From an uncultured Christensenellaceae bacterium (lineage in GTDB: Bacteria > Bacillota > Clostridia > Christensenellales > Borkfalkiaceae): DNA of 64,000 nt. The notes under the pieces were generated by a model. That model did not search any database. It worked only from the letters and a program-made list of their open reading frames with translations, and was not told the origin of the DNA. Both the position numbers and the translations under genes were made by a program. The stretch is from contig CAJUPX010000005.1 in assembly GCA_910588685.1 (NCBI GenBank), positions 28,544 through 92,543 on the forward strand. Reading direction: 5' to 3'. Positions 1 through 64,000 of this stretch are shown here, piece after piece; within the stretch, counting starts at the first letter, position 1, and the number at the start of each line of letters is the position of its first letter.

Positions 1-619
1 AATTCTTCGTTAGCCATTGAATCACCATCGTGAAGCTGTCGCCCTGAGAATTGAATTGCTTATGGTCGGAATCGATTATCGAATACGATATTTTTTCGTG
101 CGATTTGCCGCGCTCTGTCGAGTATGAATCCCAGTATTCGATGCCGACTTCAACAACAATTGCGCAGCCGTTCTTGAAATTGAAGCGGTAAAAAGTTTTA
201 TTTACTTCCGGAACGTCGAGCCAGACGCCCCAATTTCGGAAATCATTTAACCAACGTTCACGTTCTTCCTTGTTTCGAAGGTTAAGCTCGCCGCTTGCGG
301 CAAGAGCTTGAGAGTGTTTTTGCACTGGCCCATTTTCATTTGTCCGTACACTTTGTACGGACAAATCTGAAAAGGCCGTCTTATTCGTCATTGTGCCGGA
401 AGATACGGTATCGTCGATATAAGCTCTGAGCGCCTTCGATGCATCCGTATTCTGTTCCTTGCAAATATCTTTAAAAAGCATTAGAACGTCACTTCGAATT
501 CTAAGCTCCAAACGTTCCGTTTTCTTAGCGTCTTGTTGCGGTGCAACTGTAAGAAGGCTTGCTGCAGTCTCGCTGCGCTTAGGCTTGAAACTTGCTATAT
601 CAAAATTACCAAGTCCCAT
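1..619 (-). CDS. Ribbon-helix-helix (CopG/ParG-like) DNA-binding protein, partial (runs off window start)
   Basis: Own translation from ATG at 617-619: MGLGNFDIASFKPKRSETAASLLTVAPQQDAKKTERLELRIRSDVLMLFKDICKEQNTDASKALRAYIDD... The frame is open to nt 1. It starts 2 nt after the parA stop, the position of the centromere-binding partner in type Ib partition operons. Confidence 0.5.
   Translation of the reverse strand, partial: MGLGNFDIASFKPKRSETAASLLTVAPQQDAKKTERLELRIRSDVLMLFKDICKEQNTDASKALRAYIDDTVSSGTMTNKTAFSDLSVQSVRTNENGPVQKHSQALAASGELNLRNKEERERWLNDFRNWGVWLDVPEVNKTFYRFNFKNGCAIVVEVGIEYWDSYSTERGKSHEKISYSIIDSDHKQFNSQGDSFTMVIQWLTKN
339..365. promoter_or_regulatory. Palindrome copy 1: TTTGTCCGTACA-CTT-TGTACGGACAAA (inside the RHH CDS)
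   Basis: Perfect 12-bp arms, read directly from the sequence. Same half-site as copies at 1920, 2250 and 4193. Confidence 0.6.
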
Positions 620-621
620 TG

Positions 622-1395
622 CTAACCCCCTAAAGCTTCGAGAACTGCCGCCGAAAGACGTTCATAATCTTTTGCAACGTCGGAATTAGGTTTGTAAGCG
701 TGTAAGCTCTTTCCGTAAGACGGTGCATCCGCGGCATCCACCGCAAGACGTATAGCCGGTGAAAATACTCTGCATCCTTGTTCTTCAGCAAACTTTTTAA
801 TCGCTGTTATTGCTTCCTCGGTTGATTTGGTGCGCCGAGCCATAGTTATAACAAAGCCGAGAACGCTCAAATTCGGTTGTATTTCTTTCATTTCCTCGAT
901 ATTCTCGAAGAGCTGCATTATACCCTTAAACGAGTTGTATTCGGGTTTGAACGGCACAAGCACTTTATCACTTGCATAAAGCACGTTGATTGTAAGTTGT
1001 GAGAATGACGGGTTACTGTCTAAAATTACATAATCGTAATTTTCTTTTTGTGCTATCTTTTCAATAGCTCTACGCAGATAACGTTCTTTCCCAAACTTAG
1101 CGGCGAGTACATTGTTTGCCTTTTCAAGACCGATATCGGATGTAACGATATCAAGCATAGTTGTAAGCTTGTGAATTTCAGCTTCAGACATTCCTTTGTC
1201 TAAGCTAAGGAATTTAAGCGCTTGCGGGTTATCTGTGTCATCTGCAAGACCGAATGACGTCGTCAGGCTGCCTTGCGGATCGAAATCAACGAGCAGAGTT
1301 TTCTTGCCGTTCCGGGCAAAATAATCTGCGAGTGCTGCAGACGTCGTTGTTTTGGCAACGCCGCCTTTCTGATTAACGAGCGATATTACTTTCAT
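622..1395 (-). CDS. parA: ParA/Soj-family partition ATPase
   Basis: Deviant Walker A NQKGGVAKTTT at the N-terminus; 257 aa; typical ParA length and DFDPQGS motif. Confidence 0.9.
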   Translation of the reverse strand: MKVISLVNQKGGVAKTTTSAALADYFARNGKKTLLVDFDPQGSLTTSFGLADDTDNPQALKFLSLDKGMSEAEIHKLTTMLDIVTSDIGLEKANNVLAAKFGKERYLRRAIEKIAQKENYDYVILDSNPSFSQLTINVLYASDKVLVPFKPEYNSFKGIMQLFENIEEMKEIQPNLSVLGFVITMARRTKSTEEAITAIKKFAEEQGCRVFSPAIRLAVDAADAPSYGKSLHAYKPNSDVAKDYERLSAAVLEALGG

Positions 1396-1700
1396 TCCGT
1401 CACCCCAATTCCGAGAAGTTGAAGTATTTTACAATACTTTTCTACAATTTCAACTACCGGACCTAACACGTCATAACAAACACTTGCCAAAGACATAAAA
1501 GTAAAATGAGAAATATTCTCTCCACTTTCAGCGTAAAGGTCAAGTGCTTTCTCTTCTTCTTTTTGGCAAAGGTCATCGTACGTACTTCTGAACGGCTCTG
1601 ACTCGAGCGCGTTCGTCCCGTGATGGCGGTTGACAAATTCGCTTCGTTCTTCCGCAACGGTCAAATATGCTTTAACCGTCGCTTTTTTTAAAGTTGTCAT
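1392..1700 (-). CDS. Hypothetical protein, first gene of the parA operon
   Basis: 102-aa ORF whose stop overlaps the parA start (ATGA-type overlap). No recognisable motif. Confidence 0.45.
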   Translation of the reverse strand: MTTLKKATVKAYLTVAEERSEFVNRHHGTNALESEPFRSTYDDLCQKEEEKALDLYAESGENISHFTFMSLASVCYDVLGPVVEIVEKYCKILQLLGIGVTE

Positions 1701-1704
1701 ACAT

Positions 1705-1770
1705 GTACCCCATATTCAAGTACCCCGTATTCGCTGCCGACGTTATTGCCGGCAGCCAGGTATGGGGTAC
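1705..1770. promoter_or_regulatory. Iteron/operator cluster upstream of the parA operon
   Basis: GTACCCCATA (1705-1714), GTACCCCGTA (1720-1729) and inverted TATGGGGTAC (1761-1770) flank the hairpin GCTGCCG-N10-CGGCAGC (1733-1756). The cluster starts 5 nt upstream of the ATG at 1700. Confidence 0.45.
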
Positions 1771-1919
1771 CTGTGTGCCGAAAGTCCGACTCGAACGGAC
1801 TGCATTCCTATGGTTTCGACATATCCGGCGGGAAGGCGGTGCTTCCGCCAGACATTGTGTGTTGTGTTCCCAACGAACGGAATCGAACCGCTCTCATAGC
1901 TTCCAGCACCGGGTTGGTT

Positions 1920-1940
1920 GTCCGTACAAAATGTACGGAC
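1920..1940. promoter_or_regulatory. Palindrome copy 2: GTCCGTACA-AAA-TGTACGGAC
   Basis: Perfect 9-bp arms, followed by a T-run on the plus strand. Lies between the stop of ORF 1946-2230 and the parA-operon upstream region. Confidence 0.6.
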
Positions 1941-1945
1941 GTTTT

Positions 1946-2230
1946 TTATACTGCTCTTGCTTCTATTGCGCCTGAATATAAATCACCGATTATAATCGGG
2001 CCGCACTGTTTACATTTGAATGCATCGAAGTAACGTTTCCGATATGTAATCTTGTCATCATCCCAACGTTTAGCGTGATAAAATACGTAGAAATAATTTC
2101 CGTATTCGAACTCAAGCCATTCGCTGAACCGACAAACTGTGTACTTACATTCGTAAAGCTTTACTTTTGATAAACTCGGTAATTTTTCTTTTATCTTCTG
2201 TAGAAATAACTTTTTGCGGAACGTTCGCAT
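1946..2230 (-). CDS. Hypothetical protein (94 aa)
   Basis: ORF with RBS AGAGGTGA upstream of the ATG. Palindrome copy 3 lies about 20 nt upstream. Confidence 0.4.
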   Translation of the reverse strand: MRTFRKKLFLQKIKEKLPSLSKVKLYECKYTVCRFSEWLEFEYGNYFYVFYHAKRWDDDKITYRKRYFDAFKCKQCGPIIIGDLYSGAIEARAV

Positions 2231-2249
2231 AAGTCACCTCTATTTTTTA

Positions 2250-2274
2250 TTTGTACGTACAAAATGTACGGACA
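2250..2274. promoter_or_regulatory. Palindrome copy 3: TTTGTACGTACA-AAA-TGTACGGACA
   Basis: One arm mismatch relative to the perfect palindrome. Lies in the upstream region of ORF 1946-2230. Confidence 0.55.
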
Positions 2275-2276
2275 TT

Positions 2277-2726
2277 TTATTTTACATAACCTGCAATTTT
2301 AAATTTGCCCGGCTCTGCCTTCATCATTAATTCGGCAGTAGCAAGCGGGCCACACTCGAATGACTCACCCCAAGTGCCGTCCTCGCGCTTTCTCTGGATG
2401 TGCACCCAGATATCTTTTTTACTGCGGTAAAAGACTGGAAGACATGGACGTACTTTTTTACCAGTGCTGTCTTTAAGGCAGTGTTCATCGTAACAGTCTT
2501 TATACATCGCAAAGTCTTTACAGCTTTGGAATTCTTCATCGGTTATCGGTACGCCCATCAGTTCGCAGTTTCTAACCGTGAACCAACTTTCTTTGGCTGC
2601 ATTACCTATAGAGCCGTGATAGACGGCGCCACGCTGTTCCCAGGTTTCTCTCGTCATTACCAGTTCGCCGGAAAGCCGTATTTCCTTTTCTTGCGTTCTA
2701 TGTCTGATTAAAGTCTCAACTCGCAT
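2277..2726 (-). CDS. Hypothetical protein (149 aa)
   Basis: Long ORF in the same orientation as its neighbours. No recognisable motif. Confidence 0.45.
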   Translation of the reverse strand: MRVETLIRHRTQEKEIRLSGELVMTRETWEQRGAVYHGSIGNAAKESWFTVRNCELMGVPITDEEFQSCKDFAMYKDCYDEHCLKDSTGKKVRPCLPVFYRSKKDIWVHIQRKREDGTWGESFECGPLATAELMMKAEPGKFKIAGYVK

Positions 2727-2737
2727 GGGCTTTCCTT

Positions 2738-3205
2738 CTACAATAAGTGCTCTGCATCTTTTAATGCTTTTAAAGCTTTAAGTAGCTTAGATTTATCCTT
2801 TACAATCCACCTATCATTCCAATCAAAAGTGGTATCGATTTTTTCTTCGTCAATAGCATCTCCAATTAAACCGTGGATAGTAAATAAAACATTTCTCAAT
2901 TCTTCATACTCATTGTGTATGCAATTTTCGGTTTCAAATTCTCCGTCAACGTATCTTAAGTGGCATGTGACAACCCTATTTACTAAAACCTGTCCGCAAG
3001 GATATTCATTTGGATATTCAAAGCCTTTACCTTTACCGCCGAAACAAGGGAACACATTTAATTGAACGGCGCCATTCTCAAACAGATAACCGTCATTATA
3101 AAAAACACGTTGTTTAGTAGGGTCAATATCTTCAACCAACTTCACAGCTTTTCCAAAGAACTTGGTTGCTATTTCTTTTGCAAGTTTTTTAGTTACTTTT
3201 TTCAT
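2738..3205 (-). CDS. Hypothetical protein (155 aa)
   Basis: Long ORF, tightly packed with its neighbours. Confidence 0.45.
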   Translation of the reverse strand: MKKVTKKLAKEIATKFFGKAVKLVEDIDPTKQRVFYNDGYLFENGAVQLNVFPCFGGKGKGFEYPNEYPCGQVLVNRVVTCHLRYVDGEFETENCIHNEYEELRNVLFTIHGLIGDAIDEEKIDTTFDWNDRWIVKDKSKLLKALKALKDAEHLL

Positions 3206-3216
3206 TTCGTGCCCTC

Positions 3217-4158
3217 TTACTTGGCTGCGCCTTTGTTAGCGCTATTTCCTTTTTGCTTAGGCTTTTGAGCGGATCTCATATTGCTCGTAAAATCTCTACT
3301 GCGTTTTATTACACCGGTTATCATATCTGTTACGTGCTCATCGCCTTTTGTCTTGTCGTAGATAGCTGATGATTTAAAAATCCTCGCTATCTGATCTGCA
3401 TCCGAGTTGGAAAAGAAATTGAGTATTGCTATCAAGCCTTTTTCTGCTTTCTCGGTTTTTCCTGCAGCGCCGGAATAGAAATTTTTAAATTCAGCGCCAC
3501 GCTTTGATTTTTTAATGGCTGCTATGAGCTTGGTATCTTTACTAAGCAACCCATCCTTATTCGTGGTTGCTTTGGGCTTACCCTTTGTCTCGGCTTTCTT
3601 CTTTTCTGTCGGCTTGCCATTTTTACCATTTTCCGCAAAGCGCACTAACCGGATCGTGCTACTCTTGCGCTCACCGTTTCTATGATAGGTGAATTTGCAA
3701 GAATAAACGTTTCCATTCGCATCTATATATCTGCCACTTGAAACTTGGCCGTTTTTAAACGTTCCTTCAAAGACTCTGCCATCCGCCCATGTATATTTAC
3801 CGTCACCGTCGTATTTGTTGTCTTTAAAGTTTCCTTCGTAGACGTCACCGTTCGTTGCAGAAAACTTGCCTTTGCCCGTTATTTTACCGGATTTAAAATT
3901 ACCTTCGAAGACATCTCCGCCTTGCCATGTATATTTGCCGGTGCCGTTAAATTTTCCTTTCTTAAGGCTGCCGTCGTAGACATCGCCGTATTTATAAGTT
4001 ATCTTTGCTCTGGACTTGTCCGGGCGCCGCCCGTTCGGAAGCAACGCATATTCATAAACACTGTCCGATTTATAACTTTCATATTTACTACCGCCTTCTG
4101 GAACGGTAATCTCGCCCGGCTCTTGTAAGGGGCTAAGCTCTGCTACTTCGTCTGCCAT
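3217..4158 (-). CDS. MORN-repeat protein with a distinct C-terminal domain
   Basis: Repeated YxGxxxxGxxxGxG units (YDGSLKKGKFNGTGKYTWQGGDVFEGNFKSGKITGKGKF...). Start moved to MADEV (ATG 4156-4158, RBS AAGAAGGTG) because the longer tracked ORF runs through palindrome copy 4. Confidence 0.65.
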   Translation of the reverse strand: MADEVAELSPLQEPGEITVPEGGSKYESYKSDSVYEYALLPNGRRPDKSRAKITYKYGDVYDGSLKKGKFNGTGKYTWQGGDVFEGNFKSGKITGKGKFSATNGDVYEGNFKDNKYDGDGKYTWADGRVFEGTFKNGQVSSGRYIDANGNVYSCKFTYHRNGERKSSTIRLVRFAENGKNGKPTEKKKAETKGKPKATTNKDGLLSKDTKLIAAIKKSKRGAEFKNFYSGAAGKTEKAEKGLIAILNFFSNSDADQIARIFKSSAIYDKTKGDEHVTDMITGVIKRSRDFTSNMRSAQKPKQKGNSANKGAAK

Positions 4159-4192
4159 TTTGTGCACCTTCTTTTTGTGTTTTCTTATACTG

Positions 4193-4219
4193 TTTGTCCG
4201 TACAAAATGTACGTACAAA
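4193..4219. promoter_or_regulatory. Palindrome copy 4: TTTGTCCGTACA-AAA-TGTACGTACAAA
   Basis: One arm mismatch. Lies about 35 nt upstream of the MORN gene start. Confidence 0.55.
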
Positions 4220-4505
4220 CAAAAATGGGTAATGAAGCCAATATGACAACATTACCCATACGGAAACCATTATTTACATTGACTAACACACACACTTATT
4301 TAACCACACACTCCTTAAAAAAATAAAAGTGTGTGTTGAACAAGCCAACACACACTCATCTTCTGAGTTTCATTGGTGAAAAGCCGTATTGACTTGTTCA
4401 CCTAAATTTTACACTAACAATTTTTGCGAGATATATAAAACATATCTATATCTCACTATGCTACGAGTAGCCAAGTTCGTCCACACAGTGAAAAATATAA
4501 GTAAA

Positions 4506-4526
4506 GGCGTGGCTTCACGCCACGCC
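4506..4526 (-). terminator. Rho-independent terminator downstream of XRE gene
   Basis: GGCGTGGC-N5-GCCACGCC stem, followed by a T-rich tract on the minus strand. Confidence 0.5.
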
Positions 4527-4595
4527 TAATTCTCGTTCGCCTACGGCTTACCTAATATTCCCTATGGGAATTACGGTAATTGCGCAAGCCTTTTA

Positions 4596-4889
4596 TTAAT
4601 CCGAAAGCAAAGAATCAAAATCAACATTAAATACTTTACTGAAAGCGACAATTTCAATATCCGTAACAAACCGCTGTCCGCTTTCAATCCTCTGTATTGC
4701 GTTTTTATCCAAATCTACCCCTAGCAATTGAACCAACTCCGCAAACTTTCTTTGTGAAAGTTTAGGGGTATAGTTTATTCGCAATTCATAAATTTTTTTA
4801 CCGCAAATATTATTTGTGTTGTTGCTTGATTTATTTTTAAACATATTTTTTTCAAACTGACATTTAGTGTTTGACAGTTTAACTTGCAT
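4596..4889 (-). CDS. XRE-family helix-turn-helix regulator
   Basis: HTH_3-like segment: LSQRKFAELVQLLGVDLDKNAIQRIESGQR. The start may instead be the internal Met at 4844. Confidence 0.7.
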   Translation of the reverse strand: MQVKLSNTKCQFEKNMFKNKSSNNTNNICGKKIYELRINYTPKLSQRKFAELVQLLGVDLDKNAIQRIESGQRFVTDIEIVAFSKVFNVDFDSLLSD

Positions 4890-5003
4890 ACAACTCGAAT
4901 TATCTCAGCAAGGCTTACTCTTGCGGTAGAAAACTTGATTGGATTAACTATTTTGCCGCTTTTTAAGCTGCTGCCGCTATACTTTTTTACAGATAAATGC
5001 AAT

Positions 5004-5210
5004 TCAGTTATCTTTAAGTCCTAACATATAATCGCTTGTTACATCAAAAAATTTACATATTGATATTAAAACAGATAGGCTTGGATAATTCCTTCCTTTG
5101 CAATAATCATTAATTGTCTGCCTTGAAACATTACAGTAATCCGCAATTTCAGATTGTTTTATATTATATTCTTTTAGCAATTCATTAAATCTTGCCGTAA
5201 ATATTTCCAT
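5004..5210 (-). CDS. XRE-family (Cro/cI-like) helix-turn-helix regulator
   Basis: 68 aa with KQSEIADYCNVSRQTINDYCKGRNYPSL. Divergent from the promoter/operator at 5255-5283. Confidence 0.8.
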   Translation of the reverse strand: MEIFTARFNELLKEYNIKQSEIADYCNVSRQTINDYCKGRNYPSLSVLISICKFFDVTSDYMLGLKDN

Positions 5211-5254
5211 TTGTTCTACCTAAATTTATTTTAAGCAATTTTATATGGAAAAAC

Positions 5255-5283
5255 TTGACAATATGGTTAAACCATATTAATAT
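5255..5283 (+). promoter_or_regulatory. SigA-type promoter with a palindromic operator in the spacer
   Basis: TTGACA (5255-5260), 17-nt spacer, TAATAT (5278-5283). The spacer itself is the perfect palindrome ATATGGTTAAACCATAT. Confidence 0.55.
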
Positions 5284-5312
5284 GATTACATTAGTCTTTT
5301 AGGAGAACAAAT

Positions 5313-5585
5313 ATGTCTGATTTTTTAATTTTGGAAATGGCAAGCGTTTTCGGATACCTTAACAACAGCCGACTTGATGAAAACGAAAAATATAATGCAA
5401 TGGCTATTGAGCACGAGCAATTAATAAAAAAGCTTTGCGCTTCTTTGCCCGAAGATGAACGTGATGAAGTGTTTCGCAAACTCGACGATTTGCATAGCGA
5501 TATGTTAGTTATGAACAACGACGAACATTTTAAATGCGGTTTTAAGCTTGGGCTTACTATAGCCGCACAAAGCCTTTTAGATTAA
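5313..5585 (+). CDS. Hypothetical protein (90 aa) expressed divergently from the XRE regulator
   Basis: RBS AGGAGAA 7 nt before the ATG. Sits downstream of the promoter above. Confidence 0.5.
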   Translation: MSDFLILEMASVFGYLNNSRLDENEKYNAMAIEHEQLIKKLCASLPEDERDEVFRKLDDLHSDMLVMNNDEHFKCGFKLGLTIAAQSLLD

Positions 5586-5595
5586 CCGCGGGTTA

Positions 5596-6306
5596 TTACC
5601 GTATACCTAATAAGTCTTTAATAACTTCGCCTGCGGCGATAAAACCCGCCGCGGGCGGAACAAACGATATACTTGCGGGCGCCGTTTTACCGCCGTCCTG
5701 CTCCGATACCGCGCCTGTCGCGGGCAGCTCCCGCGAAAACACTACTTTAACGCCGCTTATGCCGCGTTTTTTTAGTTCGCGGCGCATAACCCTTGCAAGA
5801 GGACACACGGAAGTTTTTTCAATATCCGCAACCTCGAACGCCGCGGGGTTCAGCTTATTACCCGCGCCCATACAGCTTATTACCGGCACGCCGCACGCCT
5901 TTGCCCCCTCTATTATGGCGAGCTTGCCCGAAACAGTGTCGATTGCGTCAACCACGTAGTCGTAAACCGAAAAATCTATCTGACCGGCGTTTTCGGGCAT
6001 AACGAACATTTTACGCGCTGTCACTTTGCACAGGGGATTAATCCGGGCAATGCGCTCCGCCGTAACCTCCGTTTTGTCGCGCCCGACCGTATTTTGCGTG
6101 GCTATTATCTGGCGGTTTAAGTTGGACAGGCTCACCGTATCGCCGTCAAAAATATCAAGCGCGCCAACGCCTGCCCTTACGAGCGCTTCCACAACGTAAC
6201 CGCCTACGCCGCCCAGCCCGAACACCGCCGCGCGGCTTTTTTTTAATTTTTCAAGCCCGTCCCTGCCTACGAGCGCCTCCGTCCTGCTAAACATCTCCGC
6301 CTCCAA
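5596..6306 (-). CDS. tcdA: ThiF/MoeB-family protein, tRNA threonylcarbamoyladenosine dehydratase-like
   Basis: Rossmann GLGGVGG motif followed by SNLNRQ. About 235 aa, matching TcdA/CsdL-type E1-like enzymes. Confidence 0.75.
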   Translation of the reverse strand: MEAEMFSRTEALVGRDGLEKLKKSRAAVFGLGGVGGYVVEALVRAGVGALDIFDGDTVSLSNLNRQIIATQNTVGRDKTEVTAERIARINPLCKVTARKMFVMPENAGQIDFSVYDYVVDAIDTVSGKLAIIEGAKACGVPVISCMGAGNKLNPAAFEVADIEKTSVCPLARVMRRELKKRGISGVKVVFSRELPATGAVSEQDGGKTAPASISFVPPAAGFIAAGEVIKDLLGIR

Positions 6307-6373
6307 AATACATTATATATTATTCTCTTCACTCCGTCAAACGGCTTTTAACAAATGTTTCCTGTAAAAAAGC

Positions 6374-6416
6374 TTGACAGTTTAAATTTTATATATTATA
6401 ATTAGAATAATTCTAA
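6374..6416 (+). promoter_or_regulatory. Promoter plus PerR/Fur box of the perR-rbr operon
   Basis: TTGACA (6374-6379), 17 nt, TATAAT (6397-6402). This is followed by the perfect 7-1-7 palindrome TTAGAATAATTCTAA (6402-6416). Confidence 0.65.
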
Positions 6417-6433
6417 CTATTATCAGGTGGAAT

Positions 6434-6802
6434 ATGACTGCGTATGCGAAAAAGATATTAAACTTAATAAACGGCTCCTCTTCGCATATGACTGCGGAGC
6501 AGATATTTTTAGAGCTTAAAAAAACCGAGCCGAAGATTGTGCTTGCGTCCGTTTACAATAATCTGGGCACGCTTTCAGCGGAAGGGCTTATACGTAAAAT
6601 AGGAATGGACGGAGCGGCGGACAGGTACGACAAAACGATAAAGCACGATCACCTTGTCTGCAAAAAGTGCGGGAAAATTGCCGATTTTGGGTTTACCGAC
6701 CTGACGGAAGGGCTGCAAAAGGAGCTTAACTGCGGCATACTCGGCTATGATTTAAAAATTTATTACCTGTGCGCGGAGTGTAAAGCGGCGCAAAACTATT
6801 AA
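6434..6802 (+). CDS. perR: Fur-family transcriptional repressor (PerR-like)
   Basis: 122 aa with HDHLVCKKCGK...CAEC metal-site motifs. Located upstream of rubrerythrin. Confidence 0.8.
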   Translation: MTAYAKKILNLINGSSSHMTAEQIFLELKKTEPKIVLASVYNNLGTLSAEGLIRKIGMDGAADRYDKTIKHDHLVCKKCGKIADFGFTDLTEGLQKELNCGILGYDLKIYYLCAECKAAQNY

Positions 6803-6820
6803 AAATTTAAGGAGATTACT

Positions 6821-7357
6821 ATGAACAACTACAAAGGAACACAAACCGAAAAGAACCTGGAAGCGGCTTTTGCCGGAGAATCGCAGGCGAGAAATAAATA
6901 TACTTATTTCGCCTCCGTTGCCAAAAAAGAGGGTTACGAGCAGATAGCAGGGCTCTTTTTAAAAACCGCCGATAACGAAAAAGAACACGCAAAAATGTGG
7001 CTTAAAGAGTTAAAAGGCATAGGCAACACAGCGGAAAACCTCGCCGCTGCCGCTGCCGGAGAAAATTATGAATGGACGGATATGTACGAGGAATTTGCCA
7101 AGACCGCCGAAAAAGAGGGCTTTAAGGAGCTTGCGGCTAAATTCCGCGCGGTCGGCGCAATTGAAAAGCAACACGAGGAAAGATACCGCGCTCTTCTTAA
7201 AAACGTAGAAACCGCCGCGGTATTCAAAAAGAGCGAAGTAAAGGTCTGGGAGTGCAGAAACTGCGGACATATCGTTGTTGGCACAGCCGCGCCCGGGGTA
7301 TGCCCCGTATGCAACCACCCTCAAAGCTATTTTGAAATACACGCCGAAAATTATTAA
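6821..7357 (+). CDS. rbr: Rubrerythrin
   Basis: Ferritin-like diiron EXXH motifs plus a C-terminal rubredoxin-type CRNCG...CPVC. Confidence 0.9.
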
Positions 7358-7398
7358 TAATAAATTCAAAACGCTCTGCGGAAATTCCGCAGAGCGTT

Positions 7399-7971
7399 TT
7401 ACTGTCCGCACCTCTGTTTCATAAAAGTTTTGTACCAGTTTAATGCAAACTGATAAAGCTGTTTTGCCGGCGCAGCCGCAAGTCCGCGGCAGTATTTAAC
7501 GTATTCGCACAAAAGCCCCTCCACAAACACGCTTATCTCTATCTCTAAAAACTGCCTGTCCTTTATATCCCTGCTTGCATTGCACAGTTCCGTCAGCTTG
7601 TTTATTATTATACCGGACAGTTTTTCCGCCGAAAATAAAAAATCGTTTGTTCTGCACATCAGTCTGTAATTTTCCCGGTTTTTACCCATAAACTCAAAAA
7701 GTTCTTCAAAAAACTTTTCGTAGTCGTCCGTAGCCAAAAGCTTTACATTTGAATAAAATTTGTCGGTTATTTCCCTCTCGAACTCCTCCACTACTCCGTA
7801 AATATCGTCGAAATGCGCATAAAACGTAGCGCGGCAGATATGCGCTCTTTCCACAAGCTCGCTTACGGATATTTTGCTTATCTCCTTCTTTTCCGCAAGC
7901 ATTTCAATAAAAGTATCTTTTATGAGCTTGCGCGTTTTAACGGACGAATTATTTAGATTTTTTACTTTCAT
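7399..7971 (-). CDS. TetR/AcrR-family transcriptional regulator
   Basis: N-terminal HTH segment ISKISVSELVERAHICRATFYAHF; 190 aa. Confidence 0.85.
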   Translation of the reverse strand: MKVKNLNNSSVKTRKLIKDTFIEMLAEKKEISKISVSELVERAHICRATFYAHFDDIYGVVEEFEREITDKFYSNVKLLATDDYEKFFEELFEFMGKNRENYRLMCRTNDFLFSAEKLSGIIINKLTELCNASRDIKDRQFLEIEISVFVEGLLCEYVKYCRGLAAAPAKQLYQFALNWYKTFMKQRCGQ

Positions 7972-8192
7972 TTGTATTACCTTTTACCTACAAACCTGAA
8001 TTATCTGTTTAATTTTAAACATTTGGCGCGTTATGCGCTTGGCATTTTCGTTTGATTAAATTATAATTGTATTATAAATAATTGTCAACACAGTATAAAT
8101 TAAAACGGCGTTAAATAAAAACAGGCATATAGAAAATCAAAAACAGGAGAATAATCAGTTAAAAGTTAACCTGCATACAAGGAGGACTTATT

Positions 8193-9371
8193 ATGAAAAT
8201 TGCAATAGTGTGCGACGTGTTGGGCGAAAAGAACAACGGTACTACTATCGCCGCAAATAACCTTATAGATTATCTTAAATCGCGCGGACACGAGGTGCGC
8301 GTTTTATGCGCCGATAGCAGCAAAATAGGCACACAGGGATATTTCGTAGTACCTAACAGAAATTTTCTATGCTTTAACGGCTACGTACAAAAAAACGGAG
8401 TGTCGCTTGCAAACCCCGACAAGGATATTATTACCGCCGCGATAGCCGGCTGCGACGTGGTGCATATAATGATGCCCTTTGCGCTCGGACTTGCGAGCGT
8501 TAAAATTGCTAAGAAGTTTAAAATTCCGGTAAGCGCGGGCTTCCACCTGCTTGCGGAAAACGTCACCTGCCATCTGCATATGCAGGACTTCAATATAGCA
8601 AACAAGGCGGTATACGCGCATTTTCACAAGCTGTACTCGCACTGCGACGCAGTACATTATCCTACTCCTTATCTCAGGCGTTTGTACGAGGGTATGTACG
8701 GCAAAACAAACGGATACGTTATTTCCAACGGAGTAAACAACGACTTCAAACCCGCGAAACCGGCTGAGGATAACGGCAGATACCGCATACTTTACGTAGG
8801 CAGGCTGTCAAAGGAAAAAGCGCACAGCGTGCTTATAGACGCGGTAAAGCTGTCAAAATACAGGGATAAAATCGAGCTGGTTTTTGCGGGCGGCGGACCT
8901 CTTAAAGAAAAGCTTGTAAAACAGGCGGAGGATTTGCCCGTGCAGCCCGTGTTCGGATTTTTTTCGAGGAGCGAGCTTGTAAACGTTATAAACGGCGCAT
9001 ATCTCTATGTTCACGCCGCGGAAATCGAAGCGGAGGGCATAAGCTGCCTCGAAGCAATGGCGTGCGGACTGGTGCCGGTAATATGCGATTCGGAGCGCTG
9101 CGCAACAAAGGATTACGCGCTTACGGAACACAGCCTGTTTAAAAACCGTGACGCGCAGGATTTAGCCGGTAAAATCGACTGGTGGATAGAGCACCCCGAG
9201 GAGCGCGAAAAATACTCGGTTAAATATGCGGAGGCATCCGGCGTAAAATTCGACCAGGAAGCGTGTATGGCGGCTATGGAAAAAATGCTGTCGGAAACTG
9301 CTTTCGGCGCAAACACGGGCGCAAAAAAGAAAAAACACGAAAAAAAGGCCGGCGAAGTTAAAAACGGATAA
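8193..9371 (+). CDS. Glycosyltransferase family 4 (GT-B fold)
   Basis: N-terminal MKIAIV...GG-type fold. C-terminal EAEGISCLEAMACGLVPV (the E-x7-E region of GT4 enzymes). Confidence 0.75.
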   Translation: MKIAIVCDVLGEKNNGTTIAANNLIDYLKSRGHEVRVLCADSSKIGTQGYFVVPNRNFLCFNGYVQKNGVSLANPDKDIITAAIAGCDVVHIMMPFALGLASVKIAKKFKIPVSAGFHLLAENVTCHLHMQDFNIANKAVYAHFHKLYSHCDAVHYPTPYLRRLYEGMYGKTNGYVISNGVNNDFKPAKPAEDNGRYRILYVGRLSKEKAHSVLIDAVKLSKYRDKIELVFAGGGPLKEKLVKQAEDLPVQPVFGFFSRSELVNVINGAYLYVHAAEIEAEGISCLEAMACGLVPVICDSERCATKDYALTEHSLFKNRDAQDLAGKIDWWIEHPEEREKYSVKYAEASGVKFDQEACMAAMEKMLSETAFGANTGAKKKKHEKKAGEVKNG

Positions 9372-9466
9372 TTCTGTTACGCTTGAAAACGCGCAACACG
9401 TCTTTCAATTTGGTCAAGATAGATTTAAGGGGGGTACAACTGCGCCCCCCTTCACTTATAATAGAA

Positions 9467-9691
9467 TTAATTTTCTCTGAACAATAATTTCTTGCAGGGC
9501 GCGCCGTAGCAGACTTCTTCTTTTGCCAGCACAACTTTATTATCGCAAATTATGTAATACACCCCTGCGGTCTGCGCCATATTCGCACACGCGGTTTTAA
9601 TAGGTAAAATCTTCCCGTCGTCGTTACAGTCTGCTATTACGTAGCAACTGTCATTTTTATTGATAAATTTATACGCCGCCTTAAAAAACAC
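9467..9691 (-). CDS. Hypothetical small Cys-rich protein downstream of the RHS remnant (possible orphan immunity gene)
   Basis: ORF with a GTG start. Context only; no motif. Confidence 0.2.
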   Translation of the reverse strand: MFFKAAYKFINKNDSCYVIADCNDDGKILPIKTACANMAQTAGVYYIICDNKVVLAKEEVCYGAPCKKLLFREN

Positions 9692-9812
9692 CTCGTCATC
9701 GGTTCTATTATCGCTTATTATGGAATATTTTTCGTCGAGCTCGTAAAAAATCCGTTGTACGGCATTGCCGCGTTTTTTAATTGAACAAAGCTCGAAAAGT
9801 ACCCTGTCGCGC

Positions 9813-10484
9813 TTATCCCCTGTATCTGAACGGATTTAGCTCTGCGATATCCGTATACTCGGGATCTCCGCCTATCTTATAGTTTCCCCACGCATCGTAC
9901 GTATACGTTACTACTTCTCTTTTATCCAGGTCGCTTATTATCCCTACTATATTGCCTTGGATATCTTTTTTGTAGATATAATATACTCTGCCGTATTTAA
10001 ATCCCAAAAGCCCGGTTGTATCGTACAAAAATTCTAAGTTGTTGCCTTGCATTATCAGCCGGCCGCGGCTATCGTAATAATATTTTATTCCGTTCTTTTC
10101 TATACGCTTTCCGTCCGCATTGTATTTAAACGTATTGCCGTTGTAGCTCGCAAGACGCCTCCCCATCGTCCAGGTTGCCGCTTTGCCTCTGTATATTATC
10201 GGATTGCCTACGCTGTCGTATACAAATCTTTCTCCGTTATACGATATCAGTCTGTCGTCGCTGTATTTATAGGTTATTATTTTTCCTGTTCCTGCGGTGT
10301 GGGAGCCCGTCTTATATGCGGTTTCTTCGCGTTTTAATAAATTGCTGTTGTTATCATAGCTGTAAAGCTTAGTAGTGTTGAAGTCGCGGTTGTCTTCGCG
10401 TATCAGTCTTTTTAATCCGTCGTCTGCAAACACAACAATATCCGCACGGTCTGAGGGGAGCCTGTCCGGAATTGTTACCTCCAC
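9813..10484 (-). pseudogene. RHS/YD-repeat protein remnant fused to a restriction-enzyme-N-terminal-like fragment
   Basis: YD repeats (YDSVGN, YYYDSRGRL, YTYDAWGN) end abruptly at NPFRYRG-stop, inside the conserved RHS core-end motif. The upstream 10485-10735 region continues in another frame (…AAFYSELIYCYDYPPNRIKVEVTIPDRLPSDRADIVVF) and has no usable start. Confidence 0.55.
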
Positions 10485-10810
10485 TTTAATTCGGTTCGGA
10501 GGATAATCATAACAATAAATCAGCTCGGAATAAAATGCCGCCCGGACTTTTTCCTCCGGATTTTCGTAATTTTCGGTACGGTTCCCCGAGCAGACATATG
10601 TAATTTTTCTTTTACCCTCTGCACCCGTAATATTTATATAACCGTTTTTTTCGCTTTTTCCAAAGGCGACAAACGCAAACCTACCATATTTTCCGCAGAA
10701 ATTTTTATAAAATCTTTCTCAAATTTATCCATAAAAAATGTCCCCCCCCCTCTGTTATAAAAAACACGTTTGTCAAAGCCGAAAACGCTGCATATTACCG
10801 TGCGTACCGC

Positions 10811-11329
10811 TTAAATTTCAATTAAATAACCGCCCTCGCGCAAAAGCTGTTCTATACCTTCGAGCGCCTGTTCGCTGTCTGCGGAAACTGTGTGGTAATG
10901 GTATCCGTCCGTCACGCTCATAAGCGGCTTAGACGCCCCCGAAACGAGCGAACGGTACAGCTCCTCCACGTGCGTGCGGTTGTATAAACTCAGCCTCGCA
11001 GAAATTTTTCCGTATACTCTGTGGTTAACGAAAATATCCTCTATACGCCCGCCCGCGTTGATTACGAGCACGCCCTCGTCGATTATCTCGTCAAAGGTAT
11101 GGCGGCACTTAAAAATGCGTTCAACGCGGTTATTCTGCGATTTCCCGTCAATAATATAGCCCCTGCTCGTAGCCGTAATATCATAGCCGTTGGCGCGCAG
11201 AATAGCTATATCCTGCACTATAACCTGCCGCGAAACCTTAAATCTCTCTTTTAAAACGCTCGCAGGTATGGCGTTTTGCGTATTGCCGAGCAGGCTTAAA
11301 ATTTCCCCGCGGCGTTTTTCGGCTTTCAT
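10811..11329 (-). CDS. niaR: NAD-biosynthesis transcriptional repressor NiaR (HTH + 3H domain)
   Basis: RRGEILSLL...SVLKERFKVSRQVIVQDIAILRANGYDI. Located downstream of nadB-nadC. Confidence 0.8.
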   Translation of the reverse strand: MKAEKRRGEILSLLGNTQNAIPASVLKERFKVSRQVIVQDIAILRANGYDITATSRGYIIDGKSQNNRVERIFKCRHTFDEIIDEGVLVINAGGRIEDIFVNHRVYGKISARLSLYNRTHVEELYRSLVSGASKPLMSVTDGYHYHTVSADSEQALEGIEQLLREGGYLIEI

Positions 11330-12189
11330 TCCGCCTCCAGAGCTTTAAGATTTTTAAGCGACAAATCGAGTATGGGCGCGCTGTGCGTCAAAGCCCCGCT
11401 CGAAACAAAATCCACGCCCGTTTCTATTATCTTTGATATATTCTCTTTAGTTACGTTTCCGCTGCACTCGGTAAGCGCCCTGCCGCCGATAAGCACAACG
11501 GCTTTTTTCATATCCTCAACGCTCATATTGTCGAGCATAATTATATCAGCGCCCGCCTCTACCGCCTCTCGGCACATCTCGAGGTTTTCCGCCTCCACCT
11601 CGATTTTATGCACGAACGAACAGTATTGCTTAGCCGCCTCTACGGCTTGCTTTACGCCGCCCGCCGCCGCAATATGATTGTCTTTAAGCATAACTCCGTC
11701 CGAAAGATTATAACGGTGATTGTTGCCGCCGCCGATTTTAACCGCATATTTTTCAAATATACGCATATTCGGCGTAGTTTTTCTCGTGTCGAGCAGCTTT
11801 GTTTTGCTGCCCTCCAACAGTTTTACCACCCCGGCGGTGTAGGTAGCAATGCCGCTCATTCTCTGCAAATAGTTGAGCGCGGTGCGCTCTCCCGACAGTA
11901 AAACGCGGATATCCCCCGTAATAACTCCTATAAGCTGCCCTTTGCTCACGCGGTCGCCCTCGTCAACGTAAAACTCAAAAACCGTTTCCGCGTCCAGAAG
12001 CTCAAAAGTACGCGCAAACACGTTTAAACCGCATATTACGCCGTCCTGCTTGCAGATAAGCTGCACGCAGCCCTTTTTCGCGTTCCTTATTACGGCGCCC
12101 GTGCTGATATCCTCGCTCGTTATATCCTCTTTAAGCGCGTTTTTTATAAGCTCGTCCGCGCTGAGAGCCATACTTTCGTAATTAAACAT
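11326..12189 (-). CDS. nadC: Nicotinate-nucleotide (quinolinate) pyrophosphorylase
   Basis: Typical QPRTase length and motifs (LDTRKTTP, MLDNM). Confidence 0.9.
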   Translation of the reverse strand: MFNYESMALSADELIKNALKEDITSEDISTGAVIRNAKKGCVQLICKQDGVICGLNVFARTFELLDAETVFEFYVDEGDRVSKGQLIGVITGDIRVLLSGERTALNYLQRMSGIATYTAGVVKLLEGSKTKLLDTRKTTPNMRIFEKYAVKIGGGNNHRYNLSDGVMLKDNHIAAAGGVKQAVEAAKQYCSFVHKIEVEAENLEMCREAVEAGADIIMLDNMSVEDMKKAVVLIGGRALTECSGNVTKENISKIIETGVDFVSSGALTHSAPILDLSLKNLKALEAE

Positions 12190-13486
12190 TTTTCTTCTCC
12201 CCTATTTTTTCAAGCAAAAGTCTTTTATATTCCCCGAGCAGTTTTTCCGGCTCGGCATAGTATGTCAAATCCAGCTTGTCCGCGGCATATTCCGCGTCCG
12301 GCTTACTGTAAGCCTCAAAATTTCCGGCTATATCCGCCGCGGCGCGCTGCGCAAACAAAAGACTTTCCAAAAGCGAGTTGGAGGCAAGCCTGTTTGCTCC
12401 GTGCACTCCGTTGCAGCACGTTTCGCCTACCGCATAAAGCCGCGCCATAGTGGTTTGACCCTGTAATCCGCTGCGCACTCCGCCCATAAAATAATGCTGC
12501 GCAGGCACTACGGGAATACACTCGGTAAATACGTCGTAGCCCTCTTTTTTACAGTGCTCCACAATCGAGGGAAAATGCGAACGCACTTCGCCGGGGTCTA
12601 TCCCGCGCATATCGAGCCAGACGTGCGGTGTACCGTCCTTTTCCATCTGCTTTAAAATTTCCGCGGTAACTACGTCGCGCGGGCGCAGTTCGTCGGTAAA
12701 TCTGTTAAAATTTTTATCGCGCAGCACCGCGCCCTCGCCGCGCACCGATTCGGAAATCAAAAAACTGCGCACCCCTTTTTGGGGCGTATAAAGCGTTGTT
12801 GGGTGAATCTGAATATAATCGATATTGTCAACGGCAACGCCGCGTTTAAGACATATAGCCACGCCGTCGCCCGTTAAAATACGAAAATTCGTAGAGTGCT
12901 CGAAAATACCGCCGATACCGCCGCACGCAAGCACCGTATAGCTTGCAAAAACCGTGCTCACGGCTTTGATTTTGTTATCCGAGAGCACTGCGCCGAAGCA
13001 CTCGTTTTTGCGGGTAATAAGGTCGAGCAGCGTTGTTTCCGGACAAATCTCCACGTTTTCAAGCCCGCTTACAAATTCCATAAGTTTTGCGGTTATTTCC
13101 TTGCCGGTGCAGTCCTCGTGATAGCAAATGCGCTTTTTAGAGTGCCCTCCCTCGCGCGTGGCGGCAAGCGAACCGTCGGGATTGCGCGCAAAATCCACGC
13201 CCAAGCGGATAAGTCCGTCTATTACGCCGGGCGACTCCTTAATCATACAGGTCACCGCCTCGGGATTATTCTCGTAATGCCCCGCCCGCATAGTGTCCTC
13301 AAAGTAGCTTTCAAAATCCGCGTCGCCCTGCATACGGCATATTCCGCCCTGCGCAAGATAGCTGTCGCTCTTTTCGGGAACGTCCTTGCAAACAAGTAAA
13401 ACACTGAGGCTGCGCGGCAGATTGAGCGCGCAGTTAAGCCCCGCAACCCCCGCGCCTATAATTATAACGTCGTAACTGTTTTTCAA
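12182..13486 (-). CDS. nadB: L-aspartate oxidase
   Basis: FAD-binding VIIIGAGVAGL, HPT and RGEGA motifs; 434 aa. Confidence 0.9.
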   Translation of the reverse strand: MKNSYDVIIIGAGVAGLNCALNLPRSLSVLLVCKDVPEKSDSYLAQGGICRMQGDADFESYFEDTMRAGHYENNPEAVTCMIKESPGVIDGLIRLGVDFARNPDGSLAATREGGHSKKRICYHEDCTGKEITAKLMEFVSGLENVEICPETTLLDLITRKNECFGAVLSDNKIKAVSTVFASYTVLACGGIGGIFEHSTNFRILTGDGVAICLKRGVAVDNIDYIQIHPTTLYTPQKGVRSFLISESVRGEGAVLRDKNFNRFTDELRPRDVVTAEILKQMEKDGTPHVWLDMRGIDPGEVRSHFPSIVEHCKKEGYDVFTECIPVVPAQHYFMGGVRSGLQGQTTMARLYAVGETCCNGVHGANRLASNSLLESLLFAQRAAADIAGNFEAYSKPDAEYAADKLDLTYYAEPEKLLGEYKRLLLEKIGEKKNV

Positions 13487-13569
13487 ATTAATCCTGCTTA
13501 TTTAAGTATTTTACTTAGTTTACAATAAAACTTTACACCTGTCAAGTCAGATGTAAAGTTTTTTATAAA

Positions 13570-13896
13570 TTAATTGATTTGAAAATACTGTTTTAAAGCA
13601 TAGCTTATATTGCCGTCAGCAATATTGTTTATAGGCGCGAGCGGGAAGCCCGAGTCCGCTACCGTAACCGCGGTTTCTACGCCGGGCTGAGCGGCGGGTG
13701 CGGAAGCGGGCGTTGCGGCGGGCGCAAACGCGCTGACCGCTGATATTATTCCGGCTATTTCCTCCGCGCTTTTCAAAGCCGATTTTATGTCGTCGCCGCC
13801 TATCGTTTCAACAAGCGGTTTAACCTCTTCTATGAGCTCGCGGGCGTTAGTTTTTCCTCCGTACAACAACAGCGCTAATATTACCAGTAGTTGCAT
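13570..13896 (-). CDS. Hypothetical secreted/small membrane protein
   Basis: N-terminal hydrophobic segment MQLLVILALLLYGG. No family recognised. Confidence 0.35.
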   Translation of the reverse strand: MQLLVILALLLYGGKTNARELIEEVKPLVETIGGDDIKSALKSAEEIAGIISAVSAFAPAATPASAPAAQPGVETAVTVADSGFPLAPINNIADGNISYALKQYFQIN

Positions 13897-13946
13897 AAAT
13901 TAAATTCCTTGCATATTTTATTATTAATATTATATGCGGAGCAGTT

Positions 13947-14231
13947 ATGAAAGATTTTAAAAATTATACGGGCGAACCCAAAAGCGAGCCCGGCAAAAAA
14001 CCCGATATCAACAATACCGTAGAACTTGCCAAAATTATTTCGAGAGCAATGAACGGTAAAAACCAGAACCAGATTATGCGCACCATAATAGCCGAAGCGG
14101 AGCGCGGCAAGCGCGAAGGCAGGCTGTCTGACGCCGATATAGACAACTTTTACAACGCACTGTATCCTATGCTCGACAGCGCCAAAAGACAAAAGCTTAC
14201 CGAGGTTATCGATAAGCTCAAAAAAATTTAA
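13947..14231 (+). CDS. Hypothetical protein (94 aa)
   Basis: Isolated plus-strand ORF. No family recognised. Confidence 0.35.
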   Translation: MKDFKNYTGEPKSEPGKKPDINNTVELAKIISRAMNGKNQNQIMRTIIAEAERGKREGRLSDADIDNFYNALYPMLDSAKRQKLTEVIDKLKKI

Positions 14232-14276
14232 AATATATACATAAATCCCTCCGTAATTTGCGGAGGGACTTGTATT

Positions 14277-16085
14277 TTATTCTAATACGAATACCTGTCT
14301 TATTTCCATTTGTGTTTCGCCCAGATCCATTGTCGTAACCAAAGCAAGTTTATTTCCGTCGAATTCAATGCGGAGCATTCCGCCGTCAGCATCAAGATAA
14401 TAACCTTTTTCGTCCGTTAATATTTTACCGCTCGCCATAGGCACGTCGTTTTCTCCGTATATAGTGAGCAGTACGCCGGCATCTGAAACAATTATATAAC
14501 CAGCGCCGGTATCACCGATATCGCCGGGCACACCGTCAACATAAACCCCTTCAAACATATATTTTCCGTCAACCGGTCTTTCCGAAGGAACGGGAGGATT
14601 ATTATCAATATCTTCAAACTCGCAGCCCGAAAGGTCGGCGAGAGTATAACCCGTATCCGTTAAAGTAAGCGTTGCTTTACAGCTTGTTTCAATGCTTTGG
14701 TCGTTAACCTGCCATTCATTGACTACGAAAACGTCGTCCTTATAACCGCCGTCTAAATATACGTCTACCATATTTTCGGTATGCGTAAAGTCCACCGACA
14801 TTTTGGTGAGTTTTGAACCGGTTACCGTATATGTTACTTTAAAACCGGACAAATAACTTTCATAACTCGGCTCGGCGGGCGGTATAGCTCCTTCGGGATA
14901 ATTAGAAATAGAGTGGCGTTTAGCGCCTACCGGGCACTGCGTTTTAGTAATATCGGAAATAGCCTGTTCAAAGCCCTGCTGAATACCGGTAATTGTTGCC
15001 TGATTGTTGCTAGCAGCCTGTAATAAATCGTTTAAAACAAGTTTGTCAACCGTGACGGGCAGCTCAAACTCCATTTCGGTTACAAGACTTATATATTCAC
15101 TTATAAGCGCTTTGAGCTCGTTGGATTTTACTACCTTTATTATGTAATCGTACGCCGTAGAATTAGCATCGGCAGCAACCGCAACCGACTTAATATCCAT
15201 TTCGAACATATCTGCTATTGTATGATTTGCGTCTACGGGCGTATTTGCAAATTCTTCAAGCAATCCGGCAAACATAGTCTGCATTGCCGCGCCGTCCATA
15301 CCTGCGGTAAAAGCGTTAATAAGCTCTTTTACTTCGTTCTTAGCAAGAAGCTCGCCTATAGTAGTTGTATTCGTAAGTGATTTAAGGAAATTGTTTACTC
15401 TCTGCAAGAGGTTGTAAACAAGAAGGTTTACGTCTACGCTATAGTCGCCGCCGTTAACGGTAAGAGCGTCGAACTCGTCGCCGAGAGCGAGAACGGACGC
15501 GCCCGTAACGGGTAAAAGCACTGCGCTTGCAAGCTCGCCGAGGTCGGTATCGCCGAGTATTTCGGTAATTATAGGATTTGAAGATATAAGTTCCTTTAAG
15601 TTACCAACCGTCTGTAAAGTTTTGCCGTTGAAATCGGTAACCTTTTCTTCGGAGCTGTAAATGCTCAGCGCCCAGTCGCGGGCAAACGCATAGGAATAAT
15701 ACTTGTCGCCCTCGGTATTGCTTTCAGCTACTAAATCCATATCTCCGTCTAAAATATTGATTTTGCCGCTTGCCGTACCGGTAGTATCGTTACTTGCCGT
15801 TTCTGTTCTTACGGGAGTTTTTTCGCCGTTTTCATAAACTGAATAAGTTCTCTCGCTGTTAATTTCAACGGTTGCGTCAAGAGCTGCATAATTCGCCGGC
15901 GACGCCATAATAGCGTCTATCGCCTTTTCAAGGTCGGTTTTCTGTTCGTCCCCGCCGGGAGTCGTAATGTTGTTGTTGTCTTTATCGTCAGGTTTGTCTA
16001 CGGGCGTACAAGCGGCAAAAACAGCTATTGTAAGCGACATAACAAACGCAACGATTACAGCCATAAACTTTTTAATTGCTTTCAT
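14277..16085 (-). CDS. Large lipoprotein, function unknown
   Basis: Signal peptide with lipobox: AVFAAC-TP. Confidence 0.6.
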   Translation of the reverse strand: MKAIKKFMAVIVAFVMSLTIAVFAACTPVDKPDDKDNNNITTPGGDEQKTDLEKAIDAIMASPANYAALDATVEINSERTYSVYENGEKTPVRTETASNDTTGTASGKINILDGDMDLVAESNTEGDKYYSYAFARDWALSIYSSEEKVTDFNGKTLQTVGNLKELISSNPIITEILGDTDLGELASAVLLPVTGASVLALGDEFDALTVNGGDYSVDVNLLVYNLLQRVNNFLKSLTNTTTIGELLAKNEVKELINAFTAGMDGAAMQTMFAGLLEEFANTPVDANHTIADMFEMDIKSVAVAADANSTAYDYIIKVVKSNELKALISEYISLVTEMEFELPVTVDKLVLNDLLQAASNNQATITGIQQGFEQAISDITKTQCPVGAKRHSISNYPEGAIPPAEPSYESYLSGFKVTYTVTGSKLTKMSVDFTHTENMVDVYLDGGYKDDVFVVNEWQVNDQSIETSCKATLTLTDTGYTLADLSGCEFEDIDNNPPVPSERPVDGKYMFEGVYVDGVPGDIGDTGAGYIIVSDAGVLLTIYGENDVPMASGKILTDEKGYYLDADGGMLRIEFDGNKLALVTTMDLGETQMEIRQVFVLE

Positions 16086-16275
16086 TTATATTCTCCTTAA
16101 ATTTATTTTTTTCTGTTAATAGGGATTAACGGTTGCACCGCAACCGTTAATAAGAATAGGTGTACACCTATTTAATATTCTTTAACTTAACTGCAATAAA
16201 TTATAGTACTTACTTTAAATATTGTCAATAAAACTGCAACAAAAAAACCGTGCGCTGCACGTTTTTTTATTTTAA

Positions 16276-16509
16276 TCAACCCAAACCGAATGCGTGACCG
16301 TTTAAAAGTACGCAAATCAGGTCTACAAGCCACATAAATACGGCGCCCGGGACAATAGTAAGAATACCTATTATTATCCAGAGTACGCTTTTGTTTGCTA
16401 CACCGTTGACTACGCGGCAGATGGAATAAAAAATTTCAAGTACCGGGATGCAAAGCAACAGTTTAACAATAAGGGGTAAGTTATTCACGGTTTTGATTAA
16501 GTCTTTCAT
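16276..16509 (-). CDS. Small integral membrane protein
   Basis: 77 aa with two hydrophobic spans. Hairpin plus T-run terminator just downstream (about 16246-16268). Confidence 0.45.
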   Translation of the reverse strand: MKDLIKTVNNLPLIVKLLLCIPVLEIFYSICRVVNGVANKSVLWIIIGILTIVPGAVFMWLVDLICVLLNGHAFGLG

Positions 16510-16593
16510 AATGTCTCCTTATTATATTATTATTTATATTATATCACTTATATATTATATGTCAATAGTTTAATTTAAAAAGCAACAAAATTA

Positions 16594-16612
16594 CCCTCCT
16601 TGACTCGGAGGG
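16594..16612 (-). terminator. Terminator of the alpha operon (after rplQ)
   Basis: CCCTCC-N7-GGAGGG, followed by a T-rich tract on the minus strand. Confidence 0.6.
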
Positions 16613-16634
16613 CAATTTTCATCTGCAAATTTAA

Positions 16635-17141
16635 TTAAACAAGCTCTATAATAGCTTCTTCCGCTGCGTCGCCGCGGCGTTCGCCCAACACGTAAATTCT
16701 GGTGTATCCGCCGCCCTGTCCTTTTTCTTCGGCGCGCTCGGCGTATTTGGGAGCTATTTCATTGAAAAGCTTTTCCATAAGAGGGTGCTGTATATCGCCC
16801 GTTCTCTTTTTGAAGTCCGATTTTTTCTCTGCGAAAGGCTTAATTTCCTGCAAATCGCGAAGCTTGCCCATAAGCTCTCTGCGCACTGCGAGCTTTTTGG
16901 GGCTGTCTTTTATCGCCTTTGCGGAGTATTCCTTGCCCTTGCTGTCGGTTTTAACAACGTCATACTCGATATTTTCGTCGAATACTTTTATTGCCTTGGT
17001 TATAATCTTTTCAACGTAAGGCTGCAATTCTTTTGCCTTTGCCTTGGTGGTGGTTATTTTTCCGTACCAAAGGAGTTCGGAAGCCTGATTCCTTAAAAGC
17101 GCTTTCCTCTGCTCCGCTGTTCTGCCTAATTTACCCGGCAT
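16635..17141 (-). CDS. rplQ: 50S ribosomal protein L17 (long form, about 168 aa)
   Basis: LGRTAEQRKALLRNQASELL...TTT.KAKE motif. Positioned after rpoA. Confidence 0.9.
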   Translation of the reverse strand: MPGKLGRTAEQRKALLRNQASELLWYGKITTTKAKAKELQPYVEKIITKAIKVFDENIEYDVVKTDSKGKEYSAKAIKDSPKKLAVRRELMGKLRDLQEIKPFAEKKSDFKKRTGDIQHPLMEKLFNEIAPKYAERAEEKGQGGGYTRIYVLGERRGDAAEEAIIELV

Positions 17142-17145
17142 TGTA

Positions 17146-18099
17146 TTAGTCCTCCTTGTTTGAAAGTGAAAGCCCGTAGGATTGAAGCTTTAAAATTACT
17201 TCGTCCAAAGACTTCCTGCCAAGGTTTCTCACCTTTAACATTTCGTCTTCCGTCTTTCTCGTTAAGTCTTCTACGGTATGAATGTTTGCACGCTTTAAGC
17301 AGTTGTAAGAACGAACCGACAGATCCATATCCTCAATTGCCATTGCAAGAATTTTCGCCTGCTTGTCGTCCTCGTTTTTAACGAGTATGTCCATATCCTT
17401 AATGGTTTCGGACAAATCAACAAACAGCGATATGTGGTCCTGCATAATTTTAGCCGCCAAAGATACTATTTCCTTTGCGCTGAACGCTCCGTTGGTCCAT
17501 ACTTCAAGCGTAAGCTTGTCATAGTCGGTATTCTGACCCACGCGGGTGTTTTCAACCGAATAGTTTACCTTTTTAACGGGCGTGTAAATACTGTCGATGG
17601 GAATGTAGTCGAGGTATTCCGTACGCGTGTGATCCGCACCTTTGTATCCTCTGCCTCTGCCTATGGTTATTTCCATATCGATTTTGCCGCCCTCGTCGAT
17701 GTAGCAGATGTGCTGGTCGGCGTTGATTATTTCTATTTCGGCGTCCTCGGAAATGTCGCCCGCTTTAACTTCGCAGGGACCTTCTTTATAGAGGTGAACT
17801 ACTTTAACGTAATCTTTATCGGTTATTGTCGTTTTGATAGCAAGCGTTTTGAGGTTGAGAATAATTTCCGTAACGTCCTCTTTAACACCCTTAATTGCGG
17901 AAAATTCGTGTTTTACGCTGCCGTCCAAAAATCTGATTCCCTGAGCCGCCGCACCGGGAAGCGCGGAGAGCAGTATTCTTCTGAGGCAGTTGCCTATAGT
18001 AAGACCGAAGCCCTTTTCAAGCGGGTCAACGATGATTTTAGCATAGGATTTCTCTTCGTTTTCCTCAACTTCTATTTTGGGCATATCCATTTCGATCAT
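17146..18099 (-). CDS. rpoA: DNA-directed RNA polymerase alpha subunit
   Basis: GNCLRRILLS motif and a C-terminal domain with SVRSYNCLKRANI. Confidence 0.95.
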   Translation of the reverse strand: MIEMDMPKIEVEENEEKSYAKIIVDPLEKGFGLTIGNCLRRILLSALPGAAAQGIRFLDGSVKHEFSAIKGVKEDVTEIILNLKTLAIKTTITDKDYVKVVHLYKEGPCEVKAGDISEDAEIEIINADQHICYIDEGGKIDMEITIGRGRGYKGADHTRTEYLDYIPIDSIYTPVKKVNYSVENTRVGQNTDYDKLTLEVWTNGAFSAKEIVSLAAKIMQDHISLFVDLSETIKDMDILVKNEDDKQAKILAMAIEDMDLSVRSYNCLKRANIHTVEDLTRKTEDEMLKVRNLGRKSLDEVILKLQSYGLSLSNKED

Positions 18100-18124
18100 A
18101 AAACTTCCTCCTTATTATTTATGA

Positions 18125-18748
18125 TTACTTGGAGTACAGCTCGACAATCATATGCTCTGCAATCTGACTGTCAATATCCTGTCTTTCGGGAAGCGCAATA
18201 ACCTTGCCCTGTAATTTATCCAAATCGAACTCCAACCACTTGGGGGTTGCCGCGGGTTTGGTGGACTTTAACGCTTCGAAATATTTATTGGAGGTTTTGC
18301 ATTCTTTTACGGTGATAACGTCGCCTTTTCTAACGATGTAGGAGGGAATATTTACCTTCTTGCCGTTTACAAGGAAATGTCCGTGGTTTACAAGCTGTCT
18401 TGCCTGCGAACGGCTTGCGCCGAAGCCCAAACGGAAAATAACGTTGTCTAATCTGCGCTCTAAGAGCGAGAGCATATTTTCACCGGTAATACCCTTGGTT
18501 CTGTCCGCTTTCTCATAGTAAGCGCGGAACTGTCCTTCCTGTACGCCGTAAATTCTCTTAACTTTCTGTTTTTCGCGGAGCTGCTGACCGTATTCGGATA
18601 CCTTTTTGCGTCCTAAGCCGTGCTGACCGGGCGCCATAGGTCTTTTTTCAAACGGGCATTTTCCGTTGTAACATTTATCGCCTTTTAAAAACAGCTTTCC
18701 TCCTTCGCGTCTGCAAAGGCGGCATTTTGCTTCTCTGTAAGTAGCCAT
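18125..18748 (-). CDS. rpsD: 30S ribosomal protein S4
   Basis: [16 protein letters not shown] start with an S4 domain. Confidence 0.95.
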
Positions 18749-18762
18749 TTATATATACCTCC

Positions 18763-19158
18763 TTATACTCTGCGGCGCTTAGGCGGCCTGCAACCGTTGT
18801 GAGGAACGGGCGAAACGTCGGAAATCAAAGTAATTTCCACGTCGCACGCGCCGATTGCGCGGATAGCCGACTCTCTGCCCGCACCGGGACCTTTTACGTA
18901 AACTTCTACCGAACGGAGCCCGTGCTCTTTTGCAGCGCGAACCGCTGTTTCGGTTGCCTGCTGTGCGGCGAACGGCGTGCCCTTTCTCGAGCCCTTGAAG
19001 CCGAGGCTGCCTGCCGACGACCAGCTTATTGCGTTACCGCTTATATCGGTAACAGTTACGAGCGTATTGTTGAAAGAGGATTGAATATGAACCTGACCTT
19101 TATCAACTTTTTTAAGCTCTCTACGTCTTCTTGTAACGACCTTTTTTTGTTGTGCCAT
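18763..19158 (-). CDS. rpsK: 30S ribosomal protein S11
   Basis: [15 protein letters not shown] motif. Confidence 0.95.
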
Positions 19159-19169
19159 ATTATACCTCC

Positions 19170-19544
19170 TTACTTAGCGCCCTTTTTCTTTGCTACAGTG
19201 CGGCGGGGACCTTTACGCGTTCTTGCGTTGGTCTTTGTGGACTGTCCGCGAACGGGCAAGCCCTTTCTGTGACGGATACCGCGGTAGCTGCCTATTTCCA
19301 TAAGGCGTTTGATATTGAGCGATACTTCGGTACGGAGTTCGCCCTCAACCCTTAAATTGTGGTCAATGTATTCTCTTAATTTGGATACGGTGGTTTCGTC
19401 GAGATCCTTAACGCGCGTGTCAGGGTCTACGCCCGTTGCGGCAAGAATCTTTTGCGACGTTTTGAGACCGATACCGTAAATATAGGTGAGTCCTATTTCA
19501 ACTCTCTTTTCTCTGGGTAAATCTACACCGGCAATACGTGCCAT
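19170..19544 (-). CDS. rpsM: 30S ribosomal protein S13
   Basis: [14 protein letters not shown] start. Confidence 0.95.
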
Positions 19545-19671
19545 TTTGATTTATTTCCTCCGTTAATATTTTTGTTTTTGTATATATACCGCATAATATC
19601 CCCGTCCGTTTAAGGAATGTGAACGGGAATAACGCGAAATCGTTTTTAAAATTTGCGTGCAGGGCAAATGC

Positions 19672-19835
19672 CTAAAAAACGCAGAGATGCGGTGCTACCA
19701 AGCAGAGCATAAAAACTCAGAGAAGCGAGCAGTTCAAGGCGCACAAACAACGACTGACGGGAGTGTACAAAGACGTACACGACCGAAACGGTGCGCAGTG
19801 CAACGCCGAATTGAGACGCTTATATGAGTTTTTTT
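19672..19835. repeat. Family-1 long-hairpin repeat, copy A (full unit 19711-19835 preceded by a half-unit)
   Basis: Ends AAAAACTCAGAGAAGCG...CGCTTATATGAGTTTTT are inverted repeats. Central hairpin is GTGTAC-AAAGAC-GTACAC. The unit ends 3 nt from the rpmJ stop. Confidence 0.75.
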
Positions 19836-19837
19836 AA

Positions 19838-19954
19838 TTAGCCCTGGCGCTGCTTATGCGACTTATTCTTGGAACAAATCACCATAACTTTGCCGTTTCT
19901 TTTAATAACTTTGCATTTATCGCACATAGGCTTTACAGAAGGTCTGACTTTCAT
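19838..19954 (-). CDS. rpmJ: 50S ribosomal protein L36
   Basis: Own translation: [38 protein letters not shown] (38 aa). Too short to appear in the ORF track. Confidence 0.9.
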
Positions 19955-20063
19955 AATAAAATTCTCCTTGTATGTTTCGCATAAAGACCGGCGCAGCAAC
20001 GCCGCGGCTTTTTCGATTTGAGGCGATATGCCTCTTATGACCGTTTCAAAACAAACGTAACGT

Positions 20064-20285
20064 TTAGTTTTTGGAACGCCAGGTTATTCTGCCTTTTGTT
20101 AAATCGTAGGGACTCATTTCGAGTTTTACGTTGTCGCCCTCGATTATACGGATATAATTAAGGCGCAGCTTACCGGAAATATAGGCGGTTATCACGTGCC
20201 CGTTGGTAAGCTTTACTTTGAAGTTTGCATTAGGAAGGCACTCGATTACTTTGCCCTCTGTTTCGATAACGTCGTCTTTGGACAT
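20064..20285 (-). CDS. infA: Translation initiation factor IF-1
   Basis: 73 aa with an S1-like fold: [16 protein letters not shown]. Confidence 0.95.
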
Positions 20286-20288
20286 TAT

Positions 20289-20597
20289 TTACTCCTTATT
20301 TGACTTAATTTCGCCCGAATCGGGTTTGGGATAATTATAGCTTTTGAGCGCAGAATAGATTTCCGTATCGAAAACCTGTCTGCCGTCCAGAATTTTAGCG
20401 CCTATCGATTCCGATTTTTCGGGTAAAAGATATAGATGTTTTACGTTCTTTTTTTTGGGCGATTGCAGCTTTTTGAAATTGCCGTCGGTTAAGTACACAA
20501 CGTCGTTTTCAATAGCGCAAATAATATAATACCTGCCCTCGTCTCTGCCTTGGGTGCTTTTGCAAATGCCGCCTATGACAGGAGTTTTAAGTTTCAT
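20289..20597 (-). CDS. KOW-domain RNA-binding protein (map-infA intergenic gene typical of Clostridia)
   Basis: GRDEGRYYIIC KOW-like motif. Conserved position between map and infA. Confidence 0.65.
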   Translation of the reverse strand: MKLKTPVIGGICKSTQGRDEGRYYIICAIENDVVYLTDGNFKKLQSPKKKNVKHLYLLPEKSESIGAKILDGRQVFDTEIYSALKSYNYPKPDSGEIKSNKE

Positions 20598-20613
20598 AAA
20601 TTCCCTTTTTAAA

Positions 20614-21360
20614 TCAGAGCGTTAAAATTTCTACGCCGTCCTCTTTAATAAGTACGGTATTTTCATAATGAGCCGCGGGCTTTCCGTCCGCCGTTGTAAC
20701 CGTCCAGCCGTCCGCGTGATTCATATTGACTTTGTAAGTGCCCATATTTATCATAGGCTCTATACAGATGGTCATTCCGGCTTTGAGCCGCATACCCGCG
20801 CCGCGCCTGCCGTAGTTGGGAACGGAGGGGTCTTCGTGCATTTGTCTGCCGATACCGTGCCCCGTAAGCGCTCTCACCACGCCGTAGCCGTTGGCTTCCG
20901 CGTGAGTCTGCACCGCGTGTCCTATATTGAACAGGGGAACGCCCGCCTGCAAACCCTCTACCGCTTTGAAAAAACACTCCTCGGTTACTCTGACGAGCCG
21001 CCTTTTCTCTTCCGACACGTTGCCGATAAGAAAGGTTCTCGCCGCGTCGCCGTGAAATCCGTTTTTTTCGGCGGTTATGTCAACGCTTACTATGTCGCCG
21101 TCGAGCAAAACCCGGTCGCCGGGTATACCGTGCACGACAACTTCGTTGACCGATACGCAGGAACTCGCGGGATAACCCTCGTAGCCGAGCTCCGACGGAT
21201 ATGCGCCGCAGGACGTTATATACTTGTTTACAAGCGTATCCACGTCTTTGGTAGTCATACCAGCGCAAATATTCTTGCCTACAAATTCGAGCGTTTCTTT
21301 GACTATGCGGCAACTCTCGCGCATATAGGCGATTTCCTGCTCGCTTTTTACGGTAAACAT
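20614..21360 (-). CDS. map: Type I methionine aminopeptidase
   Basis: Metal ligands D..D..H..E..E within VHGIP, DIVSVD, GHGIG and IEPM segments. Confidence 0.95.
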   Translation of the reverse strand: MFTVKSEQEIAYMRESCRIVKETLEFVGKNICAGMTTKDVDTLVNKYITSCGAYPSELGYEGYPASSCVSVNEVVVHGIPGDRVLLDGDIVSVDITAEKNGFHGDAARTFLIGNVSEEKRRLVRVTEECFFKAVEGLQAGVPLFNIGHAVQTHAEANGYGVVRALTGHGIGRQMHEDPSVPNYGRRGAGMRLKAGMTICIEPMINMGTYKVNMNHADGWTVTTADGKPAAHYENTVLIKEDGVEILTL

Positions 21361-21983
21361 CAGTGACCCAAAACCTTGCAGATTTGTTCAAAAACAAGGT
21401 CGGGGCTGCCCTCGCCGCTCTTTACAACCGCAAGCTTGCCCTGCGCTTTGTAGTAGTCGATAAGCGGCGCCGTCTGGGTATTGTAGGTATCGAGCCTTGC
21501 CTTTACCGTTTCGGGATTGTCGTCCGCACGCTGATAGAGCTCTTTTCCGCATTTTGCGCACGTCGTCGCGCCGTTTAAGGTTGAAACGTGGTAGCTTTCG
21601 CCGCAGGAGCAAACGCGTCTGCCGCAAATTCTGTCCATCAGAAGCGCTTCTTCAACGTCGATATTGAGGCATAAATCTATGTGCGCGAATTTATCGAGCT
21701 CCTGCGCCTGAAACAGGTTGCGGGGAAAACCGTCGAGCATATAGCCGTGACGTGCGTCGTCCCAGGTAAGTCTGTCCTTTACAATATCGCAGGTTACAGA
21801 ATCGGGAACGAGCTTGCCCGCGTCTATATACGACTTGGCGATTTTACCTATCTCCGTGCCGCCCTTGATATTGGCGCGGAAAATGTCGCCGGTGGATATA
21901 TGAAGTAATTTGTATTTTCCGGCAATTTTACTTGCCTGCGTTCCCTTGCCTGCGCCGGGAGCGCCGAGTAATATAATGTTCAT
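21360..21983 (-). CDS. adk: Adenylate kinase (zinc-lid type)
   Basis: GAPGAGKGTQ P-loop. Lid with CSCG...CAKCG. Confidence 0.95.
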   Translation of the reverse strand: MNIILLGAPGAGKGTQASKIAGKYKLLHISTGDIFRANIKGGTEIGKIAKSYIDAGKLVPDSVTCDIVKDRLTWDDARHGYMLDGFPRNLFQAQELDKFAHIDLCLNIDVEEALLMDRICGRRVCSCGESYHVSTLNGATTCAKCGKELYQRADDNPETVKARLDTYNTQTAPLIDYYKAQGKLAVVKSGEGSPDLVFEQICKVLGH

Positions 21984-22000
21984 AAATTAATTAATTTTAT

Positions 22001-22158
22001 AAAACTCAAACGAGCAGAACATAACCACCCGTTGTTATAAAACGCAGAGAAGCGAGCAGAACGAGGAGCGTGAGCATTGACCGAAAGGAGTGTACATAGG
22101 CGTACACAACTGAGGCAAGCGGAACGCGACAAAGTTATACGACGCTTATATGCGTTTT
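22001..22158. repeat. Family-1 long-hairpin repeat, copy B (full unit 22039-22158 preceded by a half-unit)
   Basis: Ends AAAACGCAGAGAAGCG...CGCTTATATGCGTTTT. Central hairpin GTGTAC-ATAGGC-GTACAC. Lies in the secY-adk spacer. Confidence 0.75.
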
Positions 22159-22176
22159 GCGGGAGCAAAAGGATTT

Positions 22177-23547
22177 TTATTTTAAAAATCCTTTATAATT
22201 CTTCATCATAAGCTGCGACTCGAGCTGCTTATCAAGCTCTAACGCAACCGAAACTACGATGAGGATACCCGTTGTGGAGAACACCGACAGAAGGGAAATA
22301 TCCGGAACGCCGACGCCCGTTAATATCATTGAAAGTATTGACGGAATAAACGCGACGAGCGAGAGATAAATTGCGCCGAAAAGCGTTATTCTGTTGGAAA
22401 TTTTCTTTAAATAGTCCGCGGTGGGTTTGCCGGGGCGTATGCTCTTTAACGTACCGCCGTTCTGCTGAATGGTCCTCGAAACTTCGTCGGGGTCAAACTG
22501 CATCGACTGATAGAAGAACGCGAAAGCAAATATAAGAAGGCAAAGAATTACCATATATATAAGCTGACCGTACCAAGCCGTGGAAGAACCCGAGAACCAT
22601 TTTGCAAGCCAGTTGGCAAAGCCGCTTTCCGGCCAGAAAAGACTGGTGAGCATCTGGGGGAAAGAGATAAGCGCAAACGCGAAGATTAAAGGCATAACGC
22701 CGGAACCGGATATACGCATAGGGATAACCGAAGTTTGTCCGCCGTACATCTTTCTGCCCTTGACCTGTTTTGCATACGTTACGGGTATTTTTCTCTCCGA
22801 TAAGTCTACGGTTACTATAGCCGCAAACTCGACTACCGTAAGGATTACAAACCCTATAAGAACCCAAAGCGAAGTTAAATTACCTTTAAAAACGTCAACG
22901 AATTTGTCTACTATTGCAAGACCCGCAGTAGAAAGTATACCCACGAAAATAAGTATGGATATACCGTTTGAAATTCCGTACTCGGTAATTCTCTCGCCTA
23001 TCCACATTACGAGCATTGCGCCCGCAGTATACACGACCGCGAGGAAGAAACCGGCTATAATTTTTGCGCCGAGCTCGCTTACGATGCTCTTGGAGGGGTC
23101 GTTTACGAAATATCCGAACGTTTCAAGTCTTATAGCGTCGCCCTGAATACCGAAGTTTACGATTATACCTATCGCCTGTGCAATAGCAAGGGCAATGGTT
23201 ACGTAACGGGTTATCTGCGCGATTTTCTTTCTGCCCTCTTCGCCCTGTTTGGAAAGACGCTCGAGGGGAGGAATACCTACCGTCAACAGCTGGATAATAA
23301 TCGAAGCGTTGATATAAGGGCTTATACCGAGTGCAAACAGCGTTGCGTTCTGCAACGAGTCGCCCGTTATGGACGATAAAAGTCCTAAAAAGCTGTTGGA
23401 CTCTATCGCCGTTTTGAATTGACCTACTTCTATGCCCGGTACGGGGATATAGCAGCCCAAACGGAAGATGAGAAGAAGCAATAAGGTTATCCAGATCTTC
23501 TTTCTTATCTCCTTTATTTTAAAACACTTCTTTATTGTTTCAAACAT
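22177..23547 (-). CDS. secY: Preprotein translocase subunit SecY
   Basis: 10-TM profile, GISPYI motif, and position between rplO and adk. Confidence 0.95.
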   Translation of the reverse strand: MFETIKKCFKIKEIRKKIWITLLLLLIFRLGCYIPVPGIEVGQFKTAIESNSFLGLLSSITGDSLQNATLFALGISPYINASIIIQLLTVGIPPLERLSKQGEEGRKKIAQITRYVTIALAIAQAIGIIVNFGIQGDAIRLETFGYFVNDPSKSIVSELGAKIIAGFFLAVVYTAGAMLVMWIGERITEYGISNGISILIFVGILSTAGLAIVDKFVDVFKGNLTSLWVLIGFVILTVVEFAAIVTVDLSERKIPVTYAKQVKGRKMYGGQTSVIPMRISGSGVMPLIFAFALISFPQMLTSLFWPESGFANWLAKWFSGSSTAWYGQLIYMVILCLLIFAFAFFYQSMQFDPDEVSRTIQQNGGTLKSIRPGKPTADYLKKISNRITLFGAIYLSLVAFIPSILSMILTGVGVPDISLLSVFSTTGILIVVSVALELDKQLESQLMMKNYKGFLK

Positions 23548-23593
23548 CTTGTACCTCTTTTAAAAGCGGTGCCGGGATAAACTAATTAATATC

Positions 23594-24043
23594 TCAGCCG
23601 ATTGTTTCGCAAGTGCCGCCGGCTTTTTCAATTGCCTCTTTAGCGCTTGCGGAGAATTTTGCAGCCTTGACGGTGAGAGCAACTTTAACCTCTCCCGTGC
23701 CTAAAACCTTGAGCCCTGCGGAGTTTTTAACCGCCTTGCAGAGTCCGTTTTCCGATACGTATGCAAAATCAACTACCGTACCCGCGGGTACTTTTTCAAG
23801 TTGGCTCAAATTGATTACGGTGTAAACCGTAGCCCACTTGTTGTGGAAGCCGCGTTTGGGAATTCTTCTTGCAAGAGGCATCTGACCGCCCTCGAAACCG
23901 GGACGTACGCCGCCGCCTGAACGTGCCCACTGACCTTTATGTCCTTTGCCGGAGGTTTTGCCCGTTCCCGAGCCGATACCTCTGCCAAGTCTTTTAACCG
24001 GCTTTGTTGCACCCTCTGCGGGTGATAAAGTATCTATTCTCAT
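23594..24043 (-). CDS. rplO: 50S ribosomal protein L15
   Basis: RLGRGIGSGTGKTSGKGHKGQ motif. Confidence 0.95.
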   Translation of the reverse strand: MRIDTLSPAEGATKPVKRLGRGIGSGTGKTSGKGHKGQWARSGGGVRPGFEGGQMPLARRIPKRGFHNKWATVYTVINLSQLEKVPAGTVVDFAYVSENGLCKAVKNSAGLKVLGTGEVKVALTVKAAKFSASAKEAIEKAGGTCETIG

Positions 24044-24173
24044 AAAAATCTCCTTTTCGTGAAAATCTCGGTAAAACCTCGATTATTCACGAGATTGCTG
24101 CAGTCGTAAAACGCTTTACGGCGGAAATAAATCCCGCCTTGCGTTTTTCGCGCAAACAATTTATTAATTCTCC

Positions 24174-24347
24174 TTAAACCTTTTCAACCTTTACGAGGTG
24201 GGAAACCTTTTTAAGCTGACCCATATTTGCGGGTGTTTCCTCCAAGGTTCTGGATTGACGTATTTTTTTAAGTCCGAGCGCGGCAACCGTAGCTTTTACG
24301 GATTCAATTTCGCCGATTACGCTCTTTACTAACGTTACTTTAACCAT
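24174..24347 (-). CDS. rpmD: 50S ribosomal protein L30
   Basis: Own translation: MVKVTLVKSVIGEIESVKATVAALGLKKIRQSRTLEETPANMGQLKKVSHLVKVEKV (57 aa). Too short to appear in the ORF track. Confidence 0.9.
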   Translation of the reverse strand: MVKVTLVKSVIGEIESVKATVAALGLKKIRQSRTLEETPANMGQLKKVSHLVKVEKV

Positions 24348-24358
24348 AAATTGCCTCC

Positions 24359-24892
24359 TTATTTAAGCTCGTCTACGCTCTTTCCGCGTGCCGCAGCAAT
24401 CTCTTCGGGAGATTTAAGCTCGTAAAGTCCGTATACAGCCGCTTTTACGCAGTTGATGGGGTTGGACGTTCCGTGCGACTTGGTTCTTACGTCTTTAACG
24501 CCTGCAGCCTCCATAACCGCACGGACGGGACCGCCCGCTATAACGCCGGTACCTTCTGCGGCGGGCATCATAAGCACGCTGCCTCTGCCGAAAGTGCCGA
24601 GCACGGTATGGGGAATTGACGTTTCGCTGAGAGCAACCTTTTTCATATTTCTCTTAGCCTGAGCGTTAGCTTTTTCGATTGCATCGGGAACTTCCTTGCT
24701 TTTGCCCATTCCGTAGCCTACGGAGCCCTTGCCGTCGCCCACTACTACGAGCGCGGCGAAACGCATATTTCTGCCGCCTTTAACGGTTTTGGATACTCTG
24801 TTAACCTGAATGAGCTTTTTGATTAAGCCGTCGTCCTCCTGCCTTCTTCTATCATTATTTCTTCTTGCAGGTCTTTCTTTCCTTTCTTCCAT
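24359..24892 (-). CDS. rpsE: 30S ribosomal protein S5
   Basis: [16 protein letters not shown] motif. Start set at MEERKE (ATG 24890-24892), downstream of the rplR stop; the tracked ORF is over-extended. Confidence 0.93.
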
Positions 24893-24902
24893 AATAAGCT
24901 CC

Positions 24903-25271
24903 TTAGAAATTGAGTCCGGCTTCTCTTGCGCCGTCTGCCACTGCCTGTACGCGTCCGGTATAGAGGTATCCGCCTCTGTCGAAAACAACCGTTTCGATAC
25001 CGAGCTTTTTAGCCTTGGCTGCAACTGCCTTGCCGACTTCCTTAGCGGCGTCGGTCTTGGACATATCGCCTATCTTTGCCTTTACTTCCTTTTCCATTGT
25101 GGAAGCCGAGCAAAGCGTAACGCCTTTAACGTCGTCTATTACCTGAGCATAAATGTGATTAAGGCTTCTGTAAACGCTGAGACGGGGACTTTCCGCCGTG
25201 CCCTTTATCTTTTTGCGGACGCGCGCGTGTCTTCTCAGACGCTCTTCGTTTTTATCGATTTTTTTAATCAT
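24903..25271 (-). CDS. rplR: 50S ribosomal protein L18
   Basis: [12 protein letters not shown]...PRL.V.RS motif. Start at MIKKID with RBS GGAGAT. Confidence 0.93.
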
Positions 25272-25334
25272 AATATCTCCTTTAAGCAAGCAACCCTACC
25301 GGGTTTTTGTTCGCATCGGGATTATCCCGCGGAA

Positions 25335-25883
25335 TTACTTCTTGCCCTTGCCTCCCGTCTTGCCTTCCTTACGCTCGATTACTTCGTCGGAATAAGCTAT
25401 GCCGTATCCGTGGTAAGGTTCGGGAATTCTGAGTTTTCTTATGTTTGCGGCTACCTGACCGACAGCCGTTTTGTCTATGCCGGAAACAACGATTTCGTTG
25501 GGGCCGGGGCATTCTAACTTAACGCCGTCCGATTCAACGAAGTCAACGGGGTGCGAGAAACCAATGTTCAATACGATTTTGTTGCCCTGTTTTGCAACCT
25601 TCCAGCCTACGCCGTGTACTTTGAGCGACTTTTTGTAGCCCTCGGACACGCCTACTACCATATTGTGAAGAAGCGCGCGGTACAGTCCGTGTTTTGCGTC
25701 TGTGCCTGCCTTTTCGCTCGTTTTTAATACGTGGGCAACGCCCGCTTCAACTTTTATATCGATATCGCCTACGACTTGCTGCGTGAGCGTACCCTTAGAA
25801 CCCTTTACTGTCAAGAGCCCGTTTTCAAACGTTACGGAAACTCCTGCGGGCAGAGCTACGGGTAATTTACCAATTCTTGACAT
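25335..25883 (-). CDS. rplF: 50S ribosomal protein L6
   Basis: MSRIGKLPV start; 182 aa. Confidence 0.95.
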   Translation of the reverse strand: MSRIGKLPVALPAGVSVTFENGLLTVKGSKGTLTQQVVGDIDIKVEAGVAHVLKTSEKAGTDAKHGLYRALLHNMVVGVSEGYKKSLKVHGVGWKVAKQGNKIVLNIGFSHPVDFVESDGVKLECPGPNEIVVSGIDKTAVGQVAANIRKLRIPEPYHGYGIAYSDEVIERKEGKTGGKGKK

Positions 25884-25895
25884 ATAATTACCTCC

Positions 25896-26288
25896 TTACC
25901 AGATGTAGCACAGCAATTCGCCGCCTACGTTCTGAGCTTTTGCCTGCTTATCCGTGAGTATTCCTTTATTTGTGGAAAGTATGGCAATTCCGAGTCCGTC
26001 CATAACCCTGGGCATTTTTTCCACGTCGGAATAAACGCGCAGACCGGGACGGGATACTCTCTTTAACCCGTTTATTACGGGCTTTTTCTTACCGGAGTAT
26101 TTAAGAGTTAAAACCAACTTTCCGTTAAATTCGTCTTTTTCAAGTTTTACGTCGGAAACGTATCCCTCGGCAAGCATAATCTCAGCTATTGCCTTTTTCA
26201 TATTGGATGAGGGAATCTCAACCGTCTCCTTATTAGCCGCGAGAGCGTTTCTCACGCGGGTGAGCATATCTGCGATGGGATCTGTCAT
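25896..26288 (-). CDS. rpsH: 30S ribosomal protein S8
   Basis: [15 protein letters not shown] start. Confidence 0.95.
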
Positions 26289-26303
26289 TTTATTCTCCTC
26301 CTA

Positions 26304-26489
26304 TTACCAGCTCGACTTTTTAACGCCGGGAATCTGTCCCTTGTAAGCAAGATTTCTGAAACAGATACGGCACACGCCGTACTTTCTGAGTACCGCGTGC
26401 GGTCTGCCGCAGATGGAGCATCTCGTATAAGCTCTCGTTGAGTATTTAGCAGGTCTTTGCTGCTTGTTTATCATTGATTTCTTTGCCAT
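26304..26489 (-). CDS. rpsZ: 30S ribosomal protein S14, type Z (zinc-binding)
   Basis: 61 aa with CSICGRP...CRIC. Confidence 0.95.
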
Positions 26490-26498
26490 ATTTACTCC

Positions 26499-27341
26499 TT
26501 ACTTCTTAAAGGGCATTCCCATAGCCCTTAAAAGCTCTCTTGCTTCTTCGTCCGTATTTGCAGTGGTTACTATGCAAATATCCATACCCCTGATTTTCTC
26601 AACCTGGTCGTACTGAATTTCGGGGAATATAAGCTGTTCCTTAATACCCATACAGTAGTTTCCCCTGCCGTCGAAACTGTCGGCGGGCACGCCCCTGAAG
26701 TCGCGCACGCGGGGGAGAGCTATGGATACGAACTTGTCGTAGAAATCGCACATCATCTTGCCGCGGAGCGTAACTTTAAGTCCTATGGGCATTCCCTCGC
26801 GGACTTTGAAGTTAGCAACCGATTTTTTAGCTTTGCAGAGAATGGGTTGCTGTCCGGTAATCTGCTTCAACTCGTTCTGCGCAATCTGAATGGATTTGGA
26901 GTTGTCCTTTATGTCGCCGAGACCCGAGCTGATAATAATCTTAACGATTTTAGGTACCTGCATAGGGTTCTTGTAACCGAATTTAGCCACAAGCGCAGGC
27001 ACAGCCTGCTTTTCGTACATCTCCTGTATTCTCGACGAATATACTTTTTCGGCTTTGGGAGCTTTTGCCTTTTTTCCGGCGGCAGGCTTTTTAACCTCAG
27101 CCTCAGGCGCCTTTTCAGCGGGAGCTTTTGCAGCGGCGGGCTTTTTAGCCGCAGCCGGCTTCTTCTCCGCAGCGGGTTTTTCGGCAGCTACGCTCTTTTT
27201 AGCTGCGGCGGGTTTCTTTTCTGCCGCGGGCTTTTCAGCTGTTTCGCTCTTTTTAGCCGTTGTTGTCTTTTTTACGGCGGGCTTTTTAACCTCTTCGGTT
27301 TGCGCCGCTTTTACTTCCGTTTCCGTTTTCTTAGTAGCCAA
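26499..27341 (-). CDS. rplE: 50S ribosomal protein L5 with an approximately 95-aa Lys/Ala/Pro-rich N-terminal extension
   Basis: The C-terminal 180 aa are canonical L5 (MQVPKI.KI, GNY..GI.EQ.IFPEI). The ORF stays open upstream to a TTG at 27339-27341 with RBS GGAGGTG 5 nt away. No usable start exists at the canonical position. Confidence 0.8.
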
Positions 27342-27352
27342 CTCGCACCTCC

Positions 27353-27781
27353 TTATTCAGCCTTGTCGCCCGTTTCTTCGGGTGCGGCTTCTTCTTTCTT
27401 GGCGCGTTTTCTTACGCGCTTTTTGGGTTCCGCAGCCTTTGCAGCGGTTTTAGCGCCCTTGCCCGCATACGCCTTATCTAACGTTGCGCCGCATTTGGGG
27501 CATACCCTGTGTTTTTTACCCTCGACTACGGAGTATTTTACTCTTATAGCCTTGGAGCACGAATCGCAAACTACCATTACGTTGGAAACGTCTATGGGCG
27601 CTTCTTTTTCAACGATTTGCGAAACTTCGTTCGCCTTTCTCGCTTTCTGCGCCTTTTTACGCACGTTTACGCCTTCTACGGTTACTCTGCCGCTTTTGGG
27701 AGAAGTGGCAACTACTTTGCCCTGCTTGCCCGCATACTTACCGGTGATAACCACTACATTATCATTCAATTTTACGTTCAT
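27353..27781 (-). CDS. rplX: 50S ribosomal protein L24 with a Cys4 motif and a basic C-terminal tail
   Basis: KOW motif [10 protein letters not shown]. The C-terminus carries CDSC...CPKC and then about 40 K/A/E-rich residues (142 aa, versus about 103 aa typical). Confidence 0.9.
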
Positions 27782-27795
27782 AGCTTTCTCCTTAA

Positions 27796-28164
27796 TTACA
27801 GCACTTCGGGTGCGAGGGAAATAATTTTCATATAATTCTTCTCGCGAAGTTCCCTTGCAATCGGTCCGAAGATACGCGTGCCGCGCGGTTCTTTATTTGT
27901 GTTGATAATTACGGCTGCGTTGTCGTCGAAACGGATATACGTTCCGTCGTCGCGTCTTATGCCTTTTTTGGTGCGTACTATAACGGCTTTAACTACTTCG
28001 CCTTTCTTTACCGCGCCGCCGGGTGCAGCCGTTTTTACCGAGCAGACGATAACGTCGCCTATGTTGGCAAATTTACGGAAGCTTCCGCCGAGCACTTTTA
28101 CGCACATAAGCTCTTTTGCGCCGCTGTTGTCCGCGGCTTTGAGCCTCGTTTGAGGTTGTATCAT
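27796..28164 (-). CDS. rplN: 50S ribosomal protein L14
   Basis: [17 protein letters not shown] start, set at ATG 28162-28164 with RBS AGGAGA. The tracked ORF is over-extended. Confidence 0.95.
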
Positions 28165-28329
28165 AAAAATTCTCCTATTTTTGAACTTACAACTTGTCTG
28201 ACGGCTGAATATTTCCGCCAAACTTTTTTAAGAGGATTGTTCCCCGTATACATAAGCGAAGTTGAGCGCCCCGCTCTCCATTATACGGCGGTTACAATCA
28301 TTACACCGGGTATATCATAACCCAAATCT

Positions 28330-28486
28330 ATAAAATGCGGAGAAGCGAGTTGCCCCGACTCCCCTAAAAACTCAGAGAAGCAAGCAAGACAAGGAAAGCG
28401 AGGAAACCCCGAGGGAGTTCACTATGCGTAAATGACCGAGGGTTGCCGCAACTTGACAATGTATTGCGTAGCTTATATGAGTTTTT
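28330..28486. repeat. Family-1 long-hairpin repeat, copy C (full unit 28366-28486 preceded by a half-unit)
   Basis: Ends AAAAACTCAGAGAAGCA...GCTTATATGAGTTTTT. Core is CCGAGGGAGTTCACTATGCGTAAATGACCGAGGG. The unit ends 2 nt from the rpsQ stop. Confidence 0.75.
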
Positions 28487-28487
28487 A

Positions 28488-28748
28488 TTATTTTGCTTTT
28501 TCGATAATTTCCGCAACGCGCCAATTCTTATCCTTGGACAGCTTGCGCGTTTCTACTATTCTTACCGTATCGCCTTCGCCGCACTCGTTGTTTTCGTCGT
28601 GTGCTTTAAAGCGCGTGGTTTTGGTTATAGTCTTTTTATAAAGCGGATGTTTACGGTTTTCTCTTACCGCAACTACAACCGTTTTATCCATTTTGTCGGA
28701 AACAACTATGCCGACTCTTTCCTTTCTGAGCGTGGTTCTGTTTTCCAT
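28488..28748 (-). CDS. rpsQ: 30S ribosomal protein S17
   Basis: [14 protein letters not shown] motif. Confidence 0.95.
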
Positions 28749-28759
28749 ATTGTTCCTCC

Positions 28760-28954
28760 TTACGCCTTTAACTGCCTTGCGCGGATAACCGTGTTAACTC
28801 TTGCGATATCCTTTTTAACGAGGTTTATCGACATAGGGTTTTCGAGCTGGCTGCTTGCGTGGCGAAAGCGCAGATTGAAAAGTTCGCTTTTGAGTTCCTG
28901 TAATTTTTTCAAGAGCTCTTCATCGCTCAAATTTATTATTTCGTTAGCCTTCAT
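28760..28954 (-). CDS. rpmC: 50S ribosomal protein L29
   Basis: [30 protein letters not shown]. The ATG at 28952-28954 overlaps the rplP end. A TTG at 28972 is an alternative start. Confidence 0.9.
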
Positions 28955-29387
28955 TAGCGTCACCGCCTTCAACTTCTACAGTTTCTTTTTTTACGAATTT
29001 GCATTTAACGGGCAATTTATGGCTTGCAAGTCGCATTGCCTCGCGCGCAATATCCTCGTTGACGCCCGCCATTTCAAACATAACTCTGCCGGGTTTTACG
29101 ATAGCTACCCAGTACTCTACCGAGCCTTTACCGGAACCCATACGGGATTCTGCGGGGTGCTTGGTAATGGGCTTGTGCGGGAATATGTCTATCCATACTT
29201 TACCGCCGCGCTTGATGAATCTGGTCATTGCGATACGGGCAGCCTCTATCTGGTTGGATGTAATTCTCGCGCCCTCCAAAGCCACAAGACCGTACTCGCC
29301 GTATGCAACCTTGTTGCCTTTCTGCGCTTTGCCGCGGATTTTGCCGCGGTGCTGCATTCTTCTTTTAACTCTCTTGGGGATTAACAT
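28944..29387 (-). CDS. rplP: 50S ribosomal protein L16
   Basis: [15 protein letters not shown] start. The ATG overlaps the rpsC stop (TAATG). Confidence 0.95.
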
Positions 29388-30058
29388 TACTCTTCGCCTC
29401 CCTCCGATATAATCATACGTTTTGCAACGTCGAGCACCTCGCCCTTGTATATCCAGCATTTAATGCCGAGAACGCCGAACGTGGTGTGCGCTTCCGCAAA
29501 GCCGTAGTCGATGTCCGCGCGGATGGTCTGAAGAGGAATAGAGCCCTCGTGGTAGCTTTCGCTGCCGGCGATTTCTCTGCCGTCGAGTCTGCCGCCGACG
29601 GTGATTTTAACGCCCTTTACGCCCGTTTTTGCAACCTTTGCAATCTGCTGCTTAACGGCTCTTCTGTAACTTACGCGCTTTTCAAGCTGGGAAGCAACCG
29701 CTTCCGCAACGAGCTGTGCGTCCTGGTCGATTTTTTCAACCTTTTTGACGTTGATGATAACCTGCTTGCCTTTGGTGAGCTTTGCAAGGTCTTTTTTGAT
29801 AACTTCTATTTCAGAACCGCCTTTGCCGATAAGCACGCCGGGTCTGCCGGTATAAATGCCTATTTCGATTTTATTAGCGGCTCTTATTATTGTGATTTTG
29901 CTTATTGCAGCGTCGTAATATTTCTTTTTAAGAAAGGTACGGATATCGCTGTCCTCTTTGATATAAGCGGAAAAATCCTTTTTATCCGCATACCACTGAG
30001 TATCCCAAGCGGAAATTACGCCGACTCTTAAACCGTGAGGATTAACTTTTTGTCCCAT
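29387..30058 (-). CDS. rpsC: 30S ribosomal protein S3
   Basis: [13 protein letters not shown] start with a KH domain. Confidence 0.95.
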
Positions 30059-30072
30059 AATTCTTTAACTCC

Positions 30073-30462
30073 TTAAACCTTCTTTGCGTCAAGTATGACG
30101 GTTACGTGACTCGTTCTCTTTAAAATAGCGTGTCCGCGCCCCTTGGAAACGGGCTGCATTCTTTTAAGATGAGGACCGCCGTCGGCATAAGCCTCGGCAA
30201 CTACGAGGTCGCCTCTGTCCATACCGTTGTTGTGCTCGGCGTTAGCCGCCGCGGAAAGCAGCACCTTTTTAACTTCTTCGCTGCCGCCCTTGTTGCAATA
30301 AGTGAGTATAGCTTCGGCTTCTTCTACGGATTTACCGCGGATAAGCGCAAGTACCGTCCTGATTTTATAGGGTGATATTCTGAGATGCTTTGCCGTTGCA
30401 TAAGGGCGTCTGTCCTTAATTTCGGCAATTCTCTCAACTTTTTTATTCATATTGCTTGCCAT
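30073..30462 (-). CDS. rplV: 50S ribosomal protein L22
   Basis: Contains the RISPYK.R segment. Position between rpsS and rpsC. Confidence 0.93.
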   Translation of the reverse strand: MASNMNKKVERIAEIKDRRPYATAKHLRISPYKIRTVLALIRGKSVEEAEAILTYCNKGGSEEVKKVLLSAAANAEHNNGMDRGDLVVAEAYADGGPHLKRMQPVSKGRGHAILKRTSHVTVILDAKKV

Positions 30463-30474
30463 ATCTCAAACTCC

Positions 30475-30747
30475 TTACTTCTTGGCGGTTTTCGCCGCGT
30501 GTCCCTTGAAAGTTCTGGTGGGAGCAAACTCGCCGAGCTTGCAGCCTACCATATCTTCGGTCACGTATACGGGAACGTGTTTTCTTCCGTCGTAAACCGC
30601 AATAGTGTGTCCTACCATCTGGGGGAATATCGTTGTCGCACGCGACCAAGTTTTTACAACTTTCTTCTCGCCGGCAGCGTTCATCGCCTCAATCCTCGCC
30701 AACAGTCTTTCTTCGGCGTAAGGTCCTTTTTTAACGCTTCTTGACAT
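30475..30747 (-). CDS. rpsS: 30S ribosomal protein S19
   Basis: [10 protein letters not shown] start; [17 protein letters not shown]. Confidence 0.95.
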
Positions 30748-30760
30748 TTTCTATTCCTCC

Positions 30761-31588
30761 TTAATTAATTCTCTTTAATATGAACTTGGAAGTGGGGTTC
30801 TTCTTCTTTCTCGTCTTATAGCCGAGAGCAGGCTTGCCCCAAGGGGTCATAGGTCCTGCGTGTCCCACAGGGCTCTTGCCTTCGCCGCCGCCGTGAGGGT
30901 GGTCGTTGGGGTTCATAACCGAACCGCGGACGGTGGGACGGATACCGAGGTATCTCGTTTTGCCCGCTTTACCCACTCTGATAATCTCGTGCTCGAGGTT
31001 GCCTACCTGACCGACCGTAGCTTTGCATTTAAGCGATACGAGTCTCATCTCGCCCGAAGGCATTTTGATGGTTGCATATGCGCCCTCTTTTGCCATTATC
31101 TGGGCGGAAATACCCGCAGACCTTGCAATCTGCGCGCCCCTGCCGGGTTTAAGCTCTATTGCGTGCACGACGGTACCTACGGGGATATCCGCAAGGCAGA
31201 GCGCGTTGCCGCTCTTGATGTCGGCGTTTGCGCCCGAAAGCACCTTGTCGCCCACGTTAAGACCTACGGGAGCGAGGATATACCTCTTTTCGCCGTCGGC
31301 ATATGCAAGGAGCGCGATGTGCGCCGAACGGTTGGGATCGTACTGTATGGATTTAACCGTTGCGGGAATGCCGTCCTTGTTGCGCTTGAAGTCGATTATT
31401 CTGTATTTGTTTCTGTTGCCGCCGCCGATGTGACGAACGGTTATTTTACCCTGATTGTTTCTGCCGCCCGATTTGCGCTTGTCGTGCATTAAGGCTCTTT
31501 CGGGTTTGTCGCCGGAAAGCTCCTTATATGCGCTGACCGTCATTAAACGGCGCGCAGGAGAGGTCGGTTTATACCTTTTAACTGCCAT
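30761..31588 (-). CDS. rplB: 50S ribosomal protein L2
   Basis: [13 protein letters not shown] start and GGG.G motifs; 275 aa. Confidence 0.95.
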
Positions 31589-31608
31589 TTTTAGTGCCTC
31601 CTTGCTCC

Positions 31609-31902
31609 TTACGATAACGAGTCGAAGTACTCAATCGTCTTGGACTCGGCTTTGAGCTGGACGATAGCCTTCTTGTAGTCGGGAGTGTAACCTTGGTTTC
31701 TTCCCATTCTCTTAAGCTTGCCCTTGCAGTTTACGGTGTTCACGCTTTCAACCTGAACTCCGAACAGCTTTTCTACGGCGAGCTTTATCTGCGTTTTGTT
31801 GGCCGACTTTTTAACGATGAACGTGTATTTTTTATCGGCGATTCCGTCGTACCCCTTCTCGGTGAGCAGAGGTTTTACAATTATATCTTCGGCAAACGTC
31901 AT
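31609..31902 (-). CDS. rplW: 50S ribosomal protein L23
   Basis: 97 aa. IVKPLLTEK and KY.F.V motifs. Confidence 0.93.
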
Positions 31903-32525
31903 TTCCCGTAAACCTCCTCGATTTTCTGTATAGCCGCTTTGGTTACTACGACCTTTGCGTTTGCAACCACCTCGTACGTGGAAATCTGAGCCACGGGAAG
32001 CGTGGAAAGCGTTTGAATATTCTGCGCCGCGCGGATTACGCCGATATCGTCGTTATCCATAACGATAACCGCCGTTTTGTCGAGCTTAAGCGCTTTCTGG
32101 AATGCAACCATCTCTTTGGTTTTGCCCTCTTTTACGGAAAGGCTGTCCACTACGACGAGCTCGCCGTCGGCAACCTTTTTGGAGAGAGCCGAAATAAGAG
32201 CGGCGGTTTTTGCTTTTTTATTCATATCCTTGGAAAAGTCACGGCTCTTGGGAGCGAACACAACGCCGCCCTTTATCCACTGGGGAGCTCTTATAGATCC
32301 CTGGCGGGCATTACCCGTGCCCTTCTGACGCCAGGGCTTTCTGCCGCCGCCGCGGACTTCCGTTCTGGTAAGAGTGGATTTTGTACCCTGTCTTTCGTTT
32401 GCAAGACGGGTTACTACCGCCTGGTGAATAAGCGGTTCGTTATATTCCGCACCGAAAACCTTGTCGCTGAGCGTCAAAGTGCCGGCTTTCGTTCCGTCCA
32501 TTTTATATACGTTTACGTTAGGCAT
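31899..32525 (-). CDS. rplD: 50S ribosomal protein L4
   Basis: RGGGRKPWRQKGTGNARQGS motif. Confidence 0.95.
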   Translation of the reverse strand: MPNVNVYKMDGTKAGTLTLSDKVFGAEYNEPLIHQAVVTRLANERQGTKSTLTRTEVRGGGRKPWRQKGTGNARQGSIRAPQWIKGGVVFAPKSRDFSKDMNKKAKTAALISALSKKVADGELVVVDSLSVKEGKTKEMVAFQKALKLDKTAVIVMDNDDIGVIRAAQNIQTLSTLPVAQISTYEVVANAKVVVTKAAIQKIEEVYGK

Positions 32526-32539
32526 ATTCTGTTACCTCC

Positions 32540-33211
32540 TTATTTAACGGTGTCGTTTATGGTAACGACCGAACCGTTGGGTCCGGGAACCGAACCTTTA
32601 ATAAGCAAGCAGTTTCTCTCTGCGTCTACTTTTACTATTTCGAGGTTCTGAACGGTTACGTTTTCCACACCGTACTGACCTGCGAGATGCTTGTTCTTGA
32701 AAACTCTCGAAGGCGAGCTGTTCGCGCCCATTGAGCCGGGCTCTCTGTGCACGGGACCTACGCCGTGCGTTTCTTTGAGCCTGTGCTGATTCCAGCGCTT
32801 GATAACGCCGCTGTAACCGTGACCCTTGGATACGCCGTGAACGTCCACTCTGTCGCCTGCCGTAAACACGGTAGCTTTGACTTCGTTACCGACCGCGTAT
32901 TCCGCTACGTTTGCAAGACGGAACTCCTTTAATACCTTGCAGGGAGTTACTCCCGCTTTTTTGAACTGACCGTAATCGGGCTTGTTCAAACGATATTTCC
33001 TGTTTGCGTCCTTGTCTTTGAGGTTTTTCTTACTCTTTGCTTCGATAGCGTCAAAACCGAGCTTTAAAGCCGAATAGCCGTCCTTTTCAACGGTTTTGAT
33101 TTGCACTACCGGGCAGGGACCCGCTTCTATTACGGTTACGGGGATAACCTTGCCCTCCGCCGTAAATATCTGCGTCATACCCGCTTTACGGCCGATGATT
33201 GCTTTATTCAT
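32540..33211 (-). CDS. rplC: 50S ribosomal protein L3
   Basis: [16 protein letters not shown] start, set at ATG 33209-33211 with RBS AAGGAG. The tracked ORF is over-extended into the repeat-filled spacer. Confidence 0.95.
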
Positions 33212-33348
33212 TGATAAAGATCTCCTTAAAAAATTAATATATTTCCACAAAAATCTCGTGCAGTGACACTGCGATTTTTCGTGGTTCGGGAGACTCTGCC
33301 TCCCTGCCCGCAATCAGCAGGGCTCTAATATATATAATTGCGGGCATT

Positions 33349-33426
33349 CCCTCCGCCGAGGCGCAGGTTTGCGCAAATGGGGTTGCGCTGCGCAAAAGCG
33401 CGGTTTTGCTTGCGCCGTAATTTATA
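33349..33426. repeat. Family-2 repeat, copy 1 (rpsJ-rplC spacer)
   Basis: About 80% identical over about 78 nt to 36538-36617. Shared core: GAGG(C/T)GCAGGTTTGC(G/A)CAAAT...GCGGTTTT(T)GCTTGCGCCGT. Confidence 0.65.
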
Positions 33427-33558
33427 TATCCGAGTACCGCCTTTACAGGCTATTTCCGAGATACCGCGCTCCGCCGTCCCGCCGGAAAACCCGTCGCCTG
33501 CTTTACGTAGAGTATCTATGTTGGCTGATTATTATATATATATGGTAATACGGTTTAC

Positions 33559-33677
33559 CAAACTCAGAGATGCGGTGCTATGCAAGGCGGGCGAGAAAAC
33601 CCGAGGGAGTTTACTAAGTCGTAAATAACCGAGGGTTGCCGCAGTCCAACGCCACAGAGCGCCGTATATATGAGTTT
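33559..33677. repeat. Family-1 long-hairpin repeat, copy D
   Basis: Ends CAAACTCAGAGATGCG...GCCGTATATATGAGTTT. Core is CCGAGGGAGTTTACTAAGTCGTAAATAACCGAGGG. The unit ends 9 nt from the rpsJ stop. Confidence 0.75.
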
Positions 33678-33685
33678 AGCAAGAA

Positions 33686-33985
33686 TTAGAGTTTTATCTT
33701 AATATCTACGCCCGCGGGAAGATGCACCGTATCCAACAACTTAGCGTTGGGCGTGTAGATGTCGATAATTCTCTTATAGGTGCGCTGCTCGAACTGTTCG
33801 CGGCTGTCCTTATATTTGTGAGGGGAACGGAGAATTGTTACTATTTCTCTTTCAGTGGGAAGAGGAATGGGTCCCGATATTTTTGCACCGCTCTTTTTCA
33901 TTGTTTCAACTATTCTCGACGCCGCTAAATCCACCAGCTCGTGGTCGTATGCCGCAAGCTTTATTCTGATTTTCTGTCCTGCCAT
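33686..33985 (-). CDS. rpsJ: 30S ribosomal protein S10
   Basis: [13 protein letters not shown] motif; 99 aa. Confidence 0.95.
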
Positions 33986-34222
33986 AATAAACTCCTTAAT
34001 TTTATACTAACAATTTTTATTTACGTCAACTTAACCGTGTGTATCGCAGCTCCGGGCGTATAAAAAACACCTACCGGTGTCTTATGCGAAGCCGCGGTTA
34101 GTCGCAGAAATCAAGGTTTCCGCATTTGTCAGCGCAAATTATCTGTTGCGGGTGCTTCCTCCGCATTTTTCAGTAACTTTGCACCTCAACCCATACACAA
34201 TGCCATTTTAAGACGCTTAATT

Positions 34223-34251
34223 ATTATAAAATTCCGTCAACTGTTTGTCAA
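34223..34251 (-). promoter_or_regulatory. Consensus SigA-type promoter of the S10 operon
   Basis: On the minus strand: TTGACA (34246-34251), exactly 17 nt, TATAAT (34223-34228). This leaves an approximately 235-nt leader before rpsJ. Confidence 0.7.
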
Positions 34252-34319
34252 CGGAATTTGAACGTATTTTTAAAATATTTTTAAATTTTTTTGTTAATTA
34301 TTACTCTTATGTCAAAATT

Positions 34320-35903
34320 TTACATAAGCGGGGCGAAAATTCTCAAAATTCCGGCGACAATTCGGTGTTTAAAGCTGTTACTTTTTACGTTTTTACCGCC
34401 TAATCTCTCGCTGCACGAAATTGTATACTCAAAATCAGCCCGCAAATCATCTAAAAACGCTTTGTCGTCGGTCAGCACGGCGCACTCGAACTGTTGGTAA
34501 AAACTGCGCAGGTCGATATTTACCGACCCCACAGCCGCCTGTGTTTCGGACATAACTGTTTTTGCGTGCACAAACGCGTTTTTCATACAGTATATTTTAA
34601 CGCCGGAGCTTATAAGCCTTTCGGCATTGTTGCGGGAAACCGCGTAAACATAACTCTTGTCCGGTATCTCCGGCAGAATTATGCGGACGTCCACGCCGCT
34701 GAGCGCCTTGTTTTTAAGCAAATCCGCGAGCGTGTCGTCCGTAATGAAATACGGAGTCATAATATACAGCTTTTCGCGCGCGTCGGCAATTATGTTTGCG
34801 TACGCGTTTTTGGCAATCGACTGCCCGCCGAACTCCGGTCCGCTTGCATAAGGAATAACAGCCGACCCGCTTTCCGTTCTCTTTGCGAGGTTGAGAAAAG
34901 GAGAATAATCGACGGCTTCGCCGGATACGTATTCCCATTGCCTCATAAACATAACGGTAAAAGCGTCCGCCGCCGGACCGTCTATACGCAAACCAACGTC
35001 TTTCCAGTAACCGTGCATACGCTTTTCGTTTATATACTCGTCGGCGAGGTTACACCCGCCTGTATACGCCGTTTTACCGTCCACCACTACTATTTTCCGA
35101 TGGTCGCGGTAATTGAGAGCAACCGAAAAACGCGGGATAAGTCTGTTAAAGGGCTGTATTTTAATGCCCGAATCTCTTAAACGCTTTTTGCATTTTGCCG
35201 AAAGAGTTTTATGGCTGCCCATATCGTCGTATATTACCCGCACGTCCACACCCTCTTTGACTTTGCGTGCAAGCACGTTGAATATTCTGTCGAACAATAC
35301 TCCGTCGGCGATAATAAAAAACTCAATAAAAACAAATTTTTCGGCGCGCTCCAACCTCGAAATTATATCGTCGAAAAGCTGTGAGCCGGACGGAAAATAT
35401 TTTATATCCGTGCCTGTATACGTGCGGAAACCGCCCGCACTGTACAAATAACGGCAGTTATTGCGCACCTCGGCGCAGGAGTCGGCTTCGTCGCCTGCGC
35501 CGAGGTATTTTTCGGACTCCGAAAAAATGTGCTTAAACTTTTTTTTCGCTCTGAAAAAAAACACGTTTTCGTCGGCGAGAAAATATAAAAAGTACCCGAA
35601 CGTAAATCCAAGCAACACTATAATAATCCAAACCGCTTTGGACTGCCCGTTTTTATCGGTGGAAAGCACGTACACAGCGGTTAAAAGCGACAGTACGAAC
35701 GCAACCGCCAGATAATAGCGGAACAGCATCATAAACTGCAGGTAAAAATAGAGCAGCACCGCAAAATTCAGCGCAATAAAAAAGAGAACGAGCGCGGTTT
35801 TAAAAAAACCGAAGCCCTTGGTTTCCGTTCTTATTTTTACCGACTTCGCCCTCTGCAGACGCTTTTTGCCGACGTATTTTTTAGAAGTTACCTTATCCGC
35901 CAT
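34320..35903 (-). CDS. cls: Cardiolipin synthase (two PLD/HKD domains)
   Basis: N-terminal TM helices. HKD motifs HRKIVVVDG and HAKTVMSET...NIDLRS. Confidence 0.85.
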   Translation of the reverse strand: MADKVTSKKYVGKKRLQRAKSVKIRTETKGFGFFKTALVLFFIALNFAVLLYFYLQFMMLFRYYLAVAFVLSLLTAVYVLSTDKNGQSKAVWIIIVLLGFTFGYFLYFLADENVFFFRAKKKFKHIFSESEKYLGAGDEADSCAEVRNNCRYLYSAGGFRTYTGTDIKYFPSGSQLFDDIISRLERAEKFVFIEFFIIADGVLFDRIFNVLARKVKEGVDVRVIYDDMGSHKTLSAKCKKRLRDSGIKIQPFNRLIPRFSVALNYRDHRKIVVVDGKTAYTGGCNLADEYINEKRMHGYWKDVGLRIDGPAADAFTVMFMRQWEYVSGEAVDYSPFLNLAKRTESGSAVIPYASGPEFGGQSIAKNAYANIIADAREKLYIMTPYFITDDTLADLLKNKALSGVDVRIILPEIPDKSYVYAVSRNNAERLISSGVKIYCMKNAFVHAKTVMSETQAAVGSVNIDLRSFYQQFECAVLTDDKAFLDDLRADFEYTISCSERLGGKNVKSNSFKHRIVAGILRIFAPLM

Positions 35904-36417
35904 TCGTAAGCTGCTCCGCCTCTTTCAAAGCCGCCGACATAACAGCCGCGGCTATCTCCGTTCGCGCCTCGAAACCGATACGCTCGGCTCTTAAAAGCTT
36001 TTTAAAAAACGCGCCCGTCATTATTATTACGGCAAGCCCGACCATTGCAAAAAGCGTGCCTATGATTATTACCGCGGCATTGCCGCCGTTTGCCGCTACG
36101 CTGAGTCCGAAAAGTATGCCTGCTAGCCCGAAGCCCAGCATATATATTGCAAACAACTTGACAAACGTGTGCCTTCTCTTTGAATATTTAATTACGTCGT
36201 CCTGCGCCTTTTCCATATTTATCTGCAAAAGCTGCAGCCTGTCCTTGTCCGGAATATTGTGCGGGCGGCGCAAAACTACGAGAACCGATTTTTTACCGCG
36301 CTGTTTACGCTCGCACAGCTCCCAGGCAAAACATTTATATTCCGAGAGCACCTCTTCCTCCCTGTCGGAGCTTATGCTCATAGAAATGTAATCGTAGTTG
36401 TAAATATCTCTTTCCAC
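35893..36417 (-). CDS. Hypothetical membrane protein
   Basis: 174 aa with two central hydrophobic helices. Overlaps the cls start. Confidence 0.45.
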   Translation of the reverse strand: MERDIYNYDYISMSISSDREEEVLSEYKCFAWELCERKQRGKKSVLVVLRRPHNIPDKDRLQLLQINMEKAQDDVIKYSKRRHTFVKLFAIYMLGFGLAGILFGLSVAANGGNAAVIIIGTLFAMVGLAVIIMTGAFFKKLLRAERIGFEARTEIAAAVMSAALKEAEQLTNGG

Positions 36418-36537
36418 GCGAATAATTCTTCTCGTAAATTTTTATTTGCAGTGACAAATAAAAATTGTACGATTAGAGGAGCTCTGCTCCTCTTGCGCAA
36501 ATTTTTAAAGGCTCTGCAATATTTTATTTGCGCAATT

Positions 36538-36617
36538 CACCTCGCTGAGGTGCAGGTTTGCACAAATTGAGTGCGCTAAGCAAAAAACGCGGTTTTTGCT
36601 TGCGCCGTTTATTTATT
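36538..36617. repeat. Family-2 repeat, copy 2 (spacer between ppa and the next gene)
   Basis: See copy 1. Contains the hairpin CACCTC-GCT-GAGGTG, where copy 1 has CCTC-CGCC-GAGG. Confidence 0.65.
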
Positions 36618-36669
36618 ATTTTTTAGTAAATTTTTCTTTGCAGCGATAAGCGTTACGCTTAAAGCAAAT

Positions 36670-37200
36670 TTATTTTACGTACTTGTCCTTATAGTTTTGC
36701 ATACATTTGCGGATAATCTCGATAGACTCGTACTTATGGCAAATTTCCTTAACCGTCGTAGTTTTATGTTCGAGCATTTTATACACCTCGAAAAAGTGCA
36801 TCATCTCCTCAAATACGTGTTTGGGCAACTCGTGTATGTCGTAATAGTGCTTGTAATTAGGGTCGTTTACCGGTACGGCGATTATCTTTTCGTCGAGCTC
36901 GCCGCCGTCAATCATTTTAATTACGCCTATCGGCATACAGGTGAGCAGCGTCATAGGGAATATCGCCTCGTTGCAGAGAACAAGCACGTCCAAAGGGTCG
37001 CCGTCGTCTGCAAGCGTGCGCGGTATAAAACCGTAATTCGCGGGATACACGGTAGACGTATACAGCACCCTGTCAAGGCGCAGCAATCCCGTTTCTTTAT
37101 CGAGTTCGTACTTCGCCTTGCTGCCGCGGGGTATTTCGATAAGCGCTTCAAAACGGTTTTCGGTTATTCTTTTCGGGTCTAAATCGTGCCAGATATTCAT
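36670..37200 (-). CDS. ppa: Inorganic pyrophosphatase, family I
   Basis: EIPRGSKAKYELDKETG, YPANYGFIP and DGDPLDVLV motifs. Confidence 0.92.
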   Translation of the reverse strand: MNIWHDLDPKRITENRFEALIEIPRGSKAKYELDKETGLLRLDRVLYTSTVYPANYGFIPRTLADDGDPLDVLVLCNEAIFPMTLLTCMPIGVIKMIDGGELDEKIIAVPVNDPNYKHYYDIHELPKHVFEEMMHFFEVYKMLEHKTTTVKEICHKYESIEIIRKCMQNYKDKYVK

Positions 37201-38069
37201 TACTTAACCTCTATAAGCTCGTATTTGCGCGAACCGACTCCGAGAGCTGCCGCGCATTCTATTGTATATATTCCGTTCCGGCTTTCCACGCGTTCTAAAA
37301 AATGCCTTTGACCCGGGTCGTCCTTAGCGGCGTAAACCAAATCTATGCACGCCTGGTCGATTGCCACGGGGTCTTCGGAAACGAGTATTCCTATATCTTT
37401 GATACAGGGATCCTCGGCTACGGCGCAGCAGTCGCAGTCAACCGACATATTTTTCATTACGTTTACGTACAGTGCGTTGCCGTTGAAATATTTTACTACG
37501 GACAGCGCCGCGTCCGCCATAGACGCCAGAAAGCTGTTATGGTCGGCGTCCCAGAAAACAACGGGGTCGCCCGCGCCGTGTATAAACTGTTTGCCGTACG
37601 ACGACGCAATTCCTATTGCAAGCTGTTTGAGCGCGCCGCCGTAACCGCCCATAGGGTGTCCCTTGAAGTGCGACAGAACGAGCATAGAATCATAGTTTAC
37701 AAGATTTTTTCCCACGTAATTTTTCTTTATAATTTTACCTTCGGGTATATCGAGCACTAAATCGGGCCCCTCGGCGTCAAGCAAATCAACCTTGAAATAC
37801 TGACTCCAACCGTGGCGCGCGAGCGTTTGTATATGCTTTTCGGTGGTGTTGCGCATACCCTCGTAAGCGGTATTGCACTCCACAACGGTGCCGCCTACCG
37901 CATCTATAACCGGTTTCCAGAAATCGGGTTTTAAAAAATTCTGGTTGCCGACCTCGCCCGAATGCAGCTTTATAGCAACGTTGCCTTTAAGCTCTTTACC
38001 TGCGAGCCTGTACAGCCTTAAAACCGTTTCGGGATTAATATTGCGCGAAAAATAAACTTTGGGAAACAC
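37200..38069 (-). CDS. DUF362-domain protein
   Basis: The N-terminal pattern (VYF...LHSGE.GN...P) recalls DUF362 proteins. Family assignment is from memory only. Confidence 0.5.
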   Translation of the reverse strand: MFPKVYFSRNINPETVLRLYRLAGKELKGNVAIKLHSGEVGNQNFLKPDFWKPVIDAVGGTVVECNTAYEGMRNTTEKHIQTLARHGWSQYFKVDLLDAEGPDLVLDIPEGKIIKKNYVGKNLVNYDSMLVLSHFKGHPMGGYGGALKQLAIGIASSYGKQFIHGAGDPVVFWDADHNSFLASMADAALSVVKYFNGNALYVNVMKNMSVDCDCCAVAEDPCIKDIGILVSEDPVAIDQACIDLVYAAKDDPGQRHFLERVESRNGIYTIECAAALGVGSRKYELIEVK

Positions 38070-38182
38070 GGTGCACCGCCTTATCGCTTTTTAATTATTG
38101 TACACCACCCCGCCGCGATTGTCAAGAAAAAAAATCCGCGGCGTGACCAGGCACGCCGCGGACGGGTTTATATATATTTTTA

Positions 38183-39463
38183 TTAATCTGCAAGAGTAGT
38201 AAGCTTACCCGTCTCAAACGAGTAGAGATACGTTGCGCCGGGGTCGTCGTAATTTTCGTTGGCTACCCAGCGCACCGTTTTATCGGTGAGATTGTACACC
38301 ACGCTGTGCACGGTAACTCCGCCGTTCCAGGTTCTTCTGCCAACCTCGGACAAAAGCTTCATTGCCGCGGCGTCGTCCTCTAATACGCCGTGAGCAGCGT
38401 TTAATCTGTTATAAAGATGCTCGTATCTGTCAAGCCCCGCCATATTGTCTTCGTCGTTTTCATAGTACTCGTAAGCGTTATGTACAATAAAGTTGGTTAT
38501 CCACTGGTACTTGAAATCCTCCTGCGCTCTCAGTCCGTCATACATATGGTCGTTGTTATACGTAATAACGAGCTTGCGCGCCGAACCGTCGTTATCGGTT
38601 GCGTCGGTGCCGTTTTCGGGCAGCCATTCGAGTATCGCGCTCTTGCCGGTTGCGTCGGCTAACATATAGTGGAAAGAAGATTTAGCCGAGTCGTGCAGAT
38701 TATACTTTTGTATAAGCTCGACCGCCTCGTCTACGGTCGCGCAGTAATCGAGTATCATTCTCTGCATTGTTGTGGAAGTGAAGTTGTCTTTTGTCGGGTC
38801 TTTCTGGTCGGTTGCAACCGTGCCGCTTTCGTTGAGCTCGGTGTCGTTGCCCTGATAAGACATAAATATACCGCAGCTTAAACCCTTTTCGTTCATACCG
38901 TCGAGAGGCGCATACGCAGCCGCAAAGCAGGTAATTTTATTCATAAGACCGGTAACGTCCTTTTCGGGGTCCATCCCCACGTAGTTGAGGTCCACCGTGG
39001 AAAAAGATTTATATCTGCCCTTGCCAGGATTTGAAGTTATAGTTATGCACACGTTGGTTTTGTCGAAATCGTAGTTGCGCCCGAAAAGTACGTCTTTATC
39101 GGGCGTGGTCGCCATAAACGCCGAACAGTTTACGTCGGATTCGCCTATGCTTACGTCCACAAGTCCCTTGGTAAGATTATCGGTAATAAATTTTATAAGC
39201 TCTTTATCCGACGACGCGCCGCCCTGCTCAACGTACTTATCGAGGTAGAACCCGCCTTTGACTTTCATATAGTAAACCGACCCTTCGTTATTTGCGTCGT
39301 TGCGCTCCTGCAGCTGCTTAAAACTCGAAACAGTGGATATAACGTCGCCCCATACGCAGGCAACGGTAATGCCCAGAACTGCCGAAATCAATATGATAAC
39401 CGCAAGCGTTATGCTGAGTATCCTGAACCACAGTTTGCTCCACAAATTTTTTAATTTTTCCAT
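38183..39463 (-). CDS. Membrane-anchored Ntn-hydrolase superfamily protein (choloylglycine hydrolase / C45-like)
   Basis: N-terminal TM helix. Candidate nucleophile context NCSAFMATTPDKDVLFGRNYDF. Confidence 0.5.
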   Translation of the reverse strand: MEKLKNLWSKLWFRILSITLAVIILISAVLGITVACVWGDVISTVSSFKQLQERNDANNEGSVYYMKVKGGFYLDKYVEQGGASSDKELIKFITDNLTKGLVDVSIGESDVNCSAFMATTPDKDVLFGRNYDFDKTNVCITITSNPGKGRYKSFSTVDLNYVGMDPEKDVTGLMNKITCFAAAYAPLDGMNEKGLSCGIFMSYQGNDTELNESGTVATDQKDPTKDNFTSTTMQRMILDYCATVDEAVELIQKYNLHDSAKSSFHYMLADATGKSAILEWLPENGTDATDNDGSARKLVITYNNDHMYDGLRAQEDFKYQWITNFIVHNAYEYYENDEDNMAGLDRYEHLYNRLNAAHGVLEDDAAAMKLLSEVGRRTWNGGVTVHSVVYNLTDKTVRWVANENYDDPGATYLYSFETGKLTTLAD

Positions 39464-39578
39464 TATTTACCGCCTTTTTATTAACAATGTTGATTTATCA
39501 ACCGTCGATATGATAATATAAAACCGTGCGTTTGTCAACTATTTTTATGACACTGCACGGTTTTTTGATTTTTATATA

Positions 39579-41486
39579 TTAAGAGCGTTTATATTTGCAG
39601 TTCACGCGCATTGCGTTGAGTATTGCGAGCACGGCAACGCCCACGTCGCCGAAAACGGCAACCCACATATTAGTAATACCGAACGCCGACAGCGCAAGTA
39701 TGGCGAGCTTAACCGCAAGCGAAAATATTATGTTCTGGAAAACCACCGACATAGTTTTTTTGGCAATGCGTTTTGCAAGCGACAAACCGCGCAAATCGTC
39801 TTTCATCAAAACTATGTCCGAAGCCTCTATAGCCGCGTCGCTGCCTACTCCGCCCATAGATATGCCCACGTCGGCGCGCATAAGCACGGGCGCGTCGTTT
39901 ATTCCGTCGCCTATAAAGCACAGTGCGCCGTTTTTGCCTTTTTCACCGAGCATACGCTCTACTTCTTCCACTTTATTCTGCGGCAGGAGAGACGCTTTAT
40001 AATGCGTAAGTCCTATTTTATTTACTACGCTCTGTGCAACCGCCTCGTTATCGCCGGTAAGCATAACCGTTTTGCAACCCATTGCGTTGAGCTCGCTTAC
40101 AACGTCCGCCGCCTCGTCCTTTATCTCGTCGGCTATGAGCAGAGAGCCGATAAATTTACCGCCGCGGGCAACGTAGACCACGGTTCCGAGTCCGTCCTCT
40201 TTTACGTACTCCACTCCGTTCGTTTCCATAAGCTTTTCGTTGCCGCAGAGTATAATATCACTGCCGGAGGCAGCGGTAACGCCCGCGCCGGCAACGTTCG
40301 TAAGCGTATAGCCTTTTTCAACCTCTTTGCCGTAAGCTTCCGTAACAGAGCGGGCAATGGGATGGTTGGAGCCCTGTTCGGCGATTGCCGCAAGCCTTAA
40401 AATATCCTCTCTACGGTTTTCGGGCGTGACTTTGGCAACGGCGAAATTACCTTTTGTAAGCGTGCCCGTTTTATCGAATACAAAGGTGTCGGCTCTGTTG
40501 AATTTTTCGAGGTAGTTGGAGCCTTTTACAAGTATTCCGTACCTGGAAGCCGCGCCTATGCCTGCAAAGAAAGACAGCGGTATGGAAATTACAAGCGCGC
40601 ACGGACAGGACACAACAAGGAAGCTCAGTGCGCGGTATACCCACGCCGACCAGTCGGACGTTATAATTCCCGGAATAACGGCGAGCAGTACGGCGAATAT
40701 TACAACCGCGGGCGTGTAATATTTTGCAAATCGAGTTATAAAATTTTCGGCTCTGGATTTCTGCGCCGAGGCGTTCTCCACCAAATCGAGTATCTTGGAA
40801 ACCGTGCTGTCGTAAAATTCTTTTGTAACTTTTACCTCTATCTGCGAGGTTAAATTTACACAGCCGCTTATAATTTCGTCGCCCTCTTTAACGTCGCGCG
40901 GCAACGACTCGCCGGTTAAAGCTTTAGCGTCGAGCGCGGTTGCGCCCCTTACGACAACGCCGTCCAGAGGCACCTTTTCGCCGGGGTTTACAACAATAAT
41001 ATCGCCTGTTTTAACCTCCGCAGGGTCTACCGTTTCCACCTCTCCGCCGCGCTTTACGTTGGCGTAATCAGGGCGTATATCCATAAGCTCGGATATAGAT
41101 TTGCGCGACTTACCGGTGGCGTAACTCTGAAACCACTCGCCCACCTGGTAAAAGAGCAGCACGGCGCACGCCTCGTCGAAGCCCTCTATTTCAAGCCCGC
41201 TTACCCCCCTGTATATTGCAAGGGCAAACGCGCCGAGCGTTGCAACGCACATTAAAAAATTCTCGTCGAACACCTGACCGTGCAAAATATTGCGCACGGC
41301 TTTCCACAAAACGTCGTAGCCGATTAAAAGATATACCGTAAGATAGAGAGCAAAGGGCAGCAGCCAACCGAAATTGCCGCCTATTACCCCGCCGAGATTT
41401 AATATTTTATCAGTAATGAATAATATCAAAAACAGTCCGAGCGCCGCAAGTATGCGCACGAGGTTTTTTTTCTGCTTTCCCGTCAT
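39579..41486 (-). CDS. Heavy-metal translocating P1B-type ATPase (Cd/Zn/Co-type)
   Basis: CPC (SCPCALVIS), DKTGTLT, GDGINDAP and TGES motifs. No N-terminal HMA domain. Confidence 0.9.
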   Translation of the reverse strand: MTGKQKKNLVRILAALGLFLILFITDKILNLGGVIGGNFGWLLPFALYLTVYLLIGYDVLWKAVRNILHGQVFDENFLMCVATLGAFALAIYRGVSGLEIEGFDEACAVLLFYQVGEWFQSYATGKSRKSISELMDIRPDYANVKRGGEVETVDPAEVKTGDIIVVNPGEKVPLDGVVVRGATALDAKALTGESLPRDVKEGDEIISGCVNLTSQIEVKVTKEFYDSTVSKILDLVENASAQKSRAENFITRFAKYYTPAVVIFAVLLAVIPGIITSDWSAWVYRALSFLVVSCPCALVISIPLSFFAGIGAASRYGILVKGSNYLEKFNRADTFVFDKTGTLTKGNFAVAKVTPENRREDILRLAAIAEQGSNHPIARSVTEAYGKEVEKGYTLTNVAGAGVTAASGSDIILCGNEKLMETNGVEYVKEDGLGTVVYVARGGKFIGSLLIADEIKDEAADVVSELNAMGCKTVMLTGDNEAVAQSVVNKIGLTHYKASLLPQNKVEEVERMLGEKGKNGALCFIGDGINDAPVLMRADVGISMGGVGSDAAIEASDIVLMKDDLRGLSLAKRIAKKTMSVVFQNIIFSLAVKLAILALSAFGITNMWVAVFGDVGVAVLAILNAMRVNCKYKRS

Positions 41487-41504
41487 AAAGACCTCCTTAA
41501 CAGT

Positions 41505-42335
41505 TTAAAATAGATAGACAAATATCATTGCGCACAAAATGCCGATAAGCATACTTACGGCGGGCACGCGCCCCTCGTCCATTAATATAGCCTGCGGAAT
41601 AATTTCGCAGAACGTAACGTAGAGCATAGCTCCGCCCGCAACCCCCATACAGATTGCTATGGCAAGCTGTCCTATACCGCCTATCGCAAGGCCTATAACG
41701 GCGCCGACAACCGTCGCCGCGCCCGCAGACGCCGTGAGCAGTATCGTTTTCCACGCCTTTACCCCGCCGCTTGCCAACGGTGCGGAAATAGCCATACCCT
41801 CGGGTATATTGTGCACAGCAATGAGAATTGCAACGAGTATGCCAGTCTGAAGTTCAGCCGTTCCCGCCGCGCCTATCGCCATACCCTCCGGCAGGTTGTG
41901 CAGGGTAATTGCAAGCAACATTATTATGCCCGCTTTAAATAACGATTTTATGTCGCCCGTATCGTCTTTTTTATTCTGCGTTATCTGTAAAATAGCCGTT
42001 TCGTGGTGCAGCTCTTCCGGGCTGCGGTGCGTTTCTCTGATATCTTCGATTTTATCGAGCAGCTTGTTCAGTCCGAAAATAGCCAAAATTCCGCATACTA
42101 CCGCCGCAAGCGTTACAAACGCACCGTAGCGGCTGCTCAGGGCGATTTCCGACGCGTTAACCGATTCAGGCAGCATTTCAAACACGACGATGCCAACCAT
42201 AACGCCGCCTGCAAAACTCAATATTCTGCTCATAACCCTGTTGCCTTTGCTTTTGAGTAAAACGCCTAAAACGCCGCCCACACCCGTACCGACAACGCCC
42301 GCTATGAGCGAAAGCACGAGAATAAGTGTATTCAT
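41505..42335 (-). CDS. ZIP-family divalent metal transporter (ZupT-like)
   Basis: 8-TM profile with HNLPEGMAIG and HNIPEGMAIS signatures. Confidence 0.85.
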   Translation of the reverse strand: MNTLILVLSLIAGVVGTGVGGVLGVLLKSKGNRVMSRILSFAGGVMVGIVVFEMLPESVNASEIALSSRYGAFVTLAAVVCGILAIFGLNKLLDKIEDIRETHRSPEELHHETAILQITQNKKDDTGDIKSLFKAGIIMLLAITLHNLPEGMAIGAAGTAELQTGILVAILIAVHNIPEGMAISAPLASGGVKAWKTILLTASAGAATVVGAVIGLAIGGIGQLAIAICMGVAGGAMLYVTFCEIIPQAILMDEGRVPAVSMLIGILCAMIFVYLF

Positions 42336-42355
42336 AACACCGATTCCTTTATATA

Positions 42356-42574
42356 TTAGAGCAAAATTTTACAGTCGGGCTCTACTTTTTTGCAGGTTTT
42401 AACAACCTCTTTCATAATGCCGTCAAACTTTTCATCGTCCGCCTCGATAGTAAGCTTCTGGCTTATAAAGCTAACGCTTACCGCCGAAACGCCGTCGATT
42501 TTAGCGATAGCCCTCTCCATTTTAGCGGCGCAGTTAGCGCAGTCCAAGTCCTCTAATCTGTAAATCTTTTTCAT
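42356..42574 (-). CDS. Heavy-metal-associated (HMA) domain metallochaperone
   Basis: 72 aa with a DCANCAAKMERAI CxxC motif. Confidence 0.8.
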   Translation of the reverse strand: MKKIYRLEDLDCANCAAKMERAIAKIDGVSAVSVSFISQKLTIEADDEKFDGIMKEVVKTCKKVEPDCKILL

Positions 42575-42666
42575 AATTAAAATCCTCCGGTAATTTTATT
42601 GAATAATTATATTATTGAATAACCGTTCAAATATAACCCTGTAAAAAACAGGGTTATACCCTGCGA

Positions 42667-42984
42667 TTACTCGTTTACGTGCGTAAGACCGTACTCTAAA
42701 ATTTTGGTTACGTGGTCGTCGTCGAGCGAATATTTTACTTCCTTGCCGTCTTTAACGCCCCTTACAAGCTTGCCCGAACGCAATACGCGCAGCTGATGGG
42801 AAACCGCGGAAACGCTCATATCCAGAACCTCGGCGATTTCGCCCACATTAAGACTGCGTATTTGCAGACACTCCAATATTTTAGCGCGAGTGGGGTCGCC
42901 GAACATTTTAAACAGCTCGGCAAGGCTGTAAATCTGCTCGTCGGAGGGCAGCATATCCCTGATTGCCTTAATCTGTCCGTCCAT
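42667..42984 (-). CDS. ArsR/SmtB-family metal-sensing repressor
   Basis: LFKMFGDPTRAKILECL...VSHQLRVLR. Start set at MDGQIK with RBS AAGGAGGGG. TGAACA...TGTTCA-type inverted repeats lie upstream (about 43012-43037). Confidence 0.85.
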   Translation of the reverse strand: MDGQIKAIRDMLPSDEQIYSLAELFKMFGDPTRAKILECLQIRSLNVGEIAEVLDMSVSAVSHQLRVLRSGKLVRGVKDGKEVKYSLDDDHVTKILEYGLTHVNE

Positions 42985-43170
42985 TTGCCCCTCCTTGTCT
43001 AATATACTTGAACATCTTTTCAACTGTTCAATATAACTATACGCCTGTATTTTAACTTTGTCAAGTACTTTTTTATAATTTTCTGATGTTTGTCAAGCAT
43101 TTTTCAGAAAATTTCTTAACTTTTTTAAAAATTTCTTTTCACGGGTAGTTTTAGGCTCCCAAAGACCGCC

Positions 43171-44393
43171 TGAGAGGTAGATTTTTAGCGGCTATTGCCA
43201 TTTTTGACCGACAACAACGCATTTTCTCGGCTTTCAGGACAGCAAAAAAGGGCTCTTATCTTTCAAAGAGCCTATTTGTTGTAGGCTTTCTCTAAGCCGC
43301 TTTCGGCTTGATAAATCTTACCCTAAATTCGCCCCTGCACTCTTTCAGGATTTCCAAAAGCTCAGCCCTCTTTTGACGAGGAGAGTACCAGACCCTCTTA
43401 CCCTCTTTGTTCCTGAGCTGCGAGTGAGGGCGGTCATTGTATCTGTTCAGCCACGCCCCCATCTTTTCCTGTAATTCGTCCAGAGTGTAAAAAGTCAGGT
43501 GGTTATAAAAAGCCTCTTGGTCGGAGCGGTGGCTACGTTCTACCTTACCGTTATGTCTCGGCGTTCTCGGCTTAATCAGCTTATGGCGGATTCGTAATTT
43601 ATTCAGGAGAATATCCATTATGTGCATTGTCTCCTCTTTTGCGTTTGCAGGCGTGGTAAACTCGGTGCCGTTATCCGTCTGTATCGTATGCGGCATATAC
43701 CCAAAGTAAACGATGGCTCTCTTGATAAAATCAACCGTTGACCAGCCGCTGTGCTCGTTATAAGCATAAATAAACCTCTCCCTTGTCGCCTCGTCAATTA
43801 TCGTGTACTGATAAAATTTCTCATAAGCCAGCTCGCCCAAATAGCACTCTCTCGGTACATATTTGACATCGAGCTGCCATTTCTGCCCTAACATCTCAGG
43901 CGTAAAGTAAGGCTGCTGTTTATATGCCTCTTTGATTTCCTCGTGAGGGCGCAGACCGTTTTTGACTACAAACCGATAAAGCCCGTAGTAAGTCCTGCTG
44001 TAAGCGTAACGCTGGCGTAGAATACCCAAAGCCTCCGCATAAGTAATGTCAGGATTCTCCGTAAAAATATCGACGATGTGCTTACGCTCCTCTTGCGTGT
44101 GTGCGTTGAAATGCGGCGTATGCGGAACACAGGAGCCGTTTTCAAGGCTTTTCAGAGTGCCGTCATACTGAGCTTTCCATCGCCACAGACTACGCTCCGT
44201 ACACTTAGTTTTTTTAGCGACCCAGAGAATATCGTAGCCCTCTACGAGCCACAATTTTAATGCCCTCTCTTTTTCTTTCGGTGAGTATCGTATACCTCGC
44301 ATAAACCCGTCCTCCTGAGTGAAAGTAAAAATATAATAGCACAACATCAAAAAAATTTCAATCCCCCACTATTAAAAAGCCGCCCTACCCTCA
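43171..44393 (-). mobile_element. IS481-like insertion sequence (boundaries approximate)
   Basis: Single DDE transposase ORF. Candidate imperfect terminal inverted repeats are TGAGAGGTAG (43171-43180) and CTACCCTCA (44385-44393). Confidence 0.5.
43292..44302 (-). CDS. DDE (rve integrase-core) transposase, IS481-family-like
   Basis: N-terminal HTH. Catalytic context WQLDVKYV, IQTDNGTEF and NGKVERSH. Start at MRGIRY with RBS GGAGGA. Confidence 0.85.
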   Translation of the reverse strand: MRGIRYSPKEKERALKLWLVEGYDILWVAKKTKCTERSLWRWKAQYDGTLKSLENGSCVPHTPHFNAHTQEERKHIVDIFTENPDITYAEALGILRQRYAYSRTYYGLYRFVVKNGLRPHEEIKEAYKQQPYFTPEMLGQKWQLDVKYVPRECYLGELAYEKFYQYTIIDEATRERFIYAYNEHSGWSTVDFIKRAIVYFGYMPHTIQTDNGTEFTTPANAKEETMHIMDILLNKLRIRHKLIKPRTPRHNGKVERSHRSDQEAFYNHLTFYTLDELQEKMGAWLNRYNDRPHSQLRNKEGKRVWYSPRQKRAELLEILKECRGEFRVRFIKPKAA

Positions 44394-44715
44394 AAAATAA
44401 AAAACAACAAACATCAACTTTTCTCTCGTGTGCGCACGCACATTCTGTCAGTCTGTCAGTCAGAATATTAAAAATTTATTTTTAGATTTGATTTTTTGAT
44501 TAGACTCGTTAATTTTTAATATTCACTTTATATTTACCTTTCTCTTTATATTTCCCTTTTGATTTGGATTTATATTTGCATTACTTTGTATTGCATTTGC
44601 ATACTGTTTGCATTACAAAACTTATGCAAGTGCATAGCAAGTGTATAATGTTTGTATAGTAAAAAAGGGCATAAAATAAGACGGCTTTACCCGTCCTATT
44701 TTTCTTATTAAATTG

Positions 44716-45717
44716 CTACACAGCCTCGTCCTGAGCTGTAATATTTTCCTCAAGCGGTGCGTCCTCCACGCTCTCAGGAGCCGTAAGGCACTCCGCTGTC
44801 GGATTGTCTGCCACATACTGCTGAAACTGATGGATTAGGTCTATCTGGTCGCTCATATAGTTGACCGTATCGTAAACGATATTCTCATAACCCATCTTAT
44901 AGCCCGTAAACCCGTTTAGAATTACAGGCATAAGTTTTAGACAACAAGCCGCAAAGGTCGCCCAAGACGGATTTACGACGACATCTAAAACGATAATACT
45001 CGTTAAAAGCGTTGTTACCGATATTTTGACAAACTTTACAACAAACGCCGTACCTTTTTTCGTAGTCGGATTTGTGCCGAGCGGCACCCTGCGTCCTGCG
45101 CCCCTGCCACGCTTAAAAATCATTTCAGGCGTGAGCTTAATAGGTTTAACCTTGTTAGCTTTTATAATAGCCTTTCTCTGCGGCTCCGTGAGCTCTGCAA
45201 CCTGCCGCAAAGCCTTTTTACTCATACCTACATATTTTTCCTTATAGAGCTTAAAATCAAGCCCCACATCGGTTATGATGGCGTGGCGTGTGCTTTGCAA
45301 TTCCTCTGTAATAAAGTGCCTGCAAAATTCAAGTAGTCGCCCCTGTTGCTTATCCGTAATGATTTTCTTTTTTATCGTGTCGTAGTCGTTCAGGGTATTT
45401 TTGTATGCGTCGCTTTCCTTGCCTGCCCTCATACCCGTATCTGAAAAATTTATATACATCGAATACGAGCAAAACAATAATACAAAGAACGCCAGACCGA
45501 GCTTAGTCCAATCCGCAAACGAGCTGAGCTGTATATCGGTGGTAAACACTACCACAACAACAAATACGAGAAATACGCCTACAAATATACCCGAATTGTT
45601 GAGCAAGCCCCTTGCAATTTTTTTCTTAGTGTTGTGCATACCCTCGACGACATTACCCATCGAGGGCTTATTTTCCTTTTTTTCGCCTATCGGCTTAATC
45701 GGCTCCGCCATAGCCAA
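44716..45717 (-). CDS. Hypothetical membrane protein (333 aa)
   Basis: Several hydrophobic spans. A hairpin terminator lies at about 44680-44695. Confidence 0.45.
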   Translation of the reverse strand: MAMAEPIKPIGEKKENKPSMGNVVEGMHNTKKKIARGLLNNSGIFVGVFLVFVVVVVFTTDIQLSSFADWTKLGLAFFVLLFCSYSMYINFSDTGMRAGKESDAYKNTLNDYDTIKKKIITDKQQGRLLEFCRHFITEELQSTRHAIITDVGLDFKLYKEKYVGMSKKALRQVAELTEPQRKAIIKANKVKPIKLTPEMIFKRGRGAGRRVPLGTNPTTKKGTAFVVKFVKISVTTLLTSIIVLDVVVNPSWATFAACCLKLMPVILNGFTGYKMGYENIVYDTVNYMSDQIDLIHQFQQYVADNPTAECLTAPESVEDAPLEENITAQDEAV

Positions 45718-45728
45718 TACCTCCGTTA

Positions 45729-46100
45729 TTATTTATCTGGTTTATTCGATATGTGCTCCGCCCACTTAAAAAGGAGTGCGCCTATCCCGTTTGAGATAGC
45801 TCCGACAATACACACAAAACGCATTTGGAAAATGATGTTTGCCAAGAGTATTGTAAGGACGGCGAGAATAGTCCATACCAGCCACGCCGCAGGGGATTTC
45901 AGCTTTTCCTTAATCACACGAATAAACGGCAGGCAGGATATAAACAACAGGACGCAAACTATACCTGAAATGGTTGCTTTGTCGCTCGTTGCTATCCATA
46001 CAGGAAATTGAGATAAAGTGGCGGCAAGAGGAGCGGCAACACAGAATATGATTGACACCCATTTAATGATGTTGCCTTTCGTCTTATTTTTCATAATCAC
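45729..46100 (-). CDS. Hypothetical 4-TM membrane protein
   Basis: 123 aa and strongly hydrophobic. Confidence 0.45.
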   Translation of the reverse strand: MIMKNKTKGNIIKWVSIIFCVAAPLAATLSQFPVWIATSDKATISGIVCVLLFISCLPFIRVIKEKLKSPAAWLVWTILAVLTILLANIIFQMRFVCIVGAISNGIGALLFKWAEHISNKPDK

Positions 46101-46756
46101 GCCTCCTCTGTATCGCCTTTATCCTCCGTCTCAACAGGCGCAGGCAGCTCCGCTTTCAGAGCCTGCACATACTTGATATTTACGAGGTCTTTTACCGCCT
46201 GAGGTATATTCTTGTTGTTTGCGTACACCGTAGCAAGTATTTCAAGAATAGCCTTTGTAGAGGTTTCGAGCACTGCGCTGATATGCTCCTGCTGTTCCGC
46301 CTTAGTCTCCATAGCGTGTAGTTTATCCAGCGTTTCATTATACCCGTTAATAAGAGTGTTTACAGCCTTTACGACCTCGCTGTTACTGTTCGTATTTACG
46401 CCGAGAGAATCCGCCGTAATTTTGGCGGCTTTTTTATTCCCTTTGTGCTCCACAACGACCATAACAATACACGCCGCAACCGCCCCGAGATTTATTGAGC
46501 CCAGAAATTCTGCAAGGTTATGAGAAAACCACTCCTCAATCCTCGTCCAGACAGTCTCAGGCACCTCAGGAGCCGTTTCGGAGGGCTTTGCAGCCCCGTC
46601 GTCGCCGCTGTCGGCTAAGACTGCCACAACCTGCGTATCGTCGCCAGATTCGGCGTTAGCGGTCTTAGTCGTAAATCCGCAAAGCAATAATACAATCAAG
46701 CTGAGCGAGACGCATATTGCAAGCAAAATGGTAATATGTAATTTATTCGTTCTCAT
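46097..46756 (-). CDS. Hypothetical secreted/membrane protein
   Basis: N-terminal signal-like helix and an internal TM. Overlaps the downstream start. Confidence 0.45.
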   Translation of the reverse strand: MRTNKLHITILLAICVSLSLIVLLLCGFTTKTANAESGDDTQVVAVLADSGDDGAAKPSETAPEVPETVWTRIEEWFSHNLAEFLGSINLGAVAACIVMVVVEHKGNKKAAKITADSLGVNTNSNSEVVKAVNTLINGYNETLDKLHAMETKAEQQEHISAVLETSTKAILEILATVYANNKNIPQAVKDLVNIKYVQALKAELPAPVETEDKGDTEEA

Positions 46757-46771
46757 AGAATTTGCCTCCTG

Positions 46772-47233
46772 TTATTCAAAGTCGTACCCATCGAGTAGCT
46801 TTACAAGTTTTTCGTCCAGCGTATCGAAACGCTTATTAAGCTCCGCCAGACGCTTATTGAGCTCCTGTATCTCACTGTGAGCGGATATGAGCTCCTGTGC
46901 AATATCCAGACCGTCAGGACAGACGATAACGCCGACAGGCGGCACGGGCTTAGCATAAATACCCTCGCAGGCATATTTCGACGCATTATCTTTGCCGTTT
47001 AGCACCGCAACCGTTACCTTTACACGCCCCCTCAGAAAATCGGCAGGAATAGCGCAGGTATCGTCTTTCAGGAGCCTATACAGAGAATTGCCGTCCTCGT
47101 TCTCAAAAACCGCCGTAGCGAACGCAGGCGCACCCGTAAACGATATAATCAGCTCGTCTGTTACCGTTTCGGGCTCCCTCGTCAAAATAAAACCTTTCAG
47201 ACAGTCTTTAATGAGCTTGTATTCCATTTTCAT
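46772..47233 (-). CDS. Hypothetical protein with C-terminal coiled coil
   Basis: Start set at MKMEYK with RBS AAGGAG. The C-terminus QELNKRLAELNKRFDTLDEKLVKLL shows a heptad pattern. Confidence 0.45.
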   Translation of the reverse strand: MKMEYKLIKDCLKGFILTREPETVTDELIISFTGAPAFATAVFENEDGNSLYRLLKDDTCAIPADFLRGRVKVTVAVLNGKDNASKYACEGIYAKPVPPVGVIVCPDGLDIAQELISAHSEIQELNKRLAELNKRFDTLDEKLVKLLDGYDFE

Positions 47234-47243
47234 ACTGCGCTCC

Positions 47244-47453
47244 TTATTCGTTTTCGCCGCCGCCCGTTTCGACAAACCAATCCTCTCTGGTGCATACATC
47301 GCCATTTGCGTTGATGTCCTCATAGGTCTTGCCGTCGAGGTCGTTTACCCAGATTTCCTGAGCGTCCTCAATTTCCTGTTGGGTCAAAATACCTTTTGCC
47401 CTGTCCTTGTTAGCCGATTGCAGCCACTTTTCTTTGCTGAATACCCTTGCCAT
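47244..47453 (-). CDS. Hypothetical small acidic protein
   Basis: 69-aa ORF overlapping the RT 3' end by 44 nt. Confidence 0.3.
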   Translation of the reverse strand: MARVFSKEKWLQSANKDRAKGILTQQEIEDAQEIWVNDLDGKTYEDINANGDVCTREDWFVETGGGENE

Positions 47454-48507
47454 CGTTGATGCCTCCGTTTAATTTTTTTGAGTGTTTACTTACTATGCTT
47501 TTTAATTTCCACTTTGGAGCAATCGGGTAAATTCGCTCCTTGTAGAATTTTAAGCCGTTAATGTGAGTTAGCCAGCCCGTAAGCGATAACAGCCCCTGAG
47601 CTTGCTTGACGGTTATGTGGTTCGCCTTTTTGACATTTCTCAGGCGGCGGCATAACCTGAAATAGATTTTCTTTCTGAGCAGTGTTTTGTTCTTGTAAAA
47701 ACGAAATCCCACAAAGTCTATCGGGCGGCTGTGAATTTTCCATATCTGGTAATTATCTTTCAGCTTTAAGCCGAGATTTGTTTTCAGGTACTCGTTCATT
47801 GCCTCAACAGCCCTGCGGAGCTTTCGTTTGTTTGTGCCGAATAACACCATATCGTCAACAAACCTTATGTAATCCTGCACCTTTAACTGCTCTTTCACAA
47901 AATGGTCGAATCTCTCTAAATAGAAATTGCTAAACCATTGAGAGGTGTAATATCCTATCGGGAGGCAGTCGCCGCCGTTCTCCAACACTTTCTCTATCAA
48001 CCGTAGAAATTTCTCGTCTTTGATTTTGCGCCTGAAAAGCGACATCAGGATTGCTGGCTTTACATTGTTAAAAAACTTTGATATATCCAGCTTAGCGACA
48101 TAGCGAGCCTTGCCCTGCTTGATAACACGCTCTATAAAGCGTTTTGCCTCCATACCGCCCCTGCTCGGTACGCTACCGCAGGAATATCGGTACATACCTT
48201 TCGTTATGACGGGCTCCACAACGAGCATAACCACCCAATGTATAATCTGGTCGGGATAAAATTTTGGTACCGTTATTATCCTCGTCTTTTCGCAGGAGCG
48301 GTCATATAGAGGGATTTGCTTGTTAGGGCTCAATATCACATCGCCCGTTTCAAGCATAGTCTTTATATTCTGTGCGTAGGTTTCAATATCGTTAAGGACT
48401 ACTGCAATATAGTCTTTTGTAGTCTTGCCCTGAGCGGCTTTATGTATCGCCAGCTTTATGAGGTCAAGATTTAACATCTTTTCGTATAGATAACCTACCC
48501 GTTTCAT
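47410..48507 (-). CDS. DGR-type reverse transcriptase (DGR-1)
   Basis: RT motifs RIITVPKFYPDQIIH, AKLDISKFF and YIRFVDDMVLFG (YxDD box). Has the DGR-diagnostic motif-4 IGYYTSQWFSN (I/LGxxxSQ). Lies adjacent to the TR. Confidence 0.9.
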   Translation of the reverse strand: MKRVGYLYEKMLNLDLIKLAIHKAAQGKTTKDYIAVVLNDIETYAQNIKTMLETGDVILSPNKQIPLYDRSCEKTRIITVPKFYPDQIIHWVVMLVVEPVITKGMYRYSCGSVPSRGGMEAKRFIERVIKQGKARYVAKLDISKFFNNVKPAILMSLFRRKIKDEKFLRLIEKVLENGGDCLPIGYYTSQWFSNFYLERFDHFVKEQLKVQDYIRFVDDMVLFGTNKRKLRRAVEAMNEYLKTNLGLKLKDNYQIWKIHSRPIDFVGFRFYKNKTLLRKKIYFRLCRRLRNVKKANHITVKQAQGLLSLTGWLTHINGLKFYKERIYPIAPKWKLKSIVSKHSKKLNGGINDGKGIQQRKVAAIG

Positions 48508-48624
48508 AACCTTTTAATCTTCTCACGGCGTTTCGAGATTTAACCTACTAAGCCGCCCTCTTATCGAAGTGTTTTTTGCCAAGAGGCAAGGATTGTGCGT
48601 GTTCCATAGACCAAGTAAAGATTA

Positions 48625-48733
48625 AAATGCGACCACCGATGTTCGAGTTCGAGTTAGACGAGTCATTGTTACCATTCCAATACCACAGACCGCCATTGAG
48701 CCTGTTGTTCCAATTACCGCCGACATTCAGCAC
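48625..48733 (-). repeat. DGR-1 template repeat (TR)
   Basis: 109 nt aligned to the VR at a +201 offset. All 17 mismatches fall on TR plus-strand T, which is A on the coding strand. In the VR frame it encodes an Asn-rich peptide, VLNVGGNWNNRLNGGLWYWNGNNDSSNSNSNIGGRIL. Confidence 0.9.
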
Positions 48734-48773
48734 CGCTGCACACACTACCCTATATTGTTGAATTAAATATACG

Positions 48774-48797
48774 CTAAGGGGGAGGTTTCCCCCTTAG
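48774..48797 (-). other. GC-rich hairpin immediately 3' of VR (candidate DGR target-recognition hairpin/cruciform)
   Basis: CTAAGGGGGA-GGTT-TCCCCCTTAG, a perfect 10-bp stem. It starts 12 nt past the target stop codon. Confidence 0.6.
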
Positions 48798-48808
48798 CAA
48801 TCCCTCTC

Positions 48809-49873
48809 TTAAAGAGGTTTATAACAAAGGCGACCACCGATGCTCGAGTACGAGTAAGACGAGTCACTGCTACCATACCAACACCACAGACCGCCATAGA
48901 GCCCGTCGACCCAAAAACCGCCGACAAACAGCACACAATAACCCTCATTCATAGTGCAATAATCACAGTAATGAGTAGAATCGCTTGCGCTTGTATCTGA
49001 GGCATAGCCGAGTACAGGAAATTTATCAAAATAAGAAATTTCCCTTATATAGCCGTCGAGGTCGTCTCCATCACTGTTACGAAACGGTCTATCGCCCATA
49101 TACATATAGGGAGCCGTAAACTTGTCGCTTTCGTATGCGGTAGGGTCAAGACAGACATAAATTTTCTCGTCGGAAAAATTTATACCGTCGCACCATTTCC
49201 AAATGTTGCCCCACGGATTCTCAATTCCTCTGTACTTGCAGGCGTGTTTGCCGTCCGTATTGCTCGTATCGGAGCCTGACGCTGTTTTTACGCCGTCCGT
49301 TCTACCCGTCTGTACTGCGGTCTCAAAACTTACGCCGTACTTACGCACTAAATCCTCTTTGGTGGTCTCAAAGAAAATAAAGCAGTATTCCATATCGTCG
49401 ATGTCGAAAATATGAGGCTGCCCCACAAAGTGTGTAGGAGCCCATATCGTTACTTTGACATCGCCTACCGTGTTATGCGTCTTTATGGAATTATCCCACT
49501 CAACGAGCCAGACAGAGCCCCCGTAGATGGGAGCATATCTTTCGTCGATGTCGTTCATTTTCTCGAACGGGAGGCGGTTGCGCTTATTCCTGAGCAGTTT
49601 TTCAACGCTCTTAGCGTTCCTCTCGTTCTTTTCGGAAAACACCTCAGGCGTTACCGCAGTTGTCGGCAGATAGCTTGAAAACTGACTCTCAATAAGCTCG
49701 TAAGTGATGTTTCTGCTCGTCTGCGCAGGCGTATCGGAGCCGTCAATTTCGAGGTCGCCTTTGTACTGTTTACTGTACTTGTTAAAGTCCTCAATCAAGC
49801 CCTCCATCTCGCTCTTAGCGTTTGCGAAAAGGTCTTTGAAAAAGTCTAATTTGTTTTCCTTATCAATTTGCAT
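48809..49873 (-). CDS. DGR-1 target protein: portal-like N-terminus fused to a variable C-type-lectin/FGE-like domain
   Basis: Residues 1 to about 190 look like an SPP1-gp6-type portal N-terminus, and the gene directly follows terL. The C-terminal part has GIENPWGNIWKWCDG and the VR. Confidence 0.75.
   Translation of the reverse strand: MQIDKENKLDFFKDLFANAKSEMEGLIEDFNKYSKQYKGDLEIDGSDTPAQTSRNITYELIESQFSSYLPTTAVTPEVFSEKNERNAKSVEKLLRNKRNRLPFEKMNDIDERYAPIYGGSVWLVEWDNSIKTHNTVGDVKVTIWAPTHFVGQPHIFDIDDMEYCFIFFETTKEDLVRKYGVSFETAVQTGRTDGVKTASGSDTSNTDGKHACKYRGIENPWGNIWKWCDGINFSDEKIYVCLDPTAYESDKFTAPYMYMGDRPFRNSDGDDLDGYIREISYFDKFPVLGYASDTSASDSTHYCDYCTMNEGYCVLFVGGFWVDGLYGGLWCWYGSSDSSYSYSSIGGRLCYKPL
48826..48934 (-). 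repeat. DGR-1 variable repeat (VR) at the 3' end of the target gene
   Basis: See the TR entry. Encodes VLFVGGFWVDGLYGGLWCWYGSSDSSYSYSSIGGRLC. Identical GC-rich segment GCGACCACCGATG at the 3' end (IMH-like). Confidence 0.9.
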
Positions 49874-51249
49874 TATAAGGGTAAACCTCCTTTGCGTTTA
49901 ATTATTAAATCCCTCTCCTCTTGTGAGGTCGCTCTCCTATAATCCTCTAACTCGTCAGGGCGATATTTCACTCTCCTACTCGTCGGAGGCGGCGCAGGTC
50001 TCGTCCAATAGATTGCAAAGTACCTGAGAGCGTCGGGGCTATGCGTTATATCGTGAGGCTCGGTAGCGCAGTCCGTGGGCTTTTTAGGGTCTCTCTGTAA
50101 CTCTGGCAGGTGTTTTATAAGCTGCTTGCAATTCGTGAATATATGCAGTCTCGGAGAGCCGTTTGCGTCCACTTTCAGCAGCTCCTTGATAGCAAGCCAG
50201 CCTGCCTCCCTGTCGTTATTCGATTCTGCCAACGACAGCCCTGCCTCTCCGAACAGAATCGCCTTGCTCTTGCCTGTCTCTTGGCTCCTGTTCCATAGGT
50301 CGGGCGGAGCAAGCGTCAGGTAAATCTTTTCGTCCTCGTTCGTAAAATCAAGTATCTTACGGGCGGCGGTTGATATAGGCAGGTCGCTCTGGCAGAGCTC
50401 TTTATACACATAGCAGTTATGTAAGTTATCAACAGCTATCCAATAGCAAGCCAGCATATCCAGACCGTAGTCAAACGCTCTGTACCGCCTCCAATCGGCA
50501 GGAATAATAAACGGCTCGCAGGTATGCACATTTCGGTCAAACTCTCCGAAATACTGCGCCTCGCTTACTTCCCAGCTCCCGTAACGCCAGCGTTTGCGCA
50601 TATCCTCAGGCAATGAGTCAAGCTGCTTTACATACTCAGGGTCTGCCTCCATAAGTATTTTGTTATCGTCCACGAGAGACTGGATAAACTCGTAGTCCTC
50701 TGGATTCTCGTCGGGCTCGTACTCACGGGAGACAAACAGACGCTTTACCCATAAAAAGCCTACGCCATCAGGGTTACAGGTCAGGTACATTCTCTTAGGA
50801 AAATTATTTGCGCCACGCAGACAGGCTTTCAGGACATTGAAAACGAGCTCTGTAAACTGCGTAGCCTCCTCTAAGAAAATCACATCGTACTCTTGCCCTT
50901 GATACTGCAAAGCGTCGTTATCGTTGGCGAAATAACTGCACTTGATACGGCTCCCGTTTTTGAATACAAACGCTTTGTCCTTTTCTTTGTACTCGGCTGC
51001 ACCTGAGGGAGATAGGTCGGCTTGCAACGGTAAAATGTGGTTGTCTCGCAGGTCGGTGTAGGTCTTACGGATAATCAGGATTTTAATACCAGCCCACTTG
51101 ATAGCCAGACGCTTTGCTTTCTCTCTTACGCCCCAACTCTTACCGCCGCCTCTGGCTCCGCCAAACGCTACATACTTTGAACGGGCGAGGAAAAACAACT
51201 TTTGTTTAGGCTGAGGCTTACCGAGCTTTACAAGCACCTCAGCCATCAA
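49873..51249 (-). CDS. terL: Phage terminase large subunit
   Basis: Walker A GGARGGGKSW, an ATPase/nuclease two-domain length (458 aa), and position after terS. Confidence 0.85.
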   Translation of the reverse strand: MMAEVLVKLGKPQPKQKLFFLARSKYVAFGGARGGGKSWGVREKAKRLAIKWAGIKILIIRKTYTDLRDNHILPLQADLSPSGAAEYKEKDKAFVFKNGSRIKCSYFANDNDALQYQGQEYDVIFLEEATQFTELVFNVLKACLRGANNFPKRMYLTCNPDGVGFLWVKRLFVSREYEPDENPEDYEFIQSLVDDNKILMEADPEYVKQLDSLPEDMRKRWRYGSWEVSEAQYFGEFDRNVHTCEPFIIPADWRRYRAFDYGLDMLACYWIAVDNLHNCYVYKELCQSDLPISTAARKILDFTNEDEKIYLTLAPPDLWNRSQETGKSKAILFGEAGLSLAESNNDREAGWLAIKELLKVDANGSPRLHIFTNCKQLIKHLPELQRDPKKPTDCATEPHDITHSPDALRYFAIYWTRPAPPPTSRRVKYRPDELEDYRRATSQEERDLIIKRKGGLPL

Positions 51250-52196
51250 TTACTCTCCTCGTCGATTTCGTCTGACAGGGTAAATTTATAGGTTACATCG
51301 CTCTTGACCTGTTCAGCCATACCGTGATTATTCGTAAGCAGGAATTTAGAGAAATTACCGTCGTATTGCTTATTCGTACCGAACACAAGCAGGATTTCCC
51401 TTTGCCGTTCTAATGCTCGTGCGTATGCGGTATCAAAATGGGGATACTCTTTGCGCCAATTTTCCAAAGTTCCTACCGAAACTCCGATAGACCACGCAAA
51501 GCCCTCAAATGTCGGCAACTTAGGCGGAATAACCTGTACAGGGCGTTTACCTTTGAGGCTACCATCAGGAAAATAAAACTCCTCATAGATAACCTGAGGC
51601 TCAATAGTCGTAAAAAACTTAATCAGCTCGTCGCAATACTCCTCCTTAAACTTGCAGGGTACATTGTGCCCTTTCTTAAACCTCGTTTCCTCACCGATTT
51701 TATTGCCTTTCTTAAACTGCCCAGAATTAGGCTTGTCGAGTATGCTCCAACAGTTCTTTTTCAAGCGTAATAGGCGTTCTGGCTCGTTTCTTGCTATGCC
51801 GAGCACCTGCTCACACTCTCCCACACTCTTAAAAAACTCTCTAAGCGGACGCATTTTTAATCTGTCGTTTGCTAAGCACATTCCGCCGATAAGCCAGCCC
51901 GTCTTTTTCCCTATGCGTTCTGGTATTTCGCTTTTAGTTATCCGATGGTGGAACAGCGACAAATAATCCTCTTTGTCTCTTACAACTTTAACGGGATAGC
52001 CCATTTTTTCGATGGTAGGTATTGCTGTTTCATACACCCACCTAATATGCTCTGGATTTTCGCCGCTTATATGTCGCTCGTGGCTGAACATTACCTCGCT
52101 GAAAACTACACCGTCAAGCGGTATTCCTTTTTCGTGGCACAGGACTATACTTGCCGAGCTATCCTTACCGCCGCTCCAAGAAAGGTATCGTTTCAT
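51246..52196 (-). CDS. PP-loop (PAPS-reductase-like) domain fused to a terminase small-subunit-like domain
   Basis: N-terminus SWSGGKDSSA is a PP-loop motif. The C-terminus TFEGFAWSIGVSVGTLENWRKEYPHFDTAYARALERQREIL resembles a TerS HTH. Confidence 0.6.
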   Translation of the reverse strand: MKRYLSWSGGKDSSASIVLCHEKGIPLDGVVFSEVMFSHERHISGENPEHIRWVYETAIPTIEKMGYPVKVVRDKEDYLSLFHHRITKSEIPERIGKKTGWLIGGMCLANDRLKMRPLREFFKSVGECEQVLGIARNEPERLLRLKKNCWSILDKPNSGQFKKGNKIGEETRFKKGHNVPCKFKEEYCDELIKFFTTIEPQVIYEEFYFPDGSLKGKRPVQVIPPKLPTFEGFAWSIGVSVGTLENWRKEYPHFDTAYARALERQREILLVFGTNKQYDGNFSKFLLTNNHGMAEQVKSDVTYKFTLSDEIDEESN

Positions 52197-52208
52197 ACTC
52201 TACCTCGC

Positions 52209-52571
52209 TCAGATAAGCAGTAGTCCTCTGGCTATCTCGAAAATAGCCTTGCGCTTGCGTTTGTAATACGAGTTATGCGACAGGCACCATTGACTCTGGC
52301 TCCTGTCATAGCCCCGATTCTCGGCAATATCGTTGAGAAAATGTTGCCTGACCGCCTCCTCGATGTCTGCCAGAGCTAAATTGATGGCGGCATTTACGGC
52401 TATGTATGCCCCCAGCGTTTCGCCTGATACGGAGCCCTCTTTTATGCAGAGCTCTTTTCGGGCGTAGTCTGCGCACTGCGCCCTAACAACCTTTACAACG
52501 CCACTCGGCAGCTCGTATTTATAAAATTGTCTCGGTCTCCCAACAGGTCGCCCACTTGCCACATAACCCAT
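52209..52571 (-). CDS. Putative phage late-gene transcriptional activator (RinA-like)
   Basis: 120 aa located just upstream of the packaging genes. The C-terminal SHNSYYKRKRKAIFEIARGL segment resembles the RinA C-terminal HTH. Confidence 0.4.
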   Translation of the reverse strand: MGYVASGRPVGRPRQFYKYELPSGVVKVVRAQCADYARKELCIKEGSVSGETLGAYIAVNAAINLALADIEEAVRQHFLNDIAENRGYDRSQSQWCLSHNSYYKRKRKAIFEIARGLLLI

Positions 52572-52583
52572 CTGTCCGCCTCC

Positions 52584-52775
52584 TCAGTCTTTATTTTCCC
52601 GTGCCTCCGCCAGTACCTGCGCCATATATTCCTTGTACTCCTGCTCGCTCATATAGAGCTCACAAACGCCGTTACAACGCTTAAACGGGTCGCTCTTGTC
52701 GCACAGGCAGAAATCCCCGACCTTGCTCTTACGGTAGAAAAATGCGCATTTCTCAGGTCTTATACGCTTAGCCAT
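52584..52775 (-). CDS. Small Cys-rich phage protein
   Basis: 63-aa ORF with multiple Cys residues. Confidence 0.35.
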   Translation of the reverse strand: MAKRIRPEKCAFFYRKSKVGDFCLCDKSDPFKRCNGVCELYMSEQEYKEYMAQVLAEARENKD

Positions 52776-52776
52776 C

Positions 52777-53094
52777 TTACACCCTCTCTACGAGCCCTGC
52801 GGCGCAGAGCGCAAAAATACCGTCCTCAACGAGAGTATTTTTCGGCTGCCACTTGATATTTGCGTGTATGCGTGTGTCTCCCTTAGGAAACATCGGCTGC
52901 GGCTCGCAGATGTTATCCACGACCACCTCACGCCTTACATCGTTGATTAAAATAACCTTGCCGCCACGCCTTACCGCAAAATAGTAGTTCGTCTGGCGGC
53001 GGTCAACCTTGAAACTCACAAAGCCGATTTTTGTCAGCTCCTCGATGTTTACTGAATCTTTGAGTTTTAACATAATAGCCTCCTTATAGCGCAA
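52777..53094 (-). CDS. Hypothetical phage protein
   Basis: 105-aa ORF, tightly packed with its neighbours. Confidence 0.4.
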   Translation of the reverse strand: MRYKEAIMLKLKDSVNIEELTKIGFVSFKVDRRQTNYYFAVRRGGKVILINDVRREVVVDNICEPQPMFPKGDTRIHANIKWQPKNTLVEDGIFALCAAGLVERV

Positions 53095-53392
53095 TCAGGT
53101 CGCAGTCTTTATCAATCACAAAGTTGCGCAAAATATCGCCGCTCCTTTTGACTGTTCCACGCCTCGAATATGCCTGATAAACAATTTCGATTAACTTACC
53201 GTCCTTTTCGATAAAAGGCAGTACGAAATCTATGTACACCACTTTGTTATCAAGCGCAGGGTAGCTGAAACTCTTTATATCCTTACGCTTAACCTCTATT
53301 GTGTCCATATTTTGGTAGTCGGTTATGCGAATAAGCCGCTCGCCGTCCTTGATGTTCTCGATGGCTTTTGCCATTTTCTGAATCTGTGTCAT
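53084..53392 (-). CDS. Hypothetical phage protein
   Basis: 102-aa ORF, tightly packed with its neighbours. Confidence 0.4.
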   Translation of the reverse strand: MTQIQKMAKAIENIKDGERLIRITDYQNMDTIEVKRKDIKSFSYPALDNKVVYIDFVLPFIEKDGKLIEIVYQAYSRRGTVKRSGDILRNFVIDKDCDLIAL

Positions 53393-53404
53393 AATAAAAT
53401 CTCC

Positions 53405-54111
53405 TTATAGTAAATCGAATATACTTACTTGCTGTACGGCTGTCAGGTCGTCTCTGCCCCACTGCTCAGCCATCGCCGCCGCAATCCCCTCAAAGGTCTT
53501 ACTGCGCATTTTGCTATCTCTGTATGTAGTGCCAGCTTGCTTGCGCCGCCGTCCGTATTTATCCCTGCAACCGCCATTAACCCAAGAAATAATATTTTCG
53601 TGGATTATCTTTGTCGGTCTGAGCGGCGGCAAGTCTTTAAGCCATAAACAGGTCTTTTTACTGTACGGGTGCCCGTACTCGTAAGGCTGTATAATTTGCG
53701 TGTACGGCGGCAAACCGTATATGCGTGATGGTACAGGATTCTCGACGGCAATACGCTTACAGTCGGCGTTAAGGCACCGCATAAAGAAATCTTTACCCTG
53801 CAAGCCTTTTGCGTATCTGTCCTGATTTAATACGCCGTTCGGAAACAGTCTCACGGCTCCTGCGTTCGACAGATATGTGCAGGGAGGGTGGGCTATAAGC
53901 AAATCCCACTCAGGGATATAATGCTCGGCTCCGTCCATCGTTACAAATGAATACCCCCCCCGTTGAGCAGGCTCAGGCAGTCGCCTTGTATATGCCACTC
54001 TGGGTGTCCACCGCTACACTCCTGAATATCGCAGGAATAAGCCTCGTGTCCTCGCTCCCTGAACGCCATACACACTCTCTGGCTCTCCTCGCAGGCTACG
54101 AGCACTCTCAT
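53405..54111 (-). pseudogene. Phage DNA cytosine-C5 methyltransferase split by a frameshift at a poly-C(8)/poly-G(8) tract
   Basis: The downstream ORF has motif IV (HPPCTYLS) and the ENV-type motif (AVENPV). The N-terminal 53 codons (MRVLVACEESQRVCMAFRERGHEAYSCDIQ..., ATG 54109-54111, RBS GGAGG) are in another frame. The frames join at C8 (53954-53961); 9 or 6 residues would fuse them. Confidence 0.7.
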
Positions 54112-54125
54112 AGTCGCCTGCCTCC

Positions 54126-54533
54126 TTAAAACGGTATATCGCCGTCGTCGTCAAACGGTTGCAGGGCAGGCTTGCCGCCGCTCCTGTAACCTGTATCGTC
54201 GTTTCCGCTGTCGGACTGTCTGGGCGTTAAAAACTCCACATCTTGCGCCACAATGTCAACAGCTGTGCGTTTAATGCCGTCTCTGTCCTCGTAGTTCCTG
54301 AGCTCTATTGAGCCGCTTACGGCTACCTTATTGCCTTTGTGAGCGTATCTCGCAACCGACTCTCCGAGCCCACGCCACGCTACGCAATTAAAAAAATCCG
54401 TTTTGCGCTCGCCATCGGAGCCTGCATAGTTCCTTGTAACCGCTATTGAAAAGCGGCAGATTTGCACACCGCTTGCGGTCTCCGTCAGTTCAGGGTCTCT
54501 CGTGAGATTGCCTATTAAAAATACCTTATTCAC
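54126..54533 (-). CDS. ssb: Single-stranded DNA-binding protein
   Basis: OB-fold start MNKVFLIGNLTRDPEL and acidic tail DDDGDIPF. Confidence 0.92.
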   Translation of the reverse strand: MNKVFLIGNLTRDPELTETASGVQICRFSIAVTRNYAGSDGERKTDFFNCVAWRGLGESVARYAHKGNKVAVSGSIELRNYEDRDGIKRTAVDIVAQDVEFLTPRQSDSGNDDTGYRSGGKPALQPFDDDGDIPF

Positions 54534-54949
54534 TCCGCCGCCTCCACGCTGTATTTTTTATAAAGTTCTACGAGCCAAGCTCCGCCGTAATGTTTGCTTA
54601 CCTCGTCTAAAATAGCTTTTGCGGTTTCTTTTTGCGCTCTGTCGTGAATCTCAATCCTATCGAAAATAGTAAGCCTATTTTTTGTGCCCTGCGCTATTTC
54701 TAACTCGTTTTCAAGCTGTCTTATTCTTTCCGCAGTTTGAGCGTCAAACGCCGCCTGATAACTTATAACCTCGCCCTTACGGTAATTAGCCTTTTGGAGC
54801 TCGGTTACTATCTTACAAACGACGCAGGGCATACTGAGCTTACCGCCGCAAAACTCACAATATTTGCTATTCGGGCATTTTGCACCGTATCGTAACACCT
54901 TATCTACGACGCTTACCAGCTCCTCAAATTCTTTCTGTTCGTCAGCCAT
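54530..54949 (-). CDS. Hypothetical phage protein with a zinc-ribbon motif
   Basis: CEFCGG...CVVC motif. Start at MADEQ with RBS AAGGGGG. Confidence 0.45.
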   Translation of the reverse strand: MADEQKEFEELVSVVDKVLRYGAKCPNSKYCEFCGGKLSMPCVVCKIVTELQKANYRKGEVISYQAAFDAQTAERIRQLENELEIAQGTKNRLTIFDRIEIHDRAQKETAKAILDEVSKHYGGAWLVELYKKYSVEAAE

Positions 54950-54959
54950 TGTCGCCCCC

Positions 54960-55391
54960 TTACGCCAGCAAGTCGATGTTTTCATAGGTATTCCCTACGA
55001 TTACGCCGTACTCAAACGCTGCGCCGTGTGCAATCGTTTCGTCTGACAGAATTACGACAAACTCTGCGCTTTCTTTCCTATATGCAACGGCTCCTAAAAG
55101 CTCTCCGAGCTTGATTATGTCGCCGCTGTATATTTCTCTGCCCTTAGCGTCTTTGCGTCCTATGTGCACGCCCACGCTCTTAGAGTCAACCGTAGCCAGC
55201 TTTATAGGCTTAGCCATATTCCAATCCGCAAAGCCGTCAAACACGATGTAGTGCTCGTATTTGGGCTCCTTATCGGCGGCGGTCTCGTCGCTGAATTGCA
55301 CAGGGCAAATCTCTTTAATCTGGTGCTTAAAATATCCGCCGTAATACCAACGCTTTGTATCACGGTCATAGCCTCTGCTTTTAATTTCCAT
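54960..55391 (-). CDS. YopX-family phage protein
   Basis: RWYYGGYF and a C-terminal VIVGNTYENIDLL typical of YopX. The ATG at 55389-55391 is preferred over the upstream TTG. Confidence 0.65.
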   Translation of the reverse strand: MEIKSRGYDRDTKRWYYGGYFKHQIKEICPVQFSDETAADKEPKYEHYIVFDGFADWNMAKPIKLATVDSKSVGVHIGRKDAKGREIYSGDIIKLGELLGAVAYRKESAEFVVILSDETIAHGAAFEYGVIVGNTYENIDLLA

Positions 55392-55932
55392 CGCCCTGTT
55401 TATCCTTTTCAATTTTGTTTAAGCGTTTAATCTCTGCCAAAGCGTCTGCATAGTTATCGGTCAACCGCACTTGCAGTTCCTCGTCAGAGCTGTAATAAGA
55501 CCTCTTAAATTCCATCGTTTTAATATCCGACCCTTTAACCGTGATTTTGTTGTCGGAACAAAAACGAGAATCCGAATTTGTACACTCAAAATCAAATTGA
55601 ACGCAGTCAGCCCCTCTTTCTCCCGTAACTCTTACCATCGCAAGCCGATATTTGCGAATATACCATTGCTTTATCTTGCCGACAACTTGCCTGTTTTGCC
55701 ACTTTCCACGACAGTTAGGGCACTCATATTCCTTGCCATCAAGCCCCGTTAATGTGCCTTTTCTGCCACAGGCAGGACAATCTGCCCGTAATTGCTTTTC
55801 GGTGTATGATATTGAATAATACTCTCCATCAAATGTGGGTACAAACTTAGGCTGTTGCACATCGTCCGTTTTGATAAGTACGCTGGCGATAGCCTGACTT
55901 GCCCCCGAATTTATGATTTTTTCTATTTTCAT
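55381..55932 (-). CDS. Hypothetical phage protein with a zinc-ribbon motif
   Basis: CPACGRKG...CPNCRGKW motif. Confidence 0.45.
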   Translation of the reverse strand: MKIEKIINSGASQAIASVLIKTDDVQQPKFVPTFDGEYYSISYTEKQLRADCPACGRKGTLTGLDGKEYECPNCRGKWQNRQVVGKIKQWYIRKYRLAMVRVTGERGADCVQFDFECTNSDSRFCSDNKITVKGSDIKTMEFKRSYYSSDEELQVRLTDNYADALAEIKRLNKIEKDKQGDGN

Positions 55933-56205
55933 TTATTTGTCCTCCTGATATTTTTTGCAGGCTTGATTTTTGAGCCTGATGTCCGTTGCCTCGCTGTGCG
56001 TCATATACCACAGCTCACACTTATATACAGATTTATTGCCGCACAGAAAGTGCTTGCAATGCTTGCAGGTCTTACAGGTCTTACCGTCTATCACACCGTA
56101 CATCTCCTGCATAGTGCTGTATTTTCTGCGCCCTACCCGTTTAGGCTTTATCTGTTCCTCAGTAACGATGTTGCCGAAAATGTCTAACTGACCTACGCCC
56201 ATCAC
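55933..56205 (-). CDS. Small Cys-rich phage protein
   Basis: CKTCKHCKHFLC cluster. Confidence 0.4.
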   Translation of the reverse strand: MMGVGQLDIFGNIVTEEQIKPKRVGRRKYSTMQEMYGVIDGKTCKTCKHCKHFLCGNKSVYKCELWYMTHSEATDIRLKNQACKKYQEDK

Positions 56206-56408
56206 GGCTCCTCCTTGCCTTTACAGCTTTTTACCTCCAAGCACTTGCAACCGCACTTTTCGCAGTAGTGGTAGGCGTGAGACATACCGATGGCGTGATA
56301 GTTCAGCGGTTGGTAACTATGCGACCAGCATATACGCTTGCAGTGCTTACAGCCTTGACAGTCCTTTACTTTCACTCTGGCACCTCGCAACTCTGGCAAG
56401 CGACGCAA
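56202..56408 (-). CDS. Small Cys-rich phage protein
   Basis: CQGCKHCKRIC...CEKCGCKC cluster. Confidence 0.4.
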   Translation of the reverse strand: MRRLPELRGARVKVKDCQGCKHCKRICWSHSYQPLNYHAIGMSHAYHYCEKCGCKCLEVKSCKGKEEP

Positions 56409-56572
56409 CGCTCAAATTTGCCGTCTTTTTTGTTTAACGCAACATTACCGAACAACTTGCAGTAATGTCTTTCGTCGTAGCTCTGATAAGATGTTTCGTG
56501 ATACGAATACCCCTTATAAGGGCATTTCTCACAATCATTATCTGGCACATTTATTACTACTTTGATTTTCAT
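56372..56572 (-). CDS. Small Cys-rich phage protein
   Basis: CEKC...CVACQSC cluster. Confidence 0.4.
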   Translation of the reverse strand: MKIKVVINVPDNDCEKCPYKGYSYHETSYQSYDERHYCKLFGNVALNKKDGKFERCVACQSCEVPE

Positions 56573-56763
56573 AGCATTTTCTCCGCTCTATCTTTCGCCG
56601 CCCACAGGCAGAGCCTTATTTTACGGGCTATCTTGCAGGTGCCTTTGTATTTAACGCCGCAAAAGCTCTCACAAGAGCAAATACAGCACGGGTTGGAGCA
56701 AACATATTCAACAGCCTGTTTTGCCGTTTTATCGGCGTTTATTTTCCGCATTTGCTTATTCAT
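56569..56763 (-). CDS. Small Cys-rich phage protein
   Basis: CSNPCCICSCESFC cluster. Start at MNKQM with RBS GGAGG. Confidence 0.4.
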   Translation of the reverse strand: MNKQMRKINADKTAKQAVEYVCSNPCCICSCESFCGVKYKGTCKIARKIRLCLWAAKDRAEKML

Positions 56764-56774
56764 ATCCGCCTCCG

Positions 56775-57389
56775 TTAAATCCAACTTACCGATGTTTTGC
56801 CGTGATAGCCTTTCTCCCAGACAAACCAAGCAAAGGCAACGGCAGAGCCGCCGCTCGCTCTCATACCGTCAAAATCGGCGTTCTTAGCGCAAAGCACTCT
56901 CTCCGAAAATGCGTATATGTGCTTAGGCGGATAATTCTTGAAAAGTTTATTGTATCTCGCCTTACCCTCTAAAAAAGTGAGCTTTAAGAACATATAACAC
57001 TTGCTACCGACGCTCAGCAGGTCTAAGGCTTTAAGCACAAACTCTGTCGCAATTTTATAGGGCGGATTTGTGATTATATCTCCCTTGCCGTCCTCAAAAG
57101 GCGTTGATGTTGCGGTCAGGAAATCGCCAAGCTCGCACATATAGCCTCTATCCACAATATCGCTTGCATAAACCGTGTGTCCGAGAAATTTCAGCCGTTC
57201 TGCCAGATGTCCGCCGCCGACAGCAGGCTCCCACACGCACAGAGACGGCGTTTCCACCGTCAAGAGCTTATCTATTGCCACAGGGTCTGTCGCATAGTAG
57301 TCGTCCTGCTCTCGTTCCTTGTCGGTATGGTTGCTGGCTCCGAGCGTAATAAATATTGAGCCACTGTCCTTTTTCCAAGTCTTTGCCAT
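56775..57389 (-). CDS. Phage DNA N6-adenine methyltransferase
   Basis: SAM motif EPAVGGGH and catalytic IITNPPYK. Confidence 0.8.
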   Translation of the reverse strand: MAKTWKKDSGSIFITLGASNHTDKEREQDDYYATDPVAIDKLLTVETPSLCVWEPAVGGGHLAERLKFLGHTVYASDIVDRGYMCELGDFLTATSTPFEDGKGDIITNPPYKIATEFVLKALDLLSVGSKCYMFLKLTFLEGKARYNKLFKNYPPKHIYAFSERVLCAKNADFDGMRASGGSAVAFAWFVWEKGYHGKTSVSWI

Positions 57390-57450
57390 AAATCACCTGT
57401 TTAGATATTTGCGAGTAGAGAGTAGCACTCCCTACTCGCAAACCTTGTCT

Positions 57451-57730
57451 TTATCCGAGAATAACGACATTTCCTGCCGCAATCTCGCTCGTAAAAGCCT
57501 TTTCAAAGAAAGCTCTTATGTTTGCCTTTGCTTTGATTTTCCAAGCTCCGCCGTCAGCCTCGTAAAGAGTGAAAGTCGTCCTATCGCTCAATCTGAACAA
57601 AAACTCCGATTCGGGCTGTTCTACCTCAATAAAGGTACGGAACGGCGCAAGTTTATAGATGGGCGAAACTTTGACATTTTGAGCAAGCTGCGCCCCCTGC
57701 TTTGTAACGACCTGTTGCCTGATTAATTGT
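57451..57730 (-). pseudogene. C-terminal fragment of a phage early protein (DUF2303/YfdQ-like?), 5'-truncated
   Basis: The minus-strand frame is open from 57730 to the TAA at 57451-57453 (…PIYKLAPFRTFIEVEQPESEFLFRLSDRTTFTLYEADGGAWKIKAK…). It has no start codon and abuts the stop of the 825-aa ORF. Confidence 0.4.
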
Positions 57731-60208
57731 TTACATCCAGTTGGGTTTAAGAATAACGTTTTCCGTACCGGTATAGTCGTAATAACGCGTAGCGCCGGAC
57801 TTGGAATAGCCGAAGTTTATGCCGTTTTCCTCTTTATTTTTTTCTTCGTTGTCGTTAAACCTTATAAGACTTGCGTTTATACCCGTCTGCTCGGCTACGA
57901 GAGTACCGTAATTATACAGATAAAATTTCAAATTGCGCATAAGCGGATCGATAGCGCCTATTCCGCGCAAGTGTCTGTTTGTCTGCGTCATTACGTTATA
58001 CGTGCCGTAATACATAAAGATATTCGAGTTGAAATTCGCTACTCCGTTAATGCTGTAACCCGCGTTTTTTATTGTTTCGGCGGGCAGAATAGAGTTCATA
58101 GCAACGGTAAACAGGTTTGCCCAGCACTTTATCAGCCCCCGCCTCTGCGCATCCGAGTTATACCCCAGAGCAGTCAGCTCGGAATCCGTATAAGCGCCGA
58201 GATAGACGTTTGCAAACTCGTACACGTTTATTCCGTCCTGGCTGCCTTCGTTTCCGAACGAGCCGGAATATATTTTAACCGTGGCGTTTGCCTGCCCCAT
58301 CTGACCGCGGACGAACAGACCGCCGTTGCGCCCGTCGAACGTTCCGCCGTAGATATTGACGTTTGCAGAACCCGTAACCTGCACGCCGTAATGGCTTGCC
58401 GGACCGGACGCCGTTATCTGCGGCGAACCGCTGCCGTGGTTAAGATTTCCGCGGAACTCCCCGTCCCTGATGTTAATAACCGAATCGCGCGTTTCGTTTT
58501 GCGACGCAGCAGCGTCGCTTGTAGCAGTTACCGCATTGCCGTATTCGGCTGTGAAAGTGCCGTAATTTACGGTTATGTCGCCCGCGCGCGAAACTATCGC
58601 CGCGCCGCCGCTCAGATTAGGATAAAAACTCCACCCGCCGTAAATTCCGGGTTTTTCCTTATGATGTTCGGCAACGTAAACAAGCTCGCCGTAATGCGCC
58701 CTGCCGCGCGTTTCGATTTTTATTTTGCCGTCGCGGTCTTCCGAAACGTCGTTTTCGTCGCCGAGCACAATCGAACCGCCCTGAACCTTAACGCCGCCTC
58801 CCACCGAGGATACTATGTTGCAGCGGTTAATCCTTATATCCCCGCCGAAACAGGCAACGGCAAAGCTTTTAATTACGAAATTATCAAAATAAACGGTATC
58901 TCCGCTCGCCGCGGTGTCGTACAGGTTATAGTCGTTGTAGAGTCCGCGGAAATTGAGGTTTAACTGACCGTAGCAGTTGAACTCTCCGCCCTCCACTCTT
59001 ATTGCGTTGTTATTTTCGTACACGCCCGTAAAGGTATATTCACCGGTCAGAGGATTTCGCTCCCTCTGCCAGGGTACGTATACCGAATACTGGTGCTCGG
59101 CGGCAGCAGCAGCCAACGCGCTGTTTGCCACGTTGCACGAAGCTTCTTTACCGCTGAAATCGAACTGCGCATCGCCGGAAACTCCATTGCTGCGCCTGTT
59201 GAGTTCGCAGTTTACGTTGTAGCTCGCGCCGCTGTTTTCAAACGTTAAATTACCGGCATTTACGCCTATCGCCGTTGCGTTGTACGAATTGATTTCCGCG
59301 CCGCCCGTAAAAGTAAGACTGCCGCCGTTTACCGCAACGCCCATACCCTGGGAATTGATTACCGCGTTGCCGACCGTTACCTTTCCGCCGGGTTTTATGC
59401 CGTTCGCGTCGTCGCGCACAGAGTTGAGATATACTCCAACGGACGTGGCTCTTCCTCTGTACGCGCTTACCGTTCCGTCGGGATTTGTTATCGTAATATT
59501 GCCCATACCCTCAGGGTCTTCGCCGACGTAGGTTTTGAATTCGAGATCCCTCGAGCCTGCAACATAACCGCTTTTTGCAATGTTTACGGTTGTGGAGTCG
59601 AGCTTTAAATTAACTGCGTCGCCCACCCCGCCTTCGGTTGAGGGCGCCGTTCCCATATTGACGGCGTAAACGCCGAAGCTGTTGGAACCGCTCGTTATGG
59701 TTATATCGCCGCGGACTATATCTATATTTCCGCGCGTTGCGTATATACCGTACGAATCGGAGCCGTGTATAATAAAATCGGTATCCAAACAGTCCAAATC
59801 GGTCTGGATTACTTCTTCGGAATTTGTACCCCTCGCAAGTATGCCGTAGGTGGTTTTTCCGTCGGTGCCGGAAATAAGCTCTTTTTCAACCGTAAAAATA
59901 CTGTCCGTTACTCTGACCTTGCCGCCGCGCATAAATATTGCCGCATCCATCGCCGACTTGTCTATCGATTCGTCGTCGAGCGGTCTGGGGTCGTCCGTAT
60001 GCGACAGCGTCGCTTTTTTGTGGAAATTTGCACCCGCAACCGAAAGCGTACCGCCGCGCATTGCTATTATGCTGCCGTTATAGGAAGTAGCCGAGCCGAG
60101 CTTTTTTATGTCCACCACAGGAGGCGTATCCGAACACTGGGAGCTGTTTGTATGCAGTACAGGGTTCGTCGCCTCAATTCCTCTGTACGGCGCATAGCCG
60201 TCAGACAA
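57731..60208 (-). CDS. Large Gly/Asn/Thr-rich repeat protein (beta-helix-like), probably 5'-truncated
   Basis: 825-aa ORF. The only start is a TTG placed directly on the T-tract of the upstream terminator, with no RBS or signal peptide. Its composition is unlike the flanking phage DNA. Confidence 0.4.
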   Translation of the reverse strand: MSDGYAPYRGIEATNPVLHTNSSQCSDTPPVVDIKKLGSATSYNGSIIAMRGGTLSVAGANFHKKATLSHTDDPRPLDDESIDKSAMDAAIFMRGGKVRVTDSIFTVEKELISGTDGKTTYGILARGTNSEEVIQTDLDCLDTDFIIHGSDSYGIYATRGNIDIVRGDITITSGSNSFGVYAVNMGTAPSTEGGVGDAVNLKLDSTTVNIAKSGYVAGSRDLEFKTYVGEDPEGMGNITITNPDGTVSAYRGRATSVGVYLNSVRDDANGIKPGGKVTVGNAVINSQGMGVAVNGGSLTFTGGAEINSYNATAIGVNAGNLTFENSGASYNVNCELNRRSNGVSGDAQFDFSGKEASCNVANSALAAAAAEHQYSVYVPWQRERNPLTGEYTFTGVYENNNAIRVEGGEFNCYGQLNLNFRGLYNDYNLYDTAASGDTVYFDNFVIKSFAVACFGGDIRINRCNIVSSVGGGVKVQGGSIVLGDENDVSEDRDGKIKIETRGRAHYGELVYVAEHHKEKPGIYGGWSFYPNLSGGAAIVSRAGDITVNYGTFTAEYGNAVTATSDAAASQNETRDSVINIRDGEFRGNLNHGSGSPQITASGPASHYGVQVTGSANVNIYGGTFDGRNGGLFVRGQMGQANATVKIYSGSFGNEGSQDGINVYEFANVYLGAYTDSELTALGYNSDAQRRGLIKCWANLFTVAMNSILPAETIKNAGYSINGVANFNSNIFMYYGTYNVMTQTNRHLRGIGAIDPLMRNLKFYLYNYGTLVAEQTGINASLIRFNDNEEKNKEENGINFGYSKSGATRYYDYTGTENVILKPNWM

Positions 60209-60218
60209 AAAAGAAAAA

Positions 60219-60252
60219 GCCCGCAGGACGGCGTGTTTGACCGTCTGCGGGC
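60219..60252 (-). terminator. Rho-independent terminator after the lysis-like module
   Basis: GCCCGCAGACGG-N9-CCGTCCTGCGGGC on the minus strand, followed by TTTTTCTTTTTT. Confidence 0.7.
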
Positions 60253-60260
60253 TTTTATTG

Positions 60261-60719
60261 TTATTCGTTTACTTGGTCGCTGTCATTGCTTTCAGGCGTT
60301 GTGGCGCCTTTTTCGGCGGTTTCCGTGGGTGTTTTGTCTGCTTCCGGCGTTTCAGTGATCTGTTCGGCGGTGGGTTTCTTAATTTTCGAGAACATGGCAT
60401 CGAACGCTTTGCTCAATAAATCACCGAGAGGCGTCGCCTTAATTGTTGCGTATATTGCCTGATCCAGAGTGAAGATAGCACCAGCGAGGGCGAAGTAATA
60501 CTCGGCCGCGAATTGCTTCGTCGCCAGCAAGTAGATGGCGGCAGCTATGAGTGAGAAGCCGACCGCGATCGCCAGATAGATCCAGTGGCGCACATTTTCC
60601 TCGAGCTTGCTGAATACGTTGCCGTATTTCAGGATGCAGAGCAGAACGACGCCAGCGAGCGCTATGCCGGCAAGCGGCAGGCCGTATGTTTTTATGAAGT
60701 CGATGATCAATTCTTCCAT
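60261..60719 (-). CDS. Membrane protein (holin-like position)
   Basis: Three hydrophobic spans with an acidic/Thr-Pro tail. It is the last gene before the terminator. Confidence 0.35.
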   Translation of the reverse strand: MEELIIDFIKTYGLPLAGIALAGVVLLCILKYGNVFSKLEENVRHWIYLAIAVGFSLIAAAIYLLATKQFAAEYYFALAGAIFTLDQAIYATIKATPLGDLLSKAFDAMFSKIKKPTAEQITETPEADKTPTETAEKGATTPESNDSDQVNE

Positions 60720-60731
60720 GGGGTTGTCTCC

Positions 60732-61139
60732 TTATTTTTTAGATTTTTTTGTGTGAACTGGCCCGTCGCTATAAATTGCATTGATGCCTTGTTCTATGAG
60801 GAAGTCCTTTTGCTCGTGTTTGACTGTTTGCGCGTATTCAAGCGCAGCATGCATGTCGCCGTTGCAGTGAGCGTCTGGTATTCGCTGCACTGCCCGAGCC
60901 GTTGCTTCCCCGAGGGCGATCGCGGCGTTAATTCCTTTGATAGCGATGAGCTCGTTTTTCTGGCGAGCTTCTTCGCGCTGTGCTTCAAGTTCCTCTCGTT
61001 TCGCTTCCTTTGCGGCCTGCTCAGCATCGCGGGCCGAGATTTTGCGCTGTAAACGCCAGAAGAAGAATCCGACGGCGGCGCTGATAATAGCCGAAGGTAA
61101 GCCGATCGCGAGAAGGAACTGCCAGACTGTTATTGTCAT
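60732..61139 (-). CDS. N-terminally membrane-anchored coiled-coil protein
   Basis: One TM helix followed by a charged helix, AEQAAKEAKREELEAQREEARQK. Confidence 0.35.
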   Translation of the reverse strand: MTITVWQFLLAIGLPSAIISAAVGFFFWRLQRKISARDAEQAAKEAKREELEAQREEARQKNELIAIKGINAAIALGEATARAVQRIPDAHCNGDMHAALEYAQTVKHEQKDFLIEQGINAIYSDGPVHTKKSKK

Positions 61140-61345
61140 TTCTTAGTCTCTCCTTGTTGCGAAAATTGAACAGCAGGGGTGGCCGTTGTCCCGAGGGTCT
61201 CGTTGAACTTCGTCTGCGCGGCAGCGATCCGCTCGGCGAGGTCGACGTCGTCCCTCTCGTTGAGACGTAGAGCCATGTCCCTGATGATGGCGTTCTGGGT
61301 TTCCACCAGTTCGCACAATGTCAAAATGAGTTGCGTGTTGTCCAT
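61136..61345 (-). CDS. Hypothetical small protein
   Basis: 69-aa ORF with start/stop overlaps with its neighbours. Confidence 0.35.
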   Translation of the reverse strand: MDNTQLILTLCELVETQNAIIRDMALRLNERDDVDLAERIAAAQTKFNETLGTTATPAVQFSQQGETKK

Positions 61346-61359
61346 CTTGAGCCTCCGCC

Positions 61360-61545
61360 TTATTCGGTCGCGAGTGGCTCGCCGATGAACTGCTCGTACT
61401 GATCCGCGTTGATCACGCCGTTCGCAACGTCCTCGGCGGCGATAGCCTTGACGTCGTTCTGAAGCTCGACAGGAACGGAAGCGAAGGCGCGGACGCCGCG
61501 CTGTATGCTGCGCCAGTAGCTGTAGGCGATAGTCTTGACTGCCAT
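61360..61545 (-). CDS. XkdX-like small phage protein
   Basis: 61 aa ending in the pattern ...VANGVINADQYEQFIGEPL, reminiscent of XkdX-family proteins that follow tail-fibre genes. Confidence 0.35.
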   Translation of the reverse strand: MAVKTIAYSYWRSIQRGVRAFASVPVELQNDVKAIAAEDVANGVINADQYEQFIGEPLATE

Positions 61546-61549
61546 CTTT

Positions 61550-61906
61550 TTAACCTCCTATAAGTTGTTCGTAGATTTCGATGAGCGCCTCGTCCTGTTG
61601 AGCTAAGCGCTCATAGAGGGCGATCGCGTTCTCGTCTGCCTGTTGGAGTTCCTCGGCCTGCCGCGCGGTTGTTGCGCGAAGTTCCGAGACTTCACGCCCG
61701 GCATCGGTCTCAATAATGAGAACGGCCTCGGCGCCCTCGATCTCGTTTTTGCCGGCGAGGTTATAGGGCGAACTATTGAAGGCGATGCCGACAGCTTCGT
61801 CTTTCGTTGCTTCGACAAATGTGCCCTCGGGGCTTCTTTTAATAAAACGGACGGAGTCGGTGAATCCGAGCTCCGTCCCGCTGGTTGTGATAATCTTGAA
61901 CATCAT
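61550..61906 (-). CDS. Hypothetical phage protein (XkdW-like position)
   Basis: 118-aa ORF. Context only. Confidence 0.35.
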   Translation of the reverse strand: MMFKIITTSGTELGFTDSVRFIKRSPEGTFVEATKDEAVGIAFNSSPYNLAGKNEIEGAEAVLIIETDAGREVSELRATTARQAEELQQADENAIALYERLAQQDEALIEIYEQLIGG

Positions 61907-62313
61907 GCACCTCCTTCGATGACTTTGAGAATATAGCGTAGCGTTGGTATGTCAGCATTAAAAAAAGCGTGATTCCATTGCCAGTGCTCAGGATGCTCAC
62001 GCATTTTATAAGGCTTCAGTTTTTCGTCGTTCCAGATTCGGCCCCACGCTTGGACGCGCTTCGCTTCGTCTTTCGGGTTAAATTGCGGCTGTAGGCGTTT
62101 CTGGATCTCCTGCGTTAGTTTCCCGCGTTCGATTCCGTTCCCGTCGTCGTTTCTTGCTAAATACTGGTGAGCGTTCTCACTCGTTACGAAAAAAAGCGGT
62201 TTCCCGTCTTTTTCGAGGATCTCACCGTTCAGGGTACAGATTGTACCGAACGGGAGGTTGACGGCGCCGCTCAAACATTTACAGCGAAGTCGTCTGTGAA
62301 CCACATATTGCAT
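61903..62313 (-). CDS. Hypothetical protein downstream of RT-2
   Basis: 136-aa ORF overlapping the RT-2 3' end by 43 nt. Confidence 0.4.
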   Translation of the reverse strand: MQYVVHRRLRCKCLSGAVNLPFGTICTLNGEILEKDGKPLFFVTSENAHQYLARNDDGNGIERGKLTQEIQKRLQPQFNPKDEAKRVQAWGRIWNDEKLKPYKMREHPEHWQWNHAFFNADIPTLRYILKVIEGGA

Positions 62314-63470
62314 GGCTGAGTGTCCTCCTTAAAATTTTGATTATACTCGGCAGAGAAGCCGAACAGGGCGAAAAACAGACGCCGCAGCCGTAAGACGCGG
62401 TTGTGGTCGTTGTAATTCTCGAAGTAGGCAAGGGTGCTTTGTGTCCCCATGCGTAGGTTTTCGAGCGTCATCTCTTTGCGCTCGATTTTTCCTTTGTAAG
62501 CCTTGAATTTTCTGCGGGCTCTTTTAACGCTCTCGCGATTGCCGTTCATAACGACGCGACCCGTCTCGGTGAGCGTGAACTTTGCTTTGCAAAATTTGAA
62601 CGACTTCGTCAGGGCTCGGATCTGTGTCTTTTTCAGGTTTACCGTAAGCCCGATCTCGTTAGCCTTTGCCGTTACCTTCTCGAGAATAGTGCGCGGATCT
62701 ATGTCTGGAGGTAGGATCAGGTAGTAGTCGTCCATGTAGTGGCCCGCGCATTTGATTCCGAGCTGGCATTTGATAAAATTATCAACCGGGGAGGGTATAC
62801 CGACCATCTCCATCTGACTGACTTCCACACCGAGCGGCAGACCGCGATCGCCCGGCATTGTTCGGACGATTTGGTCGGCGATCGCTTTAATATTCGAATG
62901 TTTCAGAAGGCGCTCGTGTCGTTTGTATACGGTCTCATGCGGGACTGAAGGGAAGAATTTTTTGAAGTCCATCAAAATGACGGACCCCTCGCGGCCGTAC
63001 CGCCTGAAGTGCCACCGCAGGTCGTCGCATAGTCCATGGAGCGTAAAATGGAAGCCTTTGCCCGGTAGGCTGGCTCCGTTCTTGTGGATCATGTCCGGCA
63101 AATACAAGGGCAGAAGCGCGCCGCGCGTGAGCGTTTTGTGGACCTGCCTGTCTTGTATTTTCGGAGCATCAATAGGGCGCACTTTTCCGCGTTCGCGGAG
63201 GGTGAAGCTGACATACTTCCCGGGCGTCCATTTTTTCTCGAACAGCTGTCGCCGGCGTTTCGCCGTTTCAGAGAACAGGTGCAGCTCGAAGCGCTGGGTG
63301 CTATTTTTCCAGCGGACCCCGTTGCAGCATTTTTTTCCTGCTTTGTACATGGCGTTGTATGTAAAAACGCGAGCTAATCCACCGACCGCTCGGGCGCGTT
63401 CGATTTTGCGTTGCTCGCGTTTTGCTTTTCGCCTTTGGTACCTTGCTTCGTGCCGTTCGTGGCTTGTCAT
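62271..63470 (-). CDS. DGR-type reverse transcriptase (DGR-2)
   Basis: CCNGVRWKNSTQRF, RERGKVRPIDAPKIQDRQVHK, ILMDFKKFFPS, LPLGVEVSQ (LGxxxSQ) and HYMDDYYL (YxDD) motifs. Start at MTSHER (ATG 63468-63470, RBS GAGGAG). Confidence 0.85.
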   Translation of the reverse strand: MTSHERHEARYQRRKAKREQRKIERARAVGGLARVFTYNAMYKAGKKCCNGVRWKNSTQRFELHLFSETAKRRRQLFEKKWTPGKYVSFTLRERGKVRPIDAPKIQDRQVHKTLTRGALLPLYLPDMIHKNGASLPGKGFHFTLHGLCDDLRWHFRRYGREGSVILMDFKKFFPSVPHETVYKRHERLLKHSNIKAIADQIVRTMPGDRGLPLGVEVSQMEMVGIPSPVDNFIKCQLGIKCAGHYMDDYYLILPPDIDPRTILEKVTAKANEIGLTVNLKKTQIRALTKSFKFCKAKFTLTETGRVVMNGNRESVKRARRKFKAYKGKIERKEMTLENLRMGTQSTLAYFENYNDHNRVLRLRRLFFALFGFSAEYNQNFKEDTQPCNMWFTDDFAVNV

Positions 63471-63699
63471 GAGTATTCGCTCCTCGCGCGGCTGTGGTGT
63501 CGGGTGCGTTCTAAGCCGCTTTGACCGTACACATGAAACGGGGGATCGCACGTTGCCCCGCCATGCAAGAAGCGTCCGTGCACGGTCGTCAAAAAGCTAT
63601 TTTGGAATATTCCGGGAAGCATCTCTCCTTTCGCATTGGTCTGATTCACTTGAAGCTACTACCTTTGACCTACTCCTTTTGAGAGTTTGCGAAATCCGG

Positions 63700-63810
63700 C
63701 GCGAGCGCGCGCGAGTTATTTGCATTGTTGTTGGAAGCCGACCCGCCGCTCGACCCGACGCCGCAGAAGTTATTGTTGTTATTGTAATTAGGCGACCGGG
63801 CAAAAGCGAA
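63700..63810 (-). repeat. Candidate DGR-2 template repeat (boundaries approximate; cognate VR not in window)
   Basis: The minus strand reads AAT TAC AAT AAC AAC AAT AAC TTC TGC GGC GTC GGG TCG AGC GGC GGG TCG GCT TCC AAC AAC AAT GCA AAT AAC. That is 11 AAY codons out of 25, non-coding, about 230 nt upstream of RT-2. Confidence 0.55.
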
Positions 63811-63849
63811 AGCCGACGGGCGAATATTCAGAGATGCACCCAAAAGATC

Positions 63850-64000
63850 TCACTCTTTTCTATTTTGTTTGTCCGACTTTAACACGCCTGTCAGTAGGGT
63901 GTTTTCTTTGTCTATAAGCTCTCCTATGGCTTGCGCCATTTTATCAAGTCGAGTGATCGCGTCGGACTTCGCGACCGATTTTCCTGAAGCCGTTTCAAAA
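63850..64000 (-). CDS. C-terminal fragment of an ORF ending just upstream of TR-2 (possible Avd-like accessory protein)
   Basis: Own translation: ...ETASGKSVAKSDAITRLDKMAQAIGELIDKENTLLTGVLKSDKQNRKE-stop (TGA at 63850-63852). Helical character and position between the expected VR and TR. Confidence 0.3.
   Translation of the reverse strand, partial: FETASGKSVAKSDAITRLDKMAQAIGELIDKENTLLTGVLKSDKQNRKE

Follow-up and report, generated by a model that had tools for sequence, protein, structure and literature searches.

Hairpin repeats in sense orientation behind stop codons of gut Christensenellales-like Clostridia

The four repeats found in a ribosomal-protein operon are members of a large, uncatalogued family of imperfect palindromes, about 118 nt long, in gut Christensenellales-like Clostridia. 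In the way it evolves, the family is similar to the REP/BIME/REPIN, ERIC and Correia repeats, and we can exclude a plain MITE that inserted at random. An earlier note on this DNA had described such a MITE by random orientation, random context and a lack of covariation, and all three fail here. Taken together, orientation, position relative to the stop codon and covariation make a constraint at the level of the transcript well supported, and the fixed orientation and placement mark these sequences as more than ordinary junk repeats. We give about an even chance to the reading that these are dispersed hairpin repeats of a REP/ERIC-like kind, which are transcribed together with the adjoining genes as intercistronic RNA modules and whose function we infer.

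We searched the window, the whole 64-kb stretch of DNA analyzed, using a covariance model with filters off and found exactly four copies, at 19711-19835, 22039-22158, 28366-28486 and 33559-33677, where the earlier note had placed them. All four read on the minus, mRNA-sense strand, where they scored 98-118 bits; on the plus strand the scores were 17-24 bits. When terminal 15-mers were allowed three mismatches or fewer, they gave 9-10 matches, compared with 2.7-2.9 expected by chance. The flanking genes, identified by NCBIfam, are rpmJ/rpsM, secY/adk, rpsQ/rplN and rpsJ/rplC, all on the minus strand. Their spacers are inflated as previously described, to 293, 193, 323 and, for the fourth, 471 nt rather than 474 nt. 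Copies 1-4 begin about 2-6, 18, 1-3 and 8 nt beyond the upstream stop codon, where the earlier note had given 2-19 nt. Identical copies with identical model scores are present in the NCBI MAG GCA_950097385.1, in ENA ERZ17912887 and in the Logan assembly of SRR10593854, and these three independent assemblies exclude an assembly artefact. The only Rfam matches in the window, RT-2 and RT-18 RNAs, lie away from the elements.

Copy 1 (model match 19713-19831, 106.4 bits) reads 5'-AAAAAACUCAUAUAAGCG...CGCUUCUCUGAGUUUUU-3' in mRNA sense, and its opening A-run lies 2 nt after the rpmJ stop codon, a TAA at 19838-19840 on the minus strand. Its hairpin survives folding of the entire rpmJ-rpsM spacer. Copy 2 (22040-22157, 117.6 bits) also forms an independent module in its context fold. 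It is separated from the secY stop codon (22177-22179) by an 18-nt stretch, AAAUCCUUUUGCUCCCGC, which together with the stop codon occupies 22159-22179 on the minus strand and holds a remnant of a different repeat family, of the GCTCCCGCAAT type. Copy 3 (28368-28484, 116.1 bits) is flanked on one side by the rpsQ stop codon, a minus-strand TAA at 28488-28490 followed by a second TAA that merges into the A-run of the element, and on the other by the conserved rplN leader. Copy 4 (33560-33677, 98.3 bits) follows the minus-strand rpsJ TAA (33686-33688) by 8 nt and represents a subfamily with the outer stem GGCGCUCUG...CAUAGCACCGC. The direct CCGARRG repeats attributed to all four copies are clear in copies 3 and 4 and unclear in the other two. 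Half-units are indeed present at three copies, though as solo 3'-terminal fragments of other subfamily members that lie downstream in mRNA sense. They are at 19674-19709 beyond copy 1 (...GGUAGCACCGCAUCUCUGCGUUUUUU, of the copy-4-like subfamily by sequence comparison with copy 4), at 22001-22036 beyond copy 2 (degenerate, with its own small hairpin in the context fold) and at 28332-28362 beyond copy 3 (...GGGGCAACUCGCUUCUCCGCAUUUU), all on the minus strand. Such fragments are uncommon across the family, accompanying 4 of 127 copies under a strict pattern.

We count at least 127 full copies, spread over 56 species-level MAGs that mostly belong to Christensenellales-like gut Clostridia, with up to 13 copies sampled per genome, and 37 more full copies lie in unrelated metagenomic ribosomal-protein operons. 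The element is non-coding and dispersed, and the tie to the ribosomal superoperon did not hold, because it also follows gyrB, secA, infB, clpP, ffh, queA and many other genes. With the element, none of 4227 Rfam families reached its gathering score or gave a match at E ≤ 5, and a literature search with the terminal sequences returned no match; the earlier note had likewise matched the element to no known family. With respect to phage carriage, viral contigs contained zero matches. A 111-nt cyanobacterial match (L039) was regarded as due to chance and was kept out of the alignment.

The single orientation seen in the window extends to nearly all of the family. With genes called by a simple purpose-made caller, the 114 genome loci gave 96 copies in the (+,+) arrangement and 3 in (-,-) (p = 5e-25), and an independent, model-based set of 80 operon loci gave 36 sense copies and one antisense copy. 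The element starts between -12 and +19 nt from the upstream stop codon in 89 of 111 copies (80%), that stop codon is TAA in 82 of 85 such copies, and the UAA often supplies the first base pairs of the element helix. The median copy lies 0.9% into its spacer (KS p = 1e-39). At one locus (L034) two convergent genes each have a copy behind their own stop codon; convergent spacers are otherwise depleted of the element (96/101 vs 84.5% expected). None of the junctions of 10-25 nt is occupied, and the occupied junctions match classical sub-operon boundaries. One antisense copy (L126) sits at the same kind of stop-codon site, which indicates that the orientation is not mechanistically absolute. No consensus beyond T...A was found at the flanks, and we rejected an extended asymmetric target motif as the source of the orientation.

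Covariation was strong in both sets and spans the entire helix, out to its ends and the closing pair at its flanks. The genome set had 93.5% of cells paired compared with 80.1% in shuffled alignments, and cells with double changes numbered 614 compared with 191; 0 of 500 shuffles reached this. In the independent set the paired fraction was 91.9% compared with 69.4%, and each of terminal pairs 1-7 occurred as 3-4 pair types. End variants include AAACGCA, CCGUCGCA, UCGGCACA and AACUUCA. Because the ends covary along with the helix, what had been described as inverted termini is simply where this helix begins and ends, and conserved terminal inverted repeats are absent. Of 127 copies, 81 have U-A as the closing pair formed by the flanks and 32 have U.G. 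On the sense strand, G.U pairs exceed A.C pairs by 162 to 74 (p = 1e-8); a transcription-associated C-to-T bias is a possible source of this excess. The conserved mismatches on the mRNA strand are all pyrimidine-pyrimidine, of the U.C type. In its sense orientation, position relative to the ORF, covariation and conservation of resident copies, the element has the properties of a generic cis-acting structured mRNA element, in spacers that are predicted to be transcribed.

Orthologous copies, which are reciprocal best matches, are far better conserved than fourfold-degenerate sites of the upstream gene (identities of 0.92 vs 0.44, 0.91 vs 0.55 and 0.94 vs 0.68) and carry compensatory changes in situ. 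Other shared sites hold unrelated subfamily members. Occupied sites persist across species and genera while the resident sequence is often replaced. Within one genome, copy pairs at unrelated loci can be 95-99% identical. The secY-adk junction is both filled and empty among relatives (empty in L031, L115, L118, L119 and L141), and the filled and empty sites are too diverged for base-by-base alignment. The closest relatives, with SecY 89-90% identical, are also occupied, with contigs that break inside the element, and an exact-SecY look-up for a conspecific empty site returned identical arrangements only. That many copies are decaying is evident from fragments, solo ends and derivatives with internal deletions. 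No autonomous partner or longer element with matching ends, and no partner transposase or mobilizing enzyme, was found in the ~1.8 Mb around the copies (8-20-kb stretches). We found neither an unambiguous insertion signature nor a clear target-site duplication, and no paired distant ends or opposite-strand pairs except for the convergent genes at L034.

With these results, we propose that the DNA would spread as a non-autonomous repeat, through mobilization in trans, gene conversion between copies or both, and that the survival of an element would require a site and an orientation in which its co-transcribed hairpin is tolerated or useful. The likeliest activity would be similar to that of ERIC and REP, with a stem-loop near the stop codon whose base would be opened by each terminating ribosome. 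Such a stem-loop could set segmental mRNA stability or processing and could insulate the next cistron. We purely infer that the element has any activity as RNA. Of the RNA-level role suggested by the earlier note, the transcript-level constraint is retained, and a part in processing, stability or decay would be a further step.

The next most credible reading, possible yet rather unlikely, is a purely selfish MITE without a host role, which would insert at T|A either way round and be removed by selection wherever it brings Shine-Dalgarno-like words or a very stable hairpin into the transcript, or comes between a Shine-Dalgarno sequence and the start codon that it serves. The element is small (<300 bp), multi-copy and dispersed, as MITEs are, and the strand asymmetry fits this account as it does the preferred reading. 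The transcribed strand is pyrimidine-rich, with about three CUCC/CCUC/UCCU words per copy, and Shine-Dalgarno-like 4-mers number 0.08 per copy in sense and 3.11 in antisense, where strong 5-mers occur in 100 of 127 copies. Antisense RNA is also the more stable of the two for 111 of 127 copies, with a mean difference of 6.4 kcal/mol, and a less stable transcribed strand fits passive tolerance rather than an optimized RNA. The vacant tight junctions, the antisense copy at a stop codon and the decaying fragments point the same way, and T...A flanks with "TA at termini" are typical for bacterial MITEs (PMC2229807). Against this, the terminal stem is not conserved in sequence and so provides no transposase-type terminal inverted repeat, still less one that matches an autonomous insertion sequence, and the flanks behave as a U-A or U.G pair. 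For the same reasons we rejected a TA-duplicating (IS630/Tc1-like) MITE as the main reading, since the right flank, A or G, pairs with the left U, and the earlier alternative of a MITE with a strong target preference is weakened. A selfish MITE also leaves unexplained why copies occupy the first 1% of long spacers that contain further TA sites, why orthologous copies are conserved far above fourfold sites with compensatory changes, and why occupied sites are kept across genera despite the bacterial deletion bias. Finally, the element is depleted from convergent spacers, the usual site at which selfish repeats accumulate.

A more specific version of an RNA role, which we consider doubtful, ties a mobile RNA module to the termination of translation. 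Here, a hairpin gated by the terminating ribosome, with the stop codon in its base, would control how the mRNA is processed or decays or whether the next cistron is re-initiated, perhaps by way of three anti-Shine-Dalgarno-like loops. Untranslated, single-stranded non-template DNA just past stop codons may be the target of its spread. If true, this would be a repeat whose insertion or retention follows the geometry of transcription and translation, and to our knowledge such coupling is undescribed for any bacterial repeat family. We also considered masking of the downstream Shine-Dalgarno sequence by the element and found nothing convincing, as the context folds keep the hairpin independent.

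It is improbable that the element is a single-strand-DNA hairpin transposon, similar to REPIN/RAYT or IS200/IS605, in which a strand-specific HUH enzyme would recognize a folded strand with fixed mismatches and orientation would follow the template of lagging-strand synthesis, or else the non-template strand in transcription bubbles, matching gene direction only thereby. The element folds entirely into a hairpin whose mismatches are conserved and strand-specific, the covariation could reflect selection on a folded intermediate in an active lineage, all copies on a contig share one orientation, and the long persistence is REPIN-like. However, the 96:3 ratio exceeds an assumed 85% co-orientation of genes and replication (p = 1e-4), and L034 carries opposite copies behind convergent genes. 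There is also no conserved 4-5-nt target beside the element, there are no small REP palindromes or terminal GTAG/CGTC tag as in PMC3733652, and no Y1 transposase was found in the ~1.8 Mb around the copies. We discarded GC skew as a guide to the replication strand, because whole-locus skew was noisy and GC3 skew was dominated by codon usage and uninformative.

An intrinsic terminator or attenuator, in which a long hairpin and U-run would partly terminate transcription between sub-operons, is very improbable. The window copies do end in GAGUUUUU or GCGUUUU and the occupied junctions are sub-operon boundaries, but the U-run simply pairs with the 5' A-run. In many members the terminal stem is GC-rich and there is no U-tract (CCGUCGCA...UGCGACGG AUACGG, among others) with the rest of the structure kept, so that a hairpin followed by a U-tract is not conserved across members. 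In addition, essential downstream rplC, rplN and adk still need transcription, and the helix base reads the same either way round, so that termination cannot account for the bias in orientation. We dismiss independent antisense small-RNA genes on the plus strand: although that strand folds better (z-scores of -4 to -6.8 compared with -3.5 to -4.9 on the minus strand, and greater stability in most family copies), this arises from G.A in place of U.C mismatches, no promoter lies inside or beside the 118-nt unit, wobble pairs favor the sense strand, and anchoring to stop codons is sensible only on that strand.

Returning to the REP/ERIC-like reading, a close likeness is to ERIC/IRU (enterobacterial repetitive intergenic consensus), as studied in Yersinia, a ~120-127-nt imperfect palindrome that folds end to end into one stem-loop. 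ERIC/IRU elements are co-transcribed in operons beside stop codons, and their effect on the upstream transcript depends on orientation, which has been explained by ribosomes opening the hairpin (PMC2229807). Copies of ERIC face both ways and have a conserved consensus, terminal inverted repeats and TA duplication, whereas the family described here is oriented 96:3, has covarying ends, resides in Clostridia and shares no sequence similarity with the enterobacterial 127-bp consensus. REP/BIME/REPIN elements are likewise dispersed extragenic palindromes, mostly downstream of coding regions of co-directional or convergent genes, and REPINs are ~100-nt hairpins with vertical persistence and compensatory evolution, as here. 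REPINs consist of two inverted 20-40-nt palindromic REPs with a GTAG/CGTC tag (PMC3733652) and flank a RAYT gene; none of this was seen, for RAYT genes within the 8-20-kb stretches around copies, the arms of our element are not self-palindromic, and REPs are not locked to one orientation. BOX/RUP/SPRITE of pneumococcus and the Neisseria Correia elements are also small structured repeats co-transcribed with genes; BOX supplies the stop codon for 36 pneumococcal genes (PMC3049150), and Correia hairpins are RNase III substrates (PMC2229807). Unlike our element, all of these have conserved terminal inverted repeats, with TA duplications in RUP and Correia, and are enriched between convergent genes without a near-absolute orientation. 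Integron attC sites are 57-141-nt imperfect palindromes located right after an ORF in fixed orientation, with structure more conserved than sequence and strand-specific unpaired bases. The family shares this profile, but lacks RYYYAAC/GTTRRRY core sites, a cassette array and an integrase context, and lies inside core operons such as S10-spc-alpha.

REP, ERIC, Correia and BOX repeats have been known for decades, and the debate over their nature, parasitic or regulatory, continues. The present family is an unusually clean case. It combines near-absolute orientation and stop-codon anchoring with strong covariation, ends that are not conserved and conservation above that of synonymous sites, and dozens of its copies lie in essential operons of abundant, little-studied gut bacteria. 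A hairpin that acts on mRNA would make the family a widespread means of post-transcriptional control in Christensenellales; one that does not would make it a clean example of selection on transcripts shaping where and how repeats live. The repeats also inflate spacers, which annotation pipelines may misread, and break short-read assemblies, as three contigs (L198-L200) end within a copy.

The four copies of the hairpin repeat are located where the earlier note had placed them, at 19711-19835 (rpmJ-rpsM), 22039-22158 (secY-adk), 28366-28486 (rpsQ-rplN) and 33559-33677 (rpsJ-rplC), and can be aligned over about 118 nt. NCBIfam matches bore out the flanking genes as L36/S13, SecY/Adk, S17/L14 and S10/L3. 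Every one is on the minus strand, and therefore the element reads, in mRNA sense, as the reverse complement of the sequence first described: 5'-AAACKCAUAUAWGCG...CGCWUCUCUGMGUUU-3'. In the window, the terminal 15-mers (three mismatches or fewer) gave 9-10 matches against 2.7-2.9 expected, all confined to the four spacers. A covariance model run over the whole window with filters off found the four copies alone, scoring 98-118 bits in the sense direction and 17-24 bits in the antisense direction. Looking up the exact SecY sequence gave the same region, with identical model scores, in three independent assemblies, and we conclude that the spacers are real and not assembly artefacts. The extra pieces beside three of the copies also exist, but they are isolated 3' ends from other subfamilies, lying downstream of a full copy, and not half-units preceding it. 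Elsewhere in the family such debris is rare, as are isolated 5' ends and small internal-deletion derivatives.

Scanning species-representative genomes once with a pattern anchored on the two ends of the element yielded at least 114 loci and at least 127 full copies in at least 56 assemblies. Among the matches listed, 127 copies form the genome set, their median pairwise identity is 67%, and the hosts are nearly all gut MAGs labelled Clostridia, Christensenella, Christensenellaceae, Borkfalkiaceae or Scatosoma. Some pairs of copies from the same genome are 95-99% identical yet lie at unrelated loci. Six of the listed loci (L017, L029, L034, L037, L089 and L092) belong to MAGs with the label Tidjanibacter or Alistipes (Rikenellaceae, Bacteroidota); these copies form their own subfamily, in sense orientation behind the stop codons of housekeeping genes such as queA, and reflect either cross-phylum horizontal transfer or mis-binning. 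The element had no match among Rfam families or in viral contigs, and a literature search for its terminal sequences returned no paper containing them.

Genes around the copies were called with a simple codon-bias caller, which correctly reproduced the ribosomal operon. The single orientation relative to transcription reported for the window holds across the family. Among the listed matches of the genome set, both neighbours were sense-directed for 96 copies and opposite for 3 (p = 5e-25). In the same listed copies, the element started between -12 and +19 nt of the upstream stop codon in 89 of 111, and 48 overlapped or directly abutted that codon, which was TAA in 82 of 85 cases compared with 74% genome-wide. 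In three of them the upstream ORF terminates at a TAA internal to the element. Within the spacer, the listed copies had a median position 0.9% of the way in, and 61 of 78 fell within its first tenth (KS p = 1e-39), and the next start codon followed at a median of about 109 nt. Convergent spacers were depleted of the element, with 96 of 101 listed copies co-directional versus 84.5% expected. At locus L034, each stop codon of a convergent gene pair is trailed by its own copy. We also fetched 80 ribosomal-operon loci via SecY (56-80% identity to the window SecY), without use of the search pattern. In this independent set the covariance model identified 37 copies, of which 36 were sense; the sole antisense copy (L126) starts directly after the secY stop codon. 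The junctions rpsJ-rplC, rpsQ-rplN, rplF-rplR, rplO-secY, secY-adk, infA-rpmJ and rpmJ-rpsM were repeatedly occupied, and none of the numerous tight 10-25-nt junctions in the 80 loci was.

The element folds as a single irregular helix from end to end. Covariation, suggested earlier for the central stem, was well above shuffles in both sets. Paired cells made up 93.5% versus 80.1% in shuffles for the genome set and 91.9% versus 69.4% for the independent set. Double-change cells in the genome set numbered 614 versus 191, a value reached by 0 of 500 shuffles, and 18 of 24 pairs showed compensatory changes in RNAalifold. The terminal seven pairs were free to vary in the independent set, the AAACGCA/UGCGUUU stem being swapped for CCGUCGCA/UGCGACGG, UCGGCACA/UGUACCGA, AACUUCA/UGAAGUU and others. 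The element thus lacks conserved terminal inverted repeats, and the shared inverted termini of the earlier note are ends that covary. Conserved features are an A-U pair with a U.C mismatch on either side (CAUAUAWGC over GCWUCUCUG), UCGCAAUAC, an internal loop that contains UCCUU and an isolated G-C pair, and GGUCA...UAC, loop, GUA...CUCC at the helix tip. The stop codon is itself part of the helix in about 40% of copies, forming its opening base pairs. The T...A flank, at first sight a TA duplication, behaves as an extra base pair (U-A in 81 copies, U.G in 32). No extended target motif was found around the element.

We compared copies behind the same gene between genomes and distinguished true orthologues from replaced copies. 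True orthologues were reciprocal best matches with identities of 0.91-1.0, far above those at fourfold-degenerate sites in the neighbouring gene (0.92 vs 0.44 at clpP, 0.91 vs 0.55 at gyrB, and 0.94 vs 0.68 in a third case). Their conservation also exceeded that of the 60 nt immediately downstream, and their few differences were in loops or compensatory. Replaced copies were as dissimilar as family members picked at random (rank 50-120 of about 120), even where the genomes are fairly closely related and the junctions identical, as for loci L027 and L090, which points to replacement by re-insertion or by copy-to-copy gene conversion. The secY-adk junction is empty in five relatives (TAA, 1-2 nt, ATG) and occupied in many others. 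Among the latter are the two closest relatives (SecY identity 89-90%), whose copies have yet other terminal stems and whose contigs break within the element.

The results show a structured repeat, dispersed across loci, that is under constraint in orientation, position and base pairing on the strand that is transcribed; the sites that it occupies persist. Taken together, they are most simply explained by a REP/ERIC-like element. Its DNA would spread, or undergo conversion, in trans; a copy would be co-transcribed, and only those forming a pyrimidine-rich hairpin right behind a stop codon would be retained. Each terminating ribosome would then open the hairpin base, and we infer that ERIC/REP-like control of segmental mRNA fate is the most likely activity, for which the Yersinia ERIC work summarised in PMC2229807 offers a precedent. 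On this account the element would act as do ERIC, REP and BOX-type repeats, which are co-transcribed hairpins. The orientation and stop-codon rules of these classical families are far looser. Follow-up is warranted because the rules are so much stricter here and the hosts are abundant gut bacteria. The MITE reading that had been offered as an alternative is weakened, since conserved terminal repeats define that class and the element lacks them; it likewise lacks the REP arms and tags that define REPINs.

The main rival is pure tolerance, in which antisense copies are purged and sense copies merely tolerated. The conserved mismatches are pyrimidine-pyrimidine on the sense strand without exception, which explains several asymmetries: a sense pyrimidine content of 61.5%, an antisense RNA fold that is stabler in 111 of the 127 listed copies (hence the better plus-strand z-scores), a mean of 0.08 Shine-Dalgarno-like 4-mers per listed copy in sense versus 3.11 in antisense, and wobble pairs favouring the sense strand (162 G.U vs 74 A.C). 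An antisense copy would thus introduce a stronger helix and about three consensus Shine-Dalgarno words into the space between cistrons, and its purging would account for both the orientation bias and the weaker sense-strand fold. Tolerance is not easily squared, however, with the anchoring of copies within a few nucleotides of the start of long spacers, with depletion from convergent spacers, or with conservation beyond synonymous sites and in-situ compensation. We disfavour a replication-oriented single-strand-DNA transposon, against which speak the 96:3 ratio and the convergent genes at L034, and for which the element has neither target motif nor REP architecture. A terminator role fails because many family members lack a U-tract.

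The spacers hold other structured sequences. Upstream of rplN, at the S10|spc boundary (about 28175-28300, minus strand), is a conserved structured leader, also present at nine further loci (L005, L045, L047, L115, L118, L124, L127, L138 and L198). It runs GAUUG..GGAGAGCGG..CUCGCUUAUGU..GCAAUCCUCUG, then GUUGUAAGUUCA, then a Shine-Dalgarno sequence; with its covarying middle stem and no match in Rfam, it is a candidate new ribosomal-protein leader. A conserved hairpin, GAUACU...CGCGGUAUC, in the rpsJ-rplC spacer upstream of rplC (about 33400-33475, minus strand), common to the window, L047 and L098, is possibly a further leader element. Several additional small repeat families are found in the same spacers at many loci, in the window at 22159-22176, about 33395-33425, about 33235-33275 and 33321-33383/36510-36572. 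They include the GCTCCCGCAAT type, ACGGCGCAAGCAAAACCGCGCUUUUGCG, a 63-nt repeat (71% identical) and CACGAAAAAU...AUUUUUGUGG, which immediately precedes Shine-Dalgarno sequences; GTCATTCTGAGCG..CGAAGAATC is found in other genomes, and in one MAG the hairpin element is nested within a GCTCCCGC-type repeat.

Within the operon, the L5 (rplE) ORF (26499-27341, minus strand) has a Lys/Ala/Pro-rich N-terminal extension of about 100 aa, coded by a tandem repeat with an 18-nt period (27116-27277); the L5 domain is restricted to residues 103-280. The rplX-rplE spacer is short (8-124 nt) in most relatives, and the closest, L198, has a shorter rplE extension. Between map and infA is a conserved 102-aa ORF (20289-20597, minus strand) without an NCBIfam match, found in relatives at 43-68% identity. 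Elsewhere in the window, Rfam identified an RT-2 RNA (63459-63673, minus strand, 148.5 bits) adjoining an ORF at 62271-63551 and an RT-18 RNA (48511-48588, minus strand, 51.5 bits) adjoining an ORF at 47410-48507. Their surroundings look like a prophage region, and both are probably reverse-transcriptase-associated RNAs with no relation to the hairpin family. Just upstream of the RT-18 region is a 109-nt direct repeat (48625-48733 and 48826-48934; 84% identical, 201-nt spacing). The palindrome TTGTCCGTACAAAATGTACGGACA occurs four times (340-367, 1918-1945, 2251-2278 and 4194-4221) near a ParA-like ORF (622-1395), and these copies resemble operator or partition sites from a plasmid or phage module.

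Follow-up and report, generated by a model that had tools for sequence, protein, structure and literature searches.

The window, a 64,000-nt stretch of a metagenome-assembled genome (MAG) of a mouse-gut Christensenellaceae bacterium (37 contigs, 96%-complete), ends within a diversity-generating retroelement (DGR). The contig (C5) continues for 1,153 nt beyond this edge; positions above 64000 are given in window-extended coordinates (C5 position minus 28543), the last being 65153. The cassette runs from the 3' end of a target gene with its variable repeat (VR) through two GRNA hairpins, an Avd-like gene, the template repeat (TR) and an RNA spacer (RT-2 RNA) to a reverse transcriptase (RT) gene, here called RT-2. 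The RT-2 gene (62271-63470, minus strand) is an intact ORF of 399 aa with an ATG at 63470. Its translation contains the DGR hallmarks recognised in the original prediction, ERGKVRPIDAPKIQDRQVH, LGVEVSQ and YMDD, and thus both motifs that define a DGR-type RT, (I/L)GxxxSQ and YxDD. The ATG is probably the true start; a GTG at 63551 that had been considered instead is unlikely, given that the relatives are called as 399 aa. RT-2 matches Pfam RVT_1 (E 3e-12) and PHROG 1423 'Reverse transcriptase' (E 5.5e-66), and the group II, retron and DRT models score far under their cut-offs. The best solved structure is the RT chain 8ub7_A (328 aa, E 4e-9), which we take to be the BPP-1 enzyme. RT-2 is 100% identical to the RT of the MAG MGBC157066, an intact-prophage copy.

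On the 3' side of RT-2, conserved minus-strand genes (60106-62313) extend to the prophage end; they belong to a block of 4.54 kb found in six public loci at 99.3-99.6% identity, and their order is shared with the relatives. These genes encode proteins of 136 aa (61903-62313), 118 aa (61550-61906), 61 aa (61360-61545), 69 aa (61136-61345), 135 aa (60732-61139) and 152 aa (60261-60719), the last two of which look like membrane proteins. Matches were obtained to PHROG 29409 and PHROG 9428, both of unknown function, and homology to the public loci stops at 60106-60111. No HMM supports the 'XkdX-like' label first attached to the 61-aa gene, and a holin label for the small downstream genes was discarded on the same ground.

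Upstream of RT-2, the AAY-rich segment proposed to be a TR proved to be one: its 11 Asn codons in frame, SPNYNNNNNFCGVGSSGGSASNNNANNS, lie inside a 129-nt TR (63690-63818, minus strand) that was delimited by local alignment to the VR and holds 26 adenines and 11 AAY codons in the VR frame. The VR had been predicted just beyond position 64000, and when the sequence was extended and aligned to this segment it was indeed found at 64421-64549 (C5:92964-93092, minus strand, off-window), with a GC-rich, IMH-like 3' end. Over 129 nt the two repeats differ at 12 positions, 12/12 at TR adenines, the mismatch pattern that defines a DGR; because 26 of the 129 TR nucleotides are A, such an adenine-only pattern would arise by chance with a probability of ~4.5e-9. 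A sensitive blastn search of the genome assembly with the TR for a remote VR returned this VR only. All 12 public copies of the TR (ours and 11 other loci) are 100% identical, and the VR is diversified at adenine sites in each of the 12, with 10 distinct VR sequences overall; an invariant TR facing VRs that all differ at adenines indicates that the DGR family is active in nature. A TR/VR pair with adenine-biased mismatches is also found in 65/80 IMG/VR relatives, the targets of which are proteins of 620-1700 aa. One substitution, A-to-C at TR position 123, follows the CGCGCGCGCTCGCGCCGG run and is fixed in 12/12 VRs, and it therefore marks the difference between IMH and IMH* and not mutagenesis.

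The cis elements of the target site are completed by two GC-rich hairpins 3' of the VR (64335-64397, minus strand, off-window; L081:4335-4397), which begin 23 nt past it and have 7-bp stems with a GCCCGC...GCGGGC core. The first has a GAAA loop (64375-64392, its outer stem extending to 64397) and the second a GTAA loop (64335-64352). The DNA fold of the hairpins reaches -27 kcal/mol (z = -3.9; 0/200 shuffles as good). A GC stem of 7-10 bp with a 4-nt GRNA loop, 4-34 bp downstream of the VR, has been described in DGRs (PMC3240598), and the hairpins fit this description; together with an IMH that differs from the TR, they make up the target-site elements known from this earlier work (PMC3240598).

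The ORF tail that ends at 63850, tentatively read as Avd from the window part alone (63850-64000), belongs to a 154-aa ORF (63850-64314, C5:92393-92857, minus strand) with a predicted four-helix structure. Its product matches PHROG 30516 (E 3e-71), and its AlphaFold2 model is a four-helix bundle (pLDDT 89.5) with 2gsc as the top PDB fold match (TM 0.81-0.88). The protein is mildly basic (pI 8.55) and identical to hundreds of copies, and its gene always lies between VR and TR in the relatives. Searches of Pfam, NCBIfam and, by profile, the PDB returned no sequence match, a solved Avd included. Position and synteny together with a generic four-helix fold suggest an Avd-like protein, with which its size and pI agree, and we use this term throughout. 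The TR and RT-2 are separated by a structured spacer RNA (63459-63673, minus strand), a full-length match (1-222 of 222) to the Rfam motif RF03077 'RT-2 RNA' that scores 148.5 bits (gathering score 40; E 1e-36). It occupies the same position in 11/11 related loci, FP_Taranis included. In the work of Weinberg et al. (2017), RT-10 was the one RT motif linked to a DGR, and most of these motifs remained without an assigned role (PMC5737381). In the Rfam family and at our locus alike, the full-length motif lies directly upstream of an RT gene (PMC5737381); it is found here 8-20 nt after a verified TR in 12/12 loci, a position that places RF03077 as the DGR spacer RNA of the clade. RF03077 can now be placed as the TR-RT spacer RNA in a large clade of gut-phage DGRs.

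The closest cultured relative of the cassette is found in Faecalibacterium phage FP_Taranis (MG711467; Taranisvirus), the relatives of which, Roos and Pioen, also carry a DGR (PMC5883640, PMC11792537). The FP_Taranis DGR has the same order of target, Avd-like gene, TR, RF03077 RNA and RT, and identity reaches 53% for the annotated RT, 68% for the Avd-like gene at the same position and 44% for the target, as compared with that of an intact relative over its C-terminal 418 residues. The two differ in host (Faecalibacterium versus mouse-gut Christensenellaceae), in an extra 61-aa ORF that only FP_Taranis has between target and Avd-like gene and in that our cassette retains a target of ~77 codons in a prophage that is largely deleted. 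Several features are also shared with the prototype, the DGR of Bordetella phage BPP-1 (mtd-avd-TR-brt): TR-to-VR differences are adenine-specific, a tail-fibre gene carries the VR at its 3' end, IMH and IMH* are set apart by a fixed difference, a GC hairpin with a GRNA loop follows the VR (PMC3240598), a small helical accessory protein is encoded between VR and TR, and a structured RNA separates TR from RT, the RT-10 motif in BPP-1 (PMC5737381). There are, however, a number of differences: (i), the RT similarity is distant (E 4e-9) and the spacer is RF03077 instead of RT-10; (ii), no sequence similarity can be detected between the Avd-like protein and its counterpart; (iii), the hairpins are two in tandem instead of one; (iv), the variable domain is not recognisable as the C-type lectin fold on which Mtd, like TvpA, displays its VR residues, in a model with pLDDT <50 over the VR.

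For the target itself, the original prediction was right in part. The VR-bearing 3' piece is present beyond the edge; an intact target is not, and the last ~77 codons and stop (64413-64648, minus strand, off-window) are all that is left of a 664-aa tail-fibre-like protein, joined to an integrase fragment. Its codons match residues ~588-664 of the intact target, and homology to 12/12 relatives compared ends at 64648. A tblastn search of the whole genome with the targets of five relatives retrieved the stump only, and the 96%-complete assembly contains no second VR and no other target piece. Sister genomes have intact targets of 660-664 aa, encoded after Baseplate_J and Tail_P2_I genes. The expected tail-fibre type thus holds for the intact relatives but, in this genome, for a stump only. 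The target family of Roos and Pioen has been reported as DUF6273 with the VR at the C-terminus (PMC11792537). No DUF6273 was found in an intact relative's target by hmmscan against Pfam at E <= 0.05. In BFVD, the only fold matches were of the tail-fibre type or, weakly (E 2e-3, 5e-2), to DUF6273 proteins. The AlphaFold2 model of the target has pLDDT <50 over the VR part; for this variable domain, a PDB profile search returned nothing and there was no PDB fold match at E < 1.

How the target was probably lost can be read from the junction at which its stump meets, in antisense, a serine integrase gene without its first 126 codons. The integrase fragment (64644-65101, plus strand, off-window) matches Pfam Recombinase PF07508 (E 6.6e-23) and PHROG 95 'integrase', and it is 99.4% identical to the int gene of a sister species (G057) from residue 127 of 511. 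The missing residues 1-126 include the catalytic domain and the YGRYSS motif, there is no Resolvase domain in the fragment and no Resolvase match on C5, and a cut at 65101 removes the zinc-ribbon region. Of the three domains of a full large serine recombinase (Resolvase, Recombinase and zinc-ribbon), only Recombinase is therefore left, the intact 511-aa gene being found in G057. Similarity to G057 int ends at 65101, and the foreign sequence that follows to the contig end (65102-65153, off-window) cuts the fragment just before the zinc-ribbon motif; in another genome (G031), a different recombinase gene is broken by the same 55 nt, at the homologous codon. That the integrase remnant is itself interrupted fits progressive decay. 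The fragment is the prophage's own far-end integrase; an origin from the integrase that adjoins the cassette in a related locus (L087) was rejected at 32% identity.

In G057 the same prophage is intact (~45 kb, 664-aa target). Both flanks of our junction lie there on a single contig (C2), the left one up to 35035 and the right one from 74466 onwards, and the ~39.4 kb between them, which encode the integrase, a regulator, methyltransferases, the large terminase, portal, protease, major head protein and tail genes, are absent from our genome. At the junction (64633-64648, off-window) the flanks overlap by 16 nt imperfectly, at 10/16 positions, with an exact AGG at 64646-64648. An attP site inside the target was rejected as its cause, given that the integrated prophage of G057 has both genes intact and that the microhomology is imperfect. 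An assembly artefact must be considered, in which the real genome would have the intact prophage and the contig would be a chimeric join, or a minor variant, that connects the VR-proximal end of the target with the integrase. Assemblers are known to break at DGR VRs. Several IMG/VR contigs end near the VR, our MAG is in 37 contigs, the contig stops 505 nt past the junction, and the exact 30-nt junction pattern was not found in public genome or metagenome contig collections. However, the 3 exact nt that the flanks share are far under any assembler k-mer, and none of the ~39 kb of missing genes occurs elsewhere in the assembly, where tblastn retrieves nothing of the target body and the int fragment has no second copy. 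In addition, other genomes hold other decay states of the same prophage, which arose independently and are common, including a target truncation only 40 nt away from ours (in locus L084). An artefact is thus quite unlikely and, from this one metagenome-assembled contig, we infer that the junction is biological and not an assembly error.

Taken together, we propose, with a probability of about 85%, that the cassette is a complete DGR of a common, FP_Taranis-like gut-phage type, stranded as a relic by a ~39.4-kb prophage deletion, all its cis and trans parts being intact. By analogy with BPP-1, the RT and the Avd-like protein would bind the transcript of TR plus spacer, and the TR would be copied into cDNA with misincorporation opposite adenines; the cDNA would then replace the VR, and the IMH that ends the VR, helped by the hairpin, would give the process its direction. 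In intact copies, carried by a ~45-kb temperate myovirus-like prophage of mouse-gut Christensenellaceae, this process would diversify the C-terminal ~35 residues of the 664-aa tail fibre. A deletion at short microhomology would then have removed integrase codons 1-126, the repressor, early genes and DNA methyltransferases, and with them the terminase, portal, protease, capsid, tail and baseplate genes and target codons 1 to ~587. Given that the VR now lies in a promoterless stump without a receptor-binding scaffold, any remaining mutagenesis would have no functional output, and the cassette has presumably lost its function. Inactivated DGRs in prophage remnants are not unprecedented: more than half of the candidate DGRs in the survey of Wu et al. 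(2018) were discarded for stops, truncations or poor TR-VR matches (PMC5758913). Our cassette is one such decay product, but it differs from those of the survey (PMC5758913) in that the enzyme side is untouched, the target alone is beheaded and the intact parent prophage can be compared at 99.5% identity. This parent, in a sister species, offers an exact before/after view of prophage decay, and the main value of the locus is as a clean, fully resolved example of a DGR relic. It also calls for caution in DGR censuses of MAGs, as a DGR finder would call the cassette functional despite its 77-codon target stump.

The stump also lies inside an artefactual 169-aa ORF (64413-64922) that starts with GTG and reads through the VR, and its expression is therefore formally possible. 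Alternatively to a stranded relic, the cassette could thus be active and this ORF (an antisense-integrase leader followed by the VR domain), or another transcript, could yield a hypervariable peptide owned by the host. The intact DGR parts, with an RT and an Avd-like protein identical to those of other copies, would agree with such a co-option, as would an in-frame portal::target fusion at the neighbouring DGR-1. Yet ORF residues 1-91 are antisense-integrase sequence without homologues, the conserved C-terminal domain, the scaffold of the VR in relatives, is short of ~210 residues in the stump (alignment A2), and neither a signal peptide nor a ribosome-binding site was identified. Moreover, the junction is unique to this genome and so gives no sign of selection on the stump. 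We regard co-option as highly improbable.

DGR-1 (47410-49873) deserves comparison, given that two DGRs within 15 kb had been flagged as uncommon. Their proximity is real, and it is explained by two adjoining decayed prophages, each with a beheaded target, and not by one element with two working DGRs. DGR-1 is a genuine DGR (TR 48625-48733, VR 48826-48934; 17/17 mismatches at adenines) in a decayed prophage, where a large deletion left the VR stump as the portal::target fusion. In contrast to the RT-2 cassette, DGR-1 has no Avd gene between VR and TR, its spacer RNA is RF03021 'RT-18', and it comes from a different parent phage; the two RTs are unrelated, as first proposed (23% identity over 173 residues). 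Both are most likely stranded relics, the beheaded target of the RT-2 cassette being a case of ordinary prophage decay. It could be argued that complete DGR machinery beside a VR stump, seen twice in the window and once in another genome, is not due to chance: DGR activity, by aberrant cDNA integration or nicking at the VR, might seed large deletions that end near it, or selection might keep the VR-Avd-TR-RT module while the remainder of the prophage decays. Indeed, three independent truncations end just 5' of the VR (99 nt in our cassette, ~140 nt in L084 and ~380 nt in DGR-1) and about five different left end points are seen for this prophage, two of which lie within the last 240 nt of a ~40-kb interval. 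These numbers are nevertheless very small, and a look-up anchored on Avd favours copies that keep the cassette; an unbiased downstream anchor, the 135-aa gene carried by 1,111 public contig blocks, reveals remnants without a whole DGR (L101 and similar) or with a broken RT (L103). The end points also lie off the VR boundary, and the microhomology at our junction is ordinary. Such non-random retention is in our view quite unlikely, and the recurrence of VR-proximal deletions will matter only if a larger survey confirms it; were the module selected, bacteria would gain a route to capture phage hypermutation cassettes.

The RT-2 cassette is a genuine diversity-generating retroelement (DGR), complete on its enzyme side, and the best reading of its state in this genome (37 contigs, 1.83 Mb, 96% complete) is that of a stranded relic. 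The initial observation of a second DGR at the window edge is confirmed, and the interpretation given to it is partly supported. The RT-2 ORF (first read as 62271-63551, minus strand) has matches to Pfam RVT_1 and to PHROG 1423 'Reverse transcriptase'; among solved structures its best match is the 328-aa RT chain 8ub7_A, and the DGR motifs claimed for it (ERGKVRPIDAPKIQDRQVH, LGVEVSQ and YMDD) are all in the translation. The GTG at 63551 is probably not the RT start because gene calls in relatives begin with MTSHERH (399 aa), which here corresponds to the ATG at 63470, and because a structured RNA fills 63459-63673. The stretch between the template repeat (TR) and the RT matches the full length of Rfam RF03077 'RT-2 RNA' (148.5 bits), a motif found in the same position in all 11 relatives tested, the cultured Faecalibacterium phage FP_Taranis among them. 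In BPP-1 the TR-RT spacer position is held by RT-10, and other RT motifs were speculated to serve DGRs (Weinberg et al., PMC5737381).

The AAY-rich segment proposed as a TR (11 Asn codons) does lie inside a 129-nt repeat (63690-63818), and the variable repeat (VR) predicted beyond 64000 was found by reading and aligning the sequence past the edge, where the contig (C5, with the window at 28544-92543) continues for 1,153 nt (64001-65153 in extended window numbering; subtracting 60000 gives positions in L081, our label for this locus in comparisons). This partner repeat (64421-64549) differs from the TR at 12 sites, all of them TR adenines, a pattern expected by chance at about 4.5e-9 (26 adenines in 129 nt); no remote VR for this TR was found in the assembly. 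The TR is 100% identical across 12 copies compared, and almost all differences among their VRs fall at adenines; the exception is one A-to-C change 3' of the GC run, which is fixed in all VRs and looks like the difference between IMH and IMH*, the VR-end and TR-end versions of this GC-rich element. In population data, the invariant TR and diversified VRs show, on sequence grounds, that this DGR family is active in nature. The VR of another locus (L090:9777-9895) carries a 12-nt deletion, a further decay state of an RT-2-type cassette. Beginning 23 nt past the VR are two 7-bp GC stems with GAAA and GTAA loops (fold -27 kcal/mol, z = -3.9); retrohoming needs a 7-10 bp GC stem with a GRNA loop 4-34 bp past the VR (Guo et al., PMC3240598). 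By analogy with BPP-1, we infer a cDNA retrohoming mechanism in which cDNA would be copied from the TR with misincorporation at adenines, and the mutated cDNA would replace the VR.

The ORF tail at 63850, suggested as a possible Avd, belongs to a 154-aa ORF (63850-64314) that sits between VR and TR, a position conserved in relatives, but the protein has no match in Pfam, NCBIfam or PDB sequences. A confident model shows it as a four-helix bundle (pLDDT 89.5) and the best fold match is 2gsc (TM 0.81-0.88), which we take to be a member of the family that includes Avd, a lead rather than a test. Among cultured relatives, the FP_Taranis DGR is the closest (RT 53%, Avd-like protein 68% and target 44% identical). 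The targets of Roos and Pioen, close relatives of FP_Taranis, were reported as DUF6273 (PMC11792537); in the RT-2 target, neither a DUF6273 nor a C-type lectin fold was confirmed by sequence or fold comparison. The cassette belongs to a known DGR clade, of which it is an ordinary representative in relic form, and its host group is uncultured mouse-gut Christensenellaceae.

What is missing is the target. A TR/VR pair with adenine-biased mismatches occurs in 65 of 80 IMG/VR relatives of RT-2, and each of the 17 examined has its VR at the end of a tail-fibre-like ORF of 620-1700 aa. The exact Avd-like protein recurs in 497 blocks of public assemblies, where the order is tail tube, tape measure, Tail_X, gpD, Baseplate_J, Tail_P2_I, a 660-664 aa target, Avd, RT and six small genes. 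A target just beyond 64000 was thus rightly expected to be tail-fibre-like, but tblastn of the whole genome with relatives' targets found only the last 76-77 residues. The stump lacks about 210 residues of the conserved domain in the alignment of relatives' targets and its native start; antisense-integrase sequence makes up most of a 169-aa GTG ORF running through it. The 4.54 kb between 64648 and 60106-60111 are 99.3-99.6% identical to five public loci (a sixth, L110, is alike); upstream of 64648, there is no similarity to the compared relatives' loci. There, from 64644 and on the opposite strand, lies a large serine recombinase fragment (Recombinase domain only; PHROG 95).

A sister species in the same genus (G057; MGBC156628, CAJULB010000002) has both junction flanks on one contig: the cassette side stops at C2:35035 and the integrase side, 99.4% identical to our fragment, begins at C2:74466. 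The interval holds the rest of the target, the baseplate and tail genes, genes for the major head protein, protease, portal and large terminase, two ParB-methyltransferases, a regulator and codons 1-126 of a 511-aa integrase; therefore about 39.4 kb of a prophage of about 45 kb are missing here. The junction, an exact AGG within 16 nt of imperfect similarity, is as in illegitimate recombination, judging by its sequence. It rests on a single MAG contig and was not found in the other assemblies searched, as a chimeric contig join would predict, but such a join is unlikely because the flanks share just 3 exact nt and the missing 39 kb are nowhere in the assembly.

The integrase remnant is broken a second time at 65101, right after '...FVLTG' and just ahead of the zinc-ribbon CxxC motif (65099-65153; L081:5099-5153). 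In another species (G031; L096:1505-1560) the cutting sequence also splits a different serine recombinase gene, at the homologous codon, and further genomes of the genus have pieces of it where contigs end; possibly, this is a mobile element or phage that targets recombinase genes. A second recombinase-domain homologue of our genome (C2:45163-45645, 35% identical to the integrase fragment) may be another serine recombinase truncated at its N-terminus; no Resolvase domain was matched on that contig.

Decay recurs in other genomes. In L084 (GCA_948966785.1; 9627-9667) the target is independently truncated about 40 nt upstream of the C5 junction and joined to unrelated DNA, with VR, Avd and RT kept; other prophage left ends fall at the 253-aa baseplate gene or at Tail_X, and the RT genes of L083 and L103 are broken (gene calls of 303 and 195 aa). 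We counted three truncations ending near a VR, but a mechanism cannot be claimed from so small and biased a sample. DGRs are often found inactivated; one survey (PMC5758913) discarded more than half of its candidates. One remnant (L101, GCA_948660115.1) lacks a DGR and holds only the small RT-downstream genes (117, 61, 69, 135 and 152 aa), with 7 similar places elsewhere; contig ends explain why L107 and L108 begin within this set. Unchanged copies of the 135-aa protein turn up in 1,111 blocks of public assemblies, and there may be a reason for the retention of this conserved tail end of the prophage.

The two DGRs within 15 kb are both genuine and, as proposed, not closely similar (RTs 23% identical, unrelated); each lies in its own decayed prophage, and their proximity reflects two such prophages side by side. 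DGR-1 (47410-49873) has its TR at 48625-48733 and VR at 48826-48934, with 17/17 mismatches at adenines, and a 354-aa target with a portal-like N-terminus and a tail-protein-like C-terminus. The stretch between its TR and RT start contains Rfam RF03021 'RT-18 RNA' (48511-48588, minus strand; 51.5 bits, gathering score 41.3), so the TR-RT spacers of the window's two DGRs carry different 'RT motif' RNAs, both of them catalogued. Homology to the RT-2 prophage stops at 60106-60111; exactly there, between both phage remnants, starts an 825-aa repeat-rich ORF (57731-60208, minus strand) with no match in Pfam or PHROG. A third DGR lies at C9:67971-69490 (VR 67971-68086, TR 68197-68312; 18 of 20 mismatches at adenines), and its RT ORF, ending at 69490, is 44% identical to RT-1 and unrelated to RT-2. 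A further RT fragment is found at C14:18912-19376.
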